From Heterodontus francisci (Eukaryota), in contig NC_090417.1 in assembly GCF_036365525.1 (NCBI RefSeq), forward strand, positions 18,762,900 through 18,826,899: a DNA stretch of 64,000 nt. The letters are read 5' to 3'. The first letter of the stretch is position 1. Every line of letters begins with the position of its first letter. The position numbers and the translations under genes were made by a program. The notes under the pieces are model-generated. The model had not been told where the DNA came from. It did no database searches and was given only the letters and a program-made list of their open reading frames with translations. Shown in pieces: positions 1 through 64,000 of the stretch.

Positions 1-219
1 CTTCTTCTTCATTACTTTCTTCTCCTCTAAAAAGCACTAAATTGTGTTCCATTACTATTGTCAGTTACCTCTCCATACTCTTCTCGTTGCTGTAACTTTT
101 CAAATGGCTGCCTCTGTGCTCCTGGTATGTTACAAGGGATGACACTCACTCAGTATCTCGGATCCACTCAGGATGCCCTTTACTGTTAAGCATTATGACC
201 TGTGCTGAGGTGTTGTGAT

Positions 220-630
220 CTCAAAGGGGCAAGTGTAAATGGGTTTCCACTCCGGGGTCAGGCAAATACAGGCTAGCACATTTCCAACGATGCTGTGTCA
301 CACAGGACCAGGTTGACAGGAGCCCTTTCAAATGATCCAGATTATGAAGGGGCTTGATAGGATAGACATATAGTGTGAATCCAAAACTGGAGCCATTATC
401 TAAGATAGTCACCAATAAATCCAATCGGGAAATCAGGAGAAACTTAATTTCCCAGAGAGTGGTGAGAATGTGGAATGCGCTGCCACAGGGAGTGGCCAAG
501 GGATAATGTGTTTAAAGGGAAGCCAAACAAATACAAAGACAGCTGAATGGGTGAAATAAAGTGGGGTGGGAAGAGATTTGTGTGGAGCATAAAGACTGGC
601 ATAGAACTGGTGTGAAGAATGGTCTGTGCG
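220..630 (+). mobile_element. Old CR1 LINE 3' fragment
   Basis: Degenerate match to the 3' ends of other CR1 copies here (cagagagtggtgagaatgtggaatgcgctgcc). Confidence 0.7.
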
Positions 631-709
631 TTGTAAATTCTAGCTGTCCTGCAGCCCCTGTCTCAGCTGCTCTAACACAATTTCATCCACAGAAGATGAG
701 CAGACTCAC

Positions 710-861
710 TTCTGTTGTTCGATTTGACTGGACCGCTCCTTGAACCGTTGCTCCCGCAGCTCAGACTCTTTGCGCTCCCTCTCCTTCCTTTCCTGCTCCA
801 AGCTCTCGTGTTCCAGTGCCCTCTTCTTTTTATCTTCTTCCCTTCGCTTCTCTTCATCTTT
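710..861 (-). CDS. DBNL: DBNL exon 7, charged coiled coil (KDEEKRREEDKKKRALEHESLEQERKERERKESELREQRFKERSSQIEQQ)
   Basis: cAG/GTGAG boundaries, E/K/R-rich open frame continuous with exon 6. Confidence 0.92.
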
Positions 862-1104
862 CTGGTGACAAAGGGGCTAGTGGTTATTTTGGGATTTGGT
901 TGCTGTGAGGCAGACAGTAAATCTGAAGTGTACAGCAACCATGATGAATACCCCATGGGTCCAGTGCTGTGGTACCTGCTGTGATGTTTGGATATCCAAC
1001 TGCAGCATAGGTACAAGCAGCAGCCCCCGGACAGAGTGTGCAGACTGCTTCACTCCTGCCGCCTTAAACATGGGCAGCAGCAACACGTGGGTTTTTACAC
1101 AATT

Positions 1105-1440
1105 TATTCTCACGATGCAGGCATCGTTGGCAAGGCCAGCATTTACTGACCATCCCTCGCTGCCTTCTTGAACCATTGTTGTGACTTGCTCGGCCACTAC
1201 AGCAGACAGCTGAAGAGTTAACCCCATTGGTGTAGGATTGGAGTCACATATCAACCCAGAGCAGGTAAAGGCGGCGAGTTTCCTTCCCTAAAAGACATTA
1301 GTGAGCCAGGTGGGATTTTACAACAACCTGACAGCTTCATGGTCACTTTTACCGAGACTAGTTTCTTATTTTTTAACACATGCTGAAACTGCCAGGATGG
1401 GATTTGAACTCGGGATCTCTGGATTATTGGTCAGTCAGCT
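1105..1440 (-). mobile_element. tRNA-derived SINE whose tail resembles the LINE at 38911-40640 (related copies ~14480-14700 -, ~41980-42340 +, ~56880-57160 +)
   Basis: B-box-like gagttcaaatccc; body shared among four copies; tail aatgctggccttgcca. Confidence 0.65.
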
Positions 1441-1524
1441 GGCTGGAAAACTGACAAACTTTGATTGGTGACCATGGGTCACATGTCCAAATTAAAGCTT
1501 TCCTGGTCAGGGCCAAAGCCTTAC

Positions 1525-1602
1525 CTCAGTCTGTGCCCAGAAACTCTCTTTGTTAATACTTCGGATTTCTGACATTGCATTGGTCTTCTTATAAACGGAA
1601 CC
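1525..1602 (-). CDS. DBNL: DBNL exon 6 (GSVYKKTNAMSEIRSINKESFWAQTE)
   Basis: Manual translation; ttAG/GTAAG boundaries; matches recalled [26 protein letters not shown]. Confidence 0.94.
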
Positions 1603-1740
1603 CTAAGAGAAGAGAACGGAAGATAAATAACTATCTGCAGGATGCTACTGTGATAGAGTCCTTGATCTACACTGATCATCAGGTTTCATCTCACTTTGTG
1701 CTCATCTCAAATAAATGATAACCAAGTGATACAACACATC

Positions 1741-2541
1741 TCACCAGCCCTGCATCAGGGAGAGCCAACGTCATCCAGGGTTCCCACCATATTCCCATCA
1801 CCAGCCCTGCATCAGGGAGAGCCAACGTCATCCAGGGTTCCCACCATATTCCCATCACCAGCCCTGCATCAGGGAGAGCCAACGTCATCCAGGGTTCCCA
1901 CCATATTCCCATCACCAGCCCTGCATCAGGGAGAGCCAACGTCATCCAGGGTTCCCACCATATTCCCATCACCAGCCCTGCATCAGGGAGAGCCAACGTC
2001 ATCCAGGGTTCCCACCATATTCCCATCACCAGCCCTGCATCAGGGAGAGCCAACGTCATCCAGGGTTCCCACCATATTCCCATCACCAGCCCTGCATCAG
2101 GGAGAGCCAACGTCATCCAGGGTTCCCACCATATTCCCATCACCAGCCCTGCATCAGGGAGAGCCAACGTCATCCAGGGTTCCCACCATATTCCCATCAC
2201 CAGCCCTGCATCAGGGAGAGCCAACGTCATCCAGGGTTCCCACCATATTCCCATCACCAGCCCTGCATCAGGGAGAGCCAACGTCATCCAGGGTTCCCAC
2301 CATATTCCCATCACCAGCCCTGCATCAGGGAGAGCCAACGTCATCCAGGGTTCCCACCATATTCCCATCACCAGCCCTGCATCAGGGAGAGCCAACGTCA
2401 TCCAGGGTTCCCACCATATTCCCATCACCAGCCCTGCATCAGGGAGAGCCAACGTCATCCAGGGTTCCCACCATATTCCCATCACCAGCCCTGCATCAGG
2501 GAGAGCCAACGTCATCCAGGGGTCCCACCATATTCCCATCA
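1741..2541. repeat. 57-bp minisatellite, 14 near-identical copies, DBNL intron 5
   Basis: Unit tcaccagccctgcatcagggagagccaacgtcatccagggttcccaccatattccca; 19-aa periodic ORFs on both strands. Confidence 0.98.
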
Positions 2542-3038
2542 CTGACACCTGCTAGAAGGGAACCAGCTGTGACAATGTCTAGGCTCCTACTTAACGAAAG
2601 GCTGTGTGGGAAAAGTGTTGGAGGGCAACAGACACTGGTCAGCAACAATCCAACACGAGTCCGCACCTTCCACAGCCGCAAGGAATGAGGAAGAAATTTG
2701 GTCTAAAGAGACGAGCTGAGCACGTATGTCAGTGACAGACTATTATTCCCTTTCTAACGTCAACTTGCACTGGGAGAAGGAAACAGCTGCTGGCCCTCTT
2801 GCACTGCACCTGTTTGGTGACTGGCTCATCTCTTTCTGTTGTATAGGACAGGGCTGCCCGGTCTCTGCTCAGCACGACATCAAGTCATGCAAGGAGATTG
2901 AAAATCCATCATGCTACCAATTTCTCTGTCCTCCTCCTGCCCTCCCATGACCACGGTGACAACCAGTTCCTTAATAGTGCTGCCCATCACTTGGGAGATT
3001 GCTGTACAACCCCTTCCCCCTGACAGACTGCGACTCAC

Positions 3039-3185
3039 CACAGGTCCCTGTGGGGGTGTGTCCTGGAAGCGGGAGCTCTCCTTGTGGAAGTTGTAGTTGG
3101 CACCGGAGGCCTTAGCCACTTTCTCAATGATTACCTCGGGTTCGACATCCTCGTCTGCACGGGCGTTGATCGTGACATGGGCCCC
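3039..3185 (-). CDS. DBNL: DBNL exon 5 ([49 protein letters not shown])
   Basis: Within ORF 2880..3254; AG/GTGAG boundaries. Confidence 0.96.
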
Positions 3186-3214
3186 CTGGGAAGAAGTACG
3201 CGTTTGACAGCAAA

Positions 3215-3780
3215 CACTTGCATTAATGAAGCAAAATGTCCCAGGCAATTTCACAGGAGTGTAACTAAACCAAATCTGACAGACATATAACTAGGCATTA
3301 GGTGACCAAAGCTTGGTCAAAGAGGTAGATTTTGAGACAGGCGTTGAAGTTGAGTGATAGGATTCCAAAGCTTGGGGCCTAGACAGTTAAAGACAATGGC
3401 GAGGCGAAGGAAATCAGGCATCTGCAAGACAGCAGACATGGAGGAGCACAAAGATCCTGATGGGTTGTGGGACTAGAAGAGAATACAGAGAAAGGAAGGC
3501 ACGAGGCCATGAAGGGATTCGAACACAAGGATGAGAATTTTAAAATCAAGGTGTTGCTGGAACTGGAGCCAATATAGGCCAGTGAGCAGAGGATGATGGG
3601 TGAATTGGACTTGGTGCCAGCTAGGATATGTGCAGCAGAGTTTTGGATGAGCTCAAGTTTACGGAGCATGCAAACTGGGAGGCTAGCCAGGAGATCATTG
3701 CAATAGTCAAGAGGTAACAAAAGGCACCAATGAGGGTTGCAGCAGCAGATGGATTGAGGCAGGGGCAGAGACGAGCAATA
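3215..3780 (-). mobile_element. L2-clade LINE 3' fragment
   Basis: ORF 3379..3720 LDYCNDLLASLP..LRKLELIQNSAA is typical of the L2 ORF2 C-terminus. Confidence 0.8.
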
Positions 3781-3850
3781 TGAACATTAGGAACTACATA
3801 GCAACACCAGGCACCGGCAGGGTAAACAGAAAAACCTGAATGCAGCTTAC

Positions 3851-3925
3851 CTTTAAAAAGTTGGCCACGGTGCTAACATGATTGGCACACAACCCTTTCC
3901 TGGCATCCTTCACTCCTTCACCAGT
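3851..3925 (-). CDS. DBNL: DBNL exon 4 ([25 protein letters not shown])
   Basis: Manual translation; AG/GTAAG boundaries, phase 0-0. Confidence 0.95.
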
Positions 3926-4515
3926 CTGAAGAGTAAGAGTGAGGTAAATAGGGCTGTACATGACTGATGTACGGTCTGACCAACCTTCCCATATGTCAAA
4001 CAGTTAGAGCTTTATATAACCCAGGCTAATCTGTTAGTCATAAACTGAGCAAGCACCGTCTTGAGGAGCATGGTTTCTGTGGAAACGTGGAGACCAATAA
4101 GATGTCAAGCATTATGAAGGAATTAAAATTAATCCTTGCAGAGTTACAACTGGTGAAGTCATGAATTACACAAGGGGGGGGGGGGGGTGGCGGTGGGGGG
4201 AAGGATACACAGAATAAACTTAAGCAAAATAAGTCTTCTTCTCAGCTGTACTCCAGTAGCATTATCACAATTCATCACAGGAAGATGAATGAGGGAAAGA
4301 CAGTCCCAGAAATAGCTGTAGGGACACTGTGCAAGGCCAGGATTAGGCTCAGCCAGGCTGTCTCCCTTGGTAAAAATCATTGCAAGCTTTTGCAGGGCAA
4401 TGTCCACCTGTGAGTCACCTTCAGGAGATGAGGATTGGAAAAATATTAACATTTCTTCTTAAACTGTCCAGTCAATTATAAAGGAACAGTAACTATACCA
4501 CAGCTCCACACTTAC

Positions 4516-4628
4516 CCAGTTAATCAGCACATTCTTGGGCAATCCAGAATTGGGGTCTTTCACTCGACAAAAGGCATACATCACCTTCCCACTGTTTAGT
4601 TCTTCCACTAGCTCCTCAAGGCCCCCAT
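4516..4628 (-). CDS. DBNL: DBNL exon 3 ([38 protein letters not shown])
   Basis: Within ORF 4459..4680; AG/GTAAG boundaries; ADF-H signature. Confidence 0.96.
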
Positions 4629-4759
4629 CTGAAAAGGGCAACACAATAAGGCATGACAATAAACACAGTACAAAAAGCACCGACAGGCATGTTCTTACAC
4701 AGTCTGATTCTTACAATGGACCTTTACACCTTGATTTATTAAGAACGGAGGAAGAATCA

Positions 4760-5350
4760 ACCGACTCAAGGTAAGGAGACAGTCTTGGTGAGAGAGAAGC
4801 TATGTAGTTGGAAGCTCAGCTCGGGGTCAGATTGGTGGTTAAGGATGTTAACTGTGTGGTTCAGCCTCAAACAATGCAATCAGTGGCAACAGAACCGAGC
4901 GTGTGGGAAGGACTGAAGCCAGTGGCTCCTGTCTTCCCAATTTTGCTGGAGGAAATAGCAGCTCTTCCAAGATTGGATGTCGGACTAACATTCTGACAAC
5001 GGAGGCAGTGGGGAGGTTGAGCAAGGGAGTGAAAAGGTGGTGGTCTTCTCAGTGTACATTTGGAAACTGACTCCAGGTCTCCAGATGGTGTTTTCCGAGA
5101 GGTAGCATGTCGAAGACAAACAGGAGAGGACCAAAATTGATCTTTGGAAGACTCCAGAGGCAATGGTATCGGGATGGAGACAGATGCTCTGGCTGTGATT
5201 GGACAAATAAGAGTGGAAGCAAATAAATCACTGACTTAAATGATTGCCGACAGGTCAGGAAGTATCGTCCACCATGGTCACTCACAAAACATCATTTGTG
5301 ACTTCGATTGGGCTGTTCCAGTGCTGCAACAGGGGTAAAACGCTGATTGA
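4760..5350 (-). mobile_element. Degraded L2-like RT fragment
   Basis: Frameshifted GV.Q.SIL.LLFV and QMYTE.T (RT domain 4/5-like) remnants. Confidence 0.6.
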
Positions 5351-5699
5351 AGCCATTGAGGGGTTGTGACAACAGTTTGTAGAAAGTTAGCACACAACAC
5401 TGGCCTAAACCGAGGATTGAAATTCACTTCCCTCTGTCCCCACGTGCAAGTTATACGAGAAGGGCTTTCATAGAGAAAAAAACTAAATTAGCCTCAGAGC
5501 GAGGGATAGTTGCTGCATCTCCGCAGAAAATTCCCTGCAATCAAAAATACAGCAACAAAGCCACAGCAGCTTAATTAATTTCACATCAGGTCAACACAAT
5601 CAGAAAGATTTATTATTGATAAAATGTCAGGTTGAAGTTGAAAAGCCAGCTCATGCCAGTAACTAGCAGCAGATGGCAGTGAGATGGTGTGACCCTCAC

Positions 5700-5755
5700 C
5701 TCCAGTTCCTGCCACCCGCAGATCATTGCTGTTCCCTTCATAGGTAAAAAGTGCC
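5700..5755 (-). CDS. DBNL: DBNL exon 2 (ALFTYEGNSNDLRVAGTG), ADF-H domain
   Basis: ttcAG acceptor, GTGAG donor, frame continuous with exons 1 and 3. Confidence 0.95.
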
Positions 5756-6234
5756 CTGAAACAGAAACCAAGACAGTTAGACTGGATGCTGGACCAAATA
5801 CACTGTTCTCAATATGTAATAATATAGAAAAAGAGCTGCCAAATCCAGCCACCATTTGTAATGTGTAGTTAGAAAATGATAGCAGCCCCACAGATCCATT
5901 TCTTTGAAGCCAGGTTAGACAGAGGCAAAGTAATTCACTGCATTCCCACAATTAATGGAGGCCAAATCAAACTATGAGCAACTGCGACAGAAACTTCCCT
6001 CCAATCTTCAGTAGCTGGGAGATTTTCAGGACTTCACACAATGGTAACCCCAAACTTTAATTGGTTCCAAGATCCGAGAAAAGATACTTCCACATCTATC
6101 GCATCTTTCACGACCTCAAAATATATGAAAGAGCTCCAGTCAATAAACTGTTTTGTGAACTGTAATCAGTGTTGTAAAGTATTCATAAAAACAGAAAAAC
6201 AAAGATTTCCAGCATCTGCAGTATTTTGCTTTTA

Positions 6235-6560
6235 TTGTAAAGTTGGAAACTCAGCAGCTAATTTGCACACAGGCAGGTTCTACAAACAGCAGCAGAATAA
6301 ATCATCAGATGATATATTTTCAGATGCCAGTTATGGTGTAAACGTTGGTCAGGAAAAGGGAGAAGTCCCCTGCTCATCTTCCAATGACACCATCGAATCT
6401 ACCACATCCACCTGAGGGGGCGTCCTTTAACCTATCATCCAACAGTGCAACACTCCCTCAGCACTGCAGTGAGATTGTCAGCATGAATCTTGGACTGGTC
6501 TGTGCAGTCAACCAATGACCTTCTGACTCTGAGGCAAGAGGCATTGCCCCCACTGAGATA
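6235..6560 (-). mobile_element. Deu-domain (SacSINE1-like) SINE; related copies ~26240-26490 -, ~36340-36760 -, ~42350-42740 +, ~57530-57705 -, ~58300-58690 -, ~60075-60505 -
   Basis: Shared cagtgca-cactccctcag-actgcact core and tRNA-like head among copies; family name from recall. Confidence 0.65.
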
Positions 6561-9544
6561 CAGCTCCAGTTTGTGACAGCCACTCTGGACATGTGACAGG
6601 GAGAGTTCTACCTGAGCAGGAAGATCGAGTTACAGGAATTCATTTATCAATTAGTTGTTCCTCTGACACGATACAAACTCCCTCTGCCCATTGTACTGAC
6701 AGGCATTTGTCAAATCGACACCGAATATTTGAAAGATCTGTCAATGCAGCTGAGTGCTGGCAGCCAAACTGCTAGTTATCAACCTACATAAAGGCCAGCT
6801 GCTCTTCTGCACTGGAGGAATGCACTTACAGGTCCAACTACAGTCTTAGCTTCCTCATACAGCAGACTGCTCGGCCTCTGTTCAGCTGGTTTCCTGTTTC
6901 TGGCACTGAGATTATTTGCCGCATCCTACTTCCTATCTCCCCAAACTGTGCTTGTCTGAATCAGCACTTCTGCTCACAGAGAGCATGTGAACTGCACTTC
7001 TCACACTGCTCTTGCCTCACAGCCCTGCACATATTTCCCTTTTCAAGTATTTATCCAATTCCCTTTTGAAAGTTATTACTGAATCTGCTTCCACCGCCCT
7101 TTCAGGCAGCGCATTCCTGATCACAACAACCCACTGCGTAAAAGGAAATCATCTCCTCTCTGGCTCTTTTGTCAATTACGTTAAATCTGTGTTCGCTGGT
7201 TACTGACCCTCCTACCAAAACCAAGAATTTTTCCTTGTCTCTTTCCCTACCAAAACACCCCTATTTTCAACACTTGCAACAAATCTTCATTCCTATTAAT
7301 CCAGGAAAGTCAGACCAGTGGAGATTAAGATAAACCATTTTATTCCAATCCTTGAGTGTGGATTTGGGAAGCCAGTGTTATTAAGTCAGTACCAGACCAG
7401 TACAACCATCACTGCTCTCAGGAATGGTCATGATTTCCAGCCTTGAATTAGCACAAACAATGGCTTTCAAATTAATGAAAGTTCATTGTAAAACTTACAG
7501 GCTGAAGAAAGAGAAATGTTTGAAACAATCTCCCAGGCCTTGTTCAAAAGCAGCTGGATACAAGTTAAGGCTCAAGGGGATGTGGGGTGGGGGTGGGGGT
7601 GGCGGCGGGAGGGGTGCCTGTTCTTTATCATTGAATCATATTACCAAGAAAGCCATTGGGCCCTTCGCATCTGTGCCATCTCCCTCAAAGGCTTGTGCAG
7701 GACAGCACATAAAGAGGCCATTCAGCCCCTCCAGCCTGTGACACATGAACAGGGGAGGCCATTCAGGCCTTCAAGCCTGGAATGCCATTTAATTGGATGA
7801 ACCTCAACTCTATTTACCCACCCTTGCTCCATATCCCTTGATATCCCTGAACCAAACAAAACTCCATCAATTTCAGTCTTGCAACTGTCCCGCAATACAC
7901 AACCTGTTTGGGGTAGAGTTTTATGCATTTCCACGACCCTTTGTGTTAAAGAGCAATTCCTGACATTACCCCTGAACGGTCCGGTCATCACTTTCCTGTT
8001 TGTGGGATCTTGTTGTGGACAAATAGGCTGCCACAATTCCGACCTTTTAACAGTAACGTTATTTTCAGAAGTACTGCATTGGCTGTGAAACACTTTGGGA
8101 TGCCATAAAAATGCAAGTTTTTTTCCCACCCTTCAACTTTCTAAACACCAGGGAATACAGGGCGAGTCTATGCAACCTATCCTCAGAAATTAACCTTTTA
8201 TTCTGATTATCATTCTATTGTCAGCACTGTACCCCCTCCACAATCAAAATATCCTTTCTGAGGTGCAGTGCCCAGCACTAACAAGACAGCCCAAGGTCAG
8301 TGTGCAGAGTACATTAACAGTCAGTGATTTTGGAGGAACTGAGGATAAATCGAGGAATATATTGAAGAATTAAGCTCAGGATTGCATAGTTCCAATACTG
8401 TGCTGTAAAGTCGCAAGATGGCTGGGGAGGGGTGGCGCGGGTGATTGTGGGGGTTAGAAGATAGGGTTACAATCCACTGGAGCTAAGCTCTGAGTTAGAT
8501 GGCGCTGCTTTCAAACACAATGAACTAAAGAGCTGCTGTGTGTGGAACAGACAAAAACCAGTGGATCAACTCTTGTTTAGACAGTGGGAATGACGTGTGA
8601 AGGGCAACAAGCAAAGAGCTCTTATGTAATTTGACAAATGATGATAGAGGGAGGGGAAGAAGGCAGAGGACCTTGCAGAGGCAAGTTTTGGAATTGTATT
8701 CATCCTGCCAATGTCACCCGTTCTAGACATAAAATTACTCGTGAGAATTCCGCTTCGTGGCATTGTTGGAGCCGAATATGACAAACAGGAGAAACCAGAA
8801 AATAAAACATGCTTTAAATTGCTGAAACAAAGCAACGCTGTGAAAGAGGAAATAAACAGAGTGAAAAGCAAACAGTTTTAACAGTGAAACTGAACATTAA
8901 TTAGTGATGGCTAACTTTGAGAAGTAAAGCTGAAGGACTTGGCAAAGGGATCTCATGAATACAATTTTCATGTGACATGGAGAGGATTATCGCAAGTGAA
9001 AGAAGAGGCTCAGCTATTTGCGTGGTGCAGCCCCACTATGTTTTACATCTCTGAAGCAAGTGGCGCCTGCTGTGCTCAGAAATCAATGGCTGAGGAGGTG
9101 AAAAGCGCAGAATGAACATTCTGTATCTTTCGAGGTGTATCTTTGCTTGTGGCAGTTGTTCAGTAACTGTGCAGTAACAACTCGAGTCAGCTGGGCTCGA
9201 TCAATGTGTAGTGACAAAGTCCTCAACTGTGTCAATAACATGCAGCCAGGAGAAATCCGGGACAGGGATTTGCTTCCAGTGCTGCACTGGGAATGCTCAA
9301 CGTCGCCAATCGAGCCTGTGCAAGTTTGGAGAGGGCTGATGATCAATTCCCCTGCTGAAGATTCGGACAGACACATTGCTGGGTCCAAGCAGCCATACGA
9401 GGCCATGACCTGAGGTTAACCATCAAGTGAGCCAGCATGCTAGCGACATGTTTCCTCTTTGTATATTTTTAATGTATAAGTGTGAAACACTACAGAAACA
9501 TTACCACATTGCATCACAATTTTAACTTTTTAAAATCTGGACAG

Positions 9545-9880
9545 TTTCTGCTCAGCATAGTGGGGAAAGTCTTTGCTCGAGTCGCTTTAAACAGGCTCCA
9601 GAAGCTGGCCGAGTGCGTCTACCCTGAGGCACAGTGTGGCTTTCGTGCAGAGAGATCGACCGTTGACATGCTGTTCTCCCTTCGTCAGATACAGGAGAAA
9701 TGCCGTGAACAACAGATGCCCCTCTACATTGCTTTCATTGATCTCACCAAAGCCTTTGACCTCGTCAGCAGACGTGGTCTCTTCAGACTACTAGAAAAGA
9801 TTGGATGTCCACCAATGCTACTAAGTATCATCACCTCATTCCATGACAATATGAAAGGTACAATTCAACATGGCGGCCCC
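9545..9880 (+). mobile_element. RTE-clade LINE reverse-transcriptase fragment
   Basis: LLSIVGKVFARV...PEAQCGFRAERSTVDMLFSLRQIQEKCREQ...FIDLTKAFD. Confidence 0.9.
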
Positions 9881-11133
9881 TAAACTTTTCCCCTCTCACT
9901 TTGAACTCGTGACCCCTAGTAATTGAATCCCCACTCTGGGAAAAAGCTTCTTGCGATCCACCCTGTCTATCCCTCTCATGATTTTGTACACCTCAATCAG
10001 GTCCCCCCTCAACCTCCGTCTTTCTAATGAAAATAATCCTAATCTACTCAACCTCTCTTCATAGCTAGCGCCCTCCATACCAGGCAACATCCTGGTGAAC
10101 CTCCTCTGCACCCTTTCCAAAGCATCTACATCCTTTTGGTAATGTGGCGACCAGAACTGCACGCAGTATTCCAAATGTGGCCGAACCAAAGTCTTATACA
10201 ACTGTAACATGACCTGCCAACCCTTATACTCAATACCCCGTCCGATGAAGGAAAGCATGCCGTATGCCTTCTTGACCATTCTATTGACCTGCGTTGCCAC
10301 CTTCAGGGAACAATGGACCTGAACACCCAAATCTCTCTGTACATCAATTTTCCCCAGGACTTTTCCATTCACTGTATAGTTCACTCTTGAATTGGATCTT
10401 CCAAAATGCATCACATCGCATTTGCCCTGATTGAACTCCATCTGCCATTTCTCTGCCCAACTCTCCAATCTATCTATATTCTGCTGTATTCTCTGACAGT
10501 CCCCTTCACTATCTGCTACTCCACCAATCTTAGTGTCGTCTGCAAACTTGCTAATCAGACCACCTATACTTTCCTCCAAATCATTTATGTATATCACAAA
10601 CAACAGTGGTCCCAACACGGATCCCTGTGGAACACCACTGGTCACACGTCTCCATTTTGAGAAACTCCCTTCTACTGCTACTCTCTGTCTCCTGTTGCCC
10701 AGCCAGTTCTTTATCCATCTAGCTAGTACACCCTGGACCCCATGCGACTTCACTTTCTCCATCAGCCTACCATGGGGAACCTTATCAAACGCCTTACTGA
10801 AGTCCATGTATATGACATCTACAGCCCTTCCCTCATCAATCAACTTTGTCACTTCCTCAAAGAATTCTATTAAGTTGGTAAGACATGACCTTCCCTGCAC
10901 AAAACCATGTTGCCTATCACTGATAAGCCCATTTTCTTCCAAATGGGAATAGATCCTATCCCTCAGTATCTTCTCCAGCAGCTTCCCTACCACTGACGTC
11001 AGGCTCACCGGTCTATAATTACCTGGATTATCCCTGCAACCCTTCTTAAACAAGGGGACAACATTAGCAATTCTCCAGTCCTCCGGGACCTCACCCGTGT
11101 TTAAGGATGCTGCAAAGATATCTGTTAAGGCCC
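9881..11133 (-). mobile_element. Young CR1 LINE RT fragment (385-aa open frame)
   Basis: ORF 9896..11053: NYRPVSLTS, QHGF, DFSKAFD, GVPQGSVLGP, FADD. Confidence 0.96.
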
Positions 11134-11364
11134 CTGTTTATCCTCCCTCACTGTTTGGATGCATTGCACTGTCTCAGACTTGAAGACCATTCTCTCTCAG
11201 TATCTTTAAGAGGCAAAGATCCTCATCTGCAACCTCCCCCTTTCTCCAAAAGACTTTTCAAACTTATCACCAAACCAGGAAATCCCATTCCCTCATCATC
11301 TCTCCAACTGGGTGTCAGCTGTGACTTGGCTGAACTTGCAGACAAGAGCACACCCTCAAATCCA

Positions 11365-11730
11365 GTACCCCGCGGGACAGACCCACCACTCACCTCTAGT
11401 ACCCTGCGGGACAGACCCACCCATCGCCCCCCATCCCGGAGTGACAGACCCACCCCTCACCCCCCCCATCACCGAGTGACAGACCCTCCCCTCATCTCCT
11501 CTTCCCCAGAGTGACAGACCCTCCCCTTGCCCCCTATCCCTGAGAGACAGACCCACCCCTCACCTCCTGTGTCCCTGCGTGACAGACCCACCATTCGCCT
11601 CTTGTATCCCTGCGGGACAGACCCTCCCCTCGCCTCCTGTACCCTGCGGGACAGACCCTCCCCTCGCTCTCTGTCCCTGCATTACAAACCCTCCCCTCAC
11701 CCTCTATCCCTGTGGGACAGACACCCTCCT
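11365..11730. repeat. Degenerate C-rich minisatellite (core gggacagaccc/gtgacagaccc, ~30-40 bp period)
   Basis: About ten recurrences of gacagaccc(a/t)cc. Confidence 0.85.
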
Positions 11731-12089
11731 CATCCTCTCTCCCTGCGATCCAGATCCTTTCCTTTCCCCTCCCCCATCCCTTTGTTAGACACTTTCTAAT
11801 CCCTATGTTACAAACTTCCCCCCATTCTCACCAATCTATGTGCTGCAGACACTTCTCCCAGGGGTCATAGACTCATAACAAGGGGTAAGTCATTTGAGAC
11901 TGAGATGAGGAGGAATTTCTTCACTCAGAGAATGGTGATTCTTTGGAATTCTCCATCCTCGAGGGTTGTGAAAGCTCAATCATTAAGCACGTTCAAGACA
12001 GAAATGGGTAGATTTCTGGATATTCATGACATTAAGGAATATGGGGATCGTGCGGGAAAATGGCACTTGAGGTCGATGTTCAGGCTCAC

Positions 12090-13445
12090 AAGAACACGAG
12101 ACCTAGGAGCAGGAGTTGACCGTATGGCCCATCGAGCCTGCTCCGCCGTTCAAAACGGTCCTGGCTGATCTTGGGGTTAGCTCCACTTTCCCACCCGCTC
12201 GTCATATCGCTTGATTCCCTGAGACAGAAAAACTCTGTCTATCCCAGCCTTAAATGTATTCAATGATGGAGCATCCGCAACCCTGTGAAGTAGAGAATTG
12301 CAAAGATTCACAACCCTTGGAAGTAATTTCTCCTCATCGCAGTCCTAAATGATCGGCCCCTTATCCTCAGACTGTGCCCCGTGTTTTAGATTCCCCGACC
12401 AGTGGAAATAATCTCTGTGTCTCCCCCATCCAGCCCATTTAGAATCTGCTATGTTTCAATGAGATCACAGAGAATATCGGCCCAATTTACTCAGCCTCTC
12501 TTCACAGGACAACCCCCTCATCCCAGGCACCAATCTGGTGAAGGTTCACTGCACCGCCTCCAATGCAAGTATATCCTTTCTTAAATGTGGAGACCAAAAC
12601 TGCACACAGTACTCCAAATGTGGTCTCACCAAAGCCCTGTACAATTTTACGAAGACTTCCTTATTCCTGTACTCCAATGCCCTTGGAATGAAGACCAACA
12701 CGCCATTTGCCTTCCTAATTGCCTGTTATACCTGCATGTTTACTTACTGCGTTCCTTGTACAAGTACACCCAAGTCACTTTGCACATCACACTTACAAGT
12801 TGCACATCTTTTAAAAAATATTTTGCTTTTCTATGCTTATAACCAAAGTGCATAATTTCACACTTCGCTACATTATACTCTATCTGCCATCTTGTTGCCC
12901 ACTCATTGAACCTGCCTCTCTCTCTCTTTGCACTCTTTGTCCTCCCCACAGCTTACCTTTCCACCTACCTTTATATTACAGGCAAATTTAGATACATTAC
13001 TCACTATGTTCTCATCTAAGTCATTAACATAGCTTGTAAATAGCTGAAGCCGCAGCACTGATCCTTGCGACACTCCACTGTTTACTGCCTGTCAACTTGA
13101 AAATGCTCCATTTATGCCCACTTGGTGCTTCCTGTCTGTTAACCAATCCTCTATCCATGCTAATATATGACCCCCAACACCATGAGCCCTTATCTTGCCA
13201 ATTAACCCTCTGTGTGGCACCTTACCGAATGCCTTTTGAAAATCCAGGTGCAGTAACTACATTTACTGGTTCCCCTTTATCAACCCTAGTAGTTACATCC
13301 TCAAAAAAGTCTTATATTTGTCAAACAGGATTTCCTCCAGTTAAACCAAGTTGACTTATTGTAATCGTACTGTGCTTTTCTAAGTGTATTGTTAAAACTT
13401 CCTTCATAATAGGTTCCAGCATTTTCCCCAGGACTGATGTTTGTC
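12090..13445 (-). mobile_element. Degraded CR1 LINE
   Basis: WQIEYNVAKCEIMHFG remnant and CR1 3' end. Confidence 0.85.
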
Positions 13446-13593
13446 TGGATGGGCTGAATGGCCTGCTCCTGGATCACAGACCCGGCCCCAGCCCCCACCC
13501 AGAGCCCGGACACAGGCAGAAATCCGAGCTCTCATTCAAATCCTTCTCCCTCGCTGTCCCCATCAATCCCCACCCACCCCTATCTTTGCTCAC

Positions 13594-13676
13594 CAGTCAG
13601 TGGCGATCTTGTCGCTCACCACATCCCGATAGGCGGCCTGCAGCGCCGGCCCGTTGCGACTCAGATTCAAGGCCAT
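13594..13676 (-). CDS. DBNL: Drebrin-like protein, coding exon 1 ([28 protein letters not shown])
   Basis: ATG at 13676, GTGAG donor after 13594; matches recalled DBNL N-terminus [16 protein letters not shown]. Confidence 0.95.
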
Positions 13677-14400
13677 CACCAGCTCAGGGTTCACCACCAG
13701 CAGCACAGACAGAGAGCCCCTTCCGGTCGGTCTGCGCTCAACTGCGCATGCACCCAGCAACCACCCCCCTTCTCAACCGCGCATGCGTCCCACTTCACCA
13801 GCTGAGGTCCAGCTGCGCATGCGTCCCGGCTTCAACCGCCTCGGATTCAACTACGCATGCGTCCCACTCAGCGCCTGCTTGGATCCATTCACGCATTCGC
13901 TTCCTGTCATTGACGATCAAGGTTTTCCCGCCAGCCCATCTGACTTATTGTTGACAATCACGCCTTTCCAATCCTCCCATCCCAGTGACAGACCACAGTT
14001 TCTGCCGGCTGCTCATTGCCAGTCTGCAGAAAGACCACAACATTGTGAAGACAGAATGTCGATGAACAACACAAAGCCAGCACTCGCCTCCCGGCACGTG
14101 GCACCATCTGAGTGACGGCTGCGTCCACCAATGAGAGACCAGATCCCGCCCGGCCTCGCAGCCAATCGGAGCGCGGGAGAGAGATTGACGGATCGTCTCC
14201 TCCAATTAGAAAGCGGCATTGGCGACTGCACAGCCAATCCGCGCAGGCGCGGGAGAGCGGGGCTTTGCAGGGAATCAGGGCGTCGGCGGCGAGGAGGAGC
14301 GGAGTGGAGCGGGGACCTGGCACCGGGTACCAGGTAGGGGCTCAAACTGCTACCCCAGCGCCTGAGGGCCTGGGTGTGGGATTTGATACTTGCCTGGAGG
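13600..14400. promoter_or_regulatory. CpG-rich bidirectional promoter region between DBNL and PIWIL2
   Basis: High CpG density; GCGCATGC-type palindromes at 13743-13862; E2F-like TTTCCCGCC ~13924; CACGTG 14095-14100; CCAAT/ATTGG at 13968, 14128, 14162, 14202, 14218, 14234. Confidence 0.85.
14240..14333 (+). other. PIWIL2: Putative PIWIL2 first (5' UTR) exon; start position approximate
   Basis: CAG|GTAGGG donor at 14333/14334 just downstream of the CCAAT cluster; TSS not determinable from sequence. Confidence 0.6.
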
Positions 14401-14899
14401 GGGGAGGTCAAGGCTGATTGATGGGTTAGGGTTTGAGTCTCTGTGAGGAACGGGCTGGGTTCATCCTGCTGGAGCTGAGCTGGGATGTGGGCGTCGCGGG
14501 GCAAGGCCAGCATTTGCTGCCCATTGCCCTTGACAACTGAGTGACTTGTTGGGCCATTTCAGAGGGCCAAGTGTCAACCACATTGCTGGAGTCACATGCA
14601 GGCCAGACCGGGTAAGGATGGCAGATTTCCTTCCCTAAAGGGCATGAATGAACCAGATGGGTTTTTACGACAATATGTGATGGTGCCATGAAAATGTGAC
14701 TGAGACGAGCCTGATACCTGACCGTGCCAAGGAATGTGAGCCCCTGTTTTAAGTTCATGACGTTGTACCTTTATTTTTCTTGTCTTGCGCCAGTGGGTCT
14801 CAGTGCAGAGAAAGCAGGTTGTGTCTTCAGGTGAACAGATAACGAATTATTCACTTTTTGTTTCATGGTGGATGGAGAAAGTTTGGAGATAGGACATAG

Positions 14900-15700
14900 A
14901 CAATTAACAGATGAAGTGTGAAGCGATTCATTTTGGTTGGAAGAGCATGGAGAGAAAATATAAATTAAAGGGTGTAGTTTCTAAAGGGGGTGCAGAAGCA
15001 GAGTTACTTTGGTGTACATGAGTTATTGAAGGTGGCAGGATCGGTTGAGAGAGCAGTTAATAAAGCATACGGTTCCTCGGCTTTATTAATAGGGGCACAG
15101 AGTACAAGAGGCAGGAAGTCATATTAAACTTGAATAAAACACTAGTTTGGCCTCAAATGGAGTATTGTGCCCAATTCTGGGCGCTGCATTTTTGGAAAGA
15201 CGTGAAGGCATTAGAGAAGTACAGAAAAGATTCATGAGATTGGATCCAGGAATGAGCAACTTCATTTATGAAGACAGATTGGAGAATTTGGGGCTGTTTT
15301 CTTTGGAGAAGAGGAGGCTGAGGGGAGATTTGTAAAGGTTTCACAAAATCATGCAGGGTCTGGACGGATTAGATAGGGAAATATTGTTTCCACTCGTGAA
15401 AGGGTTAAGAACAAGAGGGCGCAGATCCAAGCTAATAGGCAAAAGAAGCAATGGCGCCATGAGGAAATTTTTTTCCATGTAGCACATGGTTGGAATCTGG
15501 ATTGCATTCCCTGAGAGTGGTGGAGGCAGATTCGATCAAGGCATTCAAAAGGGAATTAGATAGTTTTCTGAAAAGGAAGAATCTGCAGGGTTGCAGGGAG
15601 AAGGCAGGGGAATGGTGCTAACTGAATTGTGTACTCGGAGAGCTGATGCAGACACAATGGGCTGAATGGCCCCCTTCTGAGTTGTAACAATTGTGATTCT
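14900..15700 (+). mobile_element. Degraded CR1 3' fragment
   Basis: VQKRFMRL.PGM..YEDRLENLGLFSLEKRRLRGDL. Confidence 0.85.
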
Positions 15701-15974
15701 CTGTTTGACATGACTGACATGGAGCTGAGCTTGGGTCCTCTGAGAAGCAGGCCTTGAAGCAAGAGATTCAGTCCAACAGTGACCACATTTCACAATATTC
15801 CATTGGTTGTGAAGCCATTTGGAACATAAAAACAGAAGTGCTGGAAATACTCAGCAGGTCTGGCAGCAGCTGTGGAGTGAGAAACAGAGTTAGCATTTTA
15901 GGTCTGTGACCCTTCATCAGAACTGGTTTTGAGAATATGCAAGACGTTTGTAGAACATCCTGACGTACCCAACA

Positions 15975-16833
15975 CCATGCATCATTATTTCAGCCGAGAC
16001 ACAAGTTGCTTATCCTAATACTTAGGTGTCCAGGAGTAGCCGAAGACTCGTCCACTGGTTTCCCAACCTGCCTCTGCAGAAGTAACTGGATGGTCTGCGA
16101 CTCAGCAAATAGAAAAGTACTTTTATAGAGCACAGACTTCTCTTGTAGCTGGCGTATGGAGAAGATCACAGTCAATCTGCCTCCAAAAGAACCACTGTGC
16201 TTCCCAGTACACTTGGTCTGCATGTAAATGGAGTCTTTTAAGTGTGACCTGAACAAAGGCCTTCCCCTTGGACATTGCTGTCCTGCAGTTGTTGCAGTCT
16301 CCTCTGTTGCTTTTGATTTTGTTTCGTGTGATGATTTTGGTGTCCCGCATCTCCTGTTAAAAACGGAGCAGAGGAGAAGATCAGGGTGCGGCGATAGATT
16401 GGACTTTCTGTGCTTGAGCAGATTGGCTGGGATTCCGCCCTTGCCCAGTGCCCTTCTGTTTGTTAGGTAGTCAGCGGTTGTCTTTGGCTTCAGTGACGAG
16501 GGTTCTTCATCTAACTCATTCACGACAGGACGTTGTGGGAGAGTGTTCAGTGCAGACTGGGAGAACAGCTCACAGTGGTCTTCAGCCCAGTGTGTCATCT
16601 GTTTCCTTGTGTTGATGAGTATGTCACTGTCACTTCAGGGGAGCAATTTTGGTGATGGCAGGGCCAAGCGCCCTCTTGATCCCTTCATACATACTTTGTA
16701 GATTTCCTTTGTTTGATGCAATTTGGATTTCTTGACATAAGCTGATCCAGTGTTTGTTTGTGCTGTATCTCCCTCTCCTTTGCACGGCTGTTCTGGCTAC
16801 TTTCAGGTCGTGCAGTGTCTTAATGGGTGGGTT
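15975..16833 (-). mobile_element. RTE-clade LINE, inverted 5' segment (continues at 20818-20950 beyond the CR1 insertion)
   Basis: ORFs 15990..16598 and 16630..16836 (HWISLCQEIQ, GKGGIPANLLK, IFSIRQLQEK). Confidence 0.8.
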
Positions 16834-19800
16834 CATAAGATCATAAGATCATAAGAACTGGGAGCAGGAGTAGGCCGTCCGGCCCCTCGAGCCTGCTCCG
16901 CCATTCAATAAGATCATGGCTGATCTTTTCGTGGACTCAGATCCACTTACCCGCGTTCTCACCGTATCCCTTAATTCCTTTTATTATTCAAAAAGATATC
17001 TACCTTAGCTTTAAAAACATTTACTGAAGAAGCATCAACTACTTCACTGGGCAAGGAATTCCATAAATTAACAACCCTCTGGGTGAAGAAGTTCCTTCTT
17101 AATTCAGTCCTAAATCTGCTCCCTCTAATCTTGAGGCTATGCCCTCTTGTCCTAGCTTCACCTGCCAGTGGAAACATCCTCTCTACTTGTATCTTATCTA
17201 TTCCCTTCATAATTTTATATGTTTCTATAAGATCCCCCCTCATTCTTCTGAACTCCAATGAATATAATCCCAATCTACTCAGTCTCTCCTCATAAGCCAA
17301 CCCCCTCAACTCCGGAATCAACCTAGTGAACCTCCTCTGCACCCTCTCCAGTGCCAGTACATCCTTTCTCAAGTAAGGAGACCAAAACTGCACACAGTAC
17401 TCCAGGTGCGGCCTCACCAGTACCTGAGACAGCTGCAACATAACCTCTCTGCTTTTAAACTCAATCCCTTTAGCAATGAAGGACAAAATTCCATTTGCCT
17501 TCCTAATTACTTGCTGTACCTGCAGACCAACCTTCTGCGATTCATGCACAAGGACACCTTGGTCCCTCTGCATAGCAGCATGCTGCAACTTTTTACCATT
17601 CAAGTAATAATCCTTTTTACTGATACTCTGACCGAAATGAATGACTTCACATTTATTAACATTGTATTCCATCTGCCAGACCTTTGCCCACTCACTCAAT
17701 GTTCCTCTGCAAAGTTTCACAGTCATCTGCACACTTTGCTCTGCCACTCATCTTAGTGTCATCTGCAAACTTTGACACCCTACACGTGGTCCCCAACTCC
17801 AAATCATCTATATAAATTGTAAATAATTGCGGTCCCAACACCGATCCCTGAGGCACACCACTGGTGACTGATTGCCAACCAGAATAACACTCATTTATCC
17901 CCACTCTCTGCTTCCTGTTAGTCAACCAATCCTCTATCCATGCTAATACTTTACCCCTGACGCCATGCATCCTTATCTTGTGCAGCAGCCTCTTGTGCGG
18001 CACCTTGTCGAAGGCCTTTTGGAAATCTAGGTACACAACATCCACTGGGTCCCCATTGTCCACCTTGCTCGTAATGTCATCATCGAATTCCAAAAGATTT
18101 GTCAAGCATGACCTGCCCTTCATGAACCCATGCTGCGTCTGCCCAACGGGACAATTTCTATCGCGATGCCCTGCTATTTCTTCCTTGATAATAGACTCAA
18201 GCATCTTCCCCACTACAGAGGTTAAGCTAACCGGTCTATAATTCCCCATCTTTTGTCTACCTCCCTTTTTAAACAGTGGCGTCACATCTGCTGTTTTCCA
18301 ATCTGCTGGGACTACCCCAGAGTCCAGCGAATTTTGGAAAATTACCGCCAGTGCACCTGCTATTTCTCCCGCCATCTCTTTTAGTACCCTGGGATGCATT
18401 CCATCAGGGCCAGGAGACTTATCAATCCTTAGCTCCATTAGCTTGCCCAACACTACCTCTTCCGTAATAATAATTGTTCCCAGGTCCTCACCTACGTTCG
18501 TCTCTTTGTCAATTACTGGCATGTTATTAATGTCCTCCACTGAGAAGACCGATACAAAATACCTGTTCAATGCTTCGGCCATTTCATCATATCCCATAAC
18601 TAAATTCCCCTTCTCATCCTCTAAAGAACCAACGTTTACTTTAGCCACTCTTTTTCGTTTTATATATTTATAGAAACTTTTGCTATCTGTCTTTATATTC
18701 TGTGCTAGTTTTTTCTCCTGTTCTATCTTACTTTTCTTTCTAGCTCTTTGTGTGGCTTTCTGTCGACCTTTAAAGTTTTCCCAATCTTCTAGTTTCATGC
18801 TGCTTTTGGCCACTTTGTCTGCCTTTTTCAATTTGATAGCCTCCCTCATTTCCTTAGACACCCATGGCAGATTACCCCTTTTCTTCCAGTCCTTCCTTTT
18901 CACTGGAATATACTTTTGCTGAGCACTTTGAAAAATTGCTTTGAAAGTCCTCCATTGCTCGTCAACTGTCCCACCGTAAAATCTTTGTTTCCAGTCTACT
19001 TTAGCCAAGTCCTCCCTCATTCTATTGTAGTCCCCCTTGTTCAAGCGCAGGACCCTGGTATTGGATTTTATCTTCACACTCTCCATCTGTATTCTAAATT
19101 CAACCATACTGTGATCACTCCTTCCAAGAGGATCCCTATATATGAGGTCATTAATTATTCCTGTCTCATTACACAGTACTAGATCTAGGATAGCTTGCTC
19201 CCTCTGTTAATCGAAGTTATTTTTTGCCTTCGGTCTGGTTCAGTAAATATACCGAGTCTGATGTGTAGGTAAAATCAATTACTTTATTTGCGCAGTTGCC
19301 AGCGGACTTACTCTGAGAACAGCGGCACTGACTCCACCAGAGTCTGTCGGGTCCCCCCCAGATTAAGTGAAGTTTGTGATACAGGTACTACTGTTTATAC
19401 ATTAAGATTCATGCTACACCTCCTTGTTTAACCAATCAGTGCGGTACAATTCGACTTCACCCACGTGGTGACATGCAGTACATCTGTTACTGAGGTTAAC
19501 AATACACTCCATTCTCAATACATACTTGTTACTAATAAAATATTGTTTTGTACCAGCAAGCTAAAACAAAGCGGACAAGCAAACTAATTAGCAAGAGCAT
19601 AGGAATCATCAATAACCATGCTGGTCTCACTCCCTACATGGATCATGAGTCTGTCTCTACCTTGTGACAAGTAATTGCGGCGCATCCTGCGATCTCTATT
19701 AGGTGTACATTCCTGAGTGTTTCGTGCAGTCTGCAGCTACATCAAGTAGTGGCAGTTCACGAAGATAAGAGGGGCCTAGCACTCCTTATCACTCACACAG

Positions 19801-20817
19801 GGATGGACATCATTTGATTCATATGAGTCCATCTGCTTCAAACCACAGGGAGTCATGCACTCAGGCCATAAAGAACAGATGTCCTGGCAATTACCAATGT
19901 CGGCTAGTCTTTACTGTCTCACACTTCCAGCTTTTACTTTTAACTATCTCATTGTGGTTTGTGCCACTTAAAATCAAAGCTCAGCAAAGCTATTATTCCT
20001 AACTTGGCTATTTTTCCCATTACGTATAGTGCCATGCCTTTCTGCTCACTTCCACACCTCGTCAGTTCCATTACATACTGTTCAAGAAAACTATCACGGA
20101 TACACTCAACGAACTCCTCCTCAAGGCTACCCTGACTGAGCTGGTTCGACCAATCTACATGTAGATTAAAATCCCCCATGATAATTGTCGTACCATTTTT
20201 ACAGGCATTAGTTATTTCTTTGTTTATTGCCCGCCCCAATGTGATGTTATTATTTGGTGGCCTATAAACTACGCCTATCAATGACTTTTTCTTCTTCGAG
20301 TTTCTAATTTCCACCCAAATGGATTCAACCTCATTCTCCATAGAACCTATATCATCTCTCAGCACCGCCCTGATGTCGTCCTTGAATATCAGAGCTACAC
20401 CACCTCCCTTACCTTCCTGTCTGTCCTTCCGAATAGTCTGGTACCCCTGGATATTTAACTCCCAGTTGTGACCAACCTGTAACCATGTCTCCGTAATGGC
20501 TACCAAATCATATTCATTCGCGATGATTTGTGCCGTTAACTCATCAACCTTGTTACGAATGCTACAAGCATTCAGGTAAAGTGCCTTTATGCTAGCTTTC
20601 TTACCCTCATGATTCCCAACATCTCTAATAATAACTCCTGACTTATCCTTCCTTTCTGCTTCTTTCATCGTCTGCCTTGAACCTAAACCCTCCTGCACAC
20701 GTTAGCCTGCAGCTTACCTTTTTATTTATCATCATACTCCCTGTCATTTTCCCTTTCCCTTCCCCCTGAGTCACTAGTTTAAAGTCCTAGAGACCACCCT
20801 ATTTATCCGTTTCGCTA
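16834..20817 (-). mobile_element. CR1 LINE with near-complete ORF2 (endonuclease + RT), interrupted by a solo LTR
   Basis: ORFs 19949..20698 (EN: AITETW, GGGVA, GDFN), 17692..19107 and 16971..17747 (RT); (ATCTTATG)n tail at 16834. Confidence 0.96.
19205..20056 (-). mobile_element. Solo LTR (852 bp)
   Basis: TG...CA termini, CCTC target-site duplication (19201-19204, 20057-20060), splits CR1 ORF2; minus-strand TATAAA 19399-19394 and AATAAA 19288-19283. Confidence 0.85.
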
Positions 20818-20954
20818 GGGTTTATGTTGTGCATCATGTAGGCTTTGCTTTATGTGGCAATGACAGATAACTCAGCTGAGTAAGTCTCAACCCAGCCCTT
20901 GTTGCAGATTCCGCCTTTGCCAAATGATGCTTCTGCTGCTTCATAAATGAAGCT

Positions 20955-21540
20955 ACCTGGAAAAGAAGCTCAATAATTTCCATCTGTGCTGTGTGTTGCA
21001 CCTTTTGGGTATATCCTGGTCGGACAAAATCACATGTGACAGTCCTCTCAAAGCCAGAGCTCCCAAGTGTGACACTGATGAAACAGAGGTGGCTTTGGAG
21101 GATCGGATGTGTCTGCAGGATGGAAGATGGTCACATACCCAAGGACCTTTTGTATGGTGAGGTCATCAGGGCCAGACCAATGAGAGGCCCAAAGCACCAC
21201 TTCAAGGCTGCTTGCAAGCATGACAGGAAGGCCTTAAATGTTGACCACCACACTTTGGGAGTCACTAGCTGGCGAAAGAGGGAAATGGCGACGCATCCTG
21301 TGGACTGGTATGCACTACCATGATGACAAGTTGCCACAACAGCTTGTCAACGGGTGTTAATGTCAAAAGCAAGAACTCACAGCGTCACCTGGCTGCTTTA
21401 TGTGCAGCACTAGTGATAGGACCTGCCTCTCAAGGAATGGCCTTCACATCCATCAGCAAAGGTGCACCAAGAGAAGACAGCCCACTGAAATGCATTGTTT
21501 CTTGCGTGTCCATCATGTTTCGTAGGTGGAAGGATGTCAA
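20955..21540 (+). mobile_element. RTE-clade LINE 3' segment
   Basis: ORF 20991..21323 (R.IG.VCRMEDGHIPKDLLYGE) typical of the RTE C-terminus. Confidence 0.85.
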
Positions 21541-22490
21541 CCTGAGCAGAGACCAGCCTCTTTCAGTAACATGGGCTCTGATATCTTGCTTTGGGAGTTT
21601 TTCCAATTAAGAGCAGACGCAATCTCGAATGTTCCCTTCAGTGGTATCTGGAAGAAGTCTCTGTTTACCAACAGGAATGGAAGGCTATATCATACATAAT
21701 TTTCACCCACAGTTACCTTGATTTCTTGTGATAAAGGAAATGCAAAGGACACGTAATTTGACACAAGTAAAACCCAGTTGGTAAAACAATGAAGCCCTAC
21801 CTGTGCCAACATGTATTTGAGTGAGAAGTTGGGATGTGGAATGCGCTGTCTGAGAGTGTGGTGGAGGCAGATTCAACCCAGGCTTTCACAAGAGAACTGG
21901 ATAATTATCTGAAGAGAAATTTGTAGGGCTACGGGAAAAAGGCAAGGGAGTGGGACGAGCTGAATTGCTCTTGCAGAGAGCTGCTATGGACTTGATGGGC
22001 CGAATTGTTACGACACAGAAAGAGACCATTCTACGTGGGATCCCATACTGAGCCGGTACTTTGGGTGGCCAACAATACAGGAGAAACAAAGCTTTTGAAA
22101 GCCCAGGCACCACAGAACGTTGAGAGGAGAACAATGTCGATACAGTGAAGGCACCAGTGACCCACAGAAGCAGAGTTATTCTTTGCCTTCACACAGTCAT
22201 AGCAGCGAGTATAAAGTGAATACAGAAGCAAATTGGATGTGTTCTTGACTAGGAAAATGTTGCTCCACTACAGGGGAAGTGAACTCTTTCAGGCATAGTT
22301 GATTGAATGATCTCCTTCTGTGCTGTACCATTGTATGCACATTGTATACCACTGCAGTAAGGAGTATCGTCGGCTCTTCAAATGAGGCCATATGGGTAGA
22401 ACTTAAAAACAAAAAAGGGGCAATCACTTGGCTGGGTGTCTACTACAGGCCTCCAAACAGTCAGGGAGAGATGGAGGAGCAGATATGTAG

Positions 22491-22705
22491 ATTAGATTAG
22501 ATTAGATTAGAGATACAGCACTGAAACAGGCCCTTCGGCCCACCGAGTCTGTGCCGAACATCAACCACCCATTTATTCTAATCCTACACTAATCCCATAT
22601 TCCTACCAAACATCCCCACCTGTCCCTATATTTCCCTACCACCTACCTACACTAGTGACAATTTATAATGGCCAATTTACCTATCAACCTGCAAGTCTTT
22701 TGGCT
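22491..22705 (-). mobile_element. 5'-truncated HE1-type V-SINE
   Basis: (CTAAT)n tail; TGTAG duplication at 22486 and 22706; identity to full copies. Confidence 0.85.
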
Positions 22706-24541
22706 TGTAGGCAAATGTCAGAGGTGTAAAAATAACAGGGTAATAATAGTCAGGGATTTCAACTTCCCCAATATCAACTGGGATAGTCTTAGTGCAAAAG
22801 GCTTAAAGGGGGCGAAATTCTTAAAATGCATACAGGAGAGCTTTTTCTGCCAGTACGTAGATAATCCTACAAGAGAAGTGGCAGTACTGGACCTAATCCG
22901 AGGGAATGAAGCTGGACAAGTGGGAGAGGTGTCAGTGAGGGAGCATTTCAGGGATAGTGACTATAAATCTGTAAGATTTAAAGTGGTTATGGAAAATGAC
23001 AAAGATGGTCCGGAAATAAAGGTACTGAATTGGGGGAAGGCCGATTTCAATATGATAAAACAGGATCTGGCCAAAATGGACTGGGAGCAGCTACTTGTAA
23101 GAAAGTCCACATCAGACCAGTGGGAGTCATTTAAAGAGGAAATAGTGAGAGTTCAGGGCCAACATGTACCTGTTAAGGTGAAGGGTAGGACCAACAAGTC
23201 CAGGGAACCCTGGATGTCAAGGGATATCGAGGATTGGATCAAGAAAAAAATGGAGGCTTATGGCAGATTCAGAGCACTGAAAACAGCAGAGGCACTGGAA
23301 GAGCATGGAAAGTGTAGGGGGGTACTGAAATAGTAATGAGGAGAACGAAGAGGGGACATGAAAAAAACACTGGCGGGCAAGATCAAGGAAAATCCTAAGG
23401 CGTTTTATAAGTCTATTAAGGGCAAGAGAATAACCAGGGAAAGAGGAGGGCCCATTAGGGACCAAAGCGGCAATGTGTGTGTGGAGCCGGAGGACATAGG
23501 TGAGGTTTTAAATGATTACTTTTCATCTGTGTTCACTATGGAGAAGGACAATGTTGGTGTAGAGATCAGGGAGGGGGATTGTGAGAAACTTGAACATTGA
23601 AAGGGAGGAAGTATTAGCTGTTTTAGTGGGCTTAAAAGTGGATAAATCCCCAGGCCCAGATGAGATGTATCCTAAGCTACTATGTGAGGCAAGGGAGGAG
23701 ATAGCAGGGGCTCTGACACAAATTTTCAAATCTTGTCTGACCACAGGAGAGGTACCAGAGGACTGGAGGACAGCGAATCTGGTACCATCATTTAAGAAGG
23801 GTAGCAGGGATAAACCAGGCCGGTGAGTCTAACATCAGTTGTTGGGAAAATATTGGAAAAAGTTCTGAGGGACAGGATTAATCTCCAGTTGGAGAGGCAG
23901 GGATTAATCGGGGATAGTCAGCATGGCTTTGTCAGGGAGAGATCGTGTCTAACGAACTTGATTGAATTTTCCGAGGCAGTGACGAGATGTGTAGATGAGG
24001 GTAAAGCAGTTGATGAAGTATACATGGACTTCAGTAAGGCTTTTGAGAAGGTCCCGCATGGGAGATTGGTTAAGAAGGTAAGAGCCCATAGGATCCAGGT
24101 CAAGTTGGCAAATTGGATGCAAAATTGGCTTCGTGGCAGGAAGCAGAGGGTGATGGTCGAGGGTTGTTTTGGTGAGTGGAAGCCTGTGACCAGTGGTGTA
24201 CTGCAGGGATCGGTACTGGGACCCTTGCTGTTTGTAGTGTACATTAATGATTTAGACATGAATATAGGAGGTATGATCAATAGGTTCGCAGATGACAAAA
24301 ATTAATGGTGTCGTAAATAGTGAGGAGAAAAGCCTTCGATTGCAGGACAATATAGATGGGCTGGTAAGATGGGTGGAGCTGTGGCAAATGGAATTTAATC
24401 CTGAGAAGTGCGAGGTGATGCATTTTGGGAGGACTAACAAAGGAAGGGAATATACAATGGATGGTAGGACCCTAGGAAGTACAGAGGGACCTTGGTGTAC
24501 TTGTCCATAGATCACTATAGGCAACAGCACAGGTAGATAAG

Positions 24542-24900
24542 GTTTAGTTTAGTTTAGTTTAGAGATACAGCACTGAAACAGGCCCTTCGGCCCACCGAGT
24601 CTGTGCTGACCATCAACCACCCATTTATACTAATCCTACACTAATCCCATATTCCTACCACATCCCCACCTGTCCCTATATTTTCCCTACCACCTCCCTA
24701 TACTAGGGGCAATTTCTAATTGCCAATTTACCTATCAGCCTGCAAGTCTTTGGCATGTGGGAGGAAACCGGAGCACCCGGAGGAAACCCACGCAGACACA
24801 GGGAGAACTTGCAAACTCCACACAGGCAGTACCCGGAATTGAACCCGGGTCCCTGGAGCTGTGAGGCTGCGGTGCTAACCACTGCGCCACTGTGCCGCCC
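24542..24900 (-). mobile_element. Full-length HE1-type V-SINE
   Basis: tRNA head GGGCGGCACAGTGGCGCAGTGGTTAGC, V-domain GGGTTTCCTCCGGGTGCTCCGGTTTCCTCCCACA, (CTAAA)n tail. Confidence 0.9.
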
Positions 24901-26159
24901 TCGGTGTTTAGGAAAGCATAGAAACAGAGAAAATAGGAGCTGGAGTAGGGCATTCGGCCTTTCGAGCCTGCTCCGCCATTCATTATGATCATGGCTGATC
25001 ATCCAACTCAGTAACATGTTCTGGATTTCCCCTCCCCCCCCATATCCTTTGATCCCTTTCACCCCAAGAGCTATATCTAACTCCTTCTTGAAAATATACA
25101 ATGTTAAAGAGAGAGGGGGGGAGAGATACTTGCCTTTGTTAGCCAAGACACAGAATACAAGAGCAGGGAGGTTATGATGGATCTGTATAAAACGCTAGTT
25201 AGGCCACAGCTGGTGTACTGTGTACAGTTCTGGGAACCACACTATCGGAAGGATGTGATTGCACTGGAGAGGATGCAGAGGAGATTCACCAGGATGTTGC
25301 CTGGGCTGCAGCATTTCAGCTATGAAGAGAGACTGGATAGGCTGGGGTTGTTTTCCTCAGAGCAGAGAAGGCTGAGGGGGGACATGATTGAGGTATACAA
25401 AATTATGAGGGGCTTTGATAGGTTAGATAGGAAGGAACTTTTTCCCTTAGCGGGGGATTCAGTAACCATGGGCATAGATTTAAGGTCAGGGGCAGGAGGT
25501 TTAGAGGGGTTTTGAGGAAAAAGCTTTTCACTCAGAGGTGGTTGCAATCTGGAACACACTGCCTGAAGAGTTGGTAGAGGCAGAAACCCTCAACATTTAC
25601 GAAGTATTTAGATGAGCACTTGAAACACCATCGCATACAAGGTTATGGGCCAAGTGCTGGAAAATGGGGTTAGAATAGTTGGGTGCTTGATAACCGACAC
25701 AGACACGATGGGCCAAAGGGCCTGTTTCTGTGCTGTATAACTCTGTGATTCTATGAACTGGAGGATACGTGTCTGTCACACCAACGTGCTTTGTTGAAGG
25801 ATAATTTTTCTAATCCACTGACTGTAGATCTGAATTTATATTTTTAAAGTAATTTAAAAAGGAACAGCTGAAATGTGACTTTGTTAGTGGCTTAAGGTGG
25901 CCACCTAATGTGCAATACTGTGTCCTATATTGCAAGGCCTGTGGTGGAGACAAAATGTCTGATCATCCCAGCAAGAACCAGGAAATTTTAGCGAACTGCT
26001 TGTTCTCTTTTGCAAGAAGAAATACACTGCCAATGACCATGCTTGAATCACTGGGTGACTATCATGTGACAAGCCCACATCTGTGGTTTTAAGCTGGTTT
26101 TTCTCTACAACAGGTTAAGAAGCATCTGGATTCTGACGCTTGCAGACTTAAGTGGGGGT

Positions 26160-26236
26160 CTCTCTCTGTTTCGCTGTCTCGCTGTCTCTCTGTCTCGCTG
26201 TCTCGCTGTCTCTCTCTCTCTCTCTCTCTCTCTGTC
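26160..26236. repeat. (TC)n / (TCTCGCTG)n compound microsatellite
   Basis: Direct reading. Confidence 0.9.
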
Positions 26237-26600
26237 TGCGATAGCCAAACCAGATAATCTAGTTTGCTGTTTAATGAGGGAGCTCCTCTGCTCTTTTGCA
26301 CCCAATTGAGAGGGCAGCCGGGACCTTGGTTTAATGTGTCATTTGATAGATGGCATCTCTGAGTCCAGCACTCCTTCATTACTGGCAGTGGGAGTGTCAG
26401 CCTGCATTATGAGCTGTGTCTCTGGAGTGGGACTCGAACCCATGATTTTGTGCCTCAGGCAAAAGTACTACTGACTTAACCACGGCTGACAAAAATAATC
26501 CAGAACTGGTCAAAACATAGCACATACGAAACACTGGGATGTTATAAAATGAACTGATAGTGAGTGTGCCTTGTTTCACAGGTGCTGCCCCGTGTACTAC

Positions 26601-26819
26601 ATGTCCGATCGGGCTAGTTTTCCTTGCCGAGGTGGCCTGCCTCGTACAGCTCTCGATCCCCAATTCCCTGGACCTTGGCAGCAGCCAGTGCCAGTATCGG
26701 GAGCAGACTTGGCGCGAGGGAGAACGTTTCCAAGTCTACGACCCCCGAGGTCCGAGTCAGTGCAATATGTCCCACAGCAAGCCGTGCAGCTCCCAGCAAA
26801 TCCCGGACTGAGCTATCTG
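26601..26819 (+). CDS. PIWIL2: PIWIL2 exon 2 coding part (MSDRASFPCRGG...PGLSYL); acceptor before 26582
   Basis: tttcacAG acceptor, GTACGT donor, phase 0 into next exon; low-complexity N-terminus. Confidence 0.75.
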
Positions 26820-27231
26820 GTACGTGTGGTACACTGTTAGGAAAAAGGCTGTAAGTAGCTCGCAGATCTCTTCAAAATCTGAATGTTTCAGTTCAAATTT
26901 TCTGCGCAACACCCTTGTAAGGATATGGTGTCAACCTGTGTCATGTGATGAATCTATTAATGTGCAATAGGTCCCTTTTCAGGTCCCAAGTCCAGTTGAA
27001 CACATTCCTGAGATTTTGAAGTTAAATTGATGATTCCCAAGGATATCTTAAGATAACTGTCGAAGTCGAAAGCTTTCCACTTGCCGAGTTTACACCTGTT
27101 AGTGTGTTTCAAGTGCATGTCTGCCTGTTCAGATCTCTAAAACAATACCAATATAGCTGAATAATGTTTTTGACATTTTCCCCCATTATTTCAGAGTTCA
27201 ATATTATTAGGAAATGGAAGCTAAACATGGT

Positions 27232-27335
27232 TCCAGTTCCGATGAAGGGTCACTGACCCGAAACGTTAACTCTGCTTCTCTTTCCACAGATGCTGCCAGA
27301 CCTGCTGAGTGGTTCCAGCATTTCTTGTTTTTATT
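27232..27335 (+). mobile_element. Penelope-type terminal repeat with minimal hammerhead-ribozyme motif (related copies 15826-15925 -, 35357-35458 -, 52352-52544)
   Basis: AGTT-CCGATGAA-GGGTCA-C-TGACCC-GAAACGTT-AACT. Confidence 0.65.
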
Positions 27336-28549
27336 TATGGTTTCAGTAAAGCTCACGAAGTTACTGACTTGTCCTTGGAAACTGTGCAGAGCTCAAGAAT
27401 ATCAGTGGCTTTCCAGAAAAAAAAGTCAGTGAAAATATTCAATGGTGCAGAAGACAATGATAGCTTCTAGATGAGTTTAACAATGTGTAAAATGACATGG
27501 CTGTAAGAAAGAACAGAATGTGAATTTATATCGCACTTTACACGACCTCGTGACATTCCAAAGTGCTTTACAGGCAATTAAGCACGAATGAAATGCAGTC
27601 ACTCTTGTAATGTAGCTAAGATGGGAGGTCAGGGTCCGCTGTAGTAGGCATTGTAAGTCGCCTGTTGGAAGGATGGAGCCCAATAAAGCGAACAGCCTTA
27701 AGACTTCATGTACTGCTTGCTCTTCGTACCAGTGTATATTCTGCAGTGCCTGCTACACACCATCAGAGGGTGGCATCTGCAGGGCCAAACAGCAACGTGT
27801 AGTTTTGGCATTTTAAATCTTAGAATATCTCTCTCCAATTTAGAGAAGGGCGTTTACTTTTAGGTGGGGTAGGTCAGGTAACTGCGATTGTACATGGCTA
27901 TTTTTATGTGGGCAGTCCAAGCCGAGTCATTGAAACTGATCTGTAAAGACGTGTACCAAAGCTCACGTGATTAACAGTTGAACGTTGCTGTTAAATCTCT
28001 ATCTTTGAGCGATACGCAATTTCCGCAATCTAATAATGGTCAGACATTGTTCAAAGTCGAGTAGTGATAGCTTTGTATTTCATAAACCTTAGAATGAAGA
28101 AAGTGTGACACAATTTGGTCTCCTCCTGTTCTGTATAATTCCATTCAGCCCAGCATGCTTGTGCTGGCTCTTTGAAAGAGCTATCCAATTAGTCTCACTC
28201 CCTTGCTCTTTCCTGTACGCCTGAAAATGTTTTCTCATCAAGAATTCATCTAATTCCCTTCCCCTCCAACACGTACCAGCCTTGGCCAAGCTGGGACCTT
28301 TGGAGTTGCATTCATCATGGGTATGTGCTCCTTATGAAGAGCCATATGTTGACTTCTTATTGTTTTCCGCGATAACTGGCTTTTTTATTTGCCTTTTTTA
28401 TGAAGTAGGTGTTTTATTTTGCCTGTACTTTTCCCCCCCCATGCTCACCAGCCTGGAAATGTTATTGAGAATCTGTTACCAGGTGTCCTTTGCATGCTGC
28501 TGTATGCTGGCTGATGCTGAAGAGGTCCCTGACCACACAACATAAACCG

Positions 28550-28935
28550 CCTTACTCTGTGACAGCACACAACTTGAACCCATAATCCAGGCTGACACTC
28601 CAAGTGCAGTGCGGAGGGAGTGCTGCTCTGGTGGAGGCTCTGACTTTCAGATGTCATGTTAAACCGAGGTCCCTCATATGCCCTGCTGTCTGCCGCCTCA
28701 GATCGCGTTCTTTATGGTGTCCTGGCCAATATTTACCCTTCGACCAACGTCGCAGAAAAACAGACGACCGAATCAATTAACTCACGGATGTGTTTGAGAT
28801 CCTGCTGTGTACAAATTGGTTGCCGTGTTTCCAACATTACAACAGTGACTTCATTGGCTGTCGATCACTTTGAGATGCTCTGAAGTCGGAACCAGCATTG
28901 TAAGGTGAAAGATGGTATAAATGCAAGGTTTACCT
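28550..28935 (+). mobile_element. Deu-domain (SacSINE1-like) SINE, near full length
   Basis: ggtgtcctggccaatattta...caaattgg.tgcc core shared with other copies. Confidence 0.7.
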
Positions 28936-28959
28936 TTCTAACTGTCTTTGTTTTCTCAG

Positions 28960-29041
28960 CCACTGGGTCGTTCAGCCGGGCTGGTCCGAGGTCTTGCCTC
29001 GCTACCGCAGTTCGAAACGTATGGACGAGGAGATCACTTCG
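28960..29041 (+). CDS. PIWIL2: PIWIL2 exon 3 (PLGRSAGLVRGLASLPQFETYGRGDHF), GC donor
   Basis: Strong pyrimidine tract plus cAG; G|GCAAGT donor gives the phase 1 needed by exon 4. Confidence 0.75.
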
Positions 29042-30029
29042 GCAAGTGGATTTGTGCTGGAGTCCAGATAAGAATTATCCCCAGATATTTGACCCTGCCT
29101 TATTGACATCCTGCAGAACTGTTGGCTGCTGCTCGCCAGTTCACTTCTGGCCTTGAATTGTTCCCTTTGTTCTTCCCCTGTCACACACTGGCTTTGGGTG
29201 GTGCACCTCCCATCATTGGGAAGGCAGGACAGTCAGCTGACTTAGCTGGATTGGTTCAATAGTGGCAGAGGGAGAGACCCGGAGTCAAGATGTACTTCAG
29301 AGCCCTTGCAGTGTGGTGTGATCAGGAGCTCAGTGGGTGTGGGGACACAAGTTTCTCTCCCCCTTCTCTGCTTGTACCTAACACTGTGTCACATAGGATT
29401 TACATTTAAGAATGTTGCCTTCATATACCTTGATTTGGATTTGAAAACTGTTTGACTAATATATAGGGTGCGTAAATATAAGACAGCTGCTAATAAATGA
29501 AATTGGGATTTCAGGAGAATCTTCTTTACCCAGAGACTGGTGAGAATGTTGAACTCGCTAACATGCCGAGTAGTTGAGGTGAATGCCATCGTTGTATTTC
29601 AGGGCAAGTTGGATAAACACGTGAGATTGAAAGAAATAGAACAATACCCTTGAACCCTCTGCACTGTCGTATGTGATGTCGCTGGAAACACCCAGCAAAA
29701 TGTGCAGACTGAACGAGTGTCCATGACTTTGCCAAACACTCTTAGAGCAGGTTGTGCCACAGAGATTACTCGTTAAAATTGGAGGCAAGCTTATGGCATG
29801 GGTAGAAGAATGGGGGTGGGAGGAGGCACAGCGTTGGGATAACTGAGACATTTGGATTGCAAACAAGTAGTGTTTCCCAGCGATCTGTCCTAGGGCTTGT
29901 GATTTTATGTATGAATATCTAATTTATATTTGAATATGGATAGAAATTATCGCAACTAATTATAAATAACCTGGAATTGGGAGTAGAGGGGTGTGTTGTG
30001 AACCTTTTTTTCCTATGTACAATAAGAAT

Positions 30030-30510
30030 ACTTTTACTATTTCGATGGATTTTGAAACCTGTAGGATTCCCTTAAATCCTAGCTGCCAGTCTCTTTTCAT
30101 GCTCTGTCTGCTTCTCTTATTTGCTTTTTCACTTCCTCTCTGGACCTTCTATATTCAGCCTGGTTCTCAATAGTATTTTCTACCTGGTATCTGTCAGCAG
30201 CACACTTTATCTTCTTTATCTTAATCTCTACCTCTTCTGTCACACAGCGAGCTTTGGATTTGTTTACCCTACCTTTCCCCTGCGAGGGAGCATACCTTGT
30301 CTGTACCTGAACTATCTCCTCTTTGAAGGTACCCCATTGTTCAGCCAACCTTTGATTCCCAATTTATTCACCCTAGCTCCGTTCTTACCCCATTGAAGTT
30401 GGCTTTCCCCCAGTTACTACTACTACTTCTGGATTGTTATTCGTCCTTTTCTAAAGTCAGCCTAAACCTTATGATGCAAAGATCACTATCCCCTAAATGA
30501 TGTCCTATTG
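30030..30510 (-). mobile_element. Degraded CR1 ORF2 fragment
   Basis: ORF 30097..30348 EQWGTFKEEIVQVQ. Confidence 0.7.
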
Positions 30511-31203
30511 AGGGGCCATGTGTTTTTCCAACCCATGAGCCTTTAGCATGCTAAGTTGAGAGTATAATTACGAAGGGAGCACAATGGCAGATGGCAATCA
30601 GTCCATATGAGGGAGCAGTGAGAGTAACCAATGAGGAACTCAGTTAAATGAAGCGAGGGCAAAAGAGAGCTCCATCTTGAGAGGTACAGAAAATAAAGGA
30701 AATGGAGTTGTATGGCATGCTGGTGGGATCTTGTTTGGAATACTGCCTCAGACCCAAGCTTCTACTACTAGCTCCTTACAAGCTTCTCAGTGACGAGCAG
30801 CTTTGCAGAGGAAAAAGTGAAAATGACAACAGATGGCTTAGACTAAAGGTGGCAGCCATCATGGGTGCAGGTAGCCATCAATTCTGTGCTCATTTGGAGA
30901 CCTTGTAACCAGCAGCAAGAGCCACAATAATCCTTTCAGTTTGCTTTAGATTCAGCTTCTGTTCCAAGAGCTGGAGTACTTCAACCAACTGTGCTGCCTG
31001 TCAACTAAAATCATCTTGCAATTAATGGGCCAACTCATGCTTTTGTTCTATGGCTCTCTTCCCGCCTAAAGTGTGCCACATAGAATAGAAATGCTTCACG
31101 CTAACAAAAACTTGCATTTATGCAGCACCTTTAATATCCTAAACTGTCCCAACGTGCTTCACGGAGTGGTACAAGACAGAATTTGACACCGAGCTGCATA
31201 AGG

Positions 31204-33865
31204 GGCAATGCAGGGGCGATGCCACATTGGATTTGGAACTGGGTAATGAACCCGGCCAGGTGTTAGATTTAGATGTAGGTGAGCACTTTGGCGATAGTGA
31301 TCACAATTCGGTTAGGTTTACCTTAGCGATGGGCAGGGACAGGTATATACCGCTGGGCAAAAATTATAGCTGGGGGAAAGGAAATTATGATGCGATTAGG
31401 CAAGATTTAGGATGCATAGGATGGGGAAGGAAACTGCAGGGGATGGGCACAATCGAAATGTGGAGCTTATTCAAGGAGCAGCTGCTGCGTGTCCTTGATA
31501 AGTATGTACCTGTGAGGCAGGGAGGAAGTTGTCGAGCGAGGGAGCCGTGGTTTACTAAAGAAGTTGAAGCGCTTGTCAAGAGGAAGAAGAAGGCTTATGT
31601 TAGGATGAGACGTGAAGGCTCAGTTAGGGCGCTTGAGAGTTACAAGCTAGCCAGGAAGGATCTAAAGGGAGAGCAAGGAGAGGACACGAGAAGTCATTGG
31701 CGGATAGGATCAAGGAAAACCCTAAGGCTTTCTATAGGTATATCAGGAATAAAAGAATGACTAGAGTTAGATTAGGGCCAATCAAGGATAGTAGTGGGAA
31801 GTTGTGTGTGGAATCAGAGGAGGTAGGGGAAGTGTTAAATGAATATTTTGCGTCAGTATTTACAGTGGAGCAAGAAAATGTTGTCGAGGAGAATACTGAG
31901 ATTCAGGCTACTAGGCTAGATGGGATTGAGGTTCACAAGGAGGAGGTGTTATCAATTTTGGAAAGTGTGAAAATAGATAAGTCCCCTGGGCCAGATGGAT
32001 TTATCCTAGGATTCTCTGGGAAGCCAGGGAGGAGATTGCAGAGCCTTTGTCCTCGATCTTTATGTCGTCATTGTCGACAGGAATAGTGCCGGAAGACTGG
32101 AGGATAGCGAATGTTGTCCCCTTGTTCAAGAAGGGGAGTAGAGACAGCCCTGGTAATTATTGACCTGTGAGCCTTACTTCGGTTGTGGGTAAAATGTTGG
32201 AAAAGGTTATAAGAGACAGGATTTATAATCATTTTGAAAAGAATAATGTTTAGTTTAGTTTAGAGATACAGCACTGAAACAGGCCCTTCGGCCCACCGAG
32301 TCTGTGCCGACCATAAACCACCCATTTATACTAATCCTACACTAATCCCATATTCCTATCACATCCCCACCTGTCCCTATATATTTCCCTACCACCTACC
32401 TATACTAGGGGCAATTTATAATGGCCAATTAACCTATCAACCTGCAAGTCTTTGGCATGTGGGAGGAAACCGGAGCACCCGGAGGAAACCCACGCAGACA
32501 CAGGGAGAACTTGCAAACTCCGCACAGGCAGTACCCAGAATCGAACCCGGGTCCCTGGAGCTGTGAGGCTGCGGTGCTAACCACTGCGCCACTGTGCCGC
32601 CCAGTTCATTAGAGATAGTCAGCACGGTTTTGTGATGGGTAGGTCATGCCTCACAAACCTTATTGAGTTTTTCGAGAAGGTGACCAAACAGGTGGATGAG
32701 GGTAAAGCAGTGGATGTGGTGGATATGTATTTCAATAAGGCGTTTGATAAGGTTCCCCACGGTAGGCTATTGCAGAAAATACGGAAGTATGGGGTTGAAG
32801 GTGATTTAGAGCTTTGGATCAGAAATTGGCTAGCTGAAAGAAGACAGAGGGTGGTGGTTGATGGCAAATGTTCATCCTGGAGTTTAGTTACTAGTGGTGT
32901 ACCGCAAGGATCTATTTTGGTCCACTGCTGTTTGTCATTTTTATAAATGACCTGGAAGAGGGTGTAGAAGGGTGGGTTAGTAAATTTGCGGATGACACGA
33001 ACGTCGGTGGAGTTGTGGATAGTGCCGAAGATGTTGTAGGGTACAGAGGGACATAGATAGGCTGCAGAGCTGGGCTGAGAGATGTCAAATGGAGTTTAAT
33101 GCGGAAAAGTGCGAGGTGATTCACTTTGGAGGGAGTAACAGGAATGCAGAGTACTGGGCTTATGGGAAGATTCTTGGTAGTGTAGATGAGCAGAGAGATC
33201 TTGGTGTCCAGGTACATAAATTCCTGAAAGTTGCCACCCAGGTTAATAGGGCTGTTAAGAAGGCATATGGTGTGTTAGCTTTTATTAGTAGGGGGATCGA
33301 GTTTCGGAGCCACGAGGTCATGCTGCAGCTGTGCAAAACTCTGGTGAGACCGCACCTGGAGTATTGCGTGCAGTTCTGGTCACCGCATTATAGGAAGGAT
33401 GTGGAAGCTTTGGAAAGGGTGCAGAGGAGATTTACTGGGATGTTGCCTGGTATGGAGGGAAGGTCTTACGAGGAAAGGCTGAGGGACTTGAGGTTGTTTT
33501 CGTTGGAGAGAAGGAGGAGGAGAGGTGACTTAATAGAGACATATAAGATAATCAGAGGGTTAGATGGGGTGGATAGTGAGAGTCTTTTTCCTCGGATGGT
33601 GATGGCAAACACGAGGGGACATAGCTTTAAGTTGAGGGGTGATAGATATAGGACAGATGTCAGAGGTAGTTTCTTTACTCACAGAGTAGTAGGGGCGTGG
33701 AACGCCCTGCCTGCAACAGTAGTAGACTCGCCAACTTTAAGGGCATTTAAGTGGTCATTGGATAGACATATGGATGAAAATGGAATAGTGTAGGTCAGAT
33801 GGTTTCACAGGTCGACGCAACATCGAGGGCCGAAGGGCCTGTACTGCGCTGTAATGTTCTAATTC
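31204..33865 (+). mobile_element. CR1 LINE, 5'-truncated, inserted in an L2 3' end (31110-31203 / 33866-33975)
   Basis: ORFs 31227..31760, 31697..32086, 32632..32946, 33089..33793; TAAGG at both junctions. Confidence 0.93.
32248..32602 (-). mobile_element. Full-length HE1-type V-SINE nested in CR1
   Basis: Near identity with 24542-24900. Confidence 0.9.
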
Positions 33866-34088
33866 TAAGGAGACATCAGGACAGGTGACCAAAAGTTTTG
33901 TCAAACAGGTAGATTTTCATGATCATCTTCAAGGAGGATACTGAGGTAGATAGGGTGAGGCGATGCATTCTGGAGCCTCCCTCCATTGACTTGTATATGG
34001 ATCAATGATTTTCCCTTGGTGTTTCACTATTAAATGCTGTTGCTGTCTAGGAGTGTGGCTCTGCTAATCTTGTATTCTTCCCTCACAG

Positions 34089-34215
34089 GAAGAGGACTCT
34101 TGGGTAGAGGAATATCCAGCGACCTGTTCGGAGTGATTAAACATGAAGGGGGTGAGGCAGCCGGCGATGCCTTTCCAACAAGAGCAGCAATGCCATGGAG
34201 CTATGAACAAGGCAG
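34089..34215 (+). CDS. PIWIL2: PIWIL2 exon 4 (GRGLLGRGISSDLFG...)
   Basis: cAG/GTAAG boundaries; GRGxLGRG motif as recalled for PIWIL2. Confidence 0.88.
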
Positions 34216-34269
34216 GTAAGGACAGTTGTAAGACCAGCAATCTGTTCCTGTCACTGAACAAGTATCTAG

Positions 34270-34590
34270 ATGTTAAGTTTCAGTTATTCAGGGCATTGAT
34301 GAGACCACATCTTGAATACTGTGTGCAGTTTTGGTCTCCTTATTTAAGGAAGGATGTAAATGTGGTGGAGGCAGTTCAGAGGAGGTTTATGAGATTGATA
34401 GCTGGAATGAGCAGGTTGTCTTACGAGTAAAGGTTGGATGAACTGAGCTTTATTTCACTGGAGTTTAGAAGAGTGAGGGGAGACTTGATTTAATTATATA
34501 TGATCCTGAACGGTATTGACAAGGTGGATGTGGAGAGGATGTTTCCTCTTGTGGGTGAGTCCAGAATTAGGGGGCACAGTTTGAAAATGG
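34270..34590 (+). mobile_element. CR1 fragment
   Basis: LMRPHLEYCVQFWSPYLRKD. Confidence 0.8.
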
Positions 34591-35599
34591 TCGATTTCTC
34601 CTAATTTGTATGCTTCAGCTACTGAGAGTTGTAGATAGTAGAGTCTCCCATGTCTCATGACACAATGAGGCAACCCATTTCTTCTGTCTGTCCAGACTAA
34701 TTTGATGACATCAGATTATCTCCGTGCCTTTCATCTGTCGTTGATGTTGATATTTTTTTCAGTCGATTGCAGACTTGCCTTGTCTTTGGACTACCTCAGC
34801 AGCCAAACTAATTTTTACCTTCAAAGGGTGTTAGCCTGACTTGTAGCCCCTGAATACCCTTGGATTTCCTTGAGTCTGGCTACTACCAGGAGTAGTACAG
34901 TGCCAGTGCAGCTCAAAGCAGCTTGCAAGCCTTCCCACCATGTCAAGGTTCAGTTCTGAGGGATCTTTGTAGCCACAGACTGAGTTCCAGACAGGCTGCC
35001 TCCTGCTCACATTGCCTGGGTGGGAAAGTTTTTGTTACGTGATTGTAGAAATTGCAGGAACTCCTTTCCCAGCAGGTAGCTGCTTCGCAGAGGTGGGTTG
35101 GACTGTCTGCCCTGCCTACAGGATGAAATGAAGTCCAGCTTCAAGCAGTCGCCCTGTGCAGTGAGACTGCATGGTGGTGCCAAACCAAACGCTGTTCAGT
35201 ACCTGCACCTGCGAAAGATGATGAGAAAAGACTGTTGGGTCGTCTGTGCCGAATGCCCCTTCCCAATGACTGCTATTGCACTAAATCCTGCATTGGGAAC
35301 TCTCTAAGGCAGATTTGGATTAATTTAAGGCAATGAAGGAAGCTCTTGGAGACAAAAAAATAAAAACAGACATTGCTGGAAATACTCAGCAGGTCAGACA
35401 GCATCTGTGTAGAGAGAAGCAGAGTTATCATTTCAGGTCTGTGACCTTTAATCAGTTCTTGAAGACCATGGTTATCCAGGACACGTCACTAGACGTGCAT
35501 AAACTGTGCCGAACCTTCATAGATCCCAGTTTCCTTTGGGGCTTAGAATGTTAACAGCCAGACAAATTTTAAAGGGGACTTGTACTTTGGTACCTATCA

Positions 35600-35831
35600 G
35601 TCGGCTGGCGTGCCTTGTCCCTGCTGGTCGGCTGGCGTGCCTTGTCCCTGCTGGTCGGCTGGCGTGCCTTGTCCCTGCTGGTCGGCTGGCGTGCCTTGTC
35701 CCTGCTGGTCGGCTGGCGTGCCTTGTCCCTGCTGGTCGGCTGGCGTGCCTTGTCCCTGCTGGTCGGCTGGCGTGCCTTGTCCCTGCTGGTCGGCTGGCGT
35801 GCCTTGTCCCTGCTGGTCGGCTGGCGTGCCT
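35600..35831. repeat. 27-bp minisatellite, ~8.6 perfect copies
   Basis: Unit gtcggctggcgtgccttgtccctgctg. Confidence 0.97.
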
Positions 35832-35869
35832 GTTCTCATGGTTGCTCCTTTGTTGGTTTCAGGAAAACA

Positions 35870-36330
35870 TCGGTATTAGGAGCAGGAGTAGGCCACTGGA
35901 GCCTCCTCCGCCATTCCACAAGATCCTGGCTGATTTGATGGTAACCTCCACTCGATATTCCTGCCTACTCCCGATAACCTTTCCCCCCCTTGCTTATCAA
36001 GAATTCTGTCCACCTCTGCCTTAAAAATATTCAAAGACTCTGCTTCCACTGCCTTTTGAGGAAGAGAATTCCAAAGACCCACGTCCGAGAGAAAAAATTT
36101 CTCATCATCTCTGTCTTAAATGAGCGACGCTTTATTTTTAAACAGTGATCTCTAGTTCTACATTATCCCACAAGAGGAAACATCCTTTCCACATGCACCC
36201 GACCAAGATCCCTCAAGATCGCTCAGGATCTTGTAGGCTTGAATCAAGTTGCCTCCTCTTCTAAATTCCAACCCTTCCTCATAAGACGACCTGCCCATTC
36301 CAATTAGTCAAGTAAACCTTTTCTGAACTG
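35870..36330 (-). mobile_element. CR1 3' fragment (same subfamily as 62825-63310)
   Basis: LWNSLPQKAVEAESLNIFKAEVDR. Confidence 0.85.
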
Positions 36331-37249
36331 CTTCCAAGAAAAACAAAGACTTGCATTTGTACCACACCTTTCACATCCTCAAGAGGTCCCAAAGTGTTTT
36401 CCCACCAATGAGGTACTTTCTGAAGTGTAGTCACTGTTGGAATGTAGGAAACATGGCAGCCAGTTTGCGCATAGCAAGATCCACAAAGAGCAATGTGATG
36501 ATGAGAAAATCTGTTCAGTGATGTTGGTTCAGTGATCAAGGTTGGTCAGGACACCTGAGAGAACTCAAAATCATGCTGAAGAATCTTTGACATCCATCTG
36601 AGAGCAAATAGGGTCTCAAATTATTATTTTTTTTCCACATGAAGGCACCTCTGAGTGCCGTACTTGCTCAGTAGTGCACTGAGGGTGTTGGCCTTGAGTT
36701 TCGAGTTTGGCTTGAAGCCATGATCTTCTGTCTGAGAGAGGTGAGAGTTCAGCCCAGTGAGGTCAGATTGTACACAACTTGGATGTACTGTAGCCAACGT
36801 GTGCTGCTCGGGATTTGTGATTCGCTGTGGTTCGGAGTGAGCGTGAATGCTGCAGAAGCATGGTGGGACAATGCAACAGCATCTCCCTGCAGTGTGAAGG
36901 AAAGTCAGAGTGAGGGTTGTCTGGGGAGACTGTAGACACTTGTGAGCGGCTTGTTAGTTTGGGAGCACTGTCAACATCAGTCCCAGGGCGAAGTGTACGA
37001 AAGGTCTAAAGCTGGTGAATGATTTCATGGGAAAATGACTGAACTTGAAGAACAGAACAGTTCACAACTTAAAACATTTGTGTGCACACATGAGATCATG
37101 CCACAAACTTAAATATAAACTTTAATCAATTGCTGTATTAAGTCTCTCATTCAGTTGTTAGGTGGTGATATTCTATCCCAGTTAGAGAGTTACGTGTATA
37201 ATTTTGCATAATTGTTAGAAACATTGCAATCTTTATGACACATCGTGAT

Positions 37250-37720
37250 GTGCAGGCCAAAAAAGAGCTATCCAGCCTAATCCCACCTTCCAGCTCAAGC
37301 TCTTTAGATTACAGCATTTCAAGTGCATATCGATGTACTTGTTCAAAGTAATGAGAGTTTCTGCCTCTTCCACCCTTTCAGGCAGTGAGTTTGAGATCTC
37401 CATCACCCTGTGCATGAAAGAATTTCTCCTCCGCTCCCCTCTAATCCTTTGATCAGTTACTTGAAATCAGTGCCTCCCTGGCTCTTGACCTCTTTGCTGA
37501 GGGGAATAGGTCCTTCCTCTTCACTCTATATTGGCCCCTCATTAATTTATATACCTCAATTAAATATACCCTCGGCCTCCTATGTTCCAACGAAAGCAAA
37601 TCTAGCCGATTCAATCTTTGCTCATCGCTAAAATGTTCTGTTCTGGGTGTTATCCTGGTAAATCTCTTCTGTACCCTCTCTAGCCTGATCACATCCTTCT
37701 TGTAATGGGGTGTTACAGAA
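37250..37720 (-). mobile_element. Old CR1 3' fragment abutting the PIWIL2 exon 5 acceptor
   Basis: ORF 37453..37692 LERVQKRFTR. Confidence 0.8.
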
Positions 37721-37736
37721 TCTGTTCTCCACCCAG

Positions 37737-37940
37737 CAGTTTTCGAGGTAGAGGGACAGTTCCCGAGTCTTCACCCTCCAGCACTGAGGAACTTGCCAAC
37801 CAAGTGAAGGGATTGGAGTTAGGACGAGCATCACTGGGGAGAAGCAGAGTTTTTCACCCTTCGGCAGTACTTAAACCTGGAGACGGGAGGTTCGTTCTTG
37901 GCAAGGCCATCACTGGAGCTGTGGAAGAAGAAAATCGAGG
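37737..37940 (+). CDS. PIWIL2: PIWIL2 exon 5 (SFRGRGTVPESS...AVEEENRG)
   Basis: CAGCAG acceptor, GTGAGT donor, phase 2-2 joins exons 4 and 6; RG/GRA motifs. Confidence 0.82.
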
Positions 37941-37978
37941 GTGAGTCAGTGGAATGGAGCATTCTGTGCAGATGTAGA

Positions 37979-38199
37979 CTGCCTCGCCGCGCACGGTGGG
38001 TTTCTGGGCTCCCTCGCCGCGCACGGTGGGTGTCTGGGCTTCCTCGCCGCGCACGGTGGGTGTCTGGGCTTCCTCGCCGCGCACGGTGGGTGTCTGGGCT
38101 GCCTCGCCGCGCACGGTGGGTGTCTGGGCTGCCTCGCCGCGCACGGTGGGTGTCTGGGCTGCCTCGCCGCGCACGGTGGGTGTCTGGGCTGCCTCGCCG
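37979..38199. repeat. 30-bp CpG-rich minisatellite, ~7.3 copies, followed by a G-rich tract
   Basis: Unit gcctcgccgcgcacggtgggtgtctgggct. Confidence 0.97.
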
Positions 38200-38910
38200 G
38201 GGTGGGGGGGAGCGGGGTGGTGGATGGAACCAGGGCTGCTTCACTGCATGCTTCGGGGTGGGGGTGTGTGGGGGGCTGGGCTGCCTCGTCGCGTGGGTTG
38301 GGCAGCTGGGTGGCGGGGATCTGTACTGCCGCACAATCAGTGGGGTTGGTGGGGTGTGGCCAGGGGAGTGGGCGGTGGTTGTGTGGGTGGGGAGAATCTG
38401 GGCTGGCTCGCCGCTCACGGTTGTTCGCTTCACCAGGTTTCCTGACTGGTGATTGCAGCCTCTAGCTGTGCATTTTGAGAGCCAGCAGTGTTACCAGTAC
38501 ATTAAAACACAATGGAACAGCAGCTTAACATGAGCTCAGTCCCAGGCTCAATACTTGCCAGCCAGCCAGTGTCAGCTGGAATTCAGTGTTTGTACCGTGA
38601 GTTACGTGGAATTTACCACACAGAAACAAGTCTTTCATCCCGACTGTTCTCTGCTGGTGTTGATATTTCACATGAGCCTGCTCCCATCTTACTTCACCCA
38701 ATAAGCATATACTTAAATTGCTTTCTCCCTTTTCTATTTATGTGTGCTATTTGCCTCAACCACTCCCTGTGGGAGCAAGTTCCACATTCTCACCACTCTG
38801 TGGATAAAGAAGTTTCTCCTGAGTTCCCTATTGGATTTATTCGCGACTGTCTTCTATTTATGGCCCCTCGTTTGGACTTCCTCACAAGTGGAAACATCTT
38901 CTCCACCTCA

Positions 38911-40640
38911 CAACTGTCCTCCACAAATATCCCCATCCTCAATGATGGGGGAGCCCAGCACATCAGTGTGAAAGATAAGGCTGAATCATTTGCAACAATC
39001 TTCAGCCAGAAGTGCCCAGTTGATGATTCATCTCGGCCTCCTCCTGAAGTCGCCAACATCACAGATGCCAGACTTCAGCCAATTCGATTCATTCCGCGTG
39101 ATATCAAGAAACGACTGAAGGCACTGGATACGACAAAGGCTATGGGCCCTGACAATATTCCAGCAATAGTACTGAAGACCTGTGCTCCAAACTTGCCGCA
39201 CCCCTAGCCAAGCTGTTTCAGTACATCTATAACACTGGCATCTACCTGGCAATGTGGACAAAAAGCAGGACAAGTCCAACCCGGCCGATTACCGCTCCAT
39301 CAGCCTACTCTGAATTATCAGTAAAGCGATCGCAAGTGTTGTCAACAGTGCCATCAAGTGGCACTTGCTTAGCAATAACCTGCTCAGTGACGCTCAGTTT
39401 GGGTTCCACCAGCGCCACTGAGCTCCTGACCTCATTACAGCCTTGGTTCAAACATGGACAGAAGAGCTGAACTGGTGAGGTGAGAGTGACTGCCCTTGAC
39501 ATCAAGGCAGCATTTGAGCAAGTATGGCATCAAGGAGCCTGAGGAGAACTGGAGTCAATGGGAATCAGGGGGAAAACTCTGCGCTGGTTGGAGTCCTATC
39601 AAGTGCAAATGAAGATTGTTGTGGTTGGAGGTCAATCATCTGAGCTCCAGGACATCACTACAGGAGTTCCTCAGAGTAGTGTCCTTGGCCCAACCATCTT
39701 CAGCTGCTTCATCAATGACCTTCCTTCAATCATAAGGTCAGAAGTGGGGATGTTCGCTGATGGTTGCACAATGTTCAGCACCATTCGTGACTCCTCAGAT
39801 ACTGAAGCAGACCCTGTAGGAATGCAGCAAGACCTGGACAATATCCAGGCTTGGGCTGATAAGTGGCAAGTAACATTAGCGCCACACAAGTGCCAGGCAA
39901 TGACCATCTCCAACAAAAGAGAATCTAACCATCTCCCCTTGACGTTCAATGGCATTACCATCGCTGAATCCCCCACTATCAACATCCTGGGGGTTACCAG
40001 TGACCAGAAACTCAACTGGAGTAGCCATATAAATACAGTGGCTACAAGAGCAGGTCAAAGACTAGGAAACCCATGGCAAGTAACTCACCTCCTGTGTCCC
40101 CAAAGCCTGTCCACTGTCTACAAGGCACAAGTCAGGAGTGTGATGGAATACTCTCCACTTGCCTGGATGAGTGCAGCTCCAACAATGCTTAAGAAGCTCG
40201 ACACCGTCCAGGACAAAGCAGCCCGCTTGATTGGCACCCCATCCACAAACATTCACTCCCTCCACCACCGAAGCACAATGGAAGCAGTGTGTACCATCTA
40301 CAAGATTCACTGCAGCTAAGCAGCTTAGACAGCACCTTCCAAACCCGCAACCTCTACTGCCTAGAAGGACAAGGGCAGCAGATGCATGGGAACACCAACA
40401 CCGACAAGTTCCCCTCCAAGCCACACACCAGCCTGATTTGGAACGATATCGTCGTTGATGCACTGTCGCTGGGTCAGAATCCTGGAACTCGCTTCCTAAC
40501 AGCACTGTGGGTGTACCTACACCACACGGACTGCAGCGGTTCAAGAAGGCAGCTCACCACCACCTTCTCAAGGGCAATTAGGAATGGGCAATAAATGCTG
40601 GCCTGGCCAGCGACACCCACATCCCTGGAACGAAAAAAAA
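38911..40640 (+). mobile_element. Second CR1/L2-group LINE family, RT and 3' UTR
   Basis: KAMGPDNIP, GVPQSSVLGP, FADG, WADKWQV, YKAQVRSVMEY. Confidence 0.88.
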
Positions 40641-40755
40641 ACTCATTCTTTGGGGAATTATTCTGGTGACTTCCTTCACCGATGGCTGCTGGATACTTCA
40701 GGCTAATGGACCGTAGCTTAATTTGAAGATGTCTTTCACTGCTCAGTTGTGTTAA

Positions 40756-40980
<225 letters not shown>

Positions 40981-41682
40981 TAACCAGTGTTGGGGACAGA
41001 CCTCCTGCGTTTCATTTTCAGTGTGGGGCATTTTTGATAGAGTTTCGTGTTCAAGGTGCAGTCTTAATGATGGACTCCACTGTCTGGTGAGGCCTTTTGT
41101 TAGCGTAGAGACACACAATTTCAAGTCCCTAGTTAGAGGTAAAAACAGAAGAGTAGAAAGAGGGGAAAAAAGAAGAGCAAAGGAGAGGGACATAAATAAT
41201 AGGGGACAGGAAGGGAGAGGTACTGAAATTGTGAAGGGAGAAAGTAATTTTGAATTACAGCATTGGCAGAGAACATTTGGAATCATGGTTCCCTGTAATG
41301 TAAGTAAACCTTGTTCATCAATTGTGGCACACTTACTCGTTGCCTTTCCAAGATCTGACCCACTGTTCTGAAAGCTTGGACATCTCTGAGCTGCTGCTGC
41401 TCCAAAATATCCTGCAGCAGCTTGGCATTTAAACATGTGCACACTTGGCCCAAGTGTGGTACTGAGCTCCATGATCTGTCGTTAGATGAAAAACAGTAGA
41501 GGATATGGAAGAACCTGACACTAGTTTCATGGTACTTTGCACCTGGTATATGAATCACTTAATTCTCCTGGTGTTAGTCCATGATCCAAGAAGTGGCATC
41601 CGAATTTAAAGTTTATGTCCTTGGCTACATTTCCACTGCTCGGGGTATGTCCCATTCTAACCTGTGCTGCTGTTAGTGCTGA

Positions 41683-41934
<252 letters not shown>

Positions 41935-42789
41935 TGAACCATATTTGAATACTGAAGTTCAAGTGGCTGCATTTACAGTAGCATTGTGCTTATGTTACAG
42001 GACCAGTAATCCAGGGCGAGTGATATGGAGACAAAAGTTCAAATCTCCCCATGGCAGCTGGGAATTTGAATTCAGTGATTTAGTATCTGTCATGGTGATC
42101 TTGAAACTACCGGATGTAAATCTGTTGTCCTTACCCACACTGGCCTTTGTGAATTCAGACCCACAGCAATGCCCTGGACTGTCATTTGACCTCTGAATTG
42201 GTCTAGCAAGCCGCTGAGTTATACTCCCCAGCTACACTTATAGTGGTTGAAGAAAGTGGCTCAATTCTACCTTCTCAAACTAATTTGTGATGGGCAGTAA
42301 ATGCTGGCCTTGCCAGTGATGCTCACACCCCACGAAAGAACTAAAAAGAAAATGTGGCAACTGAGTTACAAGATCATAGATTCAAGCCCCATTTAAGAGA
42401 CTGGAGCCATAATCTCGGCTAGTGCTCCCAGTGGGGTACTGAGGGAGCACTACACTGTTGCAGGTGCCATCTTTTGAATGAAACGTTGAAGTAAGGTCCC
42501 ATACACCCTCTCAAGTGGCGGTAAGTGGTCCCATGGCACTGTTTGGAGTGGTGTTGACCCTGGTGTCCTGGCCAATATTAATCCCTCAACCAATGCCATC
42601 AAAAACAGATGAAGTGGCTTTTCGCTTCGTTGTTTGTAAGAGCTTGCTGTGTTCAAATTAGCTCCCACCTTTGCTTAACAGCAGTAACTACACTTCAGAA
42701 GTATTGTATTGGTTGTTGAACACTTTTTGGGACATCCTTTCTCATACAGATGCTCAACATTTCCAGGTTTGCAGAGCTTCTATGTAAGG

Positions 42790-44130
42790 AGAAAGGAGGT
42801 ATTGCTGGATCTGGTTCTGGGGAATGAGGTGGGTTAAGTAGCTCAGTAGGGGAACATTTAAGGGACAGTGATCGTCGTATCGTAAGGTTTACGTTTGCTG
42901 TGGAAGAGGAGAATGAGCAATTCAGAGTCAAGATAATTAGTTGGGGGAGGGCCAGCTATCGTGGGGTGAGAACAAATCGAGTCCAGCTAAATTAGAATCC
43001 AAGGTTGGCAGGCAAGTGTGTCATGGAGCAATGGGCTTCCTTTAAAGAGCAGGTAGTTTGGGTATGGTAATTCCCACGAGTGGGAAAGGTAGGGCAAACA
43101 AATCCAGAGCTCCCTGGATGACACAAGAGATAAAGAGGAAGATGAAGTTTTTTTAAAACCAGGTGCGTGTGACAGATGTCAGATGGATAATGCAATTGAG
43201 AAGGTTCTGAGGGGAAGTGAAAAAACGAGAGGCAAAGAGAGAGTATGAGCAGAGACTAGCAGCTAACAAAAAAAGGGAATCCGAACGTTTTGGGCCTATG
43301 GAGAGTAAAAATGTGGTAAAAGGCATAGTGTGGCCACTGGGGACCTAAAGATGGATTTATGCCTGCAGGCAGGGGTACTGAGGTATTAAATGAGAATATT
43401 GCAACTGTCTTTACTTCGGGAGAAGATGATGCCCAAGTCATAGTGTAAGAGGAGGTAGTTGGGACACTGAATGGGCTAAAAATTGATGAAAGAGGATGTG
43501 TTAAATAGACTGGCTGTGTTTAAAGTTGATCTGTCACCAAAGATACAGAGAGAAGTAAGGGTGGAAATTGCAGAAGCACTAGTTTATATTCTTTCAGTCC
43601 TCCATAGATATAGGAGTGCTGCCAGAGGACTGGAGAATTGCAAATGTTACACCCTTGTTGAAAAAAGGGTGCAAGGGCAACCCCACCAGCTAAAGGCCAA
43701 ACAGTTTAACCTCGGTGGGAGGAAAGCTTTTCGAAAAGATAATCTGGGACAACATTAACAGTCACTTGTACAAATGTGCATTGATTAAGGAAAGCCAGCA
43801 TGGATTTGTTGAGTGCAAATTGTGTTTAACTCACTTGCTTGATCTCTTTGAGGAGGTAGCAGAGAGGGTTGATGAGGGAAATGCAATTGTTGTGTATATG
43901 GACTTCCAAAAGGCATTTGATGAAGTGCCACATAATAGGCTTGTCAGCACAGTTCGAGCCCATGGAATAAAAGGGACAGTCGCAGCATGGATACGACATT
44001 AGCTGAATGATAGTAAACAGTAGTGGTGAATGGTTGTTTGTTGGACTCGAGGAAGGTATCTACTGGTTCCCCAGGGGTCAGGGATCTTGCAGAGAGCTGG
44101 CACGGACACAACGGGACGAATGGCCCTCTG
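42790..44130 (+). mobile_element. Degraded CR1 LINE
   Basis: ORF 43715..44002 SQHGF, YMDFQKAFD. Confidence 0.85.
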
Positions 44131-44629
44131 TATTATAACTGTTTAATGTTTCTATGAGTAAGTTTATGACTGAAAAGTCCATCTCGAGCACTCTGAAGAG
44201 AACCTCTTCGATTCTGATGTGTAACAGTGATATCAATGTGGTTTGTGGGAAATTTCCTCTTCAGTATTTTGACCAAAATCTTAAAACGTGTCCTGAAACT
44301 TTCATGCTGGTTGGGATTTGGTCCATGTTTTGAACTTGGAATGAAAGGCAGCACTTATAAAACGCTGTTTTTCTCTCAACCCTACCCAATCTGTTGCTAC
44401 ACATCAATTTTCAAAACAGTGTTATCATTAAGAAAAATAATTTTCATTGCTGCTTTGCATTCTGGAGATACATGTCCATGGAGTCAGCGAATGATTACGT
44501 CGTATTGATCCCAGGGATCAGAAAGTCTTTCGGTTTTGAAATAACGGGAGAGAAAATTGTTCATGTATCTAAATTTCAGTGTTAAGTCAAGAGCCTTCAG
44601 TATTATTGGCAAATAATATCTCAAGTTGT

Positions 44630-45000
44630 TTCACTGGCGTGTAATGAGACAAATTTGACCCCGAACCGCATGAGATATTTAAGTTGACCAAAAGCTCGGT
44701 GAAAGAGGTGGGTTTTAAGAAAGGCCTGATAGGAGGAGAGAGAGGCAGAGAAGATTGAGGGTTGGAATTGCAGAGCTCGCGGCCGAGACACCTGAAGGCA
44801 CAGTTACCAGTCGTGGAGTGAAGCAAGTAGGTGATGTCCAAGAGGCCAGAAAGATGCCTGAGGCATGTCAGGGTAGAGGAGGTTCATGAGGTAGGGAGGA
44901 GTGAAACCCTGGAGGGATTTGAGCTCAAAAGATGAGATTTTTAAACTCCATATGTTGGAATGGGTGCCATTGTAGGTCAGTGAGCACAGGGATGATGGAT
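44630..45000 (-). mobile_element. L2 3' fragment
   Basis: Similar to 3215-3780 (gaccaaaagct.ggt.aaagaggt). Confidence 0.65.
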
Positions 45001-45296
45001 CACCATTTGGAGCAGGGGATCAGTTAGTTGTAAAATAGAAAATGTTCTCCATTGGGTAATTCTTTCAAGTTAGGACTTAGTGATAAATAATCTGAAAACA
45101 GGAGCTGCTGCTTCCTAAAAATGCTCTTTCTGCAGCAATTGTAAGGAGTCTGATTTGTTGTAAACCAGCTCAGTTTTGGGCTTCAGTGTTTGGTATTGAT
45201 TCCAGAGTCAGATGCTTAAGAAGCCATTCTGAAGCTGGGTGATTACAATTTGTGCATCGCTTGAATTCGAGCTCTTAATCTATTGTTTCATGTTAG

Positions 45297-45422
<126 letters not shown>

Positions 45423-46799
45423 TAATACGGTTGCAATGTCTTTTCATGTAAATAGCTTCTCACAGACTAGCTTGCTCTCCCTTGCATTGTTTCTCTTACT
45501 TTCTCTCTCTCTTCTCTCACTTCTACTCTGTCTTTCTTTATTTTCCTCTTAAAGATCTTTTTAACCAGTTTTTCACAGAGAACTTGGCAGAGGTGCATTT
45601 AAACATTAGGTTTTTAAAGCAAAGTGTATTTACATAATTGTTTCGAGTGCTAAAGGTGAGAGGTGATTGGATTGTTACTTGCTAGGTTTTGAGGCTGGTT
45701 CCCCAAAAATTGAAAGCTAGCAATTTGTTAACCTGTCTGAATAATTGAGGAATTCATCCCTTTCTTTGTGTTGTAATGCCCTTGGTTCCAAGTGTTCAAG
45801 AGGCTGTATGTCGGAGGCATGGAGTCTCATGTTGAGAGTTAAAATAGGGACAGAAATACATGCTAACGGGTTTTTAAACAGAAAGCTACTTGAGCATGGT
45901 TTCGCTGAGACTCCGGATTAGGAAGCTGGAGGAGAGTTACCAGTCCATTTAGTTTCATGATGTTTCACTGCTGGGTGAAGCGTAGTTGTATTGTTTGAAG
46001 ACAAGTTGTATTGATTGAATTACACAAATCTGAATGTTGTTGCTCTGTCTGTTTGTTTATCCAAGGAAGAAAAGGAAGTCATATTTCATCCTGGCTTCAT
46101 GTTGTTCAAGTGTTTAAGCAGTGTGCCCACTGAAATAGTGGAGAAATATGCGAGAGGGTGCATGCAAAAGCCACAATAACCCCTTCTTGTCGCGTGAGAT
46201 ATAGCTCCTTGGCAGCGTGAGTCCACTCCATAACGAAAAGGACGAAACTGAAGTCGAGCAGGCTGAAATGAACCCTGCAGCCCTCAGTTGGGGCTTGCAC
46301 CCCTCAACTCCGAGAACCCTCAGTTTGGCTTTGTAATCCTTGACTTGCATTAACCCTCTCCAGCTCTTGTTCAAGGCTAGCACCCCTAGATTTGAATTAC
46401 GTCCCTCCCCAACCTTCATATCCCTTGATTTGTGTTAACTTCCCCAGTCTTGCATCGGGATGTGCACCCCTTGATTCATGTTCAAAAACTAACTAACCAG
46501 ACCTAGAACCGGTTCTGTGAGCAGAGCAGGAGGTTTGAAGGACTGTTGCTGCACCTAGCACTGAAGAGGATTACCAGAGAGTGATTTATCATGGCAGCAG
46601 AAGCTGTGCAAGTACAGGGAGGGGACCGAGGGAAGGCAGAGACTAAATATAGGCATTAGTGCATTACCGGGCTGTGTTGCTATGGGTTTTCAGTAAGTGT
46701 GTTTTGGTGGTGACTGGTATTCTGGGCAATGTGACTGATCCCATAATTTGATTTCAAGTTTCCTTGAGCTTTATTTCATTGTGTATTGTAGGGGAATAG

Positions 46800-46979
<180 letters not shown>

Positions 46980-48070
46980 TAATGACTGCATTGTGACGGT
47001 TTCCTGCAGATTTTTGAGAAAAGATGACTGACAAACGTACATCAACTTCAATGACCAGTAGGTCCCTGTATCAAAGGGGATACATCCCAGAGTCTGCAGG
47101 AATTAAATGAGGAAATTAGTGATGTGTTGGGTGATTTTTTTTTTCAAGAGCTCCATCAGGTGCTGGAGCAGTATCAGAAGGCGGGAGGACGTTAAATGTA
47201 ATTCCAGTTCTAGGAAAAGGAATAAAGTAGCAACATGATTATTGTCAAGTGGCTAGCATAGTCTGGAGAAGGCAGCCAATTGTCCCCAATAGCTTAATTT
47301 TCAATAGAAGTCCTTGAAATGGTCAGGACACGGTGAACGAGCTGCCTCCTGAGTGAATCGTGAGCAATTTTTCCATTCCCCTCCCTGCAGACTATCCTGT
47401 GAATATGGAAGAAGCACTCGCTGACATTAGTCCTCAACTTGCTGTCGAACAGGATTAACCTTTTCGTGAAACATTCTTCATCTCTGACAAGTCCCCTTTT
47501 ATTCACTACTTTTCACATCTGAAGAGTTTTTCCAACCTTTCCTCATTTCTCAGACCCATAACTGCAAGGAATGTAAGACGTGATAGGGCACAGACAGCTT
47601 CACGGAGTGGGTAAGGAGGTGACAGATGCAGTTCAAGACAGAGAGCTGTGAACTATTACCTTTTGGTAGGAAATGCATGGTGGAAGTCAAGTATGCCGTA
47701 AGTAATAAAACTGAATGGAAGGGGCAGCATTGATAGTGGAGTATAAACTTGTAGAGCTTGGAAGGTGCCAGGAAGAGTAGAGAAGAACTTGAAAAAGGGA
47801 GATTGGATTCTGGGTTTTATACATGGAGTATTGAATATCAAACATGGAAGTCATGTTAAATTTATTCAAGACGTAACTTAGGCTGCAGTAAGAGTATTAT
47901 TTGCAGTTCTGGGTGTGATATGAAAGGTGCGGATAGGGTTGCAGTCAAGGTTGAGGCAACAGTGCCTGCCAAATAAGAGACAGCAGGTAACTTGCGATGG
48001 ATAACAATTGTGGACTTGGCCAGGTTGTTTTGTGCAAGGATAATTTGCAATTGTTTATTCATGTGTCTGA

Positions 48071-48205
<135 letters not shown>

Positions 48206-48244
48206 TGAGTATTGGTTCACGTTCCTGTATATTTAACTCCGAAA

Positions 48245-48590
48245 AACATAGAAAATAGGAGCAGGAGTAGGTCATTCAGCCCTTCGAGCCTGCTTCGCCA
48301 TTCATGATGATCATGGCTGATCGTCCAACTCAGTAGCCTGTTCCCGTTTTCGCCCCATACCCTTTGATCCCTTTCGCCCCAAGAGCTATATCTAACTCCT
48401 TCTTGGCAACATACAATGTTTTGGCCTCAACTGCTTTCTGTGGTAGCGAATTCCACAGGCTCACCACTCTCTGGGTGAATCAATTTCTCCTCATCTCAGT
48501 CCTGAAAGGTTTACTCCATATTCTTAGACTATGACCCCTGGTTCTGGACTCCCCCCACCATCAGGAACATCCTGCATGTATCCTGTCAGG
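48245..48590 (-). mobile_element. CR1 3' end
   Basis: Near identity with 24915-25105. Confidence 0.85.
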
Positions 48591-49634
48591 TCCTGTTATT
48601 GCTAGAGCTGTTGTTGCTGTTATAGCTATTGCTCCAAGGTGTGGTCTTTGTAAATTGGTTAATGATCTCCTGATATAGCAGTTCTTTGTGTTTTCTTTGG
48701 TCTCCAGCCAAGCTTTGCTTAAAGTCCAGGTGAGTCCTTCTGCTTTAGGTACATGTTGCTTTGAGAGTCTGTACTCACTCAGCCTGGGGAAGCACACAAT
48801 GCCAGGGGAAGGGAGATGACTCTGCCAACAAAATTGGGTTTTTGAATGACTGCTGCACCAATCTTAAGATTGGTAGGTTTATGGTCTTTTGGATTTCTTC
48901 TGTATTTCACTTCCACTGGTTTTAGCCTGGAATCTAATGTTCCTTAGAGGGTCATGTTATGAGGTCAGGTTACATAAACTTTGACTTGTATTCTCCTGTG
49001 TGCTGATCAAGGTGTTTAAAATGTTAAAAAGTAGTTGCGAGGGTAGAGAGAGACAGAAACTATTGCCTCTGGTGAAGAACCAAGAACAAGGAGACAGAAG
49101 ATAATTAGAGTTAGGCCATTGAGGGATAAAATAGGGAACACTATTCACAGAAAAGCTAGTGGAAATCCAGAATGCTCAGCCCCCCCCCCCCCCCCCCCCC
49201 CAAAGTCTTTTGGAGGGCGGGAAATTAGTTCTTTCAAGCCTGAGATTGATAAATGATTGTTAGGTCAGGGTATTGAGTGATCAGGAGCAACAGCAACAAA
49301 ATGGCAGATCAGCCATGATCTAATTGAATGGTGGAGTAGTCTTGAGGGGCTGAATGGCCTCCTGTTGTGCTGTTTTCTAGTGGTAGCTTTTTGTTTGCTT
49401 CTTAAAGGTTTTCCCTGGAATAGTGCTGGGTTGGTGACATAGCAACAGTTTCAAGTTGGAGAAGATCTTCGGTCCATTTAACTCACCTATTCAGAGTATC
49501 CTCTTGATGCATTTCTCATAACCCGGAAGGGCAAGTGTTTACAAGAATCTTAGTGAGCCTCATTCTTGCAACTCAATCAGGTTTCTCTCTCCCCACCACC
49601 CAGCCTCCCACCACCTTCCTAGTAATCTGTTTAA

Positions 49635-50392
<758 letters not shown>

Positions 50393-50897
50393 CACGAATG
50401 AGTGCCGCTGACTGTGTGTAGCTGGAATGTGAGCCATCCCACCCCTGTTTAACAGTGAACAGGCGAACGACCCTGCTTGTTGATCCTGCCCGTGCGTGGC
50501 TGAGGGCGCGCCAGTGTTTAACAGAGTGGTCGCTGGGGTAATAACAATAGAAACTTCGGAAATGCACAGCAGGTTGAAAAGTGGTCTTTGAGATTTCTGG
50601 CAACATGTTTCAGGATGTTCTGATGCTATTCCCTCGGCAGATGTTGTAGAAAAATAACTTTATGATTTTCGTGTGTCATCAGGAGGAAGTAGTAGTCAGT
50701 GATTCTGTTCTATTGTATGATTCACCAACATGAAAGGTTACAGTTGATCTGCTGTGACACAGGCTGAAGCAGCCTTTATTGGAAAGATGAAGGATGGATT
50801 CTATGAAGCTAACTTGTGAAGTAATGATCTGCTGTTTCACCTATCGCATCAGTGGGATTATGGTCCTGACATTGACATGTTGAACTTAATATTGCAG

Positions 50898-50982
50898 CAA
50901 AACCTATGGGATTACCATTCAGGACTTGCACCAGCCTCTCCTCGTACATCGGCCAAAGCAGAAGTATGGCCCGCAGGGACAG
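50898..50982 (+). CDS. PIWIL2: PIWIL2 exon 12 (KTYGITIQDLHQPLLVHRPKQKYGPQGQ), PAZ
   Basis: Manual translation; AG/GT boundaries. Confidence 0.94.
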
Positions 50983-51608
50983 GTACAACATCGAGTCAAA
51001 GAATATTTGGTCGAGCTATCCAATTAATCCCACTGCCCTGCTCTTTGTTTGTAGCCCTGAAAATGTTCTCAGCTTCAGGTCTTGGGAAAGTTATTTCTAA
51101 ATCTGCTTCCACCACCCTTTCGAGAGGTGCATTCCAGATCATCACCACCTACTGTGTATAAAAAGCTTTCATCTCACTTCTGGCTCTTTGGCAAGTCAAC
51201 TTAAATCTGCGTCCTCTTGTTCCTAACCCTCCTGCCACTGGAAGCAGTTTCTCCTTATTTGCTCTATCAAAACCCTTGATGATTTGAAATACCTCTATGA
51301 AATCTGCCCTTCACCATCTCTGCTCTCGAACAACCACCCAACTTCTCTCGTCTCTCCATATAATTAAGTCCGTCATCACTGGAACTGTTCTAGTAAACCT
51401 CCTGTGCACTGTTTCCAAGGCCTTGACATCCTTTCTGAAGTGTATTCTATGGTGTGTGTTGGGATTGTGCCTTGTGTATTGCTATCGTATTTGCCTGTTG
51501 TCCGGTGCTGGTTCGCAATTGTAGGTCTGATTGGAATTGCTCACAAAAGTGTAGGACTTTACAGAAGCTGACTTCAAAAATTCAGTCTTTATCCATTTTT
51601 CTCTTTAG

Positions 51609-51809
<201 letters not shown>

Positions 51810-52209
51810 TAGTTTGCAGTAACGGTGATGTGGAAACTTTTTCTTGTCACAGAATGATACATTACGGAAGGAGACGGTTCAGAACATCGTGCCTGTGCTG
51901 GCTGTAAGAAAGAGCTGTCCAATTAGTCTCTCTGCCCTGGTTTTATCCCATTGCTCTGCAAATATTTCTCTTTCAAGTACATGTTCAGTTGCCTTTTGAA
52001 AGTTACAAGTTACCATCCTTTTGAGGCAGTGTATTCCAGATCATCACGCACTGTGTGGAAAAAAAATCCCCCCATAGGTTCTTCAACCAATTATCTTGAA
52101 TGTGTGTGCTCTGGTCCTGATCCTCCTGCAAGTGGAAAAACTTGCTCCCTACCTACTCTATCAAAACCCCTCGTAATTTTGAGTATCTTTCTTCAACCTC
52201 TCTGAAAAT

Positions 52210-54870
52210 CAATAATGGGGGCTTGTGGGAAAGGTACTACAATAATCCTGGGTGTTAATAATCATAATATCGATTGGCAAAGTTAGCCTGGAGGTTGGAT
52301 TAATAGAGTGCATCAGGGACAGTTTCTTGGAACAATATCTTCTGGAACCAAAACAAGAAATGCTGGAAATACTCAGCAGGTCCGGCAGCATCTGTGGAGA
52401 GAGAAGCAGAGTAGACCTTTCAGGTCAGTGACCCTTCAGTGAAGAAGGTTAACTCTGTCTCCACAGATGCTGCCAGACCTGCTGAGTATTAACAGCATTT
52501 CTTGTTTTTATTTTGGATTTCCAGCATCCGCAGTATTTTGCTTTTATCTTCTGGAACCAACCTGAAAGCAGGCTATTTTAGACCTGGTAATGTGTAATGA
52601 GACAGGGCGAATAAATGACCGCACAGTAAAGGATCCTGTAGGCAACAGTGATCATAACGTGATAGAATTTTGCATTCCGTATGAGGGGAGAAGTTTGGGT
52701 CTGAAACTAGTGTCTTAAACTTAAATAAAGGCAGTTACAAGGGTATGAAGACAGAGATGGCCCAAGGGGACTGGGAGAATAAATTAAAAGGTAAGACAGT
52801 AGAGAAGCAGCAGCAGACATTTCATAACTCTGAACAAAGATTTTTATCCATTGAGAAAGAAAGATTTCATGAAAAGGTTGCACCATCTGTGGTTCAGTAA
52901 GGAAGCTAAGGATGTTATCAAATTTTAAGACAAGGCATAAAACGCTGCCAAGTTCAGTGGTAGGCCAGAAGATTGACAACATTTTGGAAATCAGCAGAGG
53001 TTGACGAAATAAAAAAAAATGGAGAAATGAGAGTAAATGAGCAAAAAATGTAAAAACAAACAGGAAATGAGCAAAAAATGTAAAAACAAACAGGAAACGC
53101 TTCTGCAAATATACAAGAAGGAAGAGAGTAGTGAAACTAAGTATTGGTCCCTCAGAGGATGAGACTGGAGAATTAATAATGGGAAACAAGGAAATAGCAG
53201 AGACTTGGAACAGGTATTTTGTATCTGTCTTCGCAGCAGAAGACAGAAAAAGCATTGTAGTAATAGAAAATCAAGAGGCAAAGGGGAGGGAGGAACTTGA
53301 ATCAATCACTATCACTAGAGAAAAAGTACTGGGAAAACTGATGGGGCTAAAGGCTGATAAGGCTGGACCTGATGGCCTGCATCCTAAGGTCTTCAAAGAA
53401 GTGGTTGCTGAGATAGTGGATGCATTGGTTGTAATCTTAGAAAATTCCCTACATTCTGGAAAGGTCCCATTGGATTGGAAAACCGCAAATGTCACGACTC
53501 TATTCAAGAAAGGTCGGGGAGGTGACAGAAAGCAGGAAACTATAGGTCAGTTAGCTTAGCACCTATCCTTGGGAAAATGATAGAATCTGATATTCAGGAA
53601 GGTAGTAGGAGGACAATTAGAAAATGATAATGCAATTAAGCAGAGTCAACATGGTTTTATGAAATGGAAATCGTGTTTGACAAATCTATTCGAGTTCTTT
53701 GAGGATGCAGCAAGCAGGATGGATAAAGGGGAACCAGTATATGTAGTGTATTTGGATTTCCAAAAGGCATTTGATAAGGTAGCACATAAAAGGTTGCTAC
53801 ACAAGAGCTAATGGAATTGGGGGTAATATATGAGCTTGGGTAGAGGATTGGCTAACTAACTGGAAACAGAGTTGGGATAAGTGGGCATTTTCAGGTTGGC
53901 AAACTGTAACTAGTGAAGTGCTACAGGCATCAGTGCTGGGGCCTGATCTATTTACAATCTATTTAGAGTTGGACAAAGGAAGGCACATTTGCAACGATAA
54001 AAAGATAGTTAGGAAAGCAAGTTATGTGGAGGACACAAAGTGTCTGCTTAGAGTTATAGATAAGTGAAGTGAGTGGGCAAAAAATTTGCAGATGATGTTT
54101 AGTGTTGGAAGATGAGAGGTTGTCCACTTTTCAGGAAAGTATAGAAAAGCGGAATGTTATTTACATGGAGAGGGACTGCAGAATGATGTGGTATCGAGGG
54201 ATCTGGGTGTCCTTGTTCATGAATCACAAAAATTTAGCGTGCACATCCAGCAAGTAATTAAGAAGGCAGATGAAATGGTGTCCTTGATTGCAAGGGGGAT
54301 GGAGCATAGAAGTAGGGAGGTCTTGCTACAGTTGTACAGGGCATTGGTGAGACCACCAGACTACTGCTTATAGTTTTGGTCTCCTTTCTTAAGGAGGGAT
54401 AGAATTGCATTGGTAGCAGTTCAGAGAGGTTTACTAAGCTGATTCCTGGGATGAAGGGCTTGGGTTATAAGGAATGGTTGAGCAGGTTGGGCCGATACTC
54501 ATTGGAGTTTAGAAGAATGAGAGGTGATCTCACTGAAACATAAAAGATTCTGAGGAGGCTTCACAGGGTCGATGCTGAGAGGATGTTTCCCCTCGTGGGG
54601 GCATCTAGAACTTGGGGGTGCAGTTTCAAAATAAGGTGCCTCCCTTTAAGACTGAGATGAGGAGGAATTTCTTCTGAGGGTTGTTAATCTTTGGGATTCA
54701 GAGAACAGTGGAGGCTGGGTCTTTGACAATATTCAAGGCCAAGTAAGACAAGGAATGGAGGGTTATGGGGGTTATGTAGGTAAGTGGAGTTGAGGCCACA
54801 GTCAAATCAGGCATGATCTTAATAAGTGGCGGAGCAGCCTGAATGGCGGACTCCTGCTCTGTTTCTTAGG
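52210..54870 (+). mobile_element. Degraded CR1 LINE ORF2, with a hairpin insertion and a 30-bp tandem duplication (~53035-53097)
   Basis: ORF 53131..53559 GPDGLHPKVFKEV..DWKTANVT; downstream RT and 3' UTR remnants. Confidence 0.9.
52352..52544. mobile_element. Inverted-repeat (hairpin) Penelope-derived insertion with 16-bp TSD
   Basis: TATCTTCTGGAACCAA at 52336-52351 and 52545-52560; ~60-bp inverted arms. Confidence 0.8.
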
Positions 54871-55174
54871 TTTGTAAAGCTTGTTGAGAAACCCAAGTCA
54901 AGTGTGAGACCATGTTCTGCAGGAAACCATCAGGCTGATGAATAAGTCAGGCATGTGTTGGGTTGAGCAATTTGAGGTTTAAGATGCCAAAACCAATCCA
55001 TGTCTCGGAGGGAGACTAGGAATCTTTCTATTTATAACTTGGACATGAGAGGAAAGTCCAGGGAACACTGGCATTAGCAGTGTTGGTAAACGAGAGAAAG
55101 ATTGAATGCAAGAGGAGAGGACAGGTCAGTGTGAGCGGACTTCGAGCTTGTCCAAAATGTTTGTGGTGAAAATG

Positions 55175-56850
55175 GGTGAGGTGAGAGTGACTGCCCTTGA
55201 CATCAGGCAACATTTGACCGAGTGTGGCGTCAAGGAGCCTGAGCAAAACTGGAGTCGATGGGAATCAGGAGGAAAACACTCTGCTGGTTGGAGTCATATC
55301 TTGCACAAAGGAAGATGGTTGTCGTTCATAGATCATAGAGAGATACAGCACTGAAACAGGCCCTTTGGCCCACTGAGTCTGTGCCGACCAACAACCACCC
55401 ATTTATACTAATCCTACGTTAATCCCATATTCCCTACCACATCCCCACAATTCTCCTACCACTTAGCTACACTAGGGGCAATTTACAACGGCCGATTTAC
55501 CTATCAACCTGCAAGTCTTTGGCTGTGGGAGGAAACCGGAGTACCCCGTGGAAACCCACGCGGTCACAGGGAGAACTTGCAAACTCCACACAGGCAGTAC
55601 CCAGAATCGAACCCGGGTCGTTGGAGTTGTGAGGCTGCGGTGCTAACCACTGCGCCAATGTGCCGCCCGTTGTTGGAGGTTAATCATCTTAGACGCAGGG
55701 CATCACTGCAGGACTTCCTCAGGGTAGTGTCCTTGGCCCAACCATTTTCAGCTGCTTCATCAATAACTTTACATCTGTCATAATGTCTGAAGTGGGGATG
55801 TTCGCTGCTGATTGCACATTCGTGACTCTTCAGATAGTGAAGCAGTCCATGTCCAGTTGCAGCAAGACCTAGACAGCATCCAGGCTTGGGCTGATAAGTG
55901 GCAAGTAACATTAGCACTACACAAGGATCAGGCAATGACCATCTCCAACAAGAGAGAATCTAACCATCTCCCCTTGACGTTCAATGGCGTTACCTTCGCT
56001 GAATCCCCCACTATCAACATCCTGGGGGTCATCATTGACCAGAAACTGAACTGGATCAGCCATGTAAATGCTGTGGCTACTAGAGCAGGTTAGAGGCTGG
56101 GAATTCTGTGGTGAGTAACTCACCTCCTGTTTCCCCGATGCCTGTCCAACATCTACAAGGCACAAGTCAGGAGTGTGATGGTTTGATAGCACCTTCCAAA
56201 CCTGCAACCTCTGCCACCTAGAAGGCATCAGAGGTATAGAGTAAGTGGGAGGTTTCTGTGGGAGAGACTAAAACTAGGGGCACAGCTTAAAATGAAGTGT
56301 TTCCGATTTCAGACAGAGATGAGAAATCTTTTCTCTGAGGGTCGAGAGTTTGTGGAACTCTCTTCCCCGAAGAGCGGTAGAAGCAAGGTCATTGAATGTT
56401 TTTAAGGCAGAGGAAAGCAGATTCTTTACAACAAGGGAGTCAAAGGGTATCGGGGGTAGGCAAGATAGTGGAGCTGAGTCCACAAATAGATCAGCATGAT
56501 TTTATAGAAAGACTGAGCAGGATCGAGGGAGACGAATATCCTACTCTTACTCCGAGTTTTAATGTTCAATTGTCAGGACAAGGACAGCAGATGCATGGGA
56601 ACACCATCACCTGCAAGTTCCCCTCCAAGTCACACACCAGCCTGACATGGAACGAGATCGCCGTTCCTTCACTGTTGCTGGGTCAAAATCCTGGAACTCC
56701 CTTCCTAACAGCACTGTGGGTGTCCCGACCCCACATGGACTGCAGTGGTTCAATAAGGCAGCTCACCACCACCTTCTCAAGGGCAATTAGGGATGGGAAA
56801 TAAATGCTGGTCGAGCCAGCAACGCCCACATCACACGAACCAATTTTTAA
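55175..56850 (+). mobile_element. Second copy of the 38911-40640 LINE family, with nested HE1 SINE and a CR1 3' end (~56230-56570)
   Basis: ORF 55812..56093 closely parallels 39558..40319. Confidence 0.85.
55327..55668 (-). mobile_element. Full-length HE1-type V-SINE
   Basis: Same head and V-domain as other copies; TCTATGA-type tail. Confidence 0.9.
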
Positions 56851-57770
56851 AAAAAACTGAATACCAGCTCCAAAACTGGGGGTACAGGAGTGTATTGGTG
56901 ATGTTACTAGACGACTGGCCTGGATTAATAATCCAGACAACGTGAGTTCAAATCCCGCTTCGCATTTCGAGAAATGGATTTCAGATTTTTTGATAAAAAC
57001 CTGGAATTAAAAATCTGGTCTCAGGAAACATGACCATGAAGCTGTTGGTTTGTTGTAAAATCCCATCTGGTTCACTGAAGTCTTCTAAGGAGGGAAACCT
57101 ACCATCCTGATGCAGTCTGGCCAATATGTGACTCCAGTGCCATACTGTGGTGACGAGATTCTGCACTAGTATGGAGGACAGACTGCACGAGTTTGCTGTT
57201 TGTCGGAGAATCCACCAAAGTTGGGTTGCGCAGTATTCATTATTTATATATTGCTTAACTTAAGTTTCACCAATCGCATCCAAGTGAATCTGATCACTGT
57301 TGCTCTGTATGTTCACCTTACTTTGTATTAAAGCAGCTTAATGTTTCTAACACCCTTGCTTTAGCTGAAGTGATTGGAGAAATAAATCTGCGCTCGACAT
57401 GAGATCTGCAGATCTAGAGGGAATGCTATTGTTAGATTCCTGGTGTGCAATATTGGACAGTGTGAATCTTTGTAATGTTGTTGGCTGAAGTTCCCTGCTG
57501 ATCATCTCAACCTATTCAAGAGGACAGACAGGTCCTCGGTTTAACCTCATCCAAAAAATGGCACCTCTGGCAGAGCAGCACTCCCTCAGTACTGCACTGG
57601 GAGCGTCGGCCTGAATTATGAATTCATGTCTTTGGAGTGGGGTTTGAACCCATGACATTCTTACTGAGAGGTGAGAGTGCTACCCACTGAGTGGCAACTG
57701 ACAGTCATCAAAGTACGCAGTTTTGCTTCTAGTTGTGGTTCAGATTTCTGGGTTTCATTTGGTCTTGTAG

Positions 57771-57911
57771 GACTTGGCTGTGCAGGTCAACCTAACTCCA
57801 GAACAGCATCACCTGGCTTTAGGAAAACTGCTGAACAATATGAAGAAGAATACCTCTGTCCAGGAGGAGCTGGCGCACTGGGGGCTCGTCATAGATAATG
57901 ACATTCATAAG
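57771..57911 (+). CDS. PIWIL2: PIWIL2 exon 14 (DLAVQVNLTPEQHHLALGKLLNNMKKNTSVQEELAHWGLVIDNDIHK)
   Basis: Manual translation; AG/GT boundaries, phase 0-0. Confidence 0.94.
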
Positions 57912-58902
57912 GTGGGTATTTGTGCTTGTCGGGAAGTAGCTTCCTAATCTGTGACCTTCGTTGGGAGGGAAATGTCACAACAGGTACAGATTGGATACAT
58001 CCCCCAGATGGAGCAGGGGAAACTGAAGAGTCCATCTCCTGAGATGTTCTCGCCCAGGGCCGAGTGGGTCCATTGTGTTCCGTTGTGTTATGCTGTAAAG
58101 CAGCTGGGTGTATAGTTGCCATTTCTCCCTGGGGTGAGTTTGATACTTAGCCATAGACAGGGAATAGAGAGCCAGCCAGCCATCATCTGCCAGCTGTATC
58201 AACTGGCCTTGGTGGAATCTGGCAGCAGGTTGTTTGCCCACCTTGCCCTGCCCATCTTGGGTTCGGAATGGCACATGCTATGGAGAGGTTCAGGGATGAA
58301 AGACTTGTTTTTATACAGTGATTTTCACAACCTCATGAAGTCCCAAAGCACTTTACAGCCAAAGAAGTATTTTTGAAATGTAGTTACTGTTCTGTAGTAA
58401 GTGTGGCAGATCATGTGCACACAGCACGATCCCAGCAACAGCAATGACTGGGGAGCACTTCCCTGCTCCTCTTGGAATTAATACTTTGGATCTTTTATGT
58501 CAAGCTGAGAGGTCAGACAGTGCCTCAGTTTAATGTCTCATCCAAAAGATGGCACCTCTGACAGTGCAGCACTCCTTCAATACAGAAGTGGAGTGTCAGC
58601 CTATATTAAGTGCTCAAGTCTTTGAAGAGGAGCTTGACTCCGCTCCATGACTTGGAGGCGGGAGTACTCCCCACTGAGCCACAGCTGACACCTTTCGGAA
58701 AGAAGGCAAGGAAGACCAGAAGGGAAGGGGCTCCAACTTGTTTTAAAATGGGAGTGAGAAAGCTTCAGCATTTAAGTAAAACTAGCCAGCTGTTAGTGAC
58801 ACACCAGCGCTAAAGTCTGCCTTGAGATAGCATGTCTGACTGGATGATTGGTGGTAATTTTTTCGTTTATTATTTTCCTTCTTGGCTGAATTCCTTTGAC
58901 AG

Positions 58903-59016
58903 ACGGAGGGAAGAGTCCTTCCTCCAGAAAAGATCATCCTACGATACAAGGCATTTCCAAGTGGGGCTGATGTCAACTGGTCGAGAGTGGTTGCACGAGA
59001 GAAAGTGATATTGGCG
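58903..59016 (+). CDS. PIWIL2: PIWIL2 exon 15 (TEGRVLPPEKIILRYKAFPSGADVNWSRVVAREKVILA)
   Basis: GRVLPPEKI motif; AG/GTAAG boundaries. Confidence 0.95.
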
Positions 59017-59578
59017 GTAAGCAGTCTAGAGGACAAACGCAGCCGTCTGACTGTCAGACAGAGTCTGTCTTTGTTTCATTGCAGTAGGGCAGCAGACAAG
59101 CGAAGATTTATTGATGCATTCAGTTCAGTTATCAAATACATCAAAGTTGCAACACGGAACAAACAATTCAGCCCTACCAGTCCTTGTTGGCATTTACGCT
59201 CCGTGCAGGCCTTTCAGTCCTGACCACATTTGTAAATCGCACAATCCCTTTCCCCTTTTCCATCATCCATCTATCCAATATAATCTTGAATGTTGTCATA
59301 ATATTTGACTTGACCACTGGTCCTGGAAGGGGCATCACGCATGAATTCCTGAGTACATATTCATCAGTTAGGAATGCAAAAGGCTGCCCAGCTTTTCATG
59401 CATAAATGACCTGTTTCAGGCCCCAGTCTTGACCAGTGTAATGTGTTTACTGCTGAAAAAAAACTTCCCATCTCTTGTCTCCATAATGAGAAGGTCTCAA
59501 TTCTGAGTGATCTGCAGGATCATGTGGTCTCAACCCAGCTGTACTTATTTCCACTGGTTTTGAGTGGACCTCGGGGGA

Positions 59579-59920
59579 GGCGCAGTGGTTAGCACTGCAG
59601 CCTCACAGCTCCAGGGACCCGGGTTCGATTCTGGGTACTGCCTGTGTGGAGTTTGCAAGTTCTCCCTGTGTCTGCGTGGGTTTTCTCTGGGTGCTCCGGT
59701 TTCCTCCCACAAGCCAAAAGACTTGCAGGTTGGTAGGTAAATTGACCATTATAAATTGTCACTAGTATAGGTAGGTGGTAGGGAAGTATAGGGACAGGTG
59801 GGGATGTTTGGTAGGAATATGGGATTAGTGTAGAATTAGTATAAATGGGTGGTTGATGGTCGGCACAGACTCGGTGGGCCGAAGGGCCTGTTTCAGTGTT
59901 GTATCTCTAATCTAATCTAA
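59579..59920 (+). mobile_element. HE1-type V-SINE
   Basis: GGCGCAGTGGTTAGC head, B-box GGTTCGATTC, (CTAAT)n tail. Confidence 0.9.
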
Positions 59921-60700
59921 AAACAATTTTAAGTGGGTTTAGCTTTGGGGTCACCCACTCACTTAATGCAGTTTCAAGTGCATGAAAGCCATGTGGAACA
60001 TGGAAGGGTTAAGAGTAAAAATAATATGGATGCTCAGGGGGTGGAGACAGCATTATGGTGGATCATATGGAAAAAAAAAGGCATTTCTGCAGTGCCTTTC
60101 ACGACCTCATGATGTCCCAAAGTGCTTCAGAGCCAATTATGTACTTTGAAAGTGATTTCTGTTGTAATGTTGGAAATGTGGCGATCAGTTTGTGCAAAGC
60201 AAGCTCCCACAAGCAACAATGTGATAACAACCAGAGAACCTGTTCTTTAGGTGTTGGTTGAGGAATAAATATTGCTCAGAACACTGGGAGAGCAATAGTG
60301 CTGTGGGATTCCATACATCCACTTGAGAAAGGAGAGAGGGTCTGAGTTTAATGTGTCATTCAAAAGACGGCACTCTGATAGAGCAGCACGTCCCCAGTGC
60401 TTGCACTGAAGCGTTGGCTTAAATTTTATGCTCAAGTCTCCGGAGTGGGACTTGAATGCACAACCTTCTGATTCAGAGTCGAGAGAGCTACCCACTGAGT
60501 CATTGCTGATGCAACACAGATTGAAGAGTAACTAGAGCAAATGGGGAAACTCAAAAGATGTTTTTTCCATGCAGAAAGATATCAGAGCTATGATTTGGAG
60601 ACAGATTGTAATATTTTTGTCAATATAAAAGGGGCAGGCGTTTTCTTTGTAGAATGCTGGCTAGTGTTTTTGAATATTTGCTTTCTTGTTTTGAGCGCAG

Positions 60701-60889
60701 GCCCCATTGCAGTGCTGGACTCTGTTTTACACCAAGCACAGTGTGACACATGCCAAAGACCTGGTCAGCTTCATGTCCAAGGTGGCAGAGCCCATTGGAA
60801 TGACCTTTCAGCAGCCTGCATATATAGAGCTGAAGGACGATCGCACCCAGACCTATATCCGAACTCTGCAGTCACATCTGGAGAGCAAC
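60701..60889 (+). CDS. PIWIL2: PIWIL2 exon 16, MID domain (APLQCWTLFY...ELKDDRTQTYIRTLQSHLESN)
   Basis: Overlaps ORF 60707..60961; AG/GT boundaries. Confidence 0.95.
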
Positions 60890-61269
60890 GTACGTTACAG
60901 GTTACTCTTAGCAATTTTGTGTCTCAGCTGGAGGGAATGTTTTGAAGTGAAAACCTACTGATCTGTGCAGTGTATAATTGTATAAGATGTATGCAGTCCT
61001 TTCGGGTAGTGCTCTGACTCCACGATGGAGCTTGACAGATCTGTCTCGGAACGGCCTTGATGCTTATTTAGCTTATTGGCTTCAAGACATTTGAAGAAAA
61101 AGACAGCTTCATGGCAGTGCTGTCTTTCAGATCAGACTTTAAACCAAGACTCTGTCTGCCCTCGCAGGACAGAAGCATTCTCCCAGTATCCTCCCCCGAT
61201 ATTTACATTTCTACCCCAAAACAGACTGTCAGAGCTTTTGTTTCCTTGCAATTTGTGAATTGTTGCCCT

Positions 61270-62642
61270 TGTTGCAACCGAGGCAGGAGGATTGCATTGT
61301 TTATTCTAGCCCCACTTCTCCACAGGTCACAATGTATATTTATATTTTCCCACTTACCAATATAGTCAACCATAGACTTTTTCCCAGAATAAAACACACC
61401 AACCAGGTTTTTTCAATAAACCTCAAAATTATCAGTTTATTATAAAACAAATCTTAACCAATAATAAAATAAAACATACAAATTCAAGTATTAAAGCTCC
61501 TTATTTATCCTAGCCCTCAGACACACATTCACACTGGTTAACTGGGGGGGAAAAAAGGGATTTCTGTTTTACAGCTGTTAAAAAGAAACAAAAGGAATTT
61601 TTAAAAAAACACTTAGGCTGTAAAGAAGGTATGGAAAGATGTCCATTGTTTTGGTTAAGCATCCCAAATGCGTATAGACTGCTGTCATTTGGATCTTCCT
61701 AGAACAGTTCTTAGCAGGAGATGTTGAAGATGAGTTTGGGCAGGATTTGCAAGAGGTGCAGCTACAGAGGCTACAAATAGATCTTGCAGCAGGAAAGCAA
61801 CAACAAGGTTTTAGTTCCCACACATTCGATATGCAAAGGTTTCTCCAAACATGCAGGGTTTCTTCAAATACAGGAGGAAATAGGAAACTGCCATACTGTA
61901 CGCAGGCTGTGTTTTCAAGAGAGGGAGAACTGAGTTGTTCTTTTTCTGGCAGGCCAAATCAACTCTCAAATGTAACAGTTCAAACTGAAACTAAAGCCTT
62001 CCAAAAGTCAAGTCTCATGACATCTATAAATCTTGGCTTGTCACTTCTTTGTAAACATCTCCCTAAGTCAGAACAACCCCTGTTGGGTGACCATCCACAA
62101 ACATGAGCCTACCAGTAAGGGTGGCACAGTGGCGCAGTGGTTAGCACCGCAGCTTCACAGCTCCAGCGACCCGGGTTCAATTCTGGGTACTGCCTGTGTG
62201 GAGTATGCAAGTTCTCCCTGTGTCTGCGTGGGTTTCCTCCGGGTGCTCTGGTTTCCTCCCACAGCCCAAAGACTTGCAGGTTGATAGGTAAATTGGCCAT
62301 TATAAATTGCCCCTAGTATAGGTAGGTGGTAGGGAAATATAGGGACAGGTGAGGATGTTTGGTAGGAATATGGGATTAGTGTAGGATTAGTATAAATGGG
62401 TGGTTAATGGTCGGCACCGACTCGGTGGACCGAAGGGCCTGTTTCAGTGCTGTATCTCTAAATCAAATCTAAATCAAACCTGTTTACTAGCCAAATCCTG
62501 GAACCTTCTGGTAACTTGTAAAAAAAATAAAACCCACATTGTTCAGCCATCTCTTCAAGATTCCAGATCAATCAGTGTCCATGATTCGAATATAAGTCTG
62601 TACAACATATTTGATAAAAGAAATAGAAGCAGTTTCGTAACA
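61270..62642. mobile_element. Solo LTR (~1.0 kb net) containing an HE1 SINE
   Basis: TGTTGC...GTAACA termini; CCCT duplication at 61266-61269 and 62643-62646. Confidence 0.75.
62119..62477 (+). mobile_element. Full-length HE1-type V-SINE nested in solo LTR
   Basis: Near identity with 59579-59920. Confidence 0.9.
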
Positions 62643-62824
62643 CCCTGCTGAAATTGGCTGACCTGTGTGCCTCCATAACAGTAATTGCAGTTGAAAAGAG
62701 ATTCATTGCAATATATTCGAGACTTTGGAATGTCCTGAGGATGTGAAAGACAGGAGAAACTGCAAGTTGTTTCTTTTCTCCTGTCACTGGATTCTTGGAA
62801 AGCAATGGGAATGTCAAAATGGTT

Positions 62825-63310
62825 CATACGAACATGCGAATTAGGTGCGGGAGTTGGCCACTCGACCCCTCGAGCCTGCTCCGCCATTCAATAAGTTCAT
62901 GGCTGAACTGATTACTCCACATTTCCACCTACCCCCGATAACCTTTCACCCCCCCCCCCCCCTTATCAAGAATCTATCTACCTCTGTCTTAAAAATATTC
63001 AAAGACTCTGCTTCCACTGCCTTTTGAGGAAGAGAATTCCAAAGACTCACGACCCTCTGAGAGAAATAATTTCTCCTCATCTCTGTCTTAAATGGGCAAT
63101 TCCTTACTTTTTAAACAGTGACCCCTCGTTTGACATTCTCCCACAAGGGGAAACATCCTTTCCACCCTGTCAAGACACCTCAGGATCTTGTATGCTTCAA
63201 TCAAGTCACCTCTTACTCTTCTAAATTCCAGCAGGTACAAGCCTAGCCTGTCCAATCTTTCCTGGTAAGACAGGTCACCCATTCCAGGTATTAGTCTAGT
63301 AAACCTTCAG
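62825..63310 (-). mobile_element. CR1 3' fragment
   Basis: ORF 63088..63282 LSYQERLDRLGLY.LEFRRVRGDLIE. Confidence 0.85.
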
Positions 63311-63563
63311 AAAAGGTATGGGTGAACACTGAGTAGAGAAAGCCTTAACTGTGTATCTTGCATGCTGTTCATGGATATAGCAGTGCTCACGAGTGACCCT
63401 GAGTGTGGAATATGTGTTTTTTTTCTCCCCAGCACTGCTGACTCTCATTTTAGCGAGCACAAAACTTCCTTCAAGGTGGAACAAGTTAGTTGAATGTTGT
63501 CACTGTGCAATTTCACGTTGGTTTGAGATGTAAATATGTTAAACTTGTGTTTGATGTTTACAG

Positions 63564-63665
63564 GCTTCAGTTAAGTTTGTGGTGTGTATAGTGACTGGCA
63601 ATCGTGATGACCTGTACCATGCCATTAAGAAACTCTGCTGTGTGCAATCTCCAGTATCCTCACAG
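63564..63665 (+). CDS. PIWIL2: PIWIL2 exon 17, MID domain ([34 protein letters not shown]); gene continues beyond window
   Basis: DDLY.AIKKLCC..SP..SQ 5'-phosphate-pocket motif; AG/GTAAG boundaries. Confidence 0.96.
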
Positions 63666-64000
63666 GTAAGAATTCAGTTCGTGGACAATAGGAAGAGCCT
63701 GGTGGCACAAAGACTGTTATCCACACACATCTTGTGATGCTTTGCAAACCCAGTGGTGTCATTGGACTCCATTTATCCATTAAACTGCAGTGTCCCAGGG
63801 ACTGAAGTTGGGCCGTTGCTTTTTAACATATTTAGAGGAACAGGCATAGGACCCTACAGATCACAGCTGACGTCGGCATCAAATTCATTTACCTGGCTGG
63901 ATCCTGTACCTCATGGAATTGAGTTGGAAGTGTAAAAAGGAAGTTTGCACATCATATTAAAGTGGGAGAGACTGCAAGCAACAGGGAACAGACTGATGAA

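What the first reader, a model, noticed from the sequence alone, without database searches (positions are those of the whole stretch)
13594..14333. PIWIL2 and DBNL head-to-head on one ~0.65-kb CpG-rich promoter
Seen: the DBNL ATG (13676, -) and the putative PIWIL2 exon-1 donor (14333, +) are 657 bp apart. Known: DBNL is a broadly expressed actin adaptor; PIWIL2 is a germline piRNA effector whose promoter is usually silenced in soma; the two genes are on different chromosomes in human. Inference: an island that must stay open for DBNL cannot simply be methylated, so either PIWIL2 is somatically expressed in this lineage or it is repressed directionally.
Basis: partly seen in the sequence, partly recalled or inferred. 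Interest (0 to 1): 0.7.

Follow-up and report, generated by a model that had tools for sequence, protein, structure and literature searches.

The report
Shark PIWIL2 shares DBNL's CpG island
In the horn shark the transposon-defence gene PIWIL2 starts about 600 bases from the cytoskeleton gene DBNL inside one CpG island whose two halves carry different motifs, likely two back-to-back promoters with the PIWIL2 half held low by DNA-binding repressors, and one run also shows an upstream gene spliced in frame into PIWIL2 across 169 kb.

Summary
DBNL exon 1 (13676-13594, -) and a PIWIL2 first exon ending at 14333 (+) lie back to back in the only promoter-like CpG island I found in the window. The island is not uniform. 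It has four tandem NRF1-type sites on the DBNL side, a 170-bp low-CpG spacer, and five CCAAT boxes, three E2F-type GCGGGA and one E-box on the PIWIL2 side. That pair of motifs marks PRC1.6-repressed mouse germline genes. Near-full-length PIWIL2 mRNA assembles at low depth in 3 of 4 runs of unrecorded tissue. In one run it begins instead at ASPDH exon 5, 168,647 bases upstream, in frame and across two antisense genes; its share is unknown. DBNL and PIWIL2 share a contig in 17 species, with consecutive accessions in 3 of 12. Best reading: a new member of the known head-to-head CpG-island kind, likely repressed on one side and leaky. Binding, methylation and tissue are untested. The scan's earlier notes showed nothing on this locus.

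The parts
13594..13676 (-). DBNL exon 1, coding part (ATG at 13676, GT donor after 13594)
   Evidence: spliced to exon 2 in X3
5700..5755 (-). DBNL exon 2 (further exons near 4630-4515, 3925-3851, 3185-3039, 1602-1525, 861-709; the gene ends at C47:18744868, outside the window)
13450..14500 (.). CpG island spanning both first exons (GC 0.61, o/e 0.68; core 13594-14333 o/e 0.85)
13738..13868 (.). DBNL-side module: four 22-nt copies at 35, 36, 38 bp spacing, each with an NRF1-type GCGCATGC/CGCATGCG core; one ETS-type CCGGAAG (-) at 13720; local o/e 1.06. Factor names are recalled consensus labels
   Evidence: (CGCATGCG 3 vs 0.04 expected, 0 of 2000 shuffles, 0 elsewhere in the window)
13911..14080 (.). 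low-CpG spacer (GC 0.49, o/e 0.51) with one CCAAT and one GCGGGA
14081..14260 (+). PIWIL2-side module: CACGTG at 14095; CCAAT at 14128, 14162, 14202, 14218(-), 14234; GCGGGA at 14144(-), 14173, 14249; o/e 0.97 for 14081-14333; no TATAAA
   Evidence: (over 13594-14333: CCAAT 6 vs 1.40, 4 of 2000; GCGGGA 4 vs 0.66, 8 of 2000; CACGTG 1 vs 0.21, 390 of 2000)
14278..14333 (+). PIWIL2 exon 1, the part covered by the X3 contig (true 5' end unknown); donor CCAG|GTAGGG
14334..26581 (+). PIWIL2 intron 1, 12,248 bases, repeat-rich
26582..26819 (+). PIWIL2 exon 2 with ATG at 26601; its acceptor takes exon 1 (X3) and ASPDH exon 5 at G000:C47:18620607-18620833 (X1)
28960..29041 (+). PIWIL2 exon 3; a GC donor after 29041 keeps a 974-aa frame (5' end read, 3' end inferred from homology)
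34089..63665 (+). PIWIL2 exons 4-17; the gene continues to C47:18866137

Best explanation
DBNL and PIWIL2 start back to back in one CpG island whose two halves carry different motifs and likely act as two separate promoters, with the PIWIL2 half likely held low outside the germline by DNA-binding repressors rather than by methylation of the whole island. Shown: the geometry, the 14333>26582 splice, the two motif modules, and near-full-length PIWIL2 mRNA at low contig depth. Inferred step 1: NRF1-type sites (methylation-sensitive, recalled) and an ETS site keep the DBNL half open and fire leftward. Inferred step 2: the CCAAT cluster is the PIWIL2 promoter; the X3 contig begins 44 bases after the start of the last box. 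Inferred step 3: GCGGGA sites between the CCAAT boxes, plus the E-box, recruit E2F6 and MGA/MAX (PRC1.6-type) in somatic cells. Because the open DBNL half lies about 260 bases away, silencing would be leaky. Separately, one run shows ASPDH exon 5 spliced to PIWIL2 exon 2. This is likely occasional read-through: PIWIL2 is the next plus-strand gene found, its exon 2 offers the first known acceptor, and the in-frame exon-5 junction would escape nonsense-mediated decay.
For: Modules are segregated: NRF1-type cores only in 13721-13910, CCAAT x5, GCGGGA x3 and CACGTG only in 14081-14333. In 7 other CpG-rich windows of the fetched 427 kb (mostly repeats, so a weak control) there was no NRF1 core, no E-box and one GCGGGA. 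[quoted passage not shown] Piwil2 is listed as an L3MBTL2/RING1B target (PMC12435664, passages). GCGGGA is the motif of E2F6-dependent PRC1.6 sites (PMC5806899, passages). PIWIL2 contigs have depth 18.3, 15.3, 8.3 and 3.9 (a 188-nt fragment) against 1348 for the X1 DBNL contig (the tool warns contig depth cannot rank genes, so this is weak). Read-through: the junction lies exactly on the ASPDH exon-5 donor, which occurs once in 6.0 Gb. The contig starts with exactly 30 ASPDH letters, as a fork from exon 6 (which starts with T) would give at k=31 (assembler behaviour recalled). Both genes found in between (ARID5-like, DBNL) are on the minus strand. Only 2 of 6 ASPDH donors are in frame, and the one used is one of them.
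Against: No binding, methylation, strand, start site or tissue was measured. The single E-box is at chance level (390 of 2000 shuffles). The GCGGGA and CCAAT excesses (8 and 4 of 2000) come from 16 motifs tested, and the four NRF1 sites are tandem copies, not independent events. CCAAT plus E2F sites also mark activated, cell-cycle-type promoters (recalled), so these sites need not repress. In X1 one contig runs from spliced DBNL across the whole island to 14304, so RNA is not confined to two tidy starts. A review calls the PRC1.6-to-methylation relay likely a mammalian innovation (PMC12435664). Germline promoters are methylated targets in all seven vertebrates of PMC8941758 (passages). The ASPDH junction was read in 1 of 3 near-full-length contigs, and a 142-kb gene-to-gene gap is far beyond the <30 kb of validated human cases (PMC4450057).
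Confidence: 0.55

Rival explanations
1. Half-island methylation: the PIWIL2 module (14081-14333) is methylated in soma while NRF1-type binding and the low-CpG spacer protect the DBNL module. This may follow PRC1.6 binding, as in mouse, so it is not exclusive with the best reading.
For: Two CpG-dense blocks (o/e 1.06 and 0.97) are separated by a 170-bp block of o/e 0.51. Germline CpG-rich promoters are conserved methylation targets in mammals and chicken (PMC8941758). Mouse Piwil2 is methylation-regulated (PMC8639735). High CpG content only requires that the germline be unmethylated (established).
Against: The blocks lie within about two nucleosomes of each other. Exon-1-spliced PIWIL2 mRNA is present in X3 and likely X2, and RNA covers the PIWIL2 module in X1; their tissue is unknown.
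Confidence: 0.25
2. One shared bidirectional promoter drives real somatic PIWIL2 expression, so sharks run a somatic piRNA/PIWIL2 programme.
For: Near-full-length spliced PIWIL2 contigs (3.0-3.8 kb) in 3 of 4 runs. Intact 974-aa frame. NRF1 and CCAAT motifs are typical of bidirectional promoters (PMC4730256, passages). The adjacency appears kept in sharks and rays.
Against: Depth is low and not far above intronic bins (0-6). Piwi genes are gonad-biased, with only sporadic low somatic expression across vertebrates (PMC8574217 section 14). The motifs are segregated, not central. All four runs are one sample.
Confidence: 0.15
3. For the ASPDH junction only: it comes from a heterozygous ~169-kb deletion or other rearrangement in the sequenced animal, from trans-splicing, or from template switching during library making, not from read-through.
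For: Distance and two intervening genes are atypical for read-through. Donor and acceptor share CAG|GT. It was read in one run only. The two introns are oddly alike in length (12,295 and 12,248).
Against: The introns share no direct-orientation repeat: 5 hits, all inverted, 67-84%. X3, from the same sample, uses the normal exon 1. The order ASPDH, one locus, DBNL recurs in bamboo shark locus numbers GCC38362/GCC38364, which supports the assembly. The genes share only CCAG before the junction, too little for a graph chimera.
Confidence: 0.35

Closest known systems
Head-to-head (bidirectional) CpG-island gene pairs of vertebrates (review PMC4730256, passages read; the <1 kb definition is recalled)
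   Same: Divergent first exons within 1 kb, one CpG island, no TATA box, NRF1-type and CCAAT motifs.
   Different: The motifs sit in two separate blocks with a low-CpG spacer. The partners are expected to differ in tissue range rather than be co-expressed (expectation from other vertebrates, not measured here).
PRC1.6/methylation-repressed germline genome-defence promoters of mouse (Dazl, Ddx4, Mael, Mov10l1, Piwil2; PMC8639735, PMC12435664, PMC5806899, passages read)
   Same: Same gene, CpG-island promoter, E2F-type TCCCGC and E-box CACGTG motifs.
   Different: Cartilaginous fish; the island is shared with a broadly expressed gene; binding and methylation unknown. Mammalian germline genes paired head-to-head with other genes (STAG3/GPC2, SMC1B/RIBC2, ZCWPW1/MEPCE) are recalled; one search did not confirm the pairing.
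[quoted passage not shown]
   Same: [quoted passage not shown]
   Different: 142-kb gene-to-gene gap rather than <30 kb, two antisense genes between, third-to-last rather than second-to-last 5' exon. It works like cis-SAGe but is not filed as a member.

Membership tests
Head-to-head CpG-island gene pair | Two genes on opposite strands, 5' ends facing | tested here: met
Head-to-head CpG-island gene pair | 5' ends within about 1 kb (definition recalled) | tested here: met
   DBNL ATG to start of the X3 PIWIL2 contig is 602 bases; exact start sites not readable from contigs
Head-to-head CpG-island gene pair | CpG island, TATA-less, NRF1/CCAAT motifs | tested here: met
   GC 0.61, o/e 0.85, 0 TATAAA, NRF1-type x4, CCAAT x6
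Head-to-head CpG-island gene pair | Shared elements drive both directions (co-regulation) | not testable with these tools
   needs a reporter or CAGE; motif segregation argues for two cores
PRC1.6-repressed germline genome-defence promoter | E2F motif TCCCGC/GCGGGA near the start | tested here: met
   3 in 14081-14333 and 1 in the spacer; 4 vs 0.66 expected, 8 of 2000 shuffles, 16 motifs tested
PRC1.6-repressed germline genome-defence promoter | E-box CACGTG near the start | tested here: inconclusive
   present at 14095 but at chance level, 390 of 2000
PRC1.6-repressed germline genome-defence promoter | Bound by MGA/MAX, E2F6, PCGF6; methylated after implantation | not testable with these tools
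   no chromatin or methylation data
PRC1.6-repressed germline genome-defence promoter | Silent or near silent in soma, high in germline | tested here: inconclusive
   low-depth contigs in 4 runs of unrecorded tissue
cis-SAGe read-through chimera (ASPDH-PIWIL2) | Same-strand genes, exact exon-exon junction into exon 2 | tested here: met
cis-SAGe read-through chimera (ASPDH-PIWIL2) | Immediate neighbours within 30 kb | tested here: not met
   142,388 bases from ASPDH stop to PIWIL2 exon 1, two minus-strand genes between
cis-SAGe read-through chimera (ASPDH-PIWIL2) | [quoted passage not shown] | tested here: not met
   exon 5 of 7; exon 6 would be out of frame
cis-SAGe read-through chimera (ASPDH-PIWIL2) | No genomic deletion; intergenic transcript present | not testable with these tools
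   no DNA run laid; indirect only

The most novel reading that the evidence does not exclude
Sharks bypass the repressed PIWIL2 promoter in ASPDH-expressing somatic tissue. A 250-kb transcription unit starting at ASPDH splices over two antisense genes and the shared island, and yields an in-frame 1201-aa ASPDH(1-220)-PIWIL2 protein with PAZ and PIWI domains intact. This would be a regulated second route to a somatic piRNA effector in a 6-Gb repeat-rich genome.
Probability: 0.07. Interest if true: 0.8.

Novelty: new member of a known kind. Interest (0 to 1): 0.45.

Why it matters
The locus is a natural split test of how a germline defence gene is kept off when its CpG island cannot be shut as a whole. 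Activating motifs for the housekeeping gene and candidate E2F6/MGA motifs for PIWIL2 lie in separate blocks of one 650-base island. If PRC1.6-type motifs repress PIWIL2 here, motif-directed germline repression of this gene predates bony vertebrates, which bears on the open question of when the PRC1.6-to-methylation relay arose. The ASPDH junction also warns that somatic PIWIL2 signal in shark RNA-seq may come from read-through. The public model for this species lacks 134 N-terminal residues, which a GC-AG intron restores.

Tried and rejected
No RNA holder was on record for the stretch; the runs are guessed RNA, though their contigs are spliced. Organism B runs X5 and X6 laid nothing on exon 2 at 80% likeness, which is no evidence either way. 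A separate promoter next to exon 2: rejected for the three long contigs, which all leave 26579 for an upstream exon. My first guess that X2 also used the ASPDH exon, from its equal 27-letter overhang: dropped after depth bookkeeping. Fusion by recombination between intron repeats: no direct repeats. Annotated ASPDH-PIWIL2 fusion proteins: none in 35 PIWIL2-set or 128 ASPDH-set proteins; only the best 120 of 660 longer ASPDH hits were listed. PGAM gene between ASPDH and DBNL (recalled human neighbour): no C47 match among 27 candidates scored. Plus-strand genes between ASPDH and DBNL: 374 unmasked ORFs of at least 45 aa scanned, with no plus-strand Pfam hit over cut-off. About 62% of the fetched region was masked, and 450 of 713 listed ORFs were scanned in all, so a gene could be missed. 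Metagenome scan with DBNL: 25 loci, none with PIWIL2 or ASPDH similarity; the one locus holding a fish-like exon 1 has no PIWIL2 hit in 6.3 kb upstream. Apparent Piwi expansion on C31 and C5: these are Argonaute-subfamily genes. T-box, Sp1, YY1, MYB and TATA motifs were not enriched. Literature: piwil2+dbnl gave 1 listing, a pig GWAS, not read; aspdh+piwil2 gave 0; searches gave no paper on this pair. Figures and supplements of PMC8574217 (Fig. S5, an image) and PMC5381642 (Fig. 5; supplements unavailable) could not be seen and may already draw DBNL beside Piwil2 in elephant shark.

Full report
Source. The window is G000:C47:18762900-18826899 of a 6.0-Gb assembly, and 13500-14500 matched once. 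Protein searches returned 100% matches named for Heterodontus francisci on a contig of the same length as C47.

Observation. 13676-13594 (-) encodes the first 28 residues of DBNL and ends at a GT donor. The annotated protein maps in 15 exon hits down to C47:18744868. PIWIL2 lies on the plus strand. Exon 2 is 26582-26819 with the ATG at 26601, conserved in other sharks and rays, and the gene ends at C47:18866137. With a GC donor after 29041 the frame is 974 aa and 76-89% identical end to end to four full-length orthologues. The GT donor at 29045 stops at residue 108, and the public model is 840 aa. The GC donor is inferred, not read. The span 13594-14333 has GC 0.61 and CpG o/e 0.85 against 0.36 for the window.

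RNA. Four runs of one sample (guessed RNA, assembled contigs, tissue not on record) were laid on 12900-27300. PIWIL2 contigs of 3760, 3768 and 3032 nt in X1, X2 and X3 match exon 2 and continue 5' for 27, 27 and 53 letters not on the intron; X4 has a 188-nt piece only. Laying X1, X3, X5 and X6 on 26495-26845 read two of these overhangs. X3's matches 14301-14330 exactly, confirming the predicted 14333>26582 splice. X2's was not read. The bin 13862-14342 leaves 399-427 depth-letters unexplained, and its overhang would add 413; the same sum works for X3 (432-453 vs 441) and leaves no room in X1. So exon 1 is read once and inferred once. X1 also holds a 1575-nt contig that covers 13593-14304; its other 863 letters lie off the laid stretch and are taken as spliced DBNL exons. 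A DBNL mRNA starting that far out would carry 13 upstream ATGs, so this is more likely minor upstream starts or overlapping RNA of either strand. Contigs give no strand, start or level.

The unexpected junction. X1's overhang is absent from the window and occurs once in the genome, at C47:18620804-18620830 (+). It is the 3' end of exon 5 of 7 of ASPDH. The joined intron would be 168,647 bases. The junction is in frame and gives 1201 aa; of six ASPDH donors only exons 2 and 5 would be in frame. Between the genes lie an ARID5-like gene and DBNL, both on the minus strand, and large tandem arrays. No plus-strand gene was found in 374 unmasked ORFs, a test limited by masking. The share of this junction is unknown. 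Assemblers prune short dead ends (recalled), so a 56-base exon-1 tip could have been removed in X1 in favour of a rare connected path. The fusion would cut the Asp_DH_C domain about halfway (profile 3-47 of 89), which argues against a working ASPDH part. No annotated fusion was found. The two introns share no direct repeat. Validated human cis-SAGe pairs lie within 30 kb and mostly enter exon 2 (PMC4450057, abstract and passages); this case meets the second rule and fails the first.

Promoter anatomy. The island has three blocks. 13721-13910 (o/e 1.06) holds four 22-nt copies at 35-38 bp spacing with an NRF1-type core; CGCATGCG occurs 3 times against 0.04 expected and nowhere else in the window. 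13911-14080 is a spacer (GC 0.49, o/e 0.51). 14081-14333 (o/e 0.97) holds five CCAAT boxes, three GCGGGA and one CACGTG. Over 13594-14333, 4, 8 and 390 of 2000 shuffles reached the CCAAT, GCGGGA and CACGTG counts. Sixteen motifs were tested and the factor names are consensus labels. An ATG at 14131, part of a CCAAT box, is in frame with PIWIL2 without a stop; it lies upstream of the X3 contig start and is likely chance.

Mechanism. [quoted passage not shown] The shark PIWIL2 half has the same pair while the DBNL half has neither. I therefore favour two back-to-back promoters with motif-directed, leaky repression of the PIWIL2 half (0.55). Methylation of that half alone (0.25) and true somatic co-expression (0.15) remain open. 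Germline promoters are methylated in all seven species of PMC8941758 (passages). Piwi genes show only sporadic low somatic expression in PMC8574217 (passages and section 14). PMC5004792 (abstract and start of text) concerns chicken Piwil1 and was not used.

Conservation. No other vertebrate genome is held, so the evidence is indirect. DBNL and PIWIL2 proteins carry the same longest-contig length in 17 species where both were seen, 16 cartilaginous fishes and one caecilian. Accessions of both were visible in 12. They are consecutive in 3 (Chiloscyllium plagiosum, Scyliorhinus torazame, Mustelus asterias), within 10 in 3 (Narcine, Mobula hypostoma, C. punctatum) and farther apart in 6, including this species, where the genes are adjacent, so the test misses true cases. 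In S. torazame the two are consecutive loci on a 132-kb scaffold. Orientation and spacing elsewhere are untested. Two papers report that the gene upstream of Piwil2 differs between lineages, and PMC8574217 that Slc39a14 stays downstream (PMC8574217; PMC5381642, passages). SLC39A14 is downstream here too. The arrangement therefore looks chondrichthyan, not general.

Novelty. Searches for piwil2+dbnl and aspdh+piwil2 found no paper on these pairs. The synteny figures of the two papers above could not be seen and may show DBNL. The scan's earlier notes gave nothing near this window, no note with the word PIWIL2 and none on this junction among the 8 shown of 177. Head-to-head CpG-island pairs and PRC1.6-type germline promoters are known kinds, and this is a new member with a clean split layout. 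Interest 0.45. The bold reading, a regulated ASPDH-driven route to somatic PIWIL2, rests on one contig (0.07).

Noticed in passing
G000:C47:18620833 > window 26582: In-frame ASPDH exon 5 to PIWIL2 exon 2 splice over 168,647 bases in run X1.
   Followed up: partly
window 29041/34089 and 51698: PIWIL2 appears to use two GC-AG introns. The public 840-aa model for this species lacks the 134 N-terminal residues that the first one restores.
   Followed up: partly
G000:C47:18623918-18633057: ASPDH intron 5 is mostly a 34-bp array of about 269 copies ending about 70 bases before the exon 6 acceptor; it might favour exon skipping.
   Followed up: no
G000:C47:18639624-18655619 (-): ARID5-like gene between ASPDH and DBNL, with a 624-aa last-exon frame; its 5' end was not located.
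   Followed up: partly
G000:C47:18670259-18729458: Three giant tandem arrays of 21 kb (34-mer), 7.6 kb (15-mer) and 22.7 kb (27-mer) between the ARID exons and DBNL.
   Followed up: no
G000:C47:18897000-18918000: SLC39A14 exons occur twice around the 200-N gap at 18907370 (7.7 kb at 96.9%), likely a false duplication in the assembly or a tandem copy.
   Followed up: partly
P0132 (Narcine bancroftii): PIWIL2 is annotated as a 1503-aa fusion with the downstream SLC39A14 zinc transporter, which suggests read-through on the 3' side in that ray.
   Followed up: no
window 37990-38200: A GC-rich 30-bp tandem repeat just after a PIWIL2 donor gives a false CpG-island signal.
   Followed up: yes
G000:C31:35.35-35.68 Mb and C5:32.9 Mb: Piwi-domain loci that looked like an expansion are Argonaute-subfamily genes, fitting the known AGO cluster and a separate AGO.
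   Followed up: yes
P0308 (Scyliorhinus canicula): At least four RefSeq accessions encode the same PIWIL2 protein, implying several UTR forms; their first exons could not be seen.
   Followed up: no
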